From positions 1-64,000 of the forward strand of contig MCFE01000223.1 in the NCBI GenBank assembly GCA_002104905.1: a stretch of DNA of 64,000 nucleotides. Reading direction: 5' to 3'. Shown piece by piece: positions 1 through 64,000 of this stretch. The translations under genes and the position numbers were made by a program. This stretch comes from Basidiobolus meristosporus CBS 931.73. Taxonomy: Eukaryota > Fungi > Basidiobolomycota. The notes under the pieces were generated by a model that saw only the letters and a program-made list of their open reading frames with translations, had not been told where the DNA came from and did no database searches. The first letter of the stretch is position 1; the number at the start of each line of letters is the position of its first letter.

Positions 1-3440
<3,440 letters not shown>

Positions 3441-4118
3441 TTAATATATTCTACAGGTGGAGGATATTTTTTCTTTATCAGGTTGACCACGAATTTGTTA
3501 TCTTGGGCATGTTGGATCATACAGATATGGAATTAGATGTGGTATGAGTCATAAATATGTGGCTTACGTACATATATATGTACATCTATTACTTTAGAGG
3601 TTAGTATATACTTGGAACCAGCCAAGGTCTTCATGCGATCTACTCTGAATGGAACCATTCAGGAAACCAGAAGAAGAAACGTAATCACCAGGGTAATCAC
3701 AGCAATGACCATACAAACACCACAAATTCGGTAGTTCGCTCGGTGTATGAATACTCAAACGTCGACTTCATGCGAGCTTCAGATTGGTGATGACCATATA
3801 TGCAGGCAGTATCACTATATTAGGTGAAAGATGTAAATTCAGCATTTCCTTTTTGCTTTAGAGTCATGGTGAATCGTTTTGAATTTCTTCGTTGTGTAAT
3901 AATTCGACCAATGGAATTCACCACCTTGACAAGCTCCCCTGAATTGCCTATATCGAGTATTGGCGTTGAGTTTCTGTTGTTTACAATTGCTGTCGTAGTG
4001 GGCCTGTACTTGCACATCTCATGCATTGAACTCTATAGGCTAGATAGGTTCGGTACAAGTGGGTTTATTTCGTGCCCTTTTTTTTGGCAATATAAAAATC
4101 TTGATTAAGATCCTACAC

Positions 4119-6440
4119 TTATAATTCATAGGTGGATGTGGTAGCATTGATACCGTTGTATACGAGTGTATTGTTCAGTGGAATGTACTGCTTGGTCACC
4201 AGCTTAATTACTTCTTGTGAAACAATTCCACCTAACAATGCTGCGATACTTGGCAGTTCAGCAAGGCCTGTTCGACACCTGTAATTGAATGTCAGTAAGT
4301 CGATTTAAGCTGGTATAATGCAAACCAAGAGCATACACTTCATGGATGTGATCTTCCGATATGCTTTCTTTGGATAGCCCCCATTCATTTAACAGGTTGA
4401 CTGTGGCTTCTTTGAGCAATTTAATGTCTTCCTTTACGGACTCGTCCTCTTGGCCTTCAGTGATGCCAGGTAAATTGATGGGTGTTGAAGCAATCCATCT
4501 GAGGTACGATACCTGGATACCGCTTGTAGGCCTCGTAAAATCGATCCACCGCACGAACAATAACATAATAGGGTAGATTTCCCGTTTCATCCTCTAGCCA
4601 TTGGCCTGAACTAAAGATTAGTAATTTATGCAAACAGTACTCGGAAGCATAGGCAATTTACGTATTTGCTTGATTTTTGGAGAGTTTCGGTATTCCTCGG
4701 CGATAGAGCGATACTTCAAAACTGTCAAAAATCCCGTGTTCTTGCAGAACACTTCAATTTGCTCCTCTGTAATTGAATTAGCTGGTCGGTTGACCCTGGT
4801 TAGTAGTTTGTTCAGATGGTTCTTGAAAGCCAACAAATCCTCTTTAGCTTTCTGTCGGTATCTACTCGGTCACCGATAAGTCACCTTGATTCCAATGAGA
4901 TGGTTTGGTATTGGCTTACATGTTTTGTAGGGCAATATAGCGCTCAGTATCGGATTTCATATCAGGCAATGACCCGGATACGGGAAGCAACCCATTCCCT
5001 TCGTGATTTACAAATTCCTCTAGCGCACGTAGCATCAGCCAAAAATCCGGGGTCTGTGGGGCATAGCAGCATCGGTTAGCAGGCACATTTTGTTGGCAAT
5101 GATTAAGTATCATATCACTTGATTTGTAATCTCAATGCTGGCAGATGAGGCGAACAGACTTCTAATTCCAGAGGGTACCTAATGGTTGAGCTCTATTTAA
5201 TGGTTCAATTTCTACGGAACGGACTAATAAAATGAACTACCTCTGTTTGGTTGCATACTCTAAATACCATGTTCGTAGCCTCTTCGAAGTTCTCCTCATC
5301 AACAGATCGAGACATCTGCTGTATCTGTTTCCTAAACTCAGTTTTCTCGGCATAAACATTCGGTAGCTGGCCATTGTGCTGTTGTGGAGATTGAAAGATG
5401 GTTCAGTACTGCTTTGTTCCTGGCTGAGTGTGAGCACTAATTGATCAGTACCTGGCTCTTCCATTTCTGCATTGCCTGAAGTAGGATGACAACGTACGGT
5501 ACATTTCCGTGATCCATGTTACTCAAATTTTCAAGTTCGAAGGATTTTGCATACTTCTCCAATTCTGGAAAAGGGCAATCGATACGTAAATCGATCGTAT
5601 TCTCAGAGTGGGTTTCAATAACTAGAGTGTAGGCTGAGTTGGCTATAGAAGACATGCACAAGTATAAAGGCGTATTGACCTGTTTGCTCTGGTACTGCAA
5701 TCCGTAAGTAGCCCATGTATCCAAAGCTTCTTACTGCCATCAGGGCAATATTTTCCATCCAGCAATATTCAGATAACTTAATCAAGTAGCTTTCTGGTAC
5801 TTCCGAGGCGATTACTATTGAAAACTGCTTGAAGAATTCTGGCCGTTCTTCAATCAGCGCATAAATATCCTAGTAAGATAGATAGCGTTATTTTTTTTTT
5901 GATCTACAACCGTCAAGCAGAGACTATATGACGCTTATATTTTTACTAGGCCATGAACACGCAGTAACACTAGGCTAGGTTAGCATAGGGTATTTGATTT
6001 TAGTACCTCTTGCATATGGAACCCTTTCACATCTTCGTTGAGTTCCTTTAGGAAGTGTGTGACCGATTGGGCACGAGAACGACCAACACTGGACATTTCT
6101 AGGTAGAAATTATTTCCTACGTCTTGACTGTCCACTGTTTTGTTGTCCAAAATTGTAAAAGAGCCAATTCCTGACAGGTAGGTTGTAAAATTATCAATTA
6201 ATGGAAAACCGAGCCTCATAGCCCAACCTTGTCTAACCTGGAAGTATCAGATTCTTTAAAATCTCCGCACCAGTTGCTGTTCCATTGATTAAACATACAC
6301 TGGCATTTTCAAGTGCAGCCTGGCCGTTGGCGTGCCATAATCTTATGGAGTGTTAGGCCAAAGTGACAAGGTAACGGACGTATACAAAGGTCAGTCACGC
6401 ACCTTAACTGTCTATCGTATTTTTGACTTTTGCTATCCAT
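4119..6440 (-). CDS. ULA1: NEDD8-activating enzyme E1 regulatory subunit (NAE1/APPBP1/Ula1), multi-exon
   Basis: Spliced N-terminus [56 protein letters not shown]; internal [11 protein letters not shown] and [12 protein letters not shown]; C-terminus [37 protein letters not shown]. Some internal exon limits are approximate. Confidence 0.9.
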
Positions 6441-6824
6441 TTAGCTCGTAGTTGTGACAAGTTTTATTCAAGAGAAGCGTTAAATTTGTGCTAAGATAAC
6501 ATATATAATCAAGATATGTCCTCTGGCTATTCCAACATTGGCTGCATATATTATGTGGAATGAGTCACCATTACTCATAGTCGGTAATATTGGAATTTCC
6601 GAATGTCTGGTTAGGTAGCTACGTATGTCTGGGAAAAACTACGGGTTTTAGGGGATCAATTTCAAGGTACAGATATGGGAAAGTATTTAACATGCTGGGA
6701 TGAATAACAATGACCAACATTCTGATTCGATCACAGCATCTATCGAAAAAAAAAGTGTTACAATAAATTGTAATAAAGGCTAATACAGCTACGTTCCGCC
6801 TTTACTTCGCTCCCACCTTGTAAA

Positions 6825-9800
6825 ATGTCTGGCGAGGGTAATGTCACTACTGTTCATCTCAACACGTTTGAAGTTACGTGAACTAAGGGAAATATTCATA
6901 TTACTCAAAAATAGGATCTGCTCAATTTAACTTCCCCAAAGAGGAAGAAAAAATCCTTGCTTTTTGGAAGGAAATCGATGCTTTCCGCACTTCTGTAAAG
7001 CTCTCCGAAGGTAGAAAACCCTATACATTTTATGATGGTCCACCATTCGCTACTGGTCTTCCTCATTATGGGCACATCCTTGCCGGTACCATCAAGGTAA
7101 CAGAAAAATAATGAAGTAGTTCCCTAAAACCGTGTAGTAATGCTTTGCATATAGGATATTGTGACTCGTTATGCTCACCAAACCGGTCATTATGTTGAAC
7201 GTCGCTTCGGTTGGGATTGTCACGGTTTACCTGTTGAATACGAGATTGACAAAAAGCTTGGAATCAAGGTGAGCCACCTTTCTCAGATATCCTCCGAGGA
7301 TATATACTAACATTTTTTTAGGGTAAAGATGATGTTATGGCTATGGGAATTGACAAGTACAACGAAGAATGTCGTAGTATTGTTATGCGTTACGCTTCGG
7401 AATGGCGTGAGACCATCGAAAGAACTGGTCGTTGGATTGACTTTGATAACGACTACAAAACCTTGAACCTTTCCTTCATGGAGAGTGTTTGGTGGGTGTT
7501 CAAGCAGCTCTTCGAGAAGGATCAAGTCTATCGTGGTGTTCGTGTTATGCCCTACTCTACTGGATGCAACACCCCTCTTTCCAACTTCGAGGCTTCACAA
7601 AATTACAAGGATGTCAATGATCCTGCCGTTGTTGTTTCTTTCCCCTTGGTCAGCGATGCTGAGGTAAATTTGATTGCTTGGACCACCACTCCTTGGACTC
7701 TTCCCTCCAATCTTGCTCTCTGCGTGCACCCAGACTTCGATTACATCAAGATCAAGGATGGTGAGACTGGTCAAATCTATATTCTATTGGAGAAGCGTCT
7801 TGAGATTCTTTACAAGAACCCTAAGAAGGCCAAGTATGAAGTTCTCGAGAAGTACAAGGGTAAAGACTTGGTCGGCCTTGAATACACACCATTATTCAAC
7901 TACTATGCCGAGGAATTCAAGGGCAAGGGTTTCAAGGTTGTCTCTGATACCTATGTTACCGACGACAGTGGTACCGGTATCGTTCACCAAGCCCCTGCCT
8001 TCGGTGAGGACGATTTCCGCGTATGCCTTGCTCACGGTGTTATCACTGAAGATGGTAACGTCCCTTGCCCCGTTAACGAGATGGGTAACTACACCGCCGA
8101 AGTAACTGATTTCGCTGGTCAGTACGTCAAGGAAGCTGATAAAGCTATTCAAAAGCATATCAAGAATGCCAATAGATTGATCCGCCAATCTCAGCTTATG
8201 CACAGCTATCCCTTCTGCTGGAGATCCGACACCCCATTGATCTACAAGGCCGTACCCTCATGGTTCGTTCGTGTCAAGCCAGTCATCGAGAAACTCTTGA
8301 ACAATAACAAGAAGACCCGTTGGGTTCCCGACTTTGTCCAAGAGAAGCGTTTCGCCAATTGGATTGCCAACGCTAGAGATTGGAACATCTCTAGAAACCG
8401 TTACTGGGGTACACCCATTCCTTTGTGGGTCAGTGAAGACTTCGAGGAGATTGTATGTGTTGGCTCAGTTGCCGAACTTGAGGAACTCTCCGGCATATCT
8501 AACATTACTGATATCCACCGTGAAAAAATCGATAGCATTACCATCCCCTCTAAGACTGGCCGTGGTGTTCTGAGAAGAATCGAAGAAGTCTTCGACTGCT
8601 GGTTCGAAAGTGGTAGTATGCCCTATGCCCAACAGCATTATCCTTTCGAGAACAAGAACAAGTTCGAAGCCAACTTCCCCGCTGACTTCATTGCTGAAGG
8701 TCTTGATCAAACCCGTGGCTGGTTCTATACATTGATGGTCCTTTCCACTCATCTTTTCGACGAGCCTGCTTTCAAGAACTTGATCGTCAACGGTCTTGTT
8801 TTGGCTTCAGATGGAAAGAAAATGAGCAAGCGTCTTAAGAATTACCCTGAGCCCGGCAAGGTTATCAACAGCTTCGGTGCTGATGCTCTCAGACTCTACT
8901 TGATCAACTCCCCAGTTGTTCGTGCTGAAACCCTCAAGTTCAAGGAAGAGGGAGTCAAGGATGTTATCACTCGTGTATTCCTTCCTTGGTACAATGCCTA
9001 CAGATTCTTTGTTAACCAAGTGGTTTTGATCAAGAATGACTTCGGAATTGACTTCAAGTACAACCCAACCCAACAAAAGTCCTCCAATGTCATGGACAGA
9101 TGGATTTTGGCCTCCTGCCAATCTTTGATTCGTTTTGTCCGTGAAGAGATGGCTGCCTACAGATTGTACACTGTGGTTCCTCGTCTGTTGAGACTTATTG
9201 AGGAGTTGACCAATTGGTATGTCAGATTCAACAGAAAGAGACTCAAGGGTGAGAATGGTCAAGAGGATGCTGTCATGGCTTTAAACACTCTCTTTGAAGT
9301 TCTTTTCACTCTCTGCCGTGTCTTGTCTCCTTTCACTCCTTTCTTGACTGAGAACATGTACCAAACCCTAAAGACATACTTGCCTCCATCCAACAACCAA
9401 GAAGATGAGCGCTCCATTCACTTCTTGCTCTTCCCTGAGGTACGTGAAGAATACTTCGATCCCGAAATTGAGCGTGCTGTTTCTAGAATGCAATCGGTCA
9501 TTGAGCTTGGCAGAATCATTCGTGAAAAGAAGAACATCAGCTTGAAGACTCCCCTCAAGGAGCTTATTGTCATTCATCATGATCCCCAATACCATGAAGA
9601 TGTCAAGGCTCTTGAGCAATACATCACTGAGGAGCTTAATATCCGTACTCTGACTGTTACTGCTGACGAACAGCAATATGGAGTCAAGTACAGAGCTGAG
9701 GCTGACCTCAAGGTTCTTGGCCAAAAGTTGAAGAAGGATGCCATGAAGGTTAAGAAGGCGCTACCTAACCTTACCTCTGACGAGGTCAAGAAATTCGTCC

Positions 9801-10234
9801 AGGAGTTGACCATCATGGTTGAGGGTATTACTCTTACTGATGAGGATCTCACTGTTATTCGTTACTTTGATGTTCAAGATAGCCATTACGAAACCAACAC
9901 CGATAAGGATGTGCTCGTTTTGTTGGATGTCCAGTTGTACCCCGAGTTGCAACAAGAAGGTCTTGCTCGTGAAGTTATTAACCGTGTTCAAAGACTTCGT
10001 AAGAAGGTCAACTTGCAGCCCATTGACCCAGTTCATATGTACTATGAATTCAAGAAGGACCCTGAAGATCAACTCTCCAAGGTGATGAAGGAGCAGGTTG
10101 AGGTGTTGGTGAAGGTTTTGAGAAGACCTCTCTTCCCAGCTACCGAGAAGGCCGCCGATGCCGAGATTATTGTCGTCGAGGAGCAAGAAGTCAACGGATC
10201 TGTATTCGACCTTTGTCTTGTGAAGGACTGGTAA
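6825..10234 (+). CDS. ILS1: Cytosolic isoleucyl-tRNA synthetase (three 5' introns, then a long terminal exon)
   Basis: [15 protein letters not shown] (HIGH motif), [50 protein letters not shown]. Confidence 0.97.
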
Positions 10235-10614
10235 TCGCCATTACCCACGAATTCGTAACGTACTTTCACTCCGAGTAGTAATTTCCATTTATCCCCTCAT
10301 CCGCGCGTTATCTGCACCTTAATGTTTATTAGAGCTAAACCCTTTTGACAAGAAGCCTACTTTTTAGTGCTTCCATTCTTACTGTAAACGAAGTTTGTTC
10401 TTCATGAATAAATGTAGTTAATGCAAACAGACATTCTTTTCAACCACACCACACGCGTGACTGTTTGAAACGGGATCGAGATTCGTTCGTTTCATGGATG
10501 TTTTTTAAATCGGAAATAATTGCTGATTCTCTCACACTCGTTGGTGACTGTGTATATAATAGCGAGATGCTTAGATCTAACCTTTGGCTACCTGAATGAC
10601 CAGTATCACATAGG

Positions 10615-11616
10615 ATGACCAGCATAACCCAGCTAATTCTCTTCTTGTTCCTTACGATATTGACTGAGGGTGTCCGGCGCTTCCCGCAAACCTTAATATT
10701 CGGAGGAAGCGAGGTAAAGCCCAAGCACAGCTATCCGTGGATGGGCTACATATACATGAAGGATGGCGACAAGGAGTATGGCTTATGTGGCGGTAGTTTG
10801 TTGGATCCGGAGACGGTATTAACAGCTGCACATTGCATCATGAAGCGTGCTGAACCATCCGGCTTCAAGGTCCATTTCCATCGCCATAACCTAACGAAGG
10901 AAAGCTTCGAAGAGGATGGGGAGGTGGTCAACGTTCAAAGTGTCACAGTACATCCCAGCTGGAGTAAACGACTGTTGATTAACGATTGTAAGTGAACAGT
11001 CACGTGGGGGGGTATAGAGATGAGTATATTGAATTAACCTTGGATTCTGTAGTTGCCATCTTAAAATTGGCGAATCCCTTGAAATCAAGCTCGTTTCTGG
11101 CTCTGGACACTGGCGGAGCAGTCCAGTCTGGTAAAAAGGTTAGGGCCATAGGTTGGGGGCTTGGTTACAATTTTTCCCCGCAGAGCACGTTGCAGATGGT
11201 TGATATGGAGATCTTGCCCGATAGCGTATGCTTGAAGGACTTCGGCAGTAGTCTACCTACCTTCAATCCGAAATACACCATATGCACTGGCACTTCGCAA
11301 GGTGGTAAAAGTGAGTACCCCCACCTTCACCAATATCGAATTCAGCCCAAATAACCCATATTCTCGCTTTTAGATGTATGCTTTGGGGATAGTGGCGGCC
11401 CTTTGATTGTCAACAGGAATGGAACCTGGGTGCTTGTCGGAGTCACCAGCTATGGTGCTAATTGCCGCCCAAAAATCCCTGGCGTAAGTGAATTCCCAAT
11501 CTTTGTACTACATAGTCGGTGCTGAATTGGGATTCTAGGTGTTCGCGAAGGTTGCTTCCCAAATAGACTGGATACAGTCTAACATGAAACCCAAGCCTGC
11601 TCCCTCCAGTCGGTAA
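10615..11616 (+). CDS. Secreted trypsin-like S1 serine protease, 4 exons
   Basis: Signal peptide, mature N-terminus IFGG, CGGSLL, TAAHC (His), IND (Asp), [13 protein letters not shown] (Ser; Asp at the S1-pocket position), GVTSYG. GT-AG introns restore the frame. Confidence 0.92.
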
Positions 11617-11841
11617 GCAAAGTGTAAACCGGCTATTCCAAAATCCTGTACATATGACAGCTATTGTAAATAAACCTGCTTCTGGTAGTGTCCATTTCAA
11701 GCACTGGTCAGTGGAAGTGATTATTTGTCGTGATTAGTCTAGCCTCGATGAGACATGTTTATGTACTAGTTAAAGTGAAGACATATTTCAAACATGAGTA
11801 ATAATTATGGAATAAAGAGGGTGGGAATTCAATAAGGGTGC

Positions 11842-14127
11842 TCATTTTCTTGCTTTGATCTTCATCTTAACACCTCTGAGCAGCCCTTCAACCTCATCCA
11901 ACTTCTCTTCTAGCTGGTTCTTTCTTCGTCTAACGATAGCATTTCCGGAGGAAGGTATGCGCGCCAATTCGAAATTGATCTGATCTCGGGCATCGGTTAG
12001 AGATTTCAAACGCTCGTCTAAATCCAAGTCGCTTTCATCCTCAGCGTATAAGCATGAGAGATCCAAGAGGCTGTTGTTCTTACTAGGTGTGCTCAAAGTG
12101 TGTCGTCGAGAATCTTGCTGGTATATGGCGGCTGGGCCGTCGGCATGCATCGAGCTACGATCTCCCCAATTACTAGAACGATCGTCAACAAAGCTTCGCT
12201 CCGACTCAGGGTAATAGGTGGCTGACTCAGAGTAAGTGCCGTAATGTGCGTGGTTGTATTTGTTGGAGGTTGGAGTAATGGCTGGTGGTGAAGAAGAACG
12301 TACAGTACTGGAACAGTAAGAGTCGTTGTTGTTGTAAAAAGATAGGGTTCGTGACCTGTTTCCGTTGTAGCTTTGTTGGTCAAAATTATTGGAACCTCCT
12401 GTATGTGACGGAGGGCCCACTTCGTTTCTATTGCTCGTCAAGAATTGAATTCGTTCCTGTAATCTTTCATTCTCTAACTCCAGATCTCTCAATCTTCGTT
12501 GCAAATAACTCAGCTCACTCTGCTCTTCCGTTTGATACTTCATCAGTTGCGCTCTTAAATGTGTGCTCTCGGTCTCGGAGCACTCGTATCGCTTCGTCAT
12601 AGTTGCTAGCTTACTCTGTAGCAAACTGTTATCCTCAAGCGTACGTTCCTCTTTAAGCTTCGAGTCAGTAAGACTTTTACGGATAGTAGCCCGTTCTTGA
12701 TCCAGTTGTTCGTTTTCGTCTTGGAGTGCGGAGATTTTCTTTGAAAACTCTTTTTTCTTCGCCTGAAGGGACTCTATCAACTGATCCTTCTCTAAACCCT
12801 CTTCTTGTGCTTTCTTCAAGTCTCTCTTCAATGAATCCGCAGTTGCTTCAAGATCCAATTGCGAACTCTCGTAGTGTTGACGGAAGCTTTCGCTATCCTC
12901 TAGGGCCTTCTGGCTAACTGTTTCCAAAGCTTGAAGTATCTCTTGCTCATGGGTTTTCGCATCAAGTAGTTGGCTTTTATACACTTCAACCTCGCCTTTA
13001 TACTTGGATAGCTCTTCCTTCAATAACTGTATGCTTACACTACTTGCTCCGGTGGGTAAACCTGAAGCTCTCTTGGGTGTGCTCGACGTCCTTACAGTAA
13101 TTGGCGAGGTGCGCTCCTTGGAAATTGGTGTTGGCGTAGGTGGCTTACGAGTACTCGCCGCCGTCTTGGGTTGAGCAGACGTCAAGCTTACTGTACGGTT
13201 TCTGGCATTTGTGCTAGTAGCTGGAGGCCCCATTTTACTGTAAGTTGGCGTTTTCGGGGTAGCAGTAGCGGGATTAGAGCCAGTACTTCTAATCTCCGGT
13301 TTAGCCGATACGTCAATAGTTATCTGTGACTGTGTGCGTCGTTTACTGGTACGTGAAGTGGTGGGAGATGATTCTACAGGCTTTCTTGGTATAGCGGTGG
13401 AACGTGGTACGCTACTCACCGACTGAGTCGGCTTCTTAGCACTTGAAGCGGGTGTAGTAACTCTTGCACCTCTCTCGCGAGATGTTGAGGTTTGCTCCTC
13501 TAGTGTGCCAGAAAAACCACTGGTGTTGACCCCATCAACGCTAGAATCGGTTGAAAACGAATTTCGTTGAATCGGTAAACCTTTTTCCCCTCTACGGCTT
13601 GATACAGTAGACGCTTGTGAGGTTACGATAGATTCCTTTGTTTTAGTGGATTCTACCGGCTGGTCTAGTTTAGACTTGTTTACGGGGCTCTCAGTAGAGC
13701 GCTTTGATGGAACAGGTAATTTTGAAGGGGTGGTTTTCTTGGCTGGGGGCGCTTGTCGGTAATTCAAGCCACTTTAAACGTTGAGCAATTGTGAGTACAA
13801 CACCAAGTAAGAAAGGGTCAAGAAGATAGGGGATGTAGTGCTCTAAACACAAAGTATACTGACTTGTGTCTCGGCAATATAGGACCGTCATCCTCGCTCT
13901 CGCTGCTGTTTAAGTAGGAAAGAAATTTAAGAGAAGTGTGTGCTGTAAAGGTAAGCGTCAGGACACGCGTTTAAAAAGAAGCCCCAAGGCATCGTAGGTA
14001 ACCAAGGGAAAAGATAAGTACCAGGATCCTCATCAGAGTCTTGAGAAGCAAGTTTACGGTTTTCAACTGCCAAAAGCCAAGCAGGTCGTTTTTGCTCAGT
14101 TCTTGGTCTGGGGCTAAGGTTAGCCAT
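11842..14127 (-). CDS. Ser/Thr/Pro-rich low-complexity plus coiled-coil protein with a conserved-looking C-terminal helical motif; two short 5' exons inferred
   Basis: 641-aa ORF 11842-13767 with a heptad-rich centre; upstream exons MANLSPRPR...DEDP and SESEDDGPILPRH are bounded by GT/AG. The 5' structure is less certain. Confidence 0.75.
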
Positions 14128-14989
14128 TATGACAATATTTCAGTATCTTCTGTACAAATAATGAGATATGAAAGCAAAACTATCAAAGGCAAGACTGCTC
14201 GTGAGATGAAATGTATACAGTGCGGACAAGTCCAAGTTTAGAAATCAAAGCAAATATATTTAAAGTCAGAGCGAGATATTTGTAACAAATATTCACCAAA
14301 AACCCTTAAGAAATCGGTCGGCACTGTTATGAATAAAAATATTAACTGCAGAAAAAGTATAATAAAGCAACTCAAAAATAGCAGAACAAAGCATCACGGG
14401 TAACTGATTGTGGGCATGAAAGGGCTGACTTGAATGCAAGTTTAACATTACATAACGTGCCTAGCATTAGTGGGATTTAGTGCCTGGACATAGGAGATAT
14501 ATAGGCAGAGCTCATTTCAACGATGCCAACAACAATGGTGACATATTGAAGGGTTGGATTACATTGGTGTAACATTGCCAACCAGAAATGTTGGTGTTTC
14601 TTCCCCTTGTCACAACCGCCACTCATTAATATAGTGGCTACTTATTAACTTTTTGCCATGACCAGCTGGAAACATCTGGATTTCAGCCATCGATGATGAC
14701 AACAAATTATATGTATCAGGCGCTAGAATCTCCGTAAGTTTGGGTTTTACTTAATCAAATTACGTGTGTTTTCTCTCACTTTCCAACCGAGATCAGTCTC
14801 CCAATCAACACAGGCCACATCTGGTGATTATTTAGCAACCCTCGTGTAAATACTTTCCAGGGATACTAGAGTCAAGAGCCTTGCTCGTAGTTTTCGATCT
14901 AGTGTCAGCTATAGACTGGTATTTCACGTTCCGTTAGACTCGAAGTAGTTCTATATCCTTCTTTGTTGAATTCTCTTTAGCTCATCATA

Positions 14990-15405
14990 ATGGTAAAGTG
15001 CCTCGATTTCATCTCTGACCCATTATGTAGATATACTAAAGTTCTTTCCACGGTTTCTATACGCTCTTTATGACAGTCTGGTGGTCGCAATCTCAGGTAA
15101 GCTTTTGAACACGATGAAGGTTAAGTGAATGCACATGTATTAATGTTTCCCGCAACAATTAAATAGAAGCCGTTCCAATCCCTCAAAGGCTGGTGCCTCC
15201 CGTAACACCGCTGCGGCCAATGTTTCGCGTTTGTACTCCGAGGACGCGCCTGGGCTTCGAGTGTAGGTCATTTTTCATTTATTTGCCCATGGCACATGTC
15301 CTGACAGTTGTGTCTAGTGATCCTGTGGTCGTACTTGTTCTCTCTCTGGTCTTCATTGCCTCCGTTTTTGCCCTTCATATCTACGGCAAGCTTACCCGAG
15401 GTTAA
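14990..15405 (+). CDS. SBH1: Sec61 translocon beta subunit (about 70 aa, 4 exons)
   Basis: Spliced product M-SGGRNLR-SRSNPSKAGASRNTAAANVSRLYSEDAPGLRV-DPVVVLVLSLVFIASVFALHIYGKLTRG*; LY(S/T)xDAPGLxVDP followed by a TM anchor is typical of Sec61-beta. Confidence 0.9.
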
Positions 15406-15885
15406 ATGCTCCTGTACTGGCCGCCCGCGTTCCGCTTTCAATTCTATGAAACTCACCATTTAGAACTTGAGCGAATTTTACTGTTGAATATACATAAATA
15501 ATCATTCCATTCCGTTGGTTTTAATGGGATTTTCAGGAAATTTGGCTTATGTTGAGCAAATTGTTTAAAAAATGCTCCTGGTTTGCTCTAATCAGGCCTA
15601 CACTCAGCACCACCCACTTGAGTGAGGTCAAAAAAAGTGGGGTGTCGATCGAAAAAAAACTTCTTAAACCATCAATGCTACTGTTATCCATGATGTGTAT
15701 AGAATAACCAAAAAAGAGGGATGTCCCCAGAAAACTTTGGCTAGCGGGGGAGGAAGCTCACTCATTGGTACATCTCGAATCACCCCGAAGATTGGCATCC
15801 ATCATTGTAAGTTATGCTTGGAACATTCAAGCTATCACAGTTGGTTACTTCTAAGAAACACACCACTTAGAACAGGGAGTTTACC

Positions 15886-18012
15886 ATGGAGGATGATGAG
15901 GTATTTGAGCCTTACTATATCCTGTTATTTCTACTTTCCGCATCCAAGGAGGGCCTGATATTTTTGTATATCTAGACTCCATTTCTTCTACAATTCTATT
16001 TTCCCTTCAATTGCTCTATTTCTGTCCCAGTTGTTCACCCGTCAGTATACTTATCTCTTCACATAGTTATTCCAAAAGGCCAAGGAAATGAAGGCCCAAG
16101 AAGAGCAACAAAAGCAAAATGCTGAGAATCAAAGGATTCAAGAAGAATACGAAAGAGCAGCCCGTGTTCTTTTTGATATGGTATTATTTATACCACGCCA
16201 AGCCTACCAAAGGCATATACTAAACGTTCTTTAACCAGGTATCAGAGTCCAAAGATAGCGAATACAAAGTTCACCGTTTGGAAGTGAATGGCTCGAATTA
16301 TACCAGGTCCAGCGTATTTGAAACTGTGTTTGGACAGACTATGAAATCTCGAACCTTGGGCGAGATTATCAGCAATACTCGTGTTGCTGGAAGCCGCCTT
16401 CAGAGATTGGGGATTTTCAAAGACGTAGATATTACCTTTGATGCGGCTAAGGATCCTTTTGCTCCTCGCGATTCCATCGATATCTTAGTCAACGTCGAAG
16501 AGAGGAGCCGATTCTGGGCCAAGACCGGAACTGAGATTGGGGATGGTGAAGGAAATATGGTACGAATGGAGAATATTGCGATTAGCATGGCACATGTTCA
16601 TTAATTTCCCACCAAAGAATTCATCAGTCAACTTCCGAAACGCATTAGGAGCTGGAGAAACATTCGAGGCTAACGTTTCCTTCGGTACTCGAACCAGCTC
16701 TGCTTTCCAGGTAAATAATTCATTTGTGCACACGCGGCGAAACAAATTACAACCTTAACGCTTTCTGCAATAGGTATCTCTGTCGAAACCCTTGAATGCT
16801 AACCCTGATGCAGTTGTCGATGTTACTGCGTATCAACAATCCCGTAACAACAAGCTGTATAGTTCTCATGAGGAGCTAACTCGTGGTGGACTATTGCGTT
16901 TCAGAGTAAGTAGTGGGTTCGTGCAACCATCTAATGAATTCCATACTAATTTTGTGCTCAGGGTATTTCACGCTTCGGCTATCATGAGCTTGTCTACGAT
17001 ACTGTGTGGAGACAGATTCACAAACTCGACGACCTTGCTTCTCTCAGGTATGTTGACCTGATCTGTACATACATTACAGGGTTACTTAAGCGGTCCCTTT
17101 TAGTGTGAGAAACGAAGCTGGCCATTCTGTAAAATCCTCCATCGCCCATGTGTTCATGCACGATAGGCGCGATGACACCGTCTTGCCAAGTAGTGGCTAT
17201 TACCTGAGACTTGCACAGGTATATCCATTGATGATAAGCATACATTATAGTGCGTTTAATTGACTGTTCAATATAGGAATTCGCTGGTCCTGGTGGCGAT
17301 GTTAGTTTCGTCAAGAATGAAGTCGAGGCTCAAGCCAATTATAGCCTTGGTAGAGGATTTGTAAGTCAAGTTTGCTTGTTCTTTTACGCGAACTGAACGC
17401 TAACCTTGAAGTCAGATCCTTAGTTCTTCTTTACGTAGTGGACTCTTAGTGCCCTTGTTTGGGGAGAAATCACATATCAACGATCGCTTTTTCCTTGGTG
17501 GGCCTACTTCTGTTCGTGGTTTTAGATACGCCGGTATTGGCCCTAGAGATGGAAGTAAGATATGGCTACGTTGTACTTGGTGCTGAGCTGACCTAACTAA
17601 CACATGAATTGTCAATACTAACAGAGGATGCTCTTGGTGGTGACGTCTACTGGTCTGGCGGAGTAAGTCTGTACACACCACTTCCTAAAGTCAAAAGTGA
17701 AGCTCTTAAGGGGCATATTTTCGTCAATGGAGGTACCCTGCTTCCCTCTGTCGATATCAGTAAGTGTTGTCAATGTAACTTAGTAACAAACCCAGTTCCA
17801 AATATTTACCCGTTTGACCATTTTTAGCTAAGCCCGTTCCTGAAACAATCAACCGACTAGTTAAGACACCTAGTGTCGCTGTTGGTGCCGGCCTTGTGTA
17901 CAGACACTCGTTTGTTCGCCTAGAACTTAACGTGTGTCTACCAATCTCAGTTACCGCTACTGATCAATTCAAGAAGGGAATCCAGCTAGGCGTTGGCATG
18001 AGTTTCATGTAG
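15886..18012 (+). CDS. SAM50: Mitochondrial outer-membrane SAM complex core subunit (Omp85 family), multi-exon
   Basis: POTRA-like RLQRLGIFKDVDITFD; NDRFFLGGPTSVRGFRYAGIGPRD; DALGGDVYWSGG; terminal beta-signal ...FKKGIQLGVGMSFM*. Confidence 0.92.
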
Positions 18013-18975
18013 AGCATTTCATCCCACACATGATATTTGACGAAGCCCAACATTTTCTTTCGTTGTCTCTTAACACACTTGAACATACAGCAACTTGGTT
18101 CTGATTGCACACTATGCTAAAGAAAGTACAACTTCCTAAAATCTCCGGTCAATGTTAACCATCCAACCATACCGCAATTATTTATCCCATTCTCACGATG
18201 GCGGTTTCCATTGATTACTCATACATTTTGATAGTTTTCATATAAAGAGGCATTTCAACTCCATACCATGCCGGGTTTATCGGTTAGCAAATCCCTGTTC
18301 CCTTGACGAATCCCACTCTTACATATATTTATTATATGAATGCTGGTTCTTGCATTTTGCAATATATGTGTTTGATGTGACTAAATGGATGCCTCTATTG
18401 TATTCGTCTATCTTTATATGCAACATGACCTACAGCAGGCCAGCCGATCCTCACGTAGTATCGAGGCGAATGGGTGCTTGCTGGATACCCAAAGTAGACT
18501 TGAATGGGTTCCCACCGACCATATCTAGCACCGCATTCACAAAAGGCAAGTACCCTCGCTTAAATTCGATGGACCAAGGTGGTTCGTTGTACCCCCAGGA
18601 TGTAGGGGGATATGTCTTATGCTGCGACCCGTACACGAGGGATTTTGCAGATGGCTCATTTTATCCACATCGAAGAAGATGAAAGGGGCATTGCTTACGA
18701 AAACAATCGAGTAGGAATAGGCAATCCAATCGAAGTTACGTTCCACACAAGCCGGTAGAGTCATGGTGCATATGACGAGATAATGGTGTCCAGACATGGT
18801 GAAGATCCAAGGAAAGGTGCGCTCCCACAAACCATGCATGCCTAAACTGAATGGCCCCTATGCTCAACCACCGGATCTCTTGCTAATGGTGGCGATGGGA
18901 TTGTATAAAAGTCTCACGTACGTCCCTAAGAAAGGCATTCAAACACTGTCCAATCCAAGCTAATAATACGACACG

Positions 18976-19992
18976 ATGAAGGTGACACTTATGGCAACTC
19001 TTCTTTACATCGCCTCCATCTCCGCCCTACCCACTGGTGATTATTCCGGAAATGGGGCTGGAGGTTACGACGTCAAAGACTATTCTGGCGGAGGAAGTGG
19101 CCACGGTGGCTCCTATGATACTGGTAACCATGGAGGAAATGGGGGCGGCGGAGGTGGTGACCACAATTCCAATGGAAATAATTATGGTGGAAATGGTGGT
19201 GGCGGTAATGATAATAGCTACGATACTAAAGACTATGCAGGCGATCATGAAAAGGGCTACGGTGGCAATGGAGGTGGTAACGAAGGTGATTATGAAGGAG
19301 GCCATGAAGAGAGCTACGGCGGAAATGGAGGTGACCACGGCGGAGATTATGATGAGAGCTATGGTAGTAATGGTGGTGGTGATAGCTATGACACCAATGA
19401 CTATGGAGGTGACCATGAAGAGAGCAATGGTGGTGGCCATGAAGGAAATTACGAAGAGAGTTATGGTGATAACGGAGGTGGTGGCAGTGGAAATAGCTAT
19501 GACACTGAGGAATACGGAGGTAACGGCGGCGGCCACGGAGGCGATTATGAAGAGAGCTATGGCGGTAATGGTGGTGGTAGTGGAGGCGACAGTTACGATG
19601 CTGGAGATTATGGAGGTGATCACGATGATAGCTACGGTGGAAATGGTGGTGGTCATGGTGGCGACGATGAGGTAAGCTATGATGGTAATGGTGGTGGTCA
19701 CGGAGGCGACCATGAAGAAAGCTATGGTGGTAACGGTGGTGGTCACGGAGGTGATTACGAAGGAAGCTATGGCGGTAATGGCGGCGGTGGTAGTGGTAAT
19801 AACTACGATACCAAGGACTATAGTGGTGGAGGTCATGGAGGTGACCATGAGGGAAATTACGGTGGAAACGGCGGTGGCGGAAGCGGCTACGATACAAAAG
19901 ATTACAGTGGTAATGGATCTGGTCACAGAAGTTACAAGAGATCAGTTCAAGTCAGAAATATCTTGCGAGGCGTAACGCTCCGAGGGAACTAA
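18976..19992 (+). CDS. Secreted acidic Gly/Asp/Tyr repeat protein, array copy 1 (338 aa)
   Basis: Signal MKVTLMATLLYIASISA-LPTGDY; GG(D/N)H..SYGGNGGG repeats; ends YKR-SVQVRNILRGVTLRGN; TATAAAA at 18904. Confidence 0.9.
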   Translation: MKVTLMATLLYIASISALPTGDYSGNGAGGYDVKDYSGGGSGHGGSYDTGNHGGNGGGGGGDHNSNGNNYGGNGGGGNDNSYDTKDYAGDHEKGYGGNGGGNEGDYEGGHEESYGGNGGDHGGDYDESYGSNGGGDSYDTNDYGGDHEESNGGGHEGNYEESYGDNGGGGSGNSYDTEEYGGNGGGHGGDYEESYGGNGGGSGGDSYDAGDYGGDHDDSYGGNGGGHGGDDEVSYDGNGGGHGGDHEESYGGNGGGHGGDYEGSYGGNGGGGSGNNYDTKDYSGGGHGGDHEGNYGGNGGGGSGYDTKDYSGNGSGHRSYKRSVQVRNILRGVTLRGN

Positions 19993-20436
19993 GATACAAT
20001 CAGGTCCCATCATCTTGCTCTAGTCGCAGTATGAAGAACTCTGAAGAAGCGCAATTTATTCAGAGCCTCATCAATTCATTACATCACCCAAAGTTAGAAT
20101 AACGATACCAACCTGCTACCAAGAATATGATGTATTTTCAGGCCCAAGCTTGAGCTCAATATGCAAACCAATAAAGCAATCTTCATTTTACTTCATATCC
20201 CAGATCACTGATGAAACTCCAGAAATAATCGCTTGTTAGGGATTCCTAAGGTGATCAAAGTAGTAGATCAAACCATATTACAACCGGTATATTCCTCGAT
20301 CATCATTTGAGTATGCGAAATATATCCAAAAAAGCGTGTTCGTATGGGGCAGAACATGAAAACAATCATTCACTCACATCTAGAACTATTCACTATATGC
20401 AGATGAAGAGATGTAAGCTAGTGTACTAATGTGATC

Positions 20437-20520
20437 CACCTGCATCGATATGTACCATACATTAACAATGAGATGATAGCTAGATTCCACGGTTACACCG
20501 TATAGTGTGGGCGTATAAAA
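20437..20520 (+). promoter_or_regulatory. CACCTGCAT motif plus TATA of array copy 2
   Basis: CACCTGCAT 20437-20445; TATAAAA 20514. Confidence 0.6.
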
Positions 20521-20591
20521 GGTCTTGCCTGCGCTCATAAATATCATACAATTCAAAGCCGCTCCAAAGCCTCAACAATAACTGCATCAAA

Positions 20592-21371
20592 ATGAAAGTA
20601 GCCATTATCACAGCCCTTTTATATATCGCCTCTGTCTCGGCATTACCCACTGGTGACTACTCCGGCACTAGTGGTGCTGGGAGCTATGATGTCAAAGATT
20701 ACTCTGGTGGTGAGAGACACGGGGAAGGCAAAGACTACTCTGGTAGTGGGCATGGCAATGACCATGGTGAAGGATCCTATGATACCGGCAACCATGGAGG
20801 TAACAATGCAGGGTCAAGCGACAGCTACAAGAATGGAGACTATGAAGGTGGCCATGAGGAGAGCTACGGTGGTAATGGCGGTGGAGTAAGTGGTAGTGGC
20901 AGTGATGATACAACCGAGTACGAAGGTGGTCACGGCGGCAGTTATGGTGGAAATGGGGGCGGTCATGGTGGGGACAGCTACGATTCTAAGGATTATGGTG
21001 GTGACCATGACGAAGGCTATGGAGGAAACGGTGGTGGCCATGAGAGTGATTATGATGATGGTCATGGTGGTAATGGTGGTGGCGACAACTATGACACCAA
21101 GGACCTTAGAGGAGATCATGATGAGAGCTACGGTGGAAGTGGTGATGGCCATGAAGGCGACTATGATAATGGCAATGGTGGTGGCGGCAGTTACAATTCC
21201 AATGATTACGGAGGTGATCATGGTCAGAGCTATGATGGAAATGGTGGCGGTGAAAGCGGTAGCGGCTATGACACAAAGGACTATGGCGGCAATGGAGCTG
21301 GCCACAAGAGCTACAAACGATCAGTTCAACTCAGGGAGGCTCTACGAAGCATCGCTACAAAGAAGGCCTGA
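20592..21371 (+). CDS. Secreted acidic Gly/Asp/Tyr repeat protein, copy 2 (259 aa)
   Basis: Same signal, repeat and KR-tail architecture; tail SVQLREALRSIATKKA. Confidence 0.9.
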   Translation: MKVAIITALLYIASVSALPTGDYSGTSGAGSYDVKDYSGGERHGEGKDYSGSGHGNDHGEGSYDTGNHGGNNAGSSDSYKNGDYEGGHEESYGGNGGGVSGSGSDDTTEYEGGHGGSYGGNGGGHGGDSYDSKDYGGDHDEGYGGNGGGHESDYDDGHGGNGGGDNYDTKDLRGDHDESYGGSGDGHEGDYDNGNGGGGSYNSNDYGGDHGQSYDGNGGGESGSGYDTKDYGGNGAGHKSYKRSVQLREALRSIATKKA

Positions 21372-21917
21372 AATAACTACTAGCCTTGCCCCTTGACCAC
21401 GCTACGGTGCATGCTGTCTTCGTGTAGTGCATCTGATTCATGACATTACTCTCCGCTACTTCGCATGCTGTCCCCCTACGAATTGATGTTGGGAGACCAC
21501 TCTTAGCATAGACTCACTATTATTCCATTTTACCAGGCGATCAATTGCACCCAAAATACAGCCCAATAAAGCAATTCTCATCACACCCCAAATTATTTCT
21601 TTGTGTTTCTGCGTTACAATTTGGCGACGCTAGGCCTGCAGATTTCCTAAAATGACTCCGTAGTATCAGCATTTTGACCTTACATAATCACCAGAAATGT
21701 CAGCAAGCAATCCTGTCCTGGTGAAACCTCAATCACCTTCAAGATTTGTCACAATACAACAACCTATACCTAGCCTGTACCTTACCACAACCCACCACAG
21801 CAACATAGATCGGGTACGATGTGCTCTAGAAACAGGGTCCTGGTGCAGAAATGGGCTGCCTCAGGGACGATTAGCCGGATAAATATGATGGGGTTTGAGG
21901 ACTGCAATTCCATAGTA

Positions 21918-22010
21918 CACCTGCATACTAGCATTAATATGGGCCATATACCTATGCTCGGCAAATTGCAGATGTACCAAGTGGCCCTGACCTATTTGAG
22001 GGTGTATAAA
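21918..22010 (+). promoter_or_regulatory. CACCTGCAT motif plus TATA of array copy 3
   Basis: CACCTGCAT 21918-21926; TATAAA 22005. Confidence 0.6.
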
Positions 22011-22098
22011 TAGACTGGCGTCCTGCTCCTATCAAACATATTCCTCTCGCATCATTCTATTCGGGTCACAACTCAAGGACTAAAGCAAAAGCAACAAC

Positions 22099-22893
22099 AT
22101 GAAAGTAGCCCTCATCGCAGCCCTTTTATATATCGCCTCTGTCTCGGCATTACCTACTGGTGACTACTCTGGCAATGGTGGTGCTGGGAGCTATGATGTC
22201 AAAGACTACTCTGGTGGCGGGGGACATGGTGGTGGCAAAGACTACTCTGGTAGCGGGCATGGCAATGACCATGGTGAAGGATCCTATGATACCGGCAACC
22301 ATGGAGGTAACAATGCAGGGTCAGGTGACAGCTACAAGAATGGAGACTATGAAGGTGGCCATGAGGAGAGCTACGGTGGTAACGGCGGTGGAGTAAGTAG
22401 TAGTGACAGTGATGATACAACCGAGTACGAAGGTGGTCACGGCGGCAGCTATGGTGGAAATGGGGGCGGTCATGGTGGGGACAGCTACGATTCTAAGGAT
22501 TATGGTGGTGACCATGACGAAGGCTATGAAGGAAACGGTGGTGGCCATGAGAGTGATTATGATGATAGTCATGGTGGTAATGGTGGTGGCGACAACTATG
22601 ACACCAAGGACCTTGGAGGAGATCATGATGGAGGTTATGGTGGAAATGGCGGTGGTCGCGAAGGCGACTATGAGGAAAGTTACGGAGGCAATGGTGGAGG
22701 TAGTGGCGGTAGTTACGATACCACGGATTACGGAGGTAATCATGATCAGAGCTATGGTGGAAATGGTGGCGGTGAAAGCGGTAGCGGCTATGACACAAAG
22801 GACTATGGCGGCAATGGAGCTGGCCACAAGAGCTACAAACGATCAGTTCAACTCAGGGAGGCTCTACGAAGCGTTGCTATAAAGAAGGCCTGA
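22099..22893 (+). CDS. Secreted acidic Gly/Asp/Tyr repeat protein, copy 3 (264 aa)
   Basis: Same architecture; tail SVQLREALRSVAIKKA. Confidence 0.9.
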   Translation: MKVALIAALLYIASVSALPTGDYSGNGGAGSYDVKDYSGGGGHGGGKDYSGSGHGNDHGEGSYDTGNHGGNNAGSGDSYKNGDYEGGHEESYGGNGGGVSSSDSDDTTEYEGGHGGSYGGNGGGHGGDSYDSKDYGGDHDEGYEGNGGGHESDYDDSHGGNGGGDNYDTKDLGGDHDGGYGGNGGGREGDYEESYGGNGGGSGGSYDTTDYGGNHDQSYGGNGGGESGSGYDTKDYGGNGAGHKSYKRSVQLREALRSVAIKKA

Positions 22894-23420
22894 AATGACC
22901 TACTGATCATGTCCCTTGAATGTGTTTCTGTACGTGGAGTATGGGACTAACTCCGACCCTTTCCGTTTTCTATTTCTCACGTTACCATCCACCATAACAC
23001 TGTTAGAAGAGCACTTGTAGCTTTCATATTCCATTTTACCAGGTGATCTATCTCATCCAAAATACATCCTAATAAAGTAACTTTCATCATACACTAAGCT
23101 GTTATCACAGCTGCCCTGAGCATGGTCTAGCAGATGTTGATATAACCATATGCCTCCTTCACGATATATATCGTAATGCTACTCTTGAGTACTTATTATC
23201 TGTATGGCGCCATTGATGGATGGGGAGCAAAAGAAGCCATGGATATATCAGTTGATTCATTTGGATGCAGCAATCTAACATATTAATTCTTTGGTGCTAT
23301 CTAATGTGGTTTCAAAAGGTTGACTTTATTCGAATGTACGGATCCCCTAGCTCAAGTATACATATCACAACTTTTTCCCGATGCAGGTGACAAACCGAAA
23401 GTGATGGCAATGCAATGATC

Positions 23421-23512
23421 CACCTGCATATCTCCTTCAGTATACACCTTACATCTACTGTTGAGCTAAGAATAGAACTTGTCGGTAATCCAGTATCTTG
23501 GTTGTATATAAA
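23421..23512 (+). promoter_or_regulatory. CACCTGCAT motif plus TATA of array copy 4
   Basis: CACCTGCAT 23421-23429; TATATAAA 23505. Confidence 0.6.
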
Positions 23513-23600
23513 TGGGATCCTTCCTTACTCTTGTCTAACATATTCTTTTCGTACTGTTCCATTAGAGTCACAACCCAAGGACTAAAGCAAAAGCAACAAC

Positions 23601-24380
23601 ATGAAAGTAGCCCTCATCGCAGCCCTTTTATATATCGCCTCTGTCTCGGCATTACCCACTGGTGACTACTCCGGCACTAGTGGTGCTGGGAGCTATGATG
23701 TCAAAGACTACTCTGGTGGCGAGGGACACGGGGAAGGCAAAGACTACTCTGGTAGTGGGCATGGCAATGACCATGGTGAAGGATCCTATGATACCGGCAA
23801 CCATGGAGGTAACAATGCAGGGTCAGGCGACAGCTACAAGAATGGAGACTATGAAGGTGGCCATGAGGAGAGCTACGGTGGTAATGGCGGTGGAGTAAGT
23901 GGTAGTGACAGTGATGATACAACCGAGTATGAAGATGGTCACGGCGGCAGTTATGGTGGAAATGGGGGCGGTCATGGTGGGGACAGCTACGATTCTAAGG
24001 ATTATGGTGGTGACCATGACGAAGGCTATGGAGGAAACGGTGGTGGCCATGAGAGTGATTATGATGATGGTCATGGTGGTAATGGTGGTGGCGACAACTA
24101 TGACACCAAGGACCTTAGAGGAGATCATGATGAGAGCTACGGTGGAAGTGGTGATGGCCATGAAGGTGACTATGATAATGGCAATGGTGGTGGCGGCAGT
24201 TACAATTCCAATGATTACGGAGGTGATCATGGTCAGAGCTATGATGGAAATGGTGGCGGTGAAAGCGGTAGCGGCTATGACACAAAGGACTATGGCGGCA
24301 ATGGAGCTGGCCACAAGAGCTACAAACGATCAGTTCAACTCAGGGAGGCTCTACGAAGCATCGCTACAAAGAAGGCCTGA
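23601..24380 (+). CDS. Secreted acidic Gly/Asp/Tyr repeat protein, copy 4 (259 aa; near-identical to copy 2)
   Basis: Same architecture; tail SVQLREALRSIATKKA. Confidence 0.9.
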   Translation: MKVALIAALLYIASVSALPTGDYSGTSGAGSYDVKDYSGGEGHGEGKDYSGSGHGNDHGEGSYDTGNHGGNNAGSGDSYKNGDYEGGHEESYGGNGGGVSGSDSDDTTEYEDGHGGSYGGNGGGHGGDSYDSKDYGGDHDEGYGGNGGGHESDYDDGHGGNGGGDNYDTKDLRGDHDESYGGSGDGHEGDYDNGNGGGGSYNSNDYGGDHGQSYDGNGGGESGSGYDTKDYGGNGAGHKSYKRSVQLREALRSIATKKA

Positions 24381-24926
24381 AATGACTACTAGCCTTGCCC
24401 CTTGACCACGCTACGGTGCATGCTGTCTTCGTGTAGTGCATCTGATTCATGACATTACTCTCCGCTACTTCACATGCTGTCCCCCTACGAATTGATGTTG
24501 GGAGACCACTCTTAGCATAGACTCACTATTATTCCATTTTACCAGGCGATCAATTACACCCAAAATACAGCCCAATAAAACAATTCTCATCACACCCCAA
24601 ATTATTTCTTTGTGTTTCTGCGTTACAATTTGGCGACACTAGGCCTGCAGATTTCCTAAAATGACTCCGTAGTATCAGCATATTGACCTTACATAATCAC
24701 CAGAAATGTCAGCAAGCAATCCTGTCCTGGTGAAACCTCAATCACCTTCAAGATTTGTCACAATACAACAACCTATACCTAGCCTGTACCTTACCACAAC
24801 CCACCACAGCAACATAGATCGGGTACGATGTGCTCTAGAAACAGGGTCCTGGTGCAGAAATGGGCTGCCTCAGGGACGATTAGCCGGATAAATATGATGG
24901 GGTTTGAGGACTGCAATTCCATAGTA

Positions 24927-25019
24927 CACCTGCATACTAGCATTAATATGGGCCATATACCTATGCTCGGCAAATTGCAGATGTACCAAGTGGCCCTGAC
25001 CTATTTGAGGGTGTATAAA
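24927..25019 (+). promoter_or_regulatory. CACCTGCAT motif plus TATA of array copy 5
   Basis: CACCTGCAT 24927-24935; TATAAA 25014. Confidence 0.6.
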
Positions 25020-25107
25020 TAGACTGGCGTCCTGCTCCTATCAAACATATTCCTCTCGCATCATTCTATTCGGGTCACAACTCAAGGACTAAAGCAAAAG
25101 CAACAAC

Positions 25108-25827
25108 ATGAAAGTAGCCCTCATCGCAGCCCTTTTATATATCGCCTCTGTCTCGGCATTACCCACTGGTGACTACTCTGGCAATGGTGGTGCTGGGAGC
25201 TATGATGTCAAAGACTACTCTGGCGGCGGGGGACATGGTGGTGGCAAAGACTACTCTGGTAGCGGGCATGGCAATGACCATGGTGAAGGATCCTATGATA
25301 CCGGTAACCATGGAGGTAACGGTGCAGGTTCAGGCGACAGCTACAAGAATGGAGACTATGAAGGTGACCACGAGGAGAGCTACGGTGGTAATGGCGGTGG
25401 AGTAAGTAGTAGTGACAGTGATGATACAACCGAGTATGAAGATGGTCACGGCGGCAGTTATGGTGGAAATGGTGGTGGTGGCAGTGGTAACAGCTACGAT
25501 ACCAAGGACTATGGGGGTCATCACGATGATAGTCACGGCGGGAATGGTGACGGTCACGATGGCGACTATGAGGAGAGCTATAGCGGAAATGGTGGTGATC
25601 ATGGAGGCGAACATGATAATGGCAATGGTGGTAATGGTGGTGACAGTTATGATTCCAAGGATTATGGAGGTGATCATGATGATAGTTACGGTGGAAATGG
25701 TGGCGGTGGAAGTGGCAGCAGCTATGACACAAAAGACTACGGTGGTAATGGAGCTGGTAACAAGAGCTACAAAAGATCGGTTCAATTCAGGGAGACTCCA
25801 CGGAATACTGCTGTAAGGAAGGTTTGA
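25108..25827 (+). CDS. Secreted acidic Gly/Asp/Tyr repeat protein, copy 5 (239 aa)
   Basis: 5' half matches copy 3; tail SVQFRETPRNTAVRKV. Confidence 0.9.
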   Translation: MKVALIAALLYIASVSALPTGDYSGNGGAGSYDVKDYSGGGGHGGGKDYSGSGHGNDHGEGSYDTGNHGGNGAGSGDSYKNGDYEGDHEESYGGNGGGVSSSDSDDTTEYEDGHGGSYGGNGGGGSGNSYDTKDYGGHHDDSHGGNGDGHDGDYEESYSGNGGDHGGEHDNGNGGNGGDSYDSKDYGGDHDDSYGGNGGGGSGSSYDTKDYGGNGAGNKSYKRSVQFRETPRNTAVRKV

Positions 25828-26027
25828 AATGGCAAACTGGCCTTGTTTGTTGAGTATACCTCAGTGCGATGAGTGTAATTCTAGCCCTTCTAACCCAAAC
25901 CAGTACTATTCTTTATTTCCGGCGTTGCCACCTTTCAAATTTTCATGAGCAAAGCACCTACGACTCAAACGCATCCCCTTTCCACTCTACCGAAATTAAC
26001 ATTCCACCCAAAATACAACTCAATAAA

Positions 26028-26522
26028 ATGGCCTCCGTCGTACTCATAGTATCTATAATGACATTGAAACTTATTCATAGTTGTTTGTATAGTCAGGCAG
26101 ATGCTTAACAGTCTATCCTCAAGCGTAAAGTGGAGGTAGTGATTAAAGTGATGGAGAATACGATCACTAAACTAACAGCATCATTGTTATCCTAAATTAG
26201 CAACGTTTATGGACATTATAGTCGTGGCGATGGAAATTTGGGGAAAAGACTAAGAACGAAGGTGAAAGCGACGGTGGTTTTGAAGCTTAACCTACAGTGA
26301 ACCAATAGGAAGAGAGTGATAACATTGACAGTTGGTATGCAACTAGCCATGGATCAGGATGTTATGTTAGCAATGAGAGTACAACTTATGGAAATCAGCA
26401 GTTACGATGTGAAGAGGTGTGCAACTGCGGGGGGTGGAAAAATACATCCAAAAATGATCATCAATTTATTGCAATACAGCAAATCTCAAGCATCTCCTAA
26501 AGTTAGCCCAAACTACACCTGA
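26028..26522 (+). pseudogene. Possible decayed member of the acidic repeat family
   Basis: Hydrophobic N-terminal ORF after caataaaATG, stop-interrupted GGSD*SDGEYDH and EGESDGG segments, and SSYDVK (family motif GSYDVK). Weak. Confidence 0.25.
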
Positions 26523-26770
26523 GCTAAGCAATTTTTACATGCGGATCCTTTTAAGTCAGGCAGTTTGCACATCGTTGCCATGTCCTCCTGACATTTTCCC
26601 ACATGGCGATCACAGCAATACTGAAAAGTAGGTAGAGTTATGAATGAATTATGGAAACAATGAATTCCCACCGGGTAGATCATAAGTGAGTATAATACCC
26701 TTGCATAGAGAAGAATGCAAACTTAGAATTGAATCCCTGAATGAGAGCATGCTACTGCAAATCAAAGATC

Positions 26771-26862
26771 CACCTGCATGCCACCATTACGGTGCACCTC
26801 ACAACAATCCCAGCTTGAGAATGGTCCTCACAATCGATCTCGATCAATTTACCGATATAAAA
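26771..26862 (+). promoter_or_regulatory. CACCTGCAT motif plus TATA of array copy 6
   Basis: CACCTGCAT 26771-26779; TATAAAA 26856. Confidence 0.6.
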
Positions 26863-26950
26863 GCCCACTCACTCTTCATCCATATCAATCATACTCATCT
26901 CATAGCATACTACCACATTCACACCTTTAGAACAAAGCAATTGCATCAAA

Positions 26951-28222
26951 ATGAAAGCAACCCTCATCACAGCACTACTATATGTCGCCTCTGTCTCCGC
27001 ACTACCCACCGGTGACTACTCTGGTGCTGGCAGCTATGACGTGAAGGATTACTCTGGTGGAGGAGGCCATGGAGGTGACACAGACTACGAAGGAAATGGC
27101 AGTGGTGGGTCTTACGATACTGGCGACTATGAAGGCAATGGCGGAGGATCAGGTGACAGCTATGATACAACAGAATACGAAGGCGATCACGAGGACAGCT
27201 ACGGTGGGAATGGAGGTGGTGGTGGTGGTGGTGGTGGTGGTGACAACTATGATACAAAAGACTATGAAAGTGACCATGAGGAAAGCTACAGTGGCAATGG
27301 CGGAGGCGATAGCTATGACACCAAGGGCGATGGAGGCGATCATGAGGAGAGTTATGGTGGTAATGGTGGCGGCGAGAGCTACAATACGAAGGAGTATGAA
27401 GGTGACCATGAAGAAACCTACGGCGGAAACGGTGGTGGGAGCGGCAATAGCTACGATACTAAGGACTATGGAGGAGATCATGAAGAAAGCTACGGTGGTA
27501 ATGGTGGTGGTGATAGCTATGACACCAATGAGTACGAAGGCGATCATGAAGAGAATTATGGTGGTAATGGTGGAGGTGACAACAGTTATGATACTGAAGA
27601 TTATGGTGGTAATGGCAGTGGCAGTGATAGCTATGACACCAATGAATATGAAGGTGACCACGACGATAATTATGGTGGTAATGGTGGAGGAGGTGACAAC
27701 AGCTACGACACCAAAGACTACGAGGGCGATCATGAAGATAGCTATGGTAGTGGCGATCATGAAGGCGATCATGATGAGAGCTATGGTGGAAATGGTGGTG
27801 GTGACAGTTACGATACAAAGGACTATGAAGGTGGCCATGAGGATAACTACGGAGGCAACGGTGGTGGAAGCGGCAATAACTATGATACCAAGGACTATGG
27901 AGGCGATCATGAAGATGGTTATGGAGGCAATGGAGGCAATGGAGGCGGCCATGATGGTAATTATGAAGGCGATCATGAAGATAGCTACGGCGGTAAACAC
28001 AAGTCAAAGCACTGCAAGAATCACGGCAAGAACTATGGTGGCAACGGAGGTGGCAACAGCTATGATACCAAAGACTATGAAGGTGATCACGAGGAAAACT
28101 ATGGTGGAAATGGTGGTGGAAACAGCTACGATACTAAGGATTACGCATCAGGCCACAAAAGTTATAAGAGAGCAATTGAGGTCAGGAATGCCCTTCGAAA
28201 GATTGTAGTTGGAAAGGCCTAA
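26951..28222 (+). CDS. Secreted acidic Gly/Asp/Tyr repeat protein, copy 6 (423 aa)
   Basis: Signal MKATLITALLYVASVSA; 22-24 aa repeats; tail AIEVRNALRKIVVGKA. Confidence 0.9.
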   Translation: MKATLITALLYVASVSALPTGDYSGAGSYDVKDYSGGGGHGGDTDYEGNGSGGSYDTGDYEGNGGGSGDSYDTTEYEGDHEDSYGGNGGGGGGGGGGDNYDTKDYESDHEESYSGNGGGDSYDTKGDGGDHEESYGGNGGGESYNTKEYEGDHEETYGGNGGGSGNSYDTKDYGGDHEESYGGNGGGDSYDTNEYEGDHEENYGGNGGGDNSYDTEDYGGNGSGSDSYDTNEYEGDHDDNYGGNGGGGDNSYDTKDYEGDHEDSYGSGDHEGDHDESYGGNGGGDSYDTKDYEGGHEDNYGGNGGGSGNNYDTKDYGGDHEDGYGGNGGNGGGHDGNYEGDHEDSYGGKHKSKHCKNHGKNYGGNGGGNSYDTKDYEGDHEENYGGNGGGNSYDTKDYASGHKSYKRAIEVRNALRKIVVGKA

Positions 28223-28581
28223 GATAAATAGCATCATGAGAGGTCGATGAATCTACTTCATTACTTTATTAACTAATACATACATGACATTATCAGCTTT
28301 ACCTCATGAATACTAAATGCCCCTATAAATCCCCATCTATACCTGCAAAATGCATTTCAATAAATTGAGTTTTCACTATGTGATCTCCAACTCTATATAT
28401 ACCTTCTACTGCTCATCTATACCTACTCACTCTACTGCTCGTCTATGTAGACTTTGGTGACGCCCAAGGCATCCTTAGTGCTTCTTATGTTCTTCGAAGT
28501 CAATGAAGTATAACGCTGTATTGCAACAGGGTTCATTTACCAAATGCAAGTGACAGAGTGTACTACTGCAAATCAAAGATC

Positions 28582-28673
28582 CACCTGCATGCCAACATTA
28601 CGGTGCACCTTACAACAATCCCAGCTTGAGAATGGTCCTCACAATCGATCTCGATCAATTTACCGATATAAAA
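28582..28673 (+). promoter_or_regulatory. CACCTGCAT motif plus TATA of array copy 7
   Basis: CACCTGCAT 28582-28590; TATAAAA 28667. Confidence 0.6.
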
Positions 28674-28761
28674 GCCCACTCACTCTTCATCCATATCAAT
28701 CATACTCATCTCATAGCATACTACCACATTCACACCTTTAGAACAAAGCAATTGCATCAAA

Positions 28762-29970
28762 ATGAAAGCAACCCTCATCACAGCACTACTATATGTCGCC
28801 TCTGTCTCCGCACTACCCACCGGTGACTACTCTGGTGCTGGCAGCTATGACGTGAAGGATTACTCTGGTGGAGGAGGCCATGGAGGTGACACAGACTACG
28901 AAGGAAATGGCAGTGGTGGGACTTACGATACTGGCGACTATGAAGGCAATGGCGGAGGATCAGGCGACAGCTATGATACAACAGAATACGAAGGCGATCA
29001 CGAGGACAGCTACGGTGGGAATGGAGGTGGTGGTGGTGGTGGTGGTGGTGACAACTATGATACAAAAGACTATGAAAGTGACCATGAGGAAAGCTACAGT
29101 GGCAATGGCGGAGGCGATAGCTATGACACCAAGGGCGATGGAGGCGATCATGAGGAGAGTTATGGTGGTAATGGTGGCGGCGAGAGCTACAATACGAAGG
29201 AGTATGAAGGTGACCATGAAGAAACCTACGGCGGAAACGGTGGTGGGAGCGGCAATAGCTACGATACTAAGGACTATGGAGGAGATCATGAAGAAAGCTA
29301 CGGTGGTAATGGTGGTGGTGATAGCTATGATACCAAGGACTACGGAGGCGATCATGAGGAGAGTTATGATGGCAATGGTGGCGGTGATAGCTATGATATC
29401 AAGGAATATGAAGGAGATCATGAAGAAAGCTACGGTGGTAATGGTGGTGGTGATAGCTATGACACTAAAGACTATGGAGGTGACCATGAAGAGAGTTATG
29501 GTGGAAATGGAGGCGGAAGCGGCAATAATTATGATACCACGGACTATGGAGGCGATCAGGAGGAAAGCTATGGCGGAAACGGTGGCGGTGATAGCTACGA
29601 TACCAAGGGCTATGAAGGTGATCATGAAGAGAGTTACGGTGGAAACGGTGGTGGAAGCGATAATAGCTATGATACCAAAGACTATGAAGGCGATCATGAA
29701 GAAAGCTATGGCGGAAATGGTGGCAGTGATAGCTATGATACCAAGGACTATGAAGGTGATCATGAAGAGAGTTACAGTGGAAATGGTGGCGGTGATAGCT
29801 ACGATACCAAAGACTATGGAGGTGATCACGAAAAGAGCTATGGTGGTAATGGCGGTGGAAGCAACTATGATACAAAGGACTATAGCGGTAACGGAGCTGG
29901 TCACAAGTCATATAAGAGAGCAATTGAAGTAAGAAAAGCTCTACGAAGCATCGCGCTCAGAAAGAACTAA
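28762..29970 (+). CDS. Secreted acidic Gly/Asp/Tyr repeat protein, copy 7 (402 aa)
   Basis: About 13 repeats of DSYDTKDY(G/E)GDHEESYGGNGGG; tail AIEVRKALRSIALRKN. Confidence 0.9.
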   Translation: MKATLITALLYVASVSALPTGDYSGAGSYDVKDYSGGGGHGGDTDYEGNGSGGTYDTGDYEGNGGGSGDSYDTTEYEGDHEDSYGGNGGGGGGGGGDNYDTKDYESDHEESYSGNGGGDSYDTKGDGGDHEESYGGNGGGESYNTKEYEGDHEETYGGNGGGSGNSYDTKDYGGDHEESYGGNGGGDSYDTKDYGGDHEESYDGNGGGDSYDIKEYEGDHEESYGGNGGGDSYDTKDYGGDHEESYGGNGGGSGNNYDTTDYGGDQEESYGGNGGGDSYDTKGYEGDHEESYGGNGGGSDNSYDTKDYEGDHEESYGGNGGSDSYDTKDYEGDHEESYSGNGGGDSYDTKDYGGDHEKSYGGNGGGSNYDTKDYSGNGAGHKSYKRAIEVRKALRSIALRKN

Positions 29971-30979
29971 GTCATCATTGCACATGAGCAGTACTAGAAT
30001 AGCATTACTACACAACTACAAAATCACACCCAACTACCTTCCAATACTAGTGACATTTTACCCCACACCACTTGGGCCATATTTACGCTCCAACATTTCA
30101 GCACTAATAAAGTTAGGAAAGATATTATATTTCATGTAAACCGATTGCCTAATCACTATAGAATAGGGTAGAAATCACGCTAACAATTCAGGCAATATAC
30201 ATACATCAGATAGTTATAAATGATAGGCTGTTGTAAAATACAGATAGCACAATTATGAGGTTTAATCTATGACCGAATCGAAATCCGGATACAACTGCCT
30301 CATGATCTAGATTCTTATGGTCTAGTTGATTGGTGAATTCGGCAGTTTGAGCCGCCACAGCCAGTGGTTTGAATGGCATACGGATACTATTTCGGAAGAG
30401 CAATTTACCCAAACCGATTATATCTTCTTGGGGTCGTGTTGGTTGGTTGGGTGGACTCACAAAATGCTCGGGTTGTACGTTATAATCCGTTAACATCAAT
30501 GTCAATCCCGAAATTATCGACGATAGGGCCAAGTAAATATGAAATTATCGAAAATGAATATAAATTATATTGATTTCGAGACGTCACGTGTATGGAAGCA
30601 ATCAACTGTGATCTTAGCACCAAGCTTGTGTGTACTGATGGTCCAGTAATAGAGTTATACACCAAGCACCGCCACAATAGAAACAATAGAAAGTCTGCAC
30701 TTCCCATTTGACTGCTGATTGGCAATCAGCCATAGAGTTAGAAATTGATTGTATTGGACTGAACCAGAATCTGGAAAATTGTCCGATATCTGTAGTGATC
30801 CTTTATAAAGCGTCCACTTACCTGCTAAAGTCTTTGTTCACAATCGATTGTTGATATTTTCATATAATTATCGCACAGAGGCAGCTCACTCGGCATTATC
30901 TTCATATCTCACTCACAATTATTTCTTGTTCCCATCGACATATCCTATATATCAGTCCTTTCCGTGTTAGTAATATTCC

Positions 30980-32293
30980 ATGACTCTATCTGATAGTAGT
31001 TCGTCAAAATTAGTTCCTCTCTACTCGAGGGATGATACGTGCATATCATCTGGTTTGCCAAGCTTAGGGAAATCTGAGGAGCATGAGGAATTCGCCTCTT
31101 TGTTTCACAATACCCGCAGAGGCCATGTGCCCCCTCCTTTACACGTAGGCTTAGAGTTGGAGCTTTTACGAAATTCTTTGGGCAAGCTTGTTTCACAAAG
31201 GAGGAATAGCAAGGTCCACGAAGCGAACGCGTCGCCGGTATCTAGTACTTTTGAGGACGATGTAGAGAATTCTCGTCCGTTGTCACCAGGCGTATGCAGT
31301 TTACTAAAAGATCTCGAGAATTGCTTGGAAAAAGCACATCGCTCAGACGAACCGGTCACCCCACGCGATGCAGATTTTCACGGGGTTTCGCAAGTCGCTA
31401 TTAAGTCCAGTCGCGATTCAATACCCAGTATATACTCGATGTCAAATTCTTTCAAGCACGAAAGTTTCATTGATAGATCTAGCAGTATGATTGAGTACAA
31501 GCACGATTCTTTTGTTAATCCTATGCTGTCGGCCGACAAGCTGTCTACACACAGTAGCCCAAATGCCTGCATCACCGTCAACGAAGCCTTTATTTCTGCT
31601 ACTTTGGCGGGGTGGTTGTCGAAGCTTTACATCACCAATCCATCCTTTTTAGCCCGAAAGACCTGGAAGCGCCGGTTTTTCATCCTATCTTCGAATATTT
31701 TGTATCGCTTCAAGTCGTTGCAAGCCAACACCACCGCAGACGAGTACTTGGAGATTAATTCGAGCACAATCGCATGCGTCTCCGATAAATTCCCGGGGAA
31801 GAAGTGGGTGATCGAAATCACCAATCCGGGTGCTTCATGGTTCATACAGGCAGAGCACCTGGACGAGCTCAAGACATGGCTGAACGCGCTCAAATCCGCG
31901 ATTATTAAATCCAAGTATAGTGGTCGCATTGTTACGCCCTTGAACGAGCCCAGTGAGTATATGAGTCATGAGAGTGTAGGTGACCCCTCTTGGCGCAGCT
32001 CCTTGTATCCAGTGGCGTTGGATGATCAATTTGACCGAGGTCGTGTTCTACCCCCACAACCTCCGGTTCCTCAAGGAAAGCCACCACAGCCCCCGAGTCA
32101 AGTAACATTACCGGCCAACCATCCAACCGAACCGGATACCCAAAGCGGATATCATCCAAAAGAATCCAGGGCGTCTCTAGATTTATCCTCCTTTGATTGG
32201 AGCAACACCAGCATTGATAAGTTTTTGGGAAGAGTCGGATCCAGCGGACCAGGCCTATTGAGCAGACGGCTCCACCCCGACCATCAAATCTGA
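30980..32293 (+). CDS. PH-domain protein with Pro-rich C-terminal region (437 aa, single exon)
   Basis: LAGWLSKL...KTWKRRFFIL...LYRFK...WFIQAEHLDELKTWLNALKSAI is a PH fold signature; PPQPPVP motif downstream. Confidence 0.85.
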   Translation: MTLSDSSSSKLVPLYSRDDTCISSGLPSLGKSEEHEEFASLFHNTRRGHVPPPLHVGLELELLRNSLGKLVSQRRNSKVHEANASPVSSTFEDDVENSRPLSPGVCSLLKDLENCLEKAHRSDEPVTPRDADFHGVSQVAIKSSRDSIPSIYSMSNSFKHESFIDRSSSMIEYKHDSFVNPMLSADKLSTHSSPNACITVNEAFISATLAGWLSKLYITNPSFLARKTWKRRFFILSSNILYRFKSLQANTTADEYLEINSSTIACVSDKFPGKKWVIEITNPGASWFIQAEHLDELKTWLNALKSAIIKSKYSGRIVTPLNEPSEYMSHESVGDPSWRSSLYPVALDDQFDRGRVLPPQPPVPQGKPPQPPSQVTLPANHPTEPDTQSGYHPKESRASLDLSSFDWSNTSIDKFLGRVGSSGPGLLSRRLHPDHQI

Positions 32294-32483
32294 ATTCATT
32301 GTGTGTACTGTAGAATAAGCATCGATATTTCTGTATATTTCCTGGTTTTCACTTGTATTACTCTCTTTTCAAATTGAAATTGCACATATTCACATCTGAG
32401 GATAGGTTTGACAATAAACACTGATCCAAATATTCAACCGATACCCATCCAACATTCACCTAGACTTGTCACCCTCGCTTTCA

Positions 32484-32987
32484 ATGACTCACGATGGTCC
32501 CCATACCGATGGCTGCTGTGCTCATACGGCGGCCACCCCATATACGCAAACCCTGGAAGAGCTCGACTTTGAGCGCACTTTACACTATGCCTGCACTTTG
32601 GGGGAGAGCGAAAAAGTCGAACGCCTCCTAAAGAAAGGCTATGATGTCAACAAGCTGGACAAATACGGCTACACCCCATTGCACTACGCAGCGCGTCAAG
32701 GTAATCTCGCCATTTGCAAGCTACTTGTTTCCCAAGGAGCGGATGTCAATGCCCAAACCCCAGAACTCGGGTCCACTCCGTTGCATAGAGCGGTTGCTCA
32801 AGGCCATGTGGAAGTCGTCAAGTTACTCATCTCTAAGCGGGCCGATCTGGCTATTGCAAACACCGAGGGCCAGAACGCAGCTCACCTGTCCATAAAGCAC
32901 GGTCAACCAGAAATAAGCGAGTTTTTAAGAGGCGTAAATTCAGATATATTTCAGACTCCAGATAAATCGGGGAATATGATAGAGTGA
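32484..32987 (+). CDS. Ankyrin-repeat protein, ANKRD39-like
   Basis: GYTPLHYAARQG, GSTPLHRAVAQG and GQNAAHLS ankyrin repeats; N-terminal CC..QTLEELDFER resembles ANKRD39 (from memory). Confidence 0.85.
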   Translation: MTHDGPHTDGCCAHTAATPYTQTLEELDFERTLHYACTLGESEKVERLLKKGYDVNKLDKYGYTPLHYAARQGNLAICKLLVSQGADVNAQTPELGSTPLHRAVAQGHVEVVKLLISKRADLAIANTEGQNAAHLSIKHGQPEISEFLRGVNSDIFQTPDKSGNMIE

Positions 32988-33132
32988 GTGTCCTTTCCCC
33001 AAATTTCGAGGAGAGGATGAGCATCCACAATACGAATTCATGAATATGAGCAATAAATGCGGTACGAAACGAACATCATCAAGTGTGATATGGTGGGGGA
33101 TGGTATTTGGTGGATGGCTGGTCAGGAAGATC

Positions 33133-34247
33133 TTAAAAGGTCTCGTCCTCCACATCGTCATCGTCGTATTCCTGGAGATGCATTTCTGCAAACTTTTGGT
33201 CTACATCGTCTGGGTCAACAAACCCGTCCTAAAAGCAAACAGGAAGGATTAGCCGCTTGGTGCAAACCCCTGCCATACAGTCGGGCTACCTCGGTTCCAT
33301 AAAGCACAGAGTGAAGGGCTCGGACAATGGATGCAGCTGATTCTTCGGGGTTGATGTCCTGCCCGGCTAGCTCTTCAACCATGCGTAGTTTATTGTAGTA
33401 GAAGTCCCGCTCACGCTCCAAGGTCTCCATCTGCGACTGCATCTCAGCCACCTGATGACGTAGATCCTCGACCATTGCCAAGTGTTCTGAAGAGGGAGTG
33501 AAGCGAGTGGAGGAACCAGACTTGAGAACCCCGTTTCTCCCAGTTCTAGAGTTCGATCTGTCTGTGAATGGTTGATCAATTGTTAGGCTGCACCTTCGAC
33601 CAAGCCTATCATCAAGTCTACCTACCTGGGGTTTTTGTTTGATACGAAGGTGTTATGGATCCTCTGGAGCGCATGCCAGGCGAAAGGGTTCCGTTGGAAA
33701 GAATACTCTGTCTTCGTCTGACTGGATCGTAACTGCCTGGCTCACAATCATCATAGAAGCGTTTGAACCACTGAAGAAAGTCCAAATTATCCTGGAACCT
33801 GCATTTACAGAGTTTCTCCATCGCAATACTCTGGCGGGACGGAGGGTTTCAGACGAAAGGAAGCAAGATGCTTTATCATCAGCGAAAAGAGATGTACCTT
33901 GTCGATTTTGTGCTTGATGAATGCGGTTTGCAGCACTTTGAAGTTGCTCAAATACTCGTACTCCTGTTTTGCCTCGAACTTCACTTTAGAGAGGGGAACA
34001 TCTCCTGAACCTCGGGTAAGTTTGTTTCCTGGATTCGTTAGGCTACAAGGAAGACATACCATAGATAGAGTCAAGTATCTGGCAATAAGCGGCACCTGTT
34101 GTAGAAAAAGTAAATAAGCTCTAACTGCTCAGTACTCCCAAAGCTGTGAGGTTGGTGCGTACCAGTGCCTAGTTGTTCTATTTTGGTATAATTCAGTTGC
34201 AACAGATCATTAACCCAAGCCAAAAGTGCTGCTCTACTTTCTCCCAT
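33133..34247 (-). CDS. BIM1: Microtubule plus-end tracking protein EB1 (RP/EB family), 6 exons
   Basis: [79 protein letters not shown]; acidic tail ending EDETF*. Confidence 0.93.
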
Positions 34248-34548
34248 GATTTCGATGACCTGCTTCTTTAAAACTGCTCAAGCGGAGAGTTGCTTTCGAG
34301 AGTGCCCAGGACGCTGCTCTGCAGGATTCTACATATATCCTCGAAAGGCTATGCTGTGATTTCTAAATTGGTCGAAGAATGTGTAACTCCATCATGATTA
34401 AGTGGGAGCATATTGAACCAATCAGCATTACCACGTCTAATCAAAGTTCGAAATCATTCTAGTCTCAACATATAGGAGGGAGATGCGGATATTTATTATA
34501 AACAGTCTTACTGTTGAAATGCAGAAGCGAAGAGAAGGCGCAGCGAAT

Positions 34549-36876
34549 TTAATACAAGGTAAGCTTGCTGAACAGACTACTGGCTCCACCTTCGTTGGTC
34601 ATCGTCTGCTCCTTTGCTTTAACACGGATGGTATCCATCAGCTCCTTGGTTTGTGAACGATCAACATCCTCCCTCTTGTTCAGGATGGTTTCCACCAAAC
34701 CGATAGGGATGTCTGGGTAGTGTTTACGAACACCATAGAAGTCGAGATAAACCATGCTTGGTGAGCTGCCAACGATCGTCTCCACCTTGAGTAGCACGTC
34801 CATTTGCTTCTCCACCTGGTCCTGTGGTATGTATGAAAGGAAGAATTCGTAGGTAGCCTTGATGTCCCCTTCCACCTTGTTGACGGCGTCAGGCAAGATG
34901 AGCTTGGCATTCTTATTTCTCAATGCATCCAAATAGGAAAGGATGAACCGGTCCAGCAGGTGATCCATAATCTTTGTAAACGGGTATTGCTGCATGTGGG
35001 TCTTGAAATCGTGACAGTAATCCCTCAAAGTGGCAATCACCGGAAGCATCAGGTCCTCCTTGTACCAGCTCGGACAGAAGATCTGCGCGAAGATTGGCTT
35101 CAGGTCATGGAAAACAATGTCAAGCAGCGCCTTGGATGCGGACTGCGACACTGTGATGAATCCCTCCATCACTGAACTCAGGTTCATGTCGATTTGCTCT
35201 TTGTGCTTTCCGGCCACCAGCAGCTCCAGTCTTTGGATGATTGCTTCGGTGTACTCGATGCTTCGAATCTGGTCATTGCACAGCGCTATCAAATAGTCGA
35301 CCAATCCTTCAGGAACATCGTTTGGCTGGTCAAGCTGTTTCTTGAGCTCGGAGCGAACCACATCGATCCACTGGAACTGCGCGTCTTTAATGGCGTTGGT
35401 GCATTCGGTAATAACGCTACACAGCAGATCTCGATGGTTCGAATCAATGACGATATCGATCTGCTGGTTAATCATCTGGAACATGATTACTGCCGCAGAC
35501 ATTCCGTACTTCCCGTTAGCACCGCCCTCCGGTGGCTTGGCCCTGCTGACAAACTCGCCCGTCTCGGTCTTCATTAGGTTCCGAATCCATTCGGATAGTT
35601 TGTCCCTAGTCAAGCCAAGGTATTCTTCCACGAGCGCGCTCTCATGCCCCTCGAGCAGTCTCGGCTCTAGCAGGTCCTCAGCAACGCCGAGTTGCTGGTT
35701 CATATCGGTGTAGTAATCACGCACCCAGCGTAACAATTTCAACACCGAACCAGCATCAACATTATCTTGGATCATTCTCGTTAGCAGTTCATGAATATGT
35801 CGATGATAGCTCTTGACAAAGTATGAGAACAGGTTGTAGTGTTTAGGGAAACGAGGCTCAAGGAACTCGTAGATCATCGTCAAATCATCAAAAATAAACT
35901 GCAGTCCGGACAGAGTCCCGCTCAGGTCATTCTGATACTGCTGTAGATGCTCGGTGAATCGGGCTGCTATCACCTCATCGAAGATTTCAAATAACCGGCG
36001 TCGATACCCTTTGATGACTCTGGAACTACCCTCAGCCAGTTTCCACTTGCTGCTGGCGGAACGCAGATTTGCATTGGCCGTTCTCGCCTTTTCAGCTGCC
36101 ATGGCCAGCTGGTCGGCCTTTTCCTCAGACTCGACAATCTTCGCTATGTAAACCAAAACAACCCCCTGGTTAGAGCTCGCCAGGAGGTATATCTCTCGGG
36201 CTAATTGCCAAAGGTACGATGAAAATTGCGAAGCAACGTCTTCCAATTTCAGAAAGAACTTCCTTAGTGTGGCAAGCACATCCATGGAGGCTTTTTTAGC
36301 CTGGTTCATGGTGATGTCCCTGAACTGCTCTAGACGATATAGCTCGTAGTGGATCTTTAGCAAGTTTTTCCCTGGCTCCCTCGTGTTTTTCATATCATTT
36401 TCGAGCAGTTGCTGTGCTTGGTCCAGATGGGTTGTGAATTCCGTAAACCGCTCCACAAATTCTTTGGTGGCGATGAAGTTTTGGTGCGTTTGGGAGATCT
36501 TGAATAAAGTAAGCGAGCTAAGTCAATGGCGGTCCAGCTAATGGTGCCAGATGATGCTTAGTAGAAAACCCCAATTTACCTTCTGGATCCTTGGGTAGTT
36601 TTTGATTTCGTTTTGGGAGTCCAGGCAAATTTGGTCTATGGATTTTAGATCGACCTTAACCAGGTCCATTTGATTTTGTCCCGAGAGTAACTTTTCCAGG
36701 CCGACCTTGACCGAATCGAACTGGGTTTGCACGTCACTTTTAAGCTGAGCATCGATGGTAGCTTTTTCGAGTGCGAATTTCTTTCGGAGCGCAGGCACTT
36801 TAGTGTTTAGGTCATCTGGATGTTTCAGCAAGTCTGCTAAACGAAGGAGTGCCGCCTCTTTAATATTTGTGTCCAT
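34549..36876 (-). CDS. SEC6: Exocyst complex subunit Sec6/EXOC3 (one 5' intron)
   Basis: AALLRLADLLKHPDDL N-terminus, LLKIHYELYRLEQFRD, Sec6-domain motifs MFQMINQQI, LIALCNDQ and TLRDYCHDF. Confidence 0.92.
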
Positions 36877-37937
36877 CTACGCTGAATTGTGGCTCGAAAT
36901 GCAGTCAAGCATATTTATACGAATTCTTGAATCAAACATTCACCTGCTTAAGGTTAACCAATGATGCCCAGTATCCTGTGTTGGCTAAAAGCTGTCTATT
37001 CTAATCAACAATGTAGACAACACCGCATCATGTTTCGGTAGCACCGAAACACATTGTCAGCTAAACCCTTTTGGTTATTTGCGCGAATAATTCCTTACGA
37101 CCCGTTCGTCTAGTGGCTCACTCTGCCCCGGGGTCAATAGTTAGGTAAATTTAGCACTATCTGATGAGGTCCAAAATGATGGAGATTAAGATTAGCTAAA
37201 TTCAACAAGCCTAACATTATGATACGCAATTCCAACCGCCATGGTATCATCTGGTCCAAACAAATCCTAAGAAAAGCTGGTTGTCGAGAACCACCCAAAA
37301 GGGGTCTCGACGAAAGATTTCCCTAATGCGGGATCCCCTGACCCAACGATAAACAGGATTTCTGCGAAGTTGAAAGACCAAATCAGGAGGTGGGAGGTTT
37401 GAGCCATTCTAGGATCTTTGACCAAAAGAGTCTAGCGAAATTGATTCTTAAATCGTGTGACAGCCTTCGACCAACCAATCGGTATCGGAAATTCCATTCA
37501 AGAATGGATTTTCAAATGTACATATCGCACGGTATCTAATCAACCTTTGCTGAACTCCCCAATAAAAGCAATTGGCGGGCATTAAAAGTGACCGCAAAAC
37601 CGAGCGAAATAAGCTGAATCCGAGCCCAACAATGTTTAAATGGGAGAAGCTATTACTACTGTCACTTGATGCAACTGAGATCTCCGCATTACAGCATCGA
37701 TCGATTATAGAATGGATCGTCGTTGGTATTTGACCCGATCAATCGGATTCGGCCATGATGCAATCTTTTATTCCTTGATTTCTGACTAATCCATTCTAGC
37801 ATGGTTGTGAGCGGTGACTGGGGCAACTGGGCCATCGGCCTTGGTTCATTCTAGGAAAGCATGAGCATGAGCAAGTGAAACCTCAATGACACCAACGCCG
37901 AAAATAATAAATATTGCTTCTCTTTTGTCATTTTTAC

Positions 37938-38097
37938 TGAGCCGGTGGGTTTTACTATTACATGAGGTTTGGAGTAATTTGCTGTTTGCCGAAGGGTGAC
38001 CATGGGAGCGTCATGCGAACCGCGATCTCGAGATTTGTACCTTCTCTGCTACCTGCCTATCGCTGAATTAATCCAGATATAATGAGCCGGTGGGTTT
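37938..38097 (+). promoter_or_regulatory. Perfect 15-bp direct repeat TGAGCCGGTGGGTTT upstream of the antiporter gene
   Basis: Copies at 37938-37952 and 38083-38097, within 340 bp of the ATG at 38277. The repeat is seen directly; a regulatory role is inferred. Confidence 0.4.
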
Positions 38098-38276
38098 CCT
38101 TATTCCATCGGATCAATATATATATATGTGCTCGCTGATTGCATCTCCACTTTGGCCGTGCTTATAAATACTCGGCATTCATATGGTTTTCCCACACTGC
38201 CCAACCTCATAGACTTCATATTTTCTCCATTTCGTGACGAAAACTCTTCGCACTTCCCTTGCGCACACTGTTTTAA

Positions 38277-40600
38277 ATGATAGATCCCGTAACCGTAGTG
38301 CCAGCCGTCCTTGGAGGATTTATCGTGGTCTTCGGCCTTATGTCCCTTGTAATCAAGGAGTGGCTCTTTCTCTCCGAAGCTTGTAAGTACTCTTGCTCAT
38401 ATACACCGGGCTCACTGGTCTAATATTGTGCAGTGGTTGCTACCCTGTTTGGTATCGCTATCGGGCCGGAGGCACTCAACTTGGTCAACCCAGGGCTTTG
38501 GGGAGACAGCTCAAAGCTAACCATGGAGTTTGCCCGGATTGTTATCGCTATCCAGGTAAGTCTTGGAACATCCCTGTGCAAATGCTGGGGGCCTGCTGAC
38601 GTCTTCTCCCATTAATCAAAGGTTATGGCGGCAGGCGTAAATTTGCCCAAGTGAGTAGTAGCGTGCATCTTTCGCAGAGATAGAATGGGAATGACCAAGT
38701 AACCATTTTCTTTTAGAGCATACCTGTTCAGAGAGTGGAAATCCCTTACCGTTCTTCTGCTGCCAGTCATGTTTGTGATGTGGCTGGTTAGCGCTGGGGC
38801 ACTGTACTTGTTGTTGCCGCTTAGCTTCGTAAGTATGGGGCATTCGCATCCTACCGTGGTGCCGTATTAACGTTTTGCGTGAACCTAGCTTGAGGCATTG
38901 CTCATCGGTGCTTGTGTGACCCCAACTGATCCGGTAAGCGGTGTTGATAGGAAAGGCTAGTTTGTATAGCAATCCACTAAATTCTTTAACCACGCTCCGC
39001 AGGTATTGGCCAACTCGATCGTCAAAGGAAGGTTCGCCGAATCACATGTTCCCGTTCACACCAGAGACATCATTTCCGCGGAAAGGTACGTGAAAGTAGG
39101 ATTCAATGATCATTGGTGGAGGAGATTCTAACCAGAATATCTACTTGATAGTGGAGCAAACGATGGTACAGAGTGATTGGTATCACAAACAATCCACGCC
39201 ATATTAAATTGTCGTCTTTCATTCTCAAAGGTCTCGGATTCCCGTACTTATTCTTCGCAATCTATATGTTGGTTGAGCCAACGACCGGGGAGGCAGTAGG
39301 GAAATGGTTCTATATGATTTGGGCGTATCAAATCCTACTCTCAATCGCCATTGGAGCCATTGTTGGCTATATTGCCCGGAAGCTTCTATATTTCTCAGAG
39401 ACTCGCGAGCTTGTGGATAAGGAATCGTTCTTAGTATTCTCTATTGCTTTAACGGTACGTACATGGCTATTAATTGTTCCATATATCCATATGAATCTAC
39501 ATCTAGATCCAATCGCTAATGCTGGCTTTCTCGTGTAGCTCTGTCTTATGGGGTGTGTGAAGATGATCAATAGTGACGATCTGCTGTGCGTGTTTGTGGC
39601 GGGCAACTCGTTCACTTGGGAGTATGTGTAGCACCATTGGATTCAGTCCATACCATGCCAGTAGACTAACAGCCTGTTTGTGATATTCAGTGATTGGTTC
39701 CGCAAAGCAACAAAGGAGGCCCATTTTCAGGAAGTGATTGATATGATGTTCAACATATCATTCTTCGTTTATTTTGGAACCATCATCCCTTGGGCCTCGT
39801 TTGAGGTACCCGCATTGGGCCTAAGCGTGTGGCGCCTTGCGCTTATCGCGTTGATAGTCCTCGTTCTAAGAAGGCTGCCTGTGGTGGTGCTGTTGTCACG
39901 CTGGATCCCTGCCATCAAGAATTACAGAGAGGCGATCTTTGCCGGCTGGTTTGGCCCGATTGGAGTTGGCGCACTGTTTTATTGTATGATAGGGATCGAG
40001 GAGATGGAGAAATACGACCCCAATGGATATGTCAAGAAGGTGATCTTCCCGGTGGTGAGCTTCCTTGTCCTGTCCTCGGTGGTTGTTCATGGCGTGACGG
40101 TTCCGTTGTTCCACCTTACTACCATTGGTAAACGCACCCTCACCAACTCGTCAACCATCGCCAATATTGTCGGGAGATTACCGACCATCAGACAAGGCAC
40201 CGAAATCGTTGTCCAAAGAAGCCAACACTCCTCTACTAATACCCTCGGAACTCTCACCACACAGAAGGGTAAAGAGATTCTGAAGGAAGAATCAAAATCC
40301 ACTACTGGGAGACCAAAGTCCCTCAGGTCCATCCGCTCGTCTCGTTCCTTCGTAGGAAGGGTGGTGGCGGTGGAGGAGTACGAAGAAGAGGAACTAGGCC
40401 TTACGCCAGCGGCTAATCAAGGAAACTGCCGCAAGAAGTCCGTCATCATCATTGAGCACGAGGAGAGGGATGAGTTCCTGAGCGATGAAGAGGACCTGCT
40501 CACCAAGGAGAATCCCCCACCATCACCCTCAGCACAACAAGAGCATCATCCGGGACTTACCAATATCATCATACACCCGGCAACATCCGAGAGGGAGTAA
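38277..40600 (+). CDS. NHA1: Plasma-membrane Na+(K+)/H+ antiporter (CPA1, Nha1/Sod2 family), paralogue a, multi-exon
   Basis: LSEA, ARIVIAIQV, CVTPTDPVLANSIVKG, ESGANDGLGFPY-type, VDKESFL, SDDLL, FGWFGPIGVGA-type and SVVVHG motifs. Confidence 0.92.
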
Positions 40601-40630
40601 GGATCATCTCGGTGGCGATCCACACGTTTC

Positions 40631-40666
40631 CACATTCTATCCACATTCTATCCACATTCTATCCAC
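40631..40666. repeat. Minisatellite (CACATTCTATC) x3.3 in the antiporter 3' region
   Basis: Seen directly. Confidence 0.85.
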
Positions 40667-40874
40667 GAACATAGTTGTAAATTTGCAATCCAAAGTTAGA
40701 AGCCCGAATTCGGTTTATACACTTAATACCAATCACCCATTGTATCCAACCCCGATTTGTAACAAAAAAAGGTTTATCAAATCGAATTTTCTGGCTATAT
40801 ATTATAACATCACTTAATCATATTTGCCATTACAAAATCTACAATCAGTATCTCTTCGAAATGGTTTGAAAATT

Positions 40875-43420
40875 TCACATCCGGATGTCTACAATCGTTA
40901 CCTGGTGGGGTGGGAGGGGTTAGACGGACGAGTAGGCCAAAAGCGAGGTAACCAGCCTTACCGTATTGTCGGATAAACACGCAGCAAGCCTATCTCCAGT
41001 AGAGTTCCAGCTGACTTCGAAAATCCCTCCTTTACCTCGATATGTTTTGACCAGCGCCCCATCCTACGTAATTTGGGTGAATCCAGGGAATGGGAAGACA
41101 GTCCTGGGGGAAGGGCCAAGGGGACGTCACTTACTTTGACGGACCAGATGTTGATCGACTGATCGAATGACCCGCTAGCGATGTACTGTCCATCGGGGCT
41201 GAATGAGACCGAGTAGACCGGCTCCGCATGCTTGGCGAGCTTATACAGGCAGCTACCGTTCTCGACATCCCACAGCCGCACGGTGGAATCGAAGGATGCA
41301 CTAAATTGAAAGGCTGTCAGCTCACCACCTCCATCACATCACGCCACCGAAAAAGCGTTATTACGTGGCCAGGATTCTCTTGGCATTGGGCTGGTCGGTG
41401 TTCGGCCCGGTAGGTGACCACCTAATGGTGTAGATCTCCTTCCCATGCTCTCTAAAGTCGTGAACAAACGTGTCTCGCGAGAGTGACCAGATCTAGGGGA
41501 GTCGAGGTATGAGTGACCGGAAGGGGGTGGGGTAAGTCTGATTGGGTGCCAACCTTTGCGGTAGAGTCGTCGGAGCAAGAGGCCAAAAACTGTCCTGATG
41601 GATCCCACTTGACTGTGTTTACTTCGTCCTACACGGGTTGATCTCATTAGAGTAGGTCCCCCTTTCCTCGACAATGAACAAGTGCTACCTGATGGCCCCG
41701 GAATGTTTTCACTGGGGTGTTCTGGCCTACTTGGCATATCTGGATGGTCTTGTCAGTGGAGCAGGTAGCGAAGATCTCGTCATCCAGCCAGTCAACATCC
41801 AACGTGGGTGCTTTCAGTAGAAGCGTTAGCCGTGCCGTTACGTTAGAAGCCGCTGTTCGACGACCAAAGTACCTGTATGGAAGCTGAACTGCTGCTTGAA
41901 TTCCCCGTTGGAGGCATCCCAAAGAATAGTGGTGTGATCGACACTACCACTCAAGAGCAGATTTCCCCTTTTGTTCCATTTTAACGAAAAGATTGGCCCA
42001 CGGTGCTTCGACATGAGGTGGCGCAATTCTCCTATTGATGTTTGCTGCTGGTTCAATAAAGGCTGCTTGCACTCATCCTGGGAATTCAAATCATACCCTT
42101 TTGCGTCCAAATCCGGGCCTGTCCGTCGTATGATCCGGTAGCTAATAGCGTTCCCGAGGGCTGATAGAGGTGTTAGGAAGGCATGATTCTGAACGATTAT
42201 GCTGGCTTGCTTACATTCCAATCTAGTGTGGTGACGTCCTTGCTGCTGTTCATGGTAGGGAGATGCTTCAGGATTACTGGGGTGATGGGCTCCTTGCTCT
42301 TCGTACTCGGGATAGTCCAGATACGAGCTGTGGCATCACCGGCGCTACAATCCAAGAGGGTTGATTGGTAAAGATATATCTGGCTATATACCCGTTGGTG
42401 CAGTCTTACCCAGAGGCGATGAGGTTAGAGTTGGTTGGGTTCCACGAGCAGACAAAAACCTTAAAAAGACTCTGTAAGTTTACAAGAGCAAACAAAAGGG
42501 AGCGAGGAATCACTGGGCTCTGCATTACCTCGGCTTCATGGCCATTCAGAATGCTAACATCACGGCTTGGTATCACTTTGTTAGATTCATCGCCGTTGGG
42601 TAGTGAGTCTATGCGCGATCAGATGAGAGGCGGCTTGGCTAAGGCGAGCGAACAAAGGAAGAATACCTGACTGTTCCATCAACCCGGTGTCTTTACGTGT
42701 ATCGGTCTCCATGCGATCAGATTCCTGGGCTTCTATGGACTCCTTTTTGGCGCGTCTTTCGCGTTCCTTTTGAAGTTTTCTTTCTTCTCGACGTTCCTTT
42801 TTGATTTGTATATCATCTCTCTTGCTGGAAGAATCCTCCCTCTTATGCTTTTTCGTTGGTTTCTCACATTTGTGAGGAGTGAGTAGGGAGAAGGGGGCTG
42901 AACATTCGCGTTCAGTTCCATCCTATTGTCACCGACGGAAGCGATGAGTCAGTACAGCTGCTTACGACGTAACCGACAGATGAAAACTTGCCTCGTTAAG
43001 GTGGACCTCAATACTCATGTACTGAAGTCCCTTCTGTAGAATATTAATCAGTGTCCCTGGAGACACATCGAGATCTCTAAGCTCTGATTTGTGGATGTGC
43101 GTTTCATGTTCAAAAGCGAAGGTGGAATGTTCGAAACCTGAAAGAAACAGAGAGTTTGAGTTAACAAAGCGGTGATGCGGTGGAGGATTGTAGAGTTCAA
43201 TAGGAGGTGAGGCAGATTTCAGGCTAGAGACGCGATTGATAGCGCTCGCTTGTGCTTGAACGCTATAGTGAAATCCACACTATGGAGTACTCAGGGCCAC
43301 GCGGTACGCGAGACTATGAGGGGGCATTGAGTTGAATACTACGGGATCTCCAACAAACTTACCAGATTCCTTCAAGTATCGATAGATCAGATAATTAACT
43401 TCTTCACTCGTGATGCTCAT
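40875..43420 (-). CDS. TBL1: TBL1/Sif2-like LisH-WD40 protein (Set3/NCoR HDAC complex subunit), multi-exon
   Basis: Lis[22 protein letters not shown]; WD40 segments [66 protein letters not shown]; ends [11 protein letters not shown]. Confidence 0.92.
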
Positions 43421-44515
43421 CCCTGAGAAACGATATTGTTCAAGATCTAAGGTAAAAAGAGTATTTGGAGTAGTATGTGGAAGACAAAGCACCTCTCCAC
43501 TGTGTCTATCAGCAAACGGGTATCTGGTGAATCAGTAGAATGAGATCAGTGCTGCAAAGGATTCTTGGAAAGTTGTTTCCAACTACAAAACTGTGAATCC
43601 GCTACCCATCCGAAAATAATGCTATATCCTTAAGCAGCTTTGATTAAATTTGTGCAGGAATTCTCCATTCCGATCACCGTAGGTCAATCTGGAGATTGGA
43701 GGCTCCCCCAATCTTCCGAGATGATGGGAATTTTGGCAAAGTACTTATTGGTGCAACCTCGTTTTTTGAATAGTTGATCTTAGCATATGTCACATAACCG
43801 TTGGATGGTGGATGGACTGTAGTCTAACTTAAATGTATTGTGGTTTTGGTATGCCAAGGACTCCCACACTTGCTAGGCCTCCTCGACCTGAAAATAAATC
43901 GCAAATGGTGTAGTCGCGATTAAGTTTGCACCATCTGAAACGGTACCCAAGCCAAGGGTTGACCAATTCTATATGACTGCTCAATCTTGCCCCAATAGAC
44001 CAAGTATATAAGAATGTCTGATTGGTCTGTTCGACTGCATGATGGTTGTTCTGGAGCCGTGCGAAAAGGGCTTCATTTTCAGACAGTAAATAGTATAGCC
44101 TCAGTTCAACGCATGAGAAAACTGAATGGAGGGAGGCAGCATAGAAGGCTATCTAACCGTGGCCATGTGTATAGATCACCAAGTACGAGCAAAGTAGAAA
44201 ATCATATGATAATGCGCTGTGAGCCTTAAATCACAAGAGCCCTTAAAGCTATTTTAGATATACAGCCATATGTATATACCGCCAGGGTATTCAAAGAAGC
44301 CGAACCGTGCCTGTGCAGGTAAGACCAGTGTATCTTTTGAAGTACGAAGTCTTAGGGATTTTTATGAGAAGTTTGCGATACGTATTATACAACGTACAAG
44401 ATCACGCTTCTGAGTCTCGAAGGTAAACTCGATTTTTCATTAGGGACTTCTCTGGCATTAAGATATTTTTGGTTGGGGATGGCTATTTTGGAGGGGGGGG
44501 GGTATTCTACAGTAT

Positions 44516-46765
44516 CTATGGCTTTTCTTTTGTGTTATCCATCAGAATCCTAACCTGCTGCACAGCTGTTGGGTCCGGGTCCAAGTCCAAGGAATTGCCA
44601 CTACTCCGAAGAGCAATGGTGGATTCCTCGTATGCCTCGGCGTCAACCTCGTTTTCCTCCACGTCCACTACATGCTCGATGACCACCAACGATTTTCGGT
44701 TGGATTTCAAGCCGAGAGGATGAGCGACATCGTCATATTCCCTGACTGATATCACTTTACCCAGGACCGCCTTACCATTGTCAAGGCCACTGGTCTCTTT
44801 GCCGTCGTATCCTGGTGGCTTGCTCTCAGTAGTCTTGGAGCACAGAGTGTTCTGGGAGCCTTCGCTGTGGATCATAACTGGCGCAGTCCGAGCGATGACA
44901 ATCTCCTGGCCAGGACGGATGACTGGCAATCGACTCACGAGACTGGCAATCGTGTTGGACGTAGTTAAGGTTCGCGTGCCTATCGAGCCCAGGTGGAACA
45001 AAGGGACTGTGATCCCGTGGACAATGACCGAAGACAGTACCAAGAACGAAATCACCGGAAAGATGATTTCGGTGAGGTATCCTTTAGGCCCGGCCTCTTT
45101 CATCTCCTCGAGGCTGATCATGCAGTAAAACAACCCGCCCACTCCGACGGGTCCAAACCATCCAGCAAAGATGGCCTCTCGGTAGTTCTTGACCGCGGGG
45201 ATGAATCGATAAAGCAGCAGCACAACAGGGATCCTCCTGAATATCAAAATCGATGAGGTGATGCCAACCAAACGAAGCACACTGAGATTCAGCGATGCGG
45301 ACCCGAATGTGCTCCAGGGGATGATGGTGCCAAAATAAACAAAGAACGACACATTGAACATCATATCTATGACCTCTTGGAGGTGCGCCTCTTTTGTCTT
45401 CTTGCGAAACCATGCACTAAAGGGAAGGTATAGTCAGTCCTCAAGAGTCGGGTACAAGGCCTAGAATCAGTCATACTCCCAAGTAAATGTAGTTCCAGCG
45501 ACAAATACTGCCAGAAGGTCGTCACTATGGATCATGGTAACAGTGCCCATGAGAAACACCTAAAAGATACGGCGTTAGGCTGTGGAGCATCCAACGCTAA
45601 AGTATACGCTTACTGACCGCCAAAGCGATGGAAAAAACAAGGAAGGATTCTTTGTCAATCAGATGTTTCCGCTCGCATAGGTGTAGTAACCGTCTGGCGG
45701 CGAATCCAGCAACGAAGCCGATCAAGATAGATAGCGCGATCTGGTATCCCCATATGGTGATCAACCACTGGCCAATTGCCTGGCCAGGGCTGTTGCTTCT
45801 CAGCATGAGAAAGGCAAAGAAGAGGAAGGGAAAGCCTAGCCCTGTTAGATGGATTAGTTGGGGAGTCTACTTTGGAGGAAAAGCACGGGATCTTTGTTGC
45901 TACCGTCGTTAGCCCCGCTGCAATAAACACAATCGGTCAGGAGATACTTCAGAGCAAACCACCTGATGGGATTTCCTTACCTCTCAGCAGCAATGATATC
46001 TCTCAGATGAACGGGAACATATCGCTCAGCAAATCCTCCCTGTACAATTGAATTCGCCAAGACCTTGGAGACAGACTTAGGTGGATGGAGATCGATGTGT
46101 GCGGAATGGTGGCACTTACCGGGTCTGTAGGGGTGATACAGGCGGCAAGCAAAAGCGACTCGAGCTAAATAAGCAACTGCATTAGGCCAGGCCGAGCTCA
46201 AGGTCGCCACAAGGGTGAGGAGCATACAAACGACAGCGGCAGTAGCCAGTAAAATACCGCAGCGGCCACCAGCCACATGACGGCCATGACCGGGAACAGG
46301 AAGATCAGGAAGGACTTCCATTCCCTCAAGATGTATTTTCTAAGCCACGGTTAGCAGACGCATCTTTACAGCCCATGGCGTTTACTTACTTGGGAAGGTT
46401 GACGCCAGCAGCCATCACCTTGAAATCGAATCTACTTTAATTATGCTGGCCCATGCGGGATCGTCGAATACACTGACCTGTAGAGCAATCACAATCCTGG
46501 CGAACTCCATGGTGAAGGTGTGTGGATGCACGCCCCACGTGTTAGGATCAATAAGATTCAGCCCTACGGGGCCAATGATGATGCCAAAAATCGTTGCTAC
46601 CACTGATGGGGAAAAGAGTTAGGGACGGCCAACCAGAGGACGACCACTAAACTTACAAGCTTCAGAGAGAAAGAGTCTCTCTTTGATGAACATGGAGGCA
46701 AGGCCAAAAAGAAGAATGAACCCCCCCATGACGGCGGGAACAACACTCGCCGGATTCAGCACCAT
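44516..46765 (-). CDS. NHA1: Na+(K+)/H+ antiporter (Nha1/Sod2 family), paralogue b, inverted relative to a
   Basis: Same motifs (LSEA, ARIVIALQV, CITPTDPVLANSIVQG, SGANDGLGFPF, IDKESFL, GWFGPVGVG) and matching intron positions where traced. Confidence 0.9.
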
Positions 46766-47767
46766 TTCTCAGCCAAAAATCGTCTGGGATTACTAAAGGT
46801 TGGAGTGGTGGTCCTTGGGATGAGGCTATTGGGAGAGTGAAGAGTTAAAGTTTCTGCACTCTGATTATCAGGGAGGTGGAAGGCTATAAAGGAATTGAAA
46901 GAAGGGGCTTGTGCCTTAATGGTGCAGCTGTCTACCACCAGGTAGGTGAACGTTACGGGGACATGGGGCTTTTATAACATTTCTCCAAATTATTTCCCAA
47001 GGGCTTGCTTCCACATATTTCCGACCTAGATCGGATTGTGCCCTATTTGGTGGAGCGGCCATTGTGGAAAGAGTGTTGCTGAATTCACCGATTGCCATCC
47101 TGAGATTTTCGCTCAGTGGCTTCTTAGGAGAGTACAGCGCATTACATATGCCATAATGCGATAAACATTACCTTTGATGAGGACCCCGGTGCCAGAGGTT
47201 GGAGCGGGGATGCGTTGGATCAGGGTGCAGCTTCTCGAGGAATTAAACTTTCCCTTTCCCCAATATATGCACGATCCTGCGCAGGCAGATGCAAGATTGC
47301 TCCAATGTTAAAACATCCTGCTGTCAGCGTCCAAATGCGCCTCATATATCATAGCATTTCCATCAACGTACCTACTCTATGCCAGCGCTCTAGTTTAGCC
47401 GTGCATACTCTCGTGTTGGTACCAAGTGCGCATTGTTGCCGTCACTATGGTCCCATAGCGTCTCTAAGCACAGTTTCGTGCGAGATAAAAATCGTGCTCT
47501 ACCCCTTCACTATAATCAGAGCGTATATCTAGTTCTTCTCTTTCATCACCCGCTTCCCATGTAAGATTTGTTGGCTAAACATGTCCAATGCGGATTTCCG
47601 TCAATGCAAGAGACTTGGGCATTTGTATATAAGGCTTGGCACCGTCAGTCCACAAGATATCCTGACACTGACAACCTACCATCAAAGTAAATCAAGTTTA
47701 CCTATAAATTAAGGACTGTCCCCTCCATGGAAACCTTGGATTTGCACCACATAGATGTAGAAGTGTC

Positions 47768-48613
47768 TGTTGTCAGAGTTTTAAAGACATTGGAGGTGAT
47801 TGGGAGAGCATGTACATTATGTGGTTTCACTTATTGGTTAACTGAATGTAAAAGTGGTGTTTATACTCTTACATTATCTTGACAAAACAAACTTAGGGAA
47901 TATGTGTAAAAAGTGTTGTAAGAGTCTTGGAGATATTGGAAGTGATTGGGAGGACAAGTAGATTATGTGGTCTTCACTTAATGATTTATTGAATGTAAAA
48001 GTGACATTTATACTTTTACATGGTCTTGGCATAACAAGCTTGTAAAATAGGCTTAGGAAGGTCCCAGGAATATGTGTGCAAAGTTTGAGGTTGTGTGAAC
48101 AACTTTGGGAGTTTGCATGTTCTTGGTACCTGATATTTGTTGTAATTATTGAGTTGTCACCTAAATATTCATACTAATATAGTTGCATAGATCTTATTCT
48201 TTGATTAGCATTCTGTCCTGACCAAATTTCTTGTCAGAATTTACTTAGAATGTTTTCACCAAATTATTAGGTACCCAGATTATGATCTTTCTCAAAGTTG
48301 TCCAAAAGCCCACAAACTTTGCACACATATTCTTGGGACCTTTCTTAGCAAACTCTACAAGTTTCTTTGCTCTACTCTATCAAAAGTATAAATACCACAC
48401 TTGATCAATAATTCTACAATTGAATAACAAGTAAATCCTCTAGTTCTCCAAATCACTTCCAATACTCCTCAGAATATTGCAACAATATTTTGGTGAAACT
48501 ACTCCTAGTAAATCCTGACCAAAAATTTAGTCAGCATTCTCTAAGATTTGTAGGTAGTGATATAAGTGACTAAGCTAGGTGAATATTTAGGTGGAATTAT
48601 GAATTTTACAACA
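47768..48613. mobile_element. Cluster of LTR fragments: type-a copies starting TGTTG at 47768 (+, truncated), 47914 (+) and 48484 (-), and a TGTTG...CAACA-bounded unit 48138-48613 next to the copia PPT
   Basis: Repeated blocks gatattggaagtgattgggag, gaatgtaaaagt and aaggtcccaggaatatgtgtgcaaagttt on both strands; PPT-like GAGTGGGAG (minus) at 48614-48622 abuts TGTTG at 48613. Confidence 0.7.
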
Positions 48614-49895
48614 CTCCCACTCAACTAAATGTTCATACTGACTAGTCCTAAGTTTGACCAAAGATATTCAAATTTGTCTTTAGCTAATGGTTGGGTAAAT
48701 ATGTCTGCAATTATTTCATATGTAGGACAGTGAGCTAAGGTTACTAGGTTATTCTCTATAGCTTCACATATGAAATGATGCTAATATCAATGTGCTTAGT
48801 TCTTGCATGAAAAGTTGGATTACAACCTAATTGTATTCATCCTCAATTATCTTGAAACAAAGTAAGACTCTTTTTGACATAGGCCTAAATCTTTAAAATG
48901 CTTCCTTAACCACATTGCTTCTTTTGTAGCTTCACAGGCTGCCATATACTCTGCCTCTGTGGTGGAAAGTGCTATAGTTGGTTGCTTTCTTGAATTTCAT
49001 GAAATTGCTCCTTGGCAGTAAAGAAAGGTGTATCCTGTAGTGGATTGTCTGTCTTCTAAACTTCATCCCCAATCAGCATCAGAGGATCCCACAAGATATT
49101 GTTTGGAATCCGCATAGGTGTACCTTTAGTAAACATCAGCAGTTCCTTATAGGTATCTAAAAATCTGCTTCACTGTTGCAATATGATCAGATCCATAGTT
49201 CTGATTATGCTGGCTGACAACTCCCAATAAATATGAGATATCTGGACATGTAACAAGCATGATATACATCAGACTGCCGACCATAGATTGATAAGGAAAG
49301 TCAGGGCTTTCAGATGGCACCAAGCTCTCTTGATTTGGTTGAGTTTTGACCAAGTTAAGGTTTGTCTCCATTGGGGTAGCTGCCGGTTTACAGTCTTCCA
49401 TTTTGTACTTCTTTAGTATATCTTGAATATACTTGGATTGGCTTAGGGTAATAGTCTGGGTACTTCTGTCTATGGAGAACTTAATCCCTAAGTAGTAACT
49501 AAGTTCTCCTAGATTGGACATCTTGAACTCCCTAGATAGGCTGGATTTAGTCTCTTCCAATGTTTCTAGGTTATTGGCGGCTATAATAAGATCATCCACA
49601 TATAGAGCTAATAGAACTGGATTTGCTCTATCTGGCTTATAGTATATACTATAGTCAGCATTACTCCTTTTGAAACTCAAAGATTCCAAATAAGAATCTA
49701 TCTTGCAATTCCAGGCTCTCGGTGATTGTTTGAGACCATATAGCATGCTACACATCTGACTGTAACAAAAGACTGATAAGGAAAGTCAGGGCTTTCAGAT
49801 GGCACCAAGCTCTCTTGATTTAGTTGAGTTTTGACCAAGTTAAGGTTTGTCTTGATTGGTGTAGCTGCTGGCTTACAGTCTTCTATTTGGTACCT
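48614..49895 (-). mobile_element. Ty1/copia retrotransposon remnant (RT C-half plus RNase H, degenerate) with a duplicated RT fragment at about 49770-49895
   Basis: YGLKQSPRAW, LALYVDDLII, SMVGSLMY and VKQIFRYL; RNase H ...KQPTIALSTTEAEY and RTKHIDI-like; stops and frameshifts present. Confidence 0.92.
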
Positions 49896-49901
49896 TGTAA
49901 G

Positions 49902-50050
49902 TGTTGTAAGGGTCTTGCAGATATTGTAAGTGATTGGGAGAACCAGTAGATTATGTGGTTTTCACTTAATGGTTTATTGAATGTAAAAGTAGTAGTTATA
50001 CTTTTACATGGTCTTGTCATAACAAGCATGCAGAATAGGTTTAGAAAGGT
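49902..50050 (+). mobile_element. Truncated type-a LTR, interrupted at 50051 by a CACTA end
   Basis: Matches 47914-48062 up to ...gaaaggt, where CCCTATGAAAAA begins. Confidence 0.75.
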
Positions 50051-50125
50051 CCCTATGAAAAATAACTTGGTCCTGCAGGTGGATCTGATCCAGATCAGCT
50101 GTCAGGATCCTGTTCAGAGACCATC
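50051..50125 (-). mobile_element. Right terminus (75 bp) of CACTA copy C, which is inverted
   Basis: CCCTATGAAAAATAACTTGGTCCTGCAGGTGGATC... matches the reverse complement of the right ends at about 55826-55900 and 61813-61887. Confidence 0.8.
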
Positions 50126-50456
50126 CCCTATGAAAAATTATGGAGATGATCCCGTCAAAAGGCTGTCACAAAGTTGAAGTCCTGTGACTAAGAGGTACTG
50201 ATCTTGTTGGGACACCATCCAGAGACAGTTGAAAAATAATCACACCCCAGATTTCACAAAAAACTTGGTCAAAATTTTTCATCACAACAATGTATAAGTG
50301 GCTTTTGATTGGTTCCCTGGCAATTTGCTCACTTTCTGATCCCAGACACTCTATTGCCTCCTACATTTGTGTGAATTAATTAGCTATTGCCTCTTTTTCA
50401 CTCTTTTTACTTCCTGACTCAACCGTTTCTCTTACTTTTCATGCGTACAAATTGAT

Positions 50457-52425
50457 TTATTTCCGTTGAAACTTCAGTTGTACTTCAATTGCCAATTGTA
50501 TTGACCTATACAAGTCTCTATACACTACACTAACATTAAGCCCAACCCCATACTTAACAAGTAACTCCATTAAAATCCACCACTCAATAAGTACTTCTGC
50601 TGTAACGCTCTGATTCCACAACTTTGGCAGGAACCCAATGGCTTTATGCCACTGTTCATTCACTGGTTCCCACATGTCCTGGTCCTCAGCCAGCACTGCA
50701 AGGTCTAGCACCTCATCTGCTAGTCTTTGCAATAAATCCTTGCTATATTCCAGTGCATTTTCTTGAGCACTGCGCTTCAAGAAGTGCTGCAACCTCTTGG
50801 TATGCCTATTAATGTTCCAAAACTCCACTGAAGGCATTGTGATACTCTTTTAAGCTCTTGAGATTGTAGCCTTGTCAGTCAGTGGGATCTCCACTCTGTC
50901 AACAATGGAGGCTGTGGTAGACAAATTACCTTTTTCAGCTAACTCATCTACCTTGCTGGAGTGTAGCTCATCTGGCTGCACTTCCAAATCTTCTGAAAAC
51001 AGCTGTTTTCTTGTTGGTAATTCTTCTTGGCTATGATGGGATTCAGTCTGTTCCTGGCTTGCAGCATTAATTGGTGAGAACTGCAGTTTTTTTTGCATGT
51101 CTCCCTGTCTCAGGCTTGGGTAGACATTTTCCCCTTTACCTTTTCCTTTATCACTGCAAGGTCTTTCACTGCTACTTTGTCTGAGTGCTTCTTGTAAAGA
51201 ACTACATTTTCTCCTGGATATATTCTGCTCTGATGCATCTGTTTTGGCCTTCTTGTCCCTTGCTGGCACTCTTCTGGCAACCTGATGTTTCTTTTCTGCT
51301 TGTTTTGAGCTCTCAACCGTAGTTGTGGCAAGCTCCTGTAAAAGCAGCTGGTTTTTACTACTGCCAGGTCCTTCACTGCTACTTTGACTGGGTGCTTCTT
51401 GAGTGGCACTACACTTTTTCCTTGATAAATGCTGTACTGGTGCATTTATGTCTGCCTGCTTGTCCCTAATTGGCACTCTTCCAGCTACCTGATGTCTCTT
51501 TGATGCTTGTCTGGAGCTTTTGGCCCCGCTTGTAATGGGCTCTAGAGGAAGCTGCCAGTTGTTAGCCATGGCACCCTTGTTCTTCTGCCTTTAATAATTT
51601 CTGCTATTCTTAAGATACTTTCTTAGCATACCAATGCTGGCCCAAAATCTGCTTGCCTGTTTGAGTCCAGGATAATGCGCATGGAACAAGTCAAGTGCAT
51701 TCTGCTTGGCCTTGACTTCCTGATGGTCCCATTGAATGCTGGCCTTAAGGTGTTGTCATGCTAGACTTTTAACAGCCTCTAGAATATTAGCCCACTCTTC
51801 ATTATTGCACTTAACAGCTTCATGGATCTTCAATGTCTTTTGATTTTTAGGCTATGGTATAAACACCATATTGTCTCCCTCCCGCACTGTGATAGGTATT
51901 TCTGTGAGCTTTATCTTTGGGCACTGTTGTTGTGCTTCAAAGACTGTACAGTGTTCCTCTGCTGTTACATCAGGAAATGGCTCAATTCTTGGCTGTGATA
52001 TTGAGCTACTTGAGTTCCTTCTTTGCAGCAAAGATACTGCATTCTACCTGGGATATTGATTGCTCTACATGTATTATCCCCACATCCTGTTTCTGGACTA
52101 TTTCCTGATTTCTCTAGACCATTGCATCTATCCTATCAGCCACTGCACCTAACTGCTTTATTAATGCTCAGGTATGAGCTGACAACATACTTGCTAATAT
52201 GGGTGATGGTGATGTTATCATGGCCAATTGTTGATCTTCAACTGAGAGTACTGCATTTGCTACATTCTCATCTGCCTGAGCATAACAGTTAGCTTGTGGC
52301 TCTGCAGAGTTTCTCAATTGCCTACTTGACTGAGAGCCTGAGGAGTCCACATTACTACCTTCAATGGGCACACTGTCCATAGGGCCTTTTTTGGATGTAG
52401 CCCTGCTTGTTGCACTGAATGTCAA
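50457..52425 (-). pseudogene. CACTA accessory gene (ORF2) of copy A: helical W/F-motif domain, K/Q/S-rich linker with a 69-aa internal repeat, and a C-terminal helical domain
   Basis: Segments EEWANILEAVKSLA*QHLKASIQWDHQ...FHAHYPGL...FWASIGMLRKYLKNSR and FWNINRH...LLVKYGVGL read on the minus strand, interrupted by a few stops. Homologous sequence occurs in copy B. Confidence 0.7.
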
Positions 52426-52737
52426 AGCAAGCTGTTGTCAAACCATTCATCTGTTGCCATCAGCAGTGGGGTTTGGTTGAGAGCCAGACAACTTTGCTTC
52501 ATTTTTTTGTGGCATATATATGGAAGTGAGTTAAACCAAAGGGGAGATGGTGTTACATATACTTGTGTATGTGGTGCCACAACTTTATTTATAATGCTTA
52601 CTATGGCGGGTCATCATTGAATCTTACATTCATGTAGTTGCAATGTCTCAAATACAAAACTGTCTTAAGTTCACATGAGTATTGACCAAAAAGTGATATA
52701 ATAGCATTACATTGTTGAAGGTCAAACTGTTTGCCCC

Positions 52738-55426
52738 ATGGACAAGACTACTTTGACTAAATGCTGTAAAAGAAGAGAAAAAAAGACCATGTGGCTATTG
52801 TGGCAAGCCTCTCAGCCATGAAGCATGCAGACAGCATAGAAAGTATTACAAGGATCAGGGCCAGTGTCTTGCCGCCCAAGTCATATTTGACCATTCATTG
52901 GTCACTACTTTACCAACATTATCTTGCTGGCTAGCTGATACTTCTATATTGGCACCTGGCCATCTTTGTTACCTTGCACAAACAGAGTCAGGTGAGTTTG
53001 TGATGCCTTTAGGCTCACCTCAGCCTTCTGAATATGGCATGCAGAGTATAGCTCTGACAAAGAAGGTTCACTGATGGATTTTGAGCCTATCTCCCCAACA
53101 ACAGTAGCACATATGAGCCCAGTCAAATCCCTATATGCAATGAGACAACACCTGTTGAAACAAATGCCAAGGATACTTTATGGAGCCAAGTGAGCCCAGT
53201 AATCCATCTACTGGTGAATGATGTAATGTTCTGGCTAGAGAAGTGACATGTTTCCACTAATATCAGTAACGGGGGCTTTGAGAATTAATTACCACTTCTT
53301 GCCAAAATCATACTGAAATGCAACTTACGATATATATGGTACAACTGGATAACTGCCATGTGGCTGGCAACATATGATCCGGAGACTGTCCTGATTCTAT
53401 CATGTGTTAACAGTTGCATGGCATTCACATCCAAAAATGCTACCATTGCAACATGTGCAAGTTGTCAGGAATCCACCACCATTGAGGGAAAACATTGTTC
53501 ACATGCCGGATATACTCTGGTCATACCCCATCTGAGGAAGCTGATGCAGTCCAACAAATATTGCAAAGCTATACAGTACCGCACTCAGTATCAATCAAGT
53601 GCAAACATATCCAATATATTTGATGCTAAACATTACAAACAGCTAAGAACCAAGGGCTACTTTGAAGGTATGTATGACCATGCCTTTGCTTTAGCACTTG
53701 ATGGATCCTCATTAAACAAGTACTCTACTAGCAAATCCTGCTGGCCACTGATTCATACCAATCTGAATCTGCGGCCCATTGTACAGCATCAGAGCAATAA
53801 TCTAATGGTAGTCTCACTGGTATCTGGGCCTAAATCACTGTCCTACCTGGATAGCTACCTGCATCCATTGCTGGATGAATTTGTATGCTTTTCAGCAGGA
53901 TAACAGTAAATGGCCATCATGTAAATGCACATATTATTATCTGCATTGGAGATACCCCAGCCATCAGCAAGAAAGCAGGTTTTCTTGGGCACAATGGATG
54001 ATACTACTGTCAAATGTGTGAGATCCAGGGCATTTACTCCATAACCCACACACATTATTATTACCCAAACACCAGCACAAAGAACATCATCTTTCCACAG
54101 AGAGAATGTACAGAAGTAAGCATGCAATTGCAGCAAAGTTGGCAAGCTATAAGCCATTGGCCAGAATATGGAATCAATTGGGAACCGGAGATACTTAAGA
54201 TAGAGGGTATCTGTTGGAGCAAAAGCTTTCCACTGGGAGAAATGCATTTGCTTTTCAACAATATCCCTACACTGATGACCAAGTTGTACATGGGGCACTT
54301 CAAGCTAAATGAGTCCTTTGAGATGCCGGAGAAATTTGAAAGATTTGACAAGATATTACAGAGTATCCACTACCCTAAGTACTTCTCACAGGCTCCAATT
54401 AATATTCATATGCATATGCAACAATACAAATGCAAAGGCTGGATGAACTAGATATGTATTTGTTCAAGTGGTGTTCTGAAGCCATTCCTACCAAGAGTAC
54501 ATTGGAGGCATTAGGACTCATATGTGGACATTGTAGGAACACTTATCCAGAAGTGGATCACCAATGCCAACTTGCCACATCTGCAGCTGTTGTGTGAGCA
54601 GTTTGTGATAGGATTTGAGCAGCTATACTACAAACATAAAGCTGAATGTGTAGGTCTTGGCTGCTACTGTATCCATTCTCTACTCCATCTTGCATGGTGT
54701 GTGGAGAATGTTGGGCCTTGCTTCACCTTTTAGGAGTTTCCTATGGAGAGGATGCATGGGAGATAGGAAGACAAGTCAAGTCACAGGTACTACCATATCC
54801 CAATCTCATCAAGAATATTACCTTCAAGTCCATCATGGATGTGATAAGTTGGCACATAGAGGACAGCCAGAAAGAGTTGGAAAATACTGAGGATATATGT
54901 GCACATGGAGACACCTATGCCTATGTCATTTAGAAGCTAAGCAGCCCCAATGCGTGGGTAAACAGTCAAGTAATGCAAAGTTGGGCTGGGTGCAACAAGC
55001 AACTAATTTTTATCAGGAAAGCTTTACCAAGATATGCCAGATTTCTCATGGTCACTAGCCAACTTCTGCACCATCCAATACAGAATTCACACAAACAAAA
55101 GCCAGAGCGCACCTATAAGGGGGACTAGAATCCAGCAGGGAGAAGGGATATATTGACCAAATACAAAGAAGTTCTTGGTGCATATTCAGGAGGTATTCAT
55201 GGCAGAAGTGGCAAAAATCAAGCATATGTTTGCAAGATGTATAAGTTACAAGCAGTATAAGGTATATGGCAACTTTGCAAGTATCACACTAAAAAGCCGT
55301 AAAGCTGAGGTGATAGAAGTATGTCACTTGCAGCAGGTGTGCGTGTGTGTAGAGGCTAGTCAGCAGGAGGCCATAGTTCTTTTTTATTCAAACTATATGT
55401 GGAATACCCAAGGTAGTAGTGGGTAA
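52738..55426 (+). pseudogene. CACTA transposase (Tnp2/Transposase_21-like), frameshifted
   Basis: N-terminal C-x2-C/H knuckle; CVNSCMAF; LALDG...KSCWP...NLNL.P; VSLVSGP...SYLHPLLDE; GDTPAISK..GF.GHNG..CQMCEIQG; HSLLHLA...GP...F.MERM. Confidence 0.88.
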
Positions 55427-55900
55427 ACAAATAAAGAGGGGTGATTCTACAGTGCAATATATGAATTGCACAAGGGGAGGTAGAAAAAGGATATACCATT
55501 TGATAAATTGATATGTTAGCATTATACAGAACCAGCGGAAGGCCATCATACCACCCATATAGTGCTATCAGAGTCTTGCAGTGAGGCCACCAAAATACTG
55601 TCATGTTTCTTGCCATATAAGGCAATTGGATATCCTGGCCAACCAGATCCACTTAAAATAGTTTAGAGCACTAAAAGACTGTAACATTATCATGCAAATA
55701 TTGTCACAGCACTGATAAAATATTGTCAAGATTTATCCCTTGCTTTGCTTGTAAAATTAGCAAAACACCATCATGATCCCATCATAAGATTGTTAAGAGG
55801 GTCACTAATTCCAAGCTGCTGGTATTATGATGGTCTCTAAATGGAACATGATGGCTAATCTGGATTGGATCCACCTGCAGGACCAAATTCTTTTCATAGG

Positions 55901-57394
55901 ACTTAGGGTAGCGCATACTCTGTAATATCTCTCCAATTCTTTCAAATTTCTCTGTAATCTCAATGAGCTCATTTAGCTTTAAATGCGCCATGTACTACTT
56001 GGTCATTAGTATAGGGATATTGTTAAAAAGCAAATGCATAGCTTGCAGTGGAAAGCTTTTGCTTCAATAGATACCCTCTATCTCAAGTATCTCCAGTTTC
56101 CAATTGATTCCACATTCAGGCCAATGGCTTGTAGCTTGCCAACTTTGCTGCAATTGCATGCTGACTTATGTATATTCTCTCTGTGGGAAGATGATGCACT
56201 TAGTGCTGTTGATTAGGTAATAATGATGTGTGTGAGCTATGCAGTAAATGCCCTGGATCTCACACATTTGACAGCAATACTGTTCATTATGCCTGGAAAA
56301 ACCTGCTATCTTGCTGATGGATGGGGTATCTTGAATGCAGATATAAATATACACTTTTACATGATGGCCATTTACTGTTATCCCACTGGAAAGCATACAA
56401 AATTCATCCAGCAATGGATACATGTAGCTATCCTGGTTGGATGGTGATGTAGGCCCAGATACCAGTGAGACTACCATCAGATTATTGCTTTGATACCATA
56501 AGATGGGTGGCAGATTCAGATTGATGTGAATCAGTGGCCAGCAGGATTTGCTAGTAGAGTACTTGCTTAATGAGAATCCATCAAGTGCTAAAGCAAAGGC
56601 ATGGTCATACATACCTTCAAAGTAGCCCTTGGTTCTTAGCTGTTTGCAATATTTACCATCAAATATATTGGATATGTTTGCACTTGATTGATACTGAGTG
56701 TGGTACTGTATAGCTTTGCAATATTTGTTGGACTGCATCAGCTTCCTCAGACAGGGTATTACCAGAATATGTCTGGAGTGCAAACAATGTTTTCCGTCAA
56801 TGGTGGCGGATTCCTGACAATTTGGACACATTACAATGGTAGCATTTTGTATGTGAATGCCATACAACTGTTAAAACATGCTGGAATCAGGTCAGTCTCA
56901 GGACTGTATGTTGCCAACAGCATGATGGTTATCCACTTGTACCATGTTCATGGTAAGTTGCACACTAGAATGATTTGCGCAAGAAGTAGTAATAAGTCCT
57001 TAAAGCCATCATTCTTGATATTAGGGGAAATGCCCAACTTCTCTAGTCATAACATTTCATCATCCACCAGTAGATGGATAACTGGGCTCACTTGGCTCCA
57101 TAAAGTATCCTTGGCATTTGTTTCAATGTATGTTCTCATTGCATACTGGGATTTGACCAGGCTCATATGTGGTACTGTTGTTAGGGGAGATAGGCTAACA
57201 ATCCATCAGTGAACCTTCTTTGTCAGAGCTATACTCTGCATGCCATATTCAGAAGGCTGAGGTGAGCTTAAAGGCATCACAAACTCTCCTGTCTCAGCTT
57301 GCACAAGGTGACAAAGATGAACAGGTGCAAATAGAGAAGTATCAACCAGCCAACAAGATAATGTTGGTACAGTAATGACCAATAATGGTCAAAT
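55901..57394 (-). mobile_element. Middle part of inverted CACTA copy C (transposase pseudogene fragment)
   Basis: Reverse complement of about 52890-54380; ORF 56166-56867 carries LALDG, KSCWP and SGPTSP motifs. Confidence 0.88.
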
Positions 57395-57720
57395 CACTAT
57401 GAAAAATTACTGGGATGATCCTGTCAAAAGGCTGTCACAAAGTGAAAGTCCCATGACTGAGAGGTACTGATCTTGTCAGGACACTGTTCAGAGACCATTG
57501 AAAATAATTGCACCCCAGATTTCACAAAAAACTTAGTCATAATTTCTCATCACAACAATATGTAAGTGGCTTTTGATTGGTTCCCTGCCAATTTGCTCAC
57601 TTTCTGATCCTGGACACTCTATTGCCTCCTACATTTGTGTGAATTGATTGGATATTGCCTCTTTTTCACACTCCTTCCTGACTCAACCTTTTCTCTTACT
57701 TTTCATGTGTACAAATTGAT

Positions 57721-59660
57721 TTATTTCCATTTAAACTTCAGTCGTACTTCAACTGCCAATTGTATTGACCTATACAAGTCTCTATACCCTACACTAACAT
57801 TAAGCTCAACCTCACACTCAACAAGTAACTCCATTAAAATCCACCACTCAATAAGTATTTCTGCTGTAACGCTCTGATTCCACAACTTTAGTGGGAACCC
57901 AACTGTTGTGCATCAACATTTAAAACTTGGCCAATATCACTCTGTTAGAAAATCTAGTACCCTAACTAATTTTCCCTGACCCAAACATAACTAATCCCTG
58001 CTATGGTATATTTTATCACTTCTCAGAATCTATATTTAGCTGTCACACCTGATCAATTTTCATGTGGTCATTATATCCTCAACTGATATGCTAAGCCTTT
58101 CCAAGTGATTAGTCATCTGAGATTTATCCAACCACTTAGCAGTTGTCAAGACATGAGCTGATTAATGAGGCAATTTTCATTTATTTTTGCACCTATCAAC
58201 ACCCCAACAGATTTCAATTAGCCAGTCTCTTGGCACTTACTAATGCAACTCAATCAGATAAGTATAAATAAACTTTACTGAACCTTTTGGTTTAGTGTGT
58301 GTCTCAACAAAATTAAGAATTCAACAAATCCATTCTAGTTTCTACCCAAGTTTAGCATATCTAGCACTCTCAAGAACACCAAGCCTAGCCTGCATAGCAA
58401 ACCTACTCTGTTGCCCTTATAGCCCAACTCAGCTATATATAAGACCAATATTAGACCAGAACCTCTCTGCTAATACTTCTGGCACTCTTGACAATTTTAA
58501 GATTCTGCACTTAGTTGCCACTTAGGTTCAGTTAACTCATTCAAGAGTTTTATTACACTTTTCTCTTGGATACAACACATACAGCATTATGCCACTGTTC
58601 ATTCACTGATTCCCACATGTCCTGGTCTTCAGCTGGCACTGCAAGGTCTAGCACCTCATCTGTCAGTCTTTGCAATAAATCCTTGCAATATTCCAGTGCA
58701 TTTTCTTGAGCACTGCTCTTGAAGAAGTGCTGCAACCTCTTGATGTGCCTGTTGATGTTCCAAAACTCCACTAAAGGCATTGTGATAGTCTTTTGAGCTC
58801 TTGACATTGTAGCCTTGTCAGTCAGTGGAATCTCCACTCTGTCAACAATGGAGGCTGTGAAGGCTGTGGTAGACAAATTGCCTTTTTCAGCAAGCTCCTC
58901 TAACTTGCTGGAGTGTAGCACATCCAGCTGTGCTACCAACTCTTCTGAAAACAGCTGTTTTCTTGTTGGTAATTCTTCTTGGCTATGATGGGATTCAGTC
59001 TGTTCCTGGCTTGTGGCATTAATTGGCAAGAACTGCAGTTTTTTTTGCATGTCTCCCTGTCTCAGGCTTGGGTAGACATTTTCCCTTTATCTTTTTCTTT
59101 ATCACTGCCAGGTCTTTCACTGCTACTTTGTCTGAGTGCTTCTTGTAAAGAACTATGTTTTCTCCTGGATATATTCTGCTCTGACACATCTGTTTTGGCC
59201 TGCTTGTCCCTTGCCAGCACTCTTCTGGCAACCTGACATTTCTTTCCAGCTTGATTTGAGCTCTTAACTGTAGTTGTGATGGGCTCCTGTAAAAGCAGCT
59301 GGTTTTTATCACTGCCAGGTCCTTCACTGTTACTTTGACTGGCTGCTTCTTGAGTGGTAATACACTTTTTCCTTCATAAATGTTATGCTGGTGCATTTGT
59401 GTCTGCCTGCTTGCCCCTAATTGGCACTCTTCCAGCTGCCTGATGTCTCTTTGATGCTTGTCTGGAGATTTTGGCCCTGCTTGTAATGGGCTCTTAAGGA
59501 AGCTGCTGGCTTTTAGCCATGGCACCCTTGTTGTTCTGCCTTTGATAGTTTCTGTTATTCTTAAGACCCTTTCTCAGCACACCAGTGCTGGCCCAAAATC
59601 TATTTGCCTGTCAGAATCCAGGATAATGTTCATGGAACAAGTCAAGTGAATTCTACTTGG
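57721..59660 (-). pseudogene. ORF2 of CACTA copy B: 5' part deleted, interrupted by a solo LTR
   Basis: Aligns with 50457-51710; ORF 58553-59050 matches the ORFs at 50457-50837 and 50850-51569. Confidence 0.75.
57904..58577. mobile_element. Solo LTR (674 bp) inserted in CACTA copy B
   Basis: TGTTG...CAACA termini; absent from the equivalent position of copy A (about 50638); flanks CCAAC/CATAC are a degenerate 5-bp TSD. Confidence 0.8.
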
Positions 59661-59940
59661 TGTCAGCAGTGGGGTTTGGTTGTGAATCAGACAACTTTGC
59701 TTTATTTTTTGGCAGCATATATATGGTAGTGAGTTAAACCAAAGGGGAAATAGTGTTACATATACATGTGTATGTGGTGCCACAAGTTTATTCATAATGC
59801 TTACTATGGCAGGTCATTGTTGAATCTTACATTTATGTAGGTGCAATGTCTCAAATACAAAATTGTCTTAAGTTCACATGAGTATTGACCAAAAAGTGAT
59901 ATAATAGCATTACATTGTTGAAGGTCAAACTGTTTGCCCC

Positions 59941-61668
59941 ATGGACAAGACTACTTTGACTAAATGCTGTAAGAGAAGAGAAAAAAAGACCATGTTGCTA
60001 TTGTGGCAAGCCTCGCAGCCATGAAGCATGCAGACAGCATAGAAAGTATTACAAGGATCAGGGCCAGTGTTTTGCCACCCAAGTCATATTTGACCATTCA
60101 TTGGTCACTACTGTACCAACATTATCTTGCTGGCCAGTTGATACTTCTATATTGGCACCTGGCCATGTTTGTCACCTTGCACAAACTGATTCAGGTGAGT
60201 TTGTTACACCATAGGCTTGCCTCAGCCTTCTGAATATGATATGCAGAGTGATAGCTCTGACAAAGAAGGTTCACTGATGGATTGTGAGCCTATCTTCCTT
60301 AACAACTGTGCCACATATGAGCCTGGTCAAATCCCTATATGCAATGAGAGAACACCTGTTGAAACAAATGCCAAGGATACTTTATGGAGCCAAGTGAGCC
60401 CAGTAATCCATCTACTGGTGAATGATGTAATGTTCTGGCTAGAGAAGTGGCATGTTTCCACTAATATCAGTAATGGGGGCTTTGAGGATTAATTACTACT
60501 TCTTGCCACAATCATACCAGGATGTAACTTACCATCTACATGGTACAAGCGGACAACTGTCATGCAGATGGCAACATACAATCCAGAGACAGTCCTGATT
60601 CCAGCATGTGTTAACAGTTGCATGGCATTCATATCTGCAAATGCTACCATTGCAATGTGTCCAAATTGTCAGGAATCCATCACCATTGAGGGAAAACATT
60701 GTTCACACTCCGGATATATTCCAGTCATACTCTGTTTGAGGAAGCTCATGCAATCCAACAAATATTGCAAAGCTATACAGTACTGCACTCAGTATCAATC
60801 AAGCACAAACACATCCATTATATTTGATGGCAAACATTATAGACAGCTAAGAAGCAAGGGCTACGTTGAAGGTATGTATGACCATGCCTTTGCTTTAGCA
60901 CTTGATGGATCCTCACTAAACAAGTACTCTACCAGCAAATCCTTCTGGCCACTGATTCTCATCAATCTGAATCTGCCACCCATCTTATGGTATCAAAGCA
61001 GTAATCTGATGGTAGTCTCACTGGTATCTGGGCCTATATCACCGTCCAACATGGATAGCTACCTGCATCCATTGCTGCATGAATTTTGTATGCTTTCCAG
61101 TGGGATAATGGTAAATGGCTGTCATGTAAAAGCGCATATTAGTATCTGCATTGGAGATTCCCCAGCCATCAGCAAAATAGCAGGCTTTTTTGGGCACAAT
61201 GGATGGCATTGCTGTCAAAGGTGTGAGATCCAGGGGATTTACTCCATAACCCACACACATTATTATTACCCAAACACCAGCACTAAGAGCATCATCTCTC
61301 TACAGAGAGAATGTACAGAAGTAAGCATGCAATTGCATCAAAGTTGGTAAGCTTTAAGCCTTTGGCCAGAGTATGGAATCAATTGTAAACTGGAGATACT
61401 TAAGATAGAGGGAATCTGTTGGAGCAAAAGCTTTCCACTGGGAGAAATGCATTTGCTTTTCAACAATATCCCTACACTGATGACCAAGTTGTACATGGGG
61501 CACTTCAAGCTAAATGAGCCCTTTGAGATACCAGAGAAATTTGAAAGAATTGACAAGATATCAAAGAGTATCCACTACCCTAAGTACTTCTCACAGGCTT
61601 CAATTTATATTCATATGCATATGCAACAATACAAATGCAAAGACAGGATGAACAAGATATATCTGTAA
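59941..61668 (+). pseudogene. CACTA transposase of copy B, C-terminal part deleted
   Basis: ORF 60562-61350 carries the same motifs as copy A; the A segment at about 54455-55678 is missing. Confidence 0.88.
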
Positions 61669-61887
61669 CAATACTATGCAAATATTGTTATAGCACCAAT
61701 AAAATACTGTCAAGTTTTATCCCTTTATTTGGCAGTAAAATTAGCAAAACACCGTTGTGATCTTGTCATAAAATTGTTGGGTGGGTCATTAATCCCAAGC
61801 TGCTGTTACTATGACAGTCTCTGAGCAGGATCTTGACAGCTGATCTGGATTGGATCTACCCGCAGGACCAAATTATTTTTCATAGGG

Positions 61888-62319
61888 AATATGACTTGTG
61901 TGGCAAAACACTGGTGGTGATCCTTGTAATACTTCCTATGCTGTCTGCATGATGCATGGCTGAGAGGCTTGCTACAATAGCAACATGGTCTTTTTTCTCT
62001 TCTGTAATGGTGTTGAATCAAAGTAGTCTTGTCCATGGGGCAAACAGTTTGACCTTCAACAACATAATGCTATTATAGCACTTTTTGGTCAATACTTATG
62101 TGAATTTAAGACAGTTGTGTATTTGAGACATTTCACCTACATGAATGTAAGATTCAGTAAAGACCTGCCATTGTACACATTATAACTAAAGTTATGGCAC
62201 CACATACACATGTATATGTGACACTATCTCCCCTTTAATTTGACTCACTTCCATATATATGCTGCCAAAAAGTGAAGCAAAGCTGTTAGGTATCCAACCA
62301 AACCCCACTGTTGACACCA
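61888..62319 (-). mobile_element. Transposase start and promoter region of inverted CACTA copy C, truncated
   Basis: MDKTTL...RPCCYCSKPLSHASCRQHRKYYKDH on the minus strand; matches the reverse complement of about 59655-60090. Confidence 0.85.
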
Positions 62320-64000
62320 CTCAGCTAAATGTTCGTACCAACCAGTCCAAATTTTGACCTGAGATATTCAAGCTTCTCACCAGCTAATAGTTTAGAAAAT
62401 ATGTCTGCAATCATTTCATCCAAAGGACAGTAAACTAAGCTAACTAAGCTATTCTCTATAGCTTCACATATGAAGTGATGTCTAATATCTATGTGCTTAG
62501 TTCTAGCATGGAAAGTTGGATTTCTTCCTAACTGTAGATCTTTGATTATCTTGAAATAAAGTAATAGGCATTTTTTAACATAGGCCTAAATCTGTAATAA
62601 GCTTACTTAGCCACATTGCTTCTTTTGTAGCTTCACAGGCAGCGATATACTCTGCCACTGTGGTAGAAAGTGCTACAGTTGGTTGCTTTCTTGAGTTCCA
62701 TGAAATTGCTCCTTGACAGTAAAGAAAGTTGAATCCTGTGGTGGATCTTCTGTCTTTTAAATTTTGTCCCCAATCTGCATCAGAGTATCCCACAAGATCC
62801 TGTTCTGAATCCTTATAAGTGTATCTTAAGCAGATATCAGCAGTGCCTTTTAGGTATCTAAAAATCCGCTTAACTGCTGCAATATGATCAGATCCATAGT
62901 TCTGATTAAGTTAGCTGACAACTCCCACTGAATATGAGATATCTGGATGTGTTCCAAGCATAATATACTTCAGACTGTTGATCATACATTGATAAGGAAA
63001 GTCAGCGCTTTCAGATGGCACCAAGCTCTCTTGATTTGGTTGAGTTTTGACCAAGTTAAGGTTTGTCTCCATTGGGGCAGCTACTGGTTTACAGTCTTCC
63101 ATTTTGTACTTCTTTAGTATATCTTAAATATACTTGGACTGGCTTAGGGTAATAGTCTGGGTATTTCTATCTATAGAGAACTTAATCCACAAGTAGTAAC
63201 TGAGTCCTCCTAGATCCAACATCTTGAACTCCTTAGATAGGCTGGATTTAGTCTCTTTCAATGTTTCTATATTATTGGCAGCTATAATAAGATCATCTAC
63301 CTACAGAGCTAATAGAACTGGATTTGCTCTATCTGGCTTATAGTATATACTATAGTCAGCATTACTCCTTTTGAAACTCAGAGATTCCAAATAAGAATCT
63401 ATCTTGTAATTCCAGGCACTTGGTGATTGTTTGAGATCATATAGAGACTTTTTAGGCTTGCAGACCAAATAGGGGCTATCTTGGTCAATAAACCCATCAG
63501 GCTGGTCCATATGCACATCCACATCAGGTTCTTCATTCAAAAATGCAGTTTTTGAATCCATTTGATGAATAAAAAACTTATATTTGGCTGCAATAGCCAA
63601 TATTAATCTGATGTAATTAAACTTGGCCACCGGTGCAAAGGTCTCAGTATAGTCAAGTCCTTTTGTTTGAGAGTATCCTTTGGCCACAAGTCTTGCTTTG
63701 TATCTTCAATTGTACCATCAGCCTTGTATTTTGTCTTGAAGACCTATTTGAATCCAATCAATTTTTGGTTGATTGGTAATTTGGCTAAGCTCAAAGTTTG
63801 ATTTTCCATCAGGGCCAGATATTCCTCAGTCATTGCAGATCTCCAAAACCTTTTCTGAGGGCTACTTAAGGCCTCTTTTACAGTCTGCGGCTCATCAATA
63901 TGGACTGAATAGGCATTGGCTAAGTTTGTACCCTCATTGATATAGTAATTTGGGCTATTTATTTTCCAATTGGATCTCTGGAGATTTGATACTGAAATAA
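62317..64000 (-). mobile_element. Ty1/copia retrotransposon remnant (RT plus RNase H), continuing beyond the window; 3' LTR missing
   Basis: [39 protein letters not shown]...RRSTTG, ISWNSRKQPTVALSTTVAEY. Confidence 0.93.

Follow-up and report, generated by a model that had tools for sequence, protein, structure and literature searches.

Background

Amphibian skin antimicrobial peptides are made from precursors (preprodermaseptin type) in which an acidic pro-piece of about 20 to 25 residues roughly balances the charge of the peptide, and the mature peptide is an amphipathic helix. In Blastomyces, the secreted adhesin BAD1/WI-1 carries acidic, calcium-binding tandem repeats of about 24 residues, which form Cys- and Trp-containing folded loops, and a short C-terminal part, an EGF-like domain, that re-attaches the protein to the cell wall. 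The cements of sandcastle worms and mussels derive from Tyr-rich precursors, and coacervate cements use oppositely charged partners. Trematode eggshell proteins, such as Smp14, are Tyr-rich precursors of hardened shells (PMC4014452). Pro-resilin, an insect elastic protein with the exon-1 unit GGRPSDSYGAPGGGN, is converted to a hydrogel by extracellular cross-linking of its Tyr residues to di- and trityrosine (PMC7794388). Kex2-processed repeat proteins (KEPs) contain at least three repeats of at least eight residues, each bounded by KR, KK, RK or RR, and Basidiobolus meristosporus CBS 931.73, with 43 KEPs, is the strain richest in them (PMC7329392). They include the alpha-factor precursors and Ustilago Rep1 (PMC6339444, PMC7329392).

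Results

A tandem array and its syntenic sister

The window, by which we mean the whole stretch of DNA analysed (64,000 nucleotides of contig MCFE01000223.1 from B. meristosporus CBS 931.73), contains seven intronless ORFs in tandem, all on the plus strand, with 1502-1843 bp from start to start between neighbours (Table 1). These coordinates confirm a preliminary description of the locus, made from its letters, as seven intronless same-strand genes of 239-423 residues spaced about 1.5-1.8 kb apart. The ORF scan of the window also picked up long spurious reading frames that the repeats open on the minus strand and in the remaining frames. On MCFE01000034.1 there is a sister array in synteny with this one; its eight genes are laid out in the same way, and start, frame, stop and architecture are kept in all 15 paralogues.

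Genes 2 and 4 are almost identical (dS 0.03), indicating recent duplication or gene conversion, and genes 3 and 5 share 99.2% identity across 600 nt upstream and the initial 60 nt of coding sequence. Between the arrays, gene 1 is near-identical to its homeologue B1 (L004:1965-2993; amino acid identity 0.89, dN/dS 0.17), while dN/dS is 0.09 for gene 6 and B7 (L004:11921-13168) and 0.08 for gene 7 and B8 (L004:13707-15209, 500 aa). Whole-gene dN/dS is 0.08-0.22 at dS 0.3-0.7.

Table 1. Positions of genes, promoter elements and C-terminal coding segments of the array in the window
Feature	Position	Strand	Description
Gene 1	18976..19992	+	338 aa, tail type 1 (ORF scan)
Gene 2	20592..21371	+	259 aa, tail type 2 (ORF scan)
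Gene 3	22099..22893	+	264 aa, tail type 2 (ORF scan)
Gene 4	23601..24380	+	259 aa, tail type 2 (ORF scan, alignment)
Gene 5	25108..25827	+	239 aa, tail type 2, degenerate: NKSYKR
Gene 6	26951..28222	+	423 aa, tail type 3, about 15 units of 22-24 residues
Gene 7	28762..29970	+	402 aa, tail type 4, 15 very regular units
Gene 1 TATA box	18904..18910	+	-72 from ATG; upstream box variant CCA--TGCATGCC
Gene 2 promoter	20436..20520	+	CCACCTGCAT box (-156) to TATAAAA (-78)
Gene 3 promoter	21917..22011	+	ACACCTGCAT box (-182) to TATAAAT (-94)
Gene 4 promoter	23420..23511	+	CCACCTGCAT box (-181) to TATATAA (-96)
Gene 5 promoter	24926..25020	+	ACACCTGCAT box (-182) to TATAAAT (-94)
Gene 6 promoter	26770..26862	+	CCACCTGCAT box (-181) to TATAAAA (-95)
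Gene 7 promoter	28581..28673	+	CCACCTGCAT box (-181) to TATAAAA (-95)
Gene 1 K-R codons (19936-19941) and 16-codon basic tail	19936..19989	+	
Gene 2 K-R codons and 16-codon tail	21315..21368	+	
Gene 3 K-R codons and 16-codon tail	22837..22890	+	
Gene 4 K-R codons and 16-codon tail	24324..24377	+	
Gene 5 K-R codons and 16-codon tail	25771..25824	+	
Gene 6 K-R codons and 16-codon tail	28166..28219	+	
Gene 7 K-R codons and 16-codon tail	29914..29967	+	

All 15 genes carry a TATA box, placed between -72 and -96. A CACCTGCAT box lies at -155 to -182 in six of the seven window genes, whose promoters are otherwise diverged; these common motifs fit the co-regulation that had been proposed for the array.

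A homologue, diverged and partial, is present in B. ranarum, and another Basidiobolus genome run holds traces of the family. The 15 intact paralogues, the dN/dS of 0.08-0.22, the promoter motifs and the B. ranarum homologue together show that the array genes are real, tandemly amplified and under purifying selection. Their architecture is far beyond chance, since it recurs in eight syntenic genes and the coding divergence bears the mark of purifying selection. A Pfam profile search of the window proteins returned zero families at E <= 1, and exact-protein look-ups returned the genome assembly only; the sequencing runs found are of genomic DNA only. The family appears confined to Basidiobolus as so far seen, and no named family matched it, in agreement with the earlier suggestion that it is undescribed; the protein libraries searched contain not even the family's own members, which makes blank searches weak evidence. 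In the public record the family is partly mis-modelled.

Signal-like start and acidic body

All seven window proteins begin with MK, a hydrophobic core of 12-13 residues and S(V/I)SA|LPTGDYSG, with small residues at -3 and -1 and a mean Kyte-Doolittle hydropathy of 1.8-2.4 over residues 3-16. The previously claimed signal peptide ending SA-LPTGDYSG thus holds as a signal-like start in 7/7, 'signal peptide' and 'Kex2 site' both being assigned by rule-based reading. Beyond it no 15-residue segment exceeds a hydropathy of 0.32, and the C-terminus, with 5-6 charged residues in the tail and a mean hydropathy of -0.9 to +0.4, is not of the GPI type. The proteins therefore look secreted. A GPI-anchored fungal wall protein was ruled out because the hydrophobic C-terminal attachment signal is missing.

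The bodies span 206-390 residues in the window array and reach 467 in its sister. In the window, Gly makes up 28-36% of them, Asp 11-14%, Tyr 9-12% and His 3-5%; they nearly lack Pro (one per body) and aliphatic residues, contain neither Phe nor Trp, and have net charges of -30 to -76. Long copies each carry 14-20 His and 55-95 Asp+Glu. With a pI of 3.75-4.14, the proteins go from a charge of about +20 to +45 at pH 2 to one between -29 and -82 at pH 7. A strictly conserved 22-residue unit, S-Y-D-T-K-D-Y-x-G-D-H-E-E-S-Y-G-G-N-G-G-G-x, supplies three Tyr, one Lys, one His, six to seven acidic residues and a flexible Gly spacer; 17 of its 22 positions show at least 82% identity among 22 units compared. 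Gene 7 follows it as S-Y-D-T-K-D-Y-(G/E)-G-D-H-E-E-S-Y-G-G-N-G-G-G-(D/N). Gene 1 is built on a 15-residue unit, HGGD(Y/H)EESYGGNGGG (DNA tandem period 45 nt), and gene 6 has a basic His/Lys insert at 27992-28033 bearing the only Cys of the whole family. Homeologues keep the unit consensus at a dS of about 0.7, and bodies lengthen or shorten in steps of whole units.

AlphaFold2, run on gene 3 with a 15-sequence alignment, gave a mean pLDDT of 38 and just two helices in otherwise continuous coil, that of the signal and one of low confidence at the C-terminus; the Atlas model has a pLDDT of 0.38. Composition, charge and models concur with the disordered acidic repeat body of variable length first reported, and the body is, as modelled, an intrinsically disordered polyanion.

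The K-R site and the tail

The seven window proteins close, as had been described, with (H/N)(K/R)SYKR and a tail of exactly 16 residues that carries a net +3 or +4, a layout also kept in the eight sister genes. Codons at the K-R vary synonymously (AAA/AAG and AGA/CGA are swapped, and the site Ser is AGC, AGT or TCA), and pS across the six codons of the site has reached saturation at a pN of 0.07-0.11. This pattern indicates that the dibasic site is selected as K-R at the amino acid level; the conserved KR of the preliminary description stands, with cleavage there a prediction. Dibasic pairs in the window genes are confined to the last 18 residues.

There are four tail sequence types; length, R5, R9 and net charge are kept in 15/15. 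The exact length and the two Arg imply a constraint greater than a simple spacer would require, which would also fit a peptide active in its own right. Tail dN/dS is 0.25-0.48, compared with 0.12-0.18 for the signal peptide and 0.08-0.22 for the whole gene. The gene 5 tail, SVQFRETPRNTAVRKV, has Pro at position 8. An amphipathic helix was not found in any of the eight tail variants (Eisenberg moment at 100 degrees 0.10-0.33; probability of a shuffled tail reaching the observed value 0.41-0.93). Tail charge does not scale with body charge. The last 23 residues carry about +6 to +7 in all 15 proteins, and in the gene 3 model the K-R lies within one continuous low-confidence helix from H-K-S-Y-K-R through the tail, which, if real, would hinder cleavage.

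Discussion

The body looks like the principal product rather than a pro-piece, in view of its strictly conserved 22-residue unit, its stronger constraint than the tail and its charge unmatched to the tail. We tentatively favour, as a quite possible reading, an extracellular protein, restricted to the genus, that serves as material or matrix, is cross-linkable through Tyr, Lys and His and loses its C-terminal pro-piece to kexin. In the late Golgi, a kexin protease would cut after the K-R and remove the tail, which would serve in sorting, solubility or assembly control and not as an antimicrobial peptide. The repeat body would then do the work itself, binding cations as an adhesive or as a material of the extracellular matrix, wall or spore coat. 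Oxidative cross-linking of its Tyr, either as dityrosine or from DOPA-quinone to Lys/His, could harden it or give it elasticity, for which resilin, trematode eggshell and marine cements may serve as models. This material and cross-linking function is proposed from composition and analogy. Peroxidase, tyrosinase and wall-enzyme genes were not found in the array's neighbourhood. We think it decidedly unlikely that the protein forms a coacervate glue, such as one making the tip of capilliconidia sticky, or that it gives a wall the resilin-like elasticity to power ballistic spore discharge. In either case kexin would release polyanionic chains stored with the basic tail, and tyrosinase or peroxidase would cure them, once joined extracellularly to polycationic Gly/Arg/Tyr proteins, into a material unlike any known in fungi.

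Kexin could instead free the 16-residue cationic peptide as a bioactive (antimicrobial or signalling) product, the acidic body being its carrier or a second product. The order of signal, acidic region, K-R and basic peptide is present, the K-R is selected at the amino acid level, length 16, R5, R9 and +3/+4 persist through four tail types, the tail varies more than the signal (0.25-0.48 against 0.12-0.18), in the direction of antimicrobial-peptide gene families, and the fungus inhabits a dense gut microbiota. We nevertheless consider this rather unlikely: the helical hydrophobic moment of the tail (0.10-0.33) is not above that of shuffled tails, gene 5 has a mid-tail Pro, yielding a single 16-mer from a precursor of 239-500 residues is wasteful beside multi-copy precursors, positive selection was not detected, and the acidic part, unmatched in charge, is more tightly constrained and built on a strictly conserved unit of its own. 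Just as doubtful is a site that stays uncut, so that the last 23 residues form a cationic block on a polyanion, a diblock polyampholyte; its suggested role, which is to tether the acidic brush to anionic polymers of the wall or to membranes, or else to promote coacervation or head-to-tail self-assembly, is no more probable. The block of +6 to +7 on bodies of -29 to -82 in 15/15 and the modelled continuous helix would suit it, and a wall role, given no GPI signal or other anchor, would need other means of retention. However, an invariant K-R, not any basic pair, and the fact that most bodies have no further dibasic site better match a protease site than a charge patch, and a short block of +6 is little to set against a chain of -30 to -80.

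That the protein is simply a soluble buffer or scavenger of Ca2+, Zn2+, Cu2+ or Fe in gut or faeces, zincophore- or calsequestrin-like and with no material role, strikes us as very unlikely. D-H-E-E and Y-D-T-K-D-Y are proposed to bind, with three to four acidic residues flanking the unit His, and the abundance of His and Asp+Glu, the low pI and the charge switch all agree; yet the three Tyr and one Lys of each unit, equally conserved, and the Gly spacer are left unexplained, the unit on direct reading fits no EF-hand or known metal-site pattern, and transporter or receptor genes were not found linked to the array. Silent or decaying low-complexity ORFs thrown up by a minisatellite are extremely improbable, even though such repeats do give rise to the spurious ORFs noted above, because dN/dS is 0.08-0.22, all 15 frames are intact, a homologue exists in another species, and start, signal, site, tail length, stop and TATA boxes are conserved.

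If expressed, the family would give fungi sequence-defined, disordered polyanions bearing Tyr, Lys and His and a built-in processing site. To our knowledge, such a design occurs in insect elastomers, worm eggshells and marine cements, not in fungi. B. meristosporus is a frog-gut fungus, and expression could explain why Basidiobolus has capilliconidia that adhere, elastic walls for discharge or thick-walled zygospores, or how it survives passage through the gut; the family could also offer a new biomaterial scaffold. For annotation, a genus-restricted family of 15 copies, partly mis-modelled and absent from large protein libraries, is one that standard pipelines miss.

Comparison with known systems

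With the amphibian precursors, the family shares the order of signal, acidic region, K-R and short cationic C-terminal peptide, and this part of the proposed analogy stands. The remainder does not: the amphipathic helix fails the shuffle test, and in place of a short charge-balancing pro-piece there are 206-467 acidic residues with their own unit, at -29 to -82 against +3/+4; nor is there homology. The family resembles KEPs in being fungal and in combining a signal peptide (rule-based) with tandem repeats and a predicted dibasic site for kexin. KEP membership was rejected, since the units are contiguous without dibasic separators and the sole conserved site follows the whole body. Alpha-factor pheromone precursors (Pfam MF_alpha, MF_alpha_N) were discarded for want of a Pfam hit; a weak, feature-level resemblance to precursors of this type appears only in Atlas (score 0.65). 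BAD1 is likewise a fungal secreted protein with acidic tandem repeats of similar length, but no homology was found, and Gly/Tyr disorder and the dibasic site belong to the Basidiobolus family only.

Pro-resilin is similar in being secreted, disordered and of acidic pI, with Gly-rich short tandem units and spaced Tyr in a D-S-Y-G context. Unlike it, the Basidiobolus body is far more acidic, with Lys and His in each unit, a K-R and basic tail and putative cross-linking; its units are not Pro-rich (one Pro per body), and neither homology nor a chitin-binding (Rebers-Riddiford) domain was found. From eggshell and cement proteins, to which it has no homology, the family differs in a strongly negative charge without phosphoserine, and it is known here from genes alone. 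What it has in common with these abundant secreted proteins is a multi-copy, Gly/Tyr-rich make-up with Lys and His as nucleophiles, tyrosinase or peroxidase curing being a feature of the shells and cements.

Architecture and composition of the array

The array consists of seven plus-strand ORFs of 239-423 codons, with start-to-start distances of 1502-1843 bp, and all seven match called genes of equal length on the MCFE01000223.1 record. In the alignment of the window proteins, every member (7/7) opens with the same N-terminus, MK followed by a hydrophobic core and S(V/I)SA and then LPTGDYSG, continues through a low-complexity body and closes with (H/N)(K/R), an invariant S-Y-K-R and a tail of exactly 16 residues. 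Judged by ORFs and alignment, the preliminary description of seven same-strand genes, with their spacing, signal, acidic body, KR and 16-residue tail, was correct in every particular. Long ORFs on the minus strand or in other frames were set aside as artefacts of the GGT-rich repeats. The neighbours have housekeeping functions: AROM, a class I tRNA synthetase and an Omp85/Sam50 gene upstream, and a PH-domain protein, EB1, Sec6 and a Na/H exchanger downstream. Rfam gave no match in window positions 13000-33000.

Glycine makes up 28-36% of the window proteins, Asp 11-14%, Tyr 9-12%, His about 5% and Lys 2-5%. Phe and Trp are missing from the bodies, aliphatic residues are nearly so, and there is a single Pro per body; net charge is -30 to -76 for the body and +3 or +4 for the tail. 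The unit of the long genes is S-Y-D-T-K-D-Y-(G/E)-G-D-H-E-E-S-Y-G-G-N-G-G-G-(D/N), of which 17 of 22 positions reach at least 82% identity (22 units, four genes), with gene 1 carrying a shorter 15-residue variant. Each unit thus supplies three Tyr, one Lys, one His, six or seven acidic residues and a Gly spacer. The body has a pI of 3.75-4.14 and a calculated charge that runs from about +20 to +45 at pH 2 to -29 to -82 at pH 7. In an AlphaFold2 model of gene 3 (15-sequence alignment; mean pLDDT 38) only the signal and, at low confidence, roughly the last 20 residues are helical; the rest is coil, and the model is too disordered to be used in fold searches. A second hydrophobic segment was looked for in the family proteins and none was found; a GPI wall protein was rejected, there being no GPI-type C-terminus, as was an EF-hand-type calcium loop, whose pattern does not fit the unit by eye.

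In gene 6 a basic His/Lys insert, GKHKSKHCKNHGKN, breaks the acidic repeats and holds the one Cys found anywhere in the family. Since it is kept at the same place in the homeologue, the insert probably has a function, which might be to form a disulfide dimer or a metal site.

Positions of the features discussed (L004, stretch of MCFE01000034.1 with the sister array; L001, B. ranarum locus)
Feature	Locus	Positions
Seven-gene array (+ strand)	window	18976-29970
Middle copies (four)	window	20592-25827
Gene 5 (+ strand)	window	25108-25827
Gene 5 site and tail	window	25771-25824
Gene 6 (+ strand)	window	26951-28222
Gene 6 insert	window	27992-28033
Place matching the ankyrin-repeat gene	window	about 32466-32987
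Gene 6 homeologue	L004	11921-13168
Middle copies (five)	L004	3744-10822
921-residue public model	L004	1980-6142
Family ORFs under that model	L004	1965-2993, 3744-4619, 5357-6142
293- and 330-residue public models	L004	6698-7637, 8193-9243
Ankyrin-repeat gene	L004	17729-18205
100-codon ORF pair	L002	235-537, 1730-2032
B. ranarum homologue	L001	739-1221

A sister array and array turnover

A second contig, MCFE01000034.1, shares the neighbourhood order Omp85 - array - PH - EB1 - Sec6 - exchanger and carries eight family members. At either end the two arrays are collinear, with an identity of about 90% over 3.4 kb for gene 1 and its flank and of 84-87% for genes 6-7, spacers included. Their middles have turned over independently, with four copies in the window versus five in the sister array at 77-83% identity. 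Within the window, genes 2 and 4 differ by a dS of 0.03. Two further pairs show 99.2% identity at their 5' ends: genes 3 and 5 over 660 nt, and genes 6 and 7 over 259 nt, comprising 199 nt before the ATG and the first 60 nt of coding sequence. All of this points to recent conversion or duplication within this array. The middle copies evolve in concert within each array, and the end genes stay one-to-one between arrays.

In the public record the gene models of the sister array appear to be mistaken: a single model of 921 residues covers three separate family ORFs, and those of the next two genes, with 293 and 330 residues, begin in an upstream 100-codon ORF rather than at the conserved MKVALIAALLY. 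A 100-codon ORF (MWESSLILVEPFSPP...) occurs in two nearly identical copies, each ahead of a sister-array gene and within the repeated unit, and no counterpart was noticed in the window array. An ankyrin-repeat gene is called between PH and EB1 on the sister scaffold; its matching place in the window has no called gene, only a listed 173-codon TTG-start ORF.

Selection, promoters and homologues

Whole-gene dN/dS is 0.08-0.22 at dS 0.3-0.7 for homeologous pairs (Nei-Gojobori) and similar for paralogues, bearing in mind that the register can shift where the alignment runs inside repeats. Promoters of different gene types can be aligned only over some 10-90 nt directly upstream of the ATG. A TATA box is kept in 15/15 genes. 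In the seven window genes it lies 72-96 nt upstream of the ATG, and a CACCTGCAT box stands at -155 to -182 in six of these, gene 1 having a variant. The ten-base pattern CCACCTGCAT, with one mismatch allowed, occurs 21 times in the window versus 5.1 expected; six occurrences are promoter boxes and eight more fall within coding repeats, on the minus strand.

B. ranarum AG-B5 encodes a diverged partial homologue (KAK9759633.1, 85 residues) that ends at the contig end, and a second Basidiobolus genome run yielded diverged pieces of the family, signal-peptide region included. The B. ranarum gene adjoins one for a CAP (PR-1-like) secreted protein, and its model stops at a GTAAGT donor close to where the contig ends, so an intron may be present, unlike in the B. 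meristosporus genes. In run X3, labelled as the same sample as two genome runs, the locus is absent except for short repeat fragments 90-95% alike, even though its contigs are up to 62 kb long; this run may represent a different organism or library under the same sample. Together, the dN/dS values, kept TATA boxes, shared promoter box and Basidiobolus homologues show that the family genes are real.

Dibasic site and C-terminal tail

The pattern [HN][KR][SA]YKR plus 16 residues is kept in 15/15 genes. Between gene types the six-codon site has a pS of about 0.9-1.1, which is saturated, and a pN of 0.07-0.11, with codons interchanged (Lys AAA/AAG; Arg AGA/CGA; Ser AGC/AGT/TCA); K-R is therefore kept at the protein level. 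Kex2 is specific for Lys-Arg, and on this established specificity the conserved K-R fits a putative kexin site.

The tail falls into four sequence types that keep length, R5, R9 and charge. Between types its dN/dS is 0.25-0.48, versus 0.12-0.18 for the signal peptide. With an Eisenberg moment (100 degrees) of 0.10-0.33, which 41-93% of shuffles match or exceed, an amphipathic alpha-helix was rejected. Only gene 5 departs at the site, which reads NKSYKR, and its tail has a Pro in the middle, with Thr-Pro replacing Ala-Leu. The consensus is retained by its counterparts in the sister array, and the deviation may reflect relaxed constraint on that copy's tail.

Database searches

A Pfam scan of five members gave nothing at E <= 1, word-indexed protein searches (whole protein, N-terminal 45 and C-terminal 40 residues) gave no match, and a JGI metagenome scan with the 15-sequence alignment was likewise blank. 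ESM Atlas, queried with the whole protein and the tail, offered sub-threshold leads only. A profile search of 1.84 billion representatives returned a single match, the B. ranarum fragment. These blanks carry little weight, because the large collections lack the family's own annotated members: the six window members tried and 4/8 sister members are absent from the protein collection though called on NCBI contigs, probably owing to low complexity. Restriction to Basidiobolus accordingly means that family sequences have been seen only there so far. The preliminary proposal of an undescribed, co-arrayed secreted family with a dibasic site, here shown to be under selection, is supported.

Interpretation

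The body rather than the tail looks like the main product. Our tentative proposal, held with less than even confidence, is a matrix or material protein that would be secreted, whose body would bind cations and could be cross-linked, and from which kexin would remove the tail as a C-terminal pro-piece.

That the tail is itself bioactive we consider unlikely. Its charge is constant while that of the body varies nearly three-fold, so the charge-balancing logic of antimicrobial pro-pieces does not apply; together with the non-amphipathic tail and the mid-tail Pro of gene 5, this weakens the earlier suggestion of an antimicrobial-peptide-like two-product precursor. We give an equally low rating to the tail remaining uncut as a cationic anchor, and find a soluble metal buffer still less probable. 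Silent DNA is the most improbable reading: exact-protein look-ups found the genome assembly only, with no transcript-like contigs, and the sequencing runs found are genomic DNA, with even depth of ~109x across an intergenic spacer, but the marks of selection and the promoters argue for genes. The family is real and unusual and appears lineage-specific, and its function is one that we infer wholly.

Comparison with known systems

Kex2-processed repeat proteins (KEPs) are defined by at least three repeats of at least eight residues, each bounded by dibasic sites (PMC7329392; PMC6339444); B. meristosporus was the KEP-richest strain in the survey of Umemura, which lists seven Basidiobolus 'type S-3' KEPs (PMC7329392). 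KEP membership was rejected for the present family: whereas KEP repeats are separated by dibasic sites, the repeats here are contiguous and the sole conserved dibasic site lies past the whole body. As 'type S-3' KEPs must have dibasic-separated repeats, they are unlikely to be the same proteins. Amphibian antimicrobial-peptide precursors are similar in layout, but three of their defining properties were tested and are lacking here. In composition and repeat logic the family comes closest to disordered materials that are cross-linked through Tyr. Pro-resilin is one example, with unit GGRPSDSYGAPGGGN and with di- or trityrosine cross-links formed after its secretion (PMC7794388); marine cements and the precursors of trematode eggshells are others. 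The family differs from such Tyr-cross-linked materials in having no homology to them, no chitin-binding domain and almost no Pro, and the likenesses are best taken as analogies of working principle rather than memberships.
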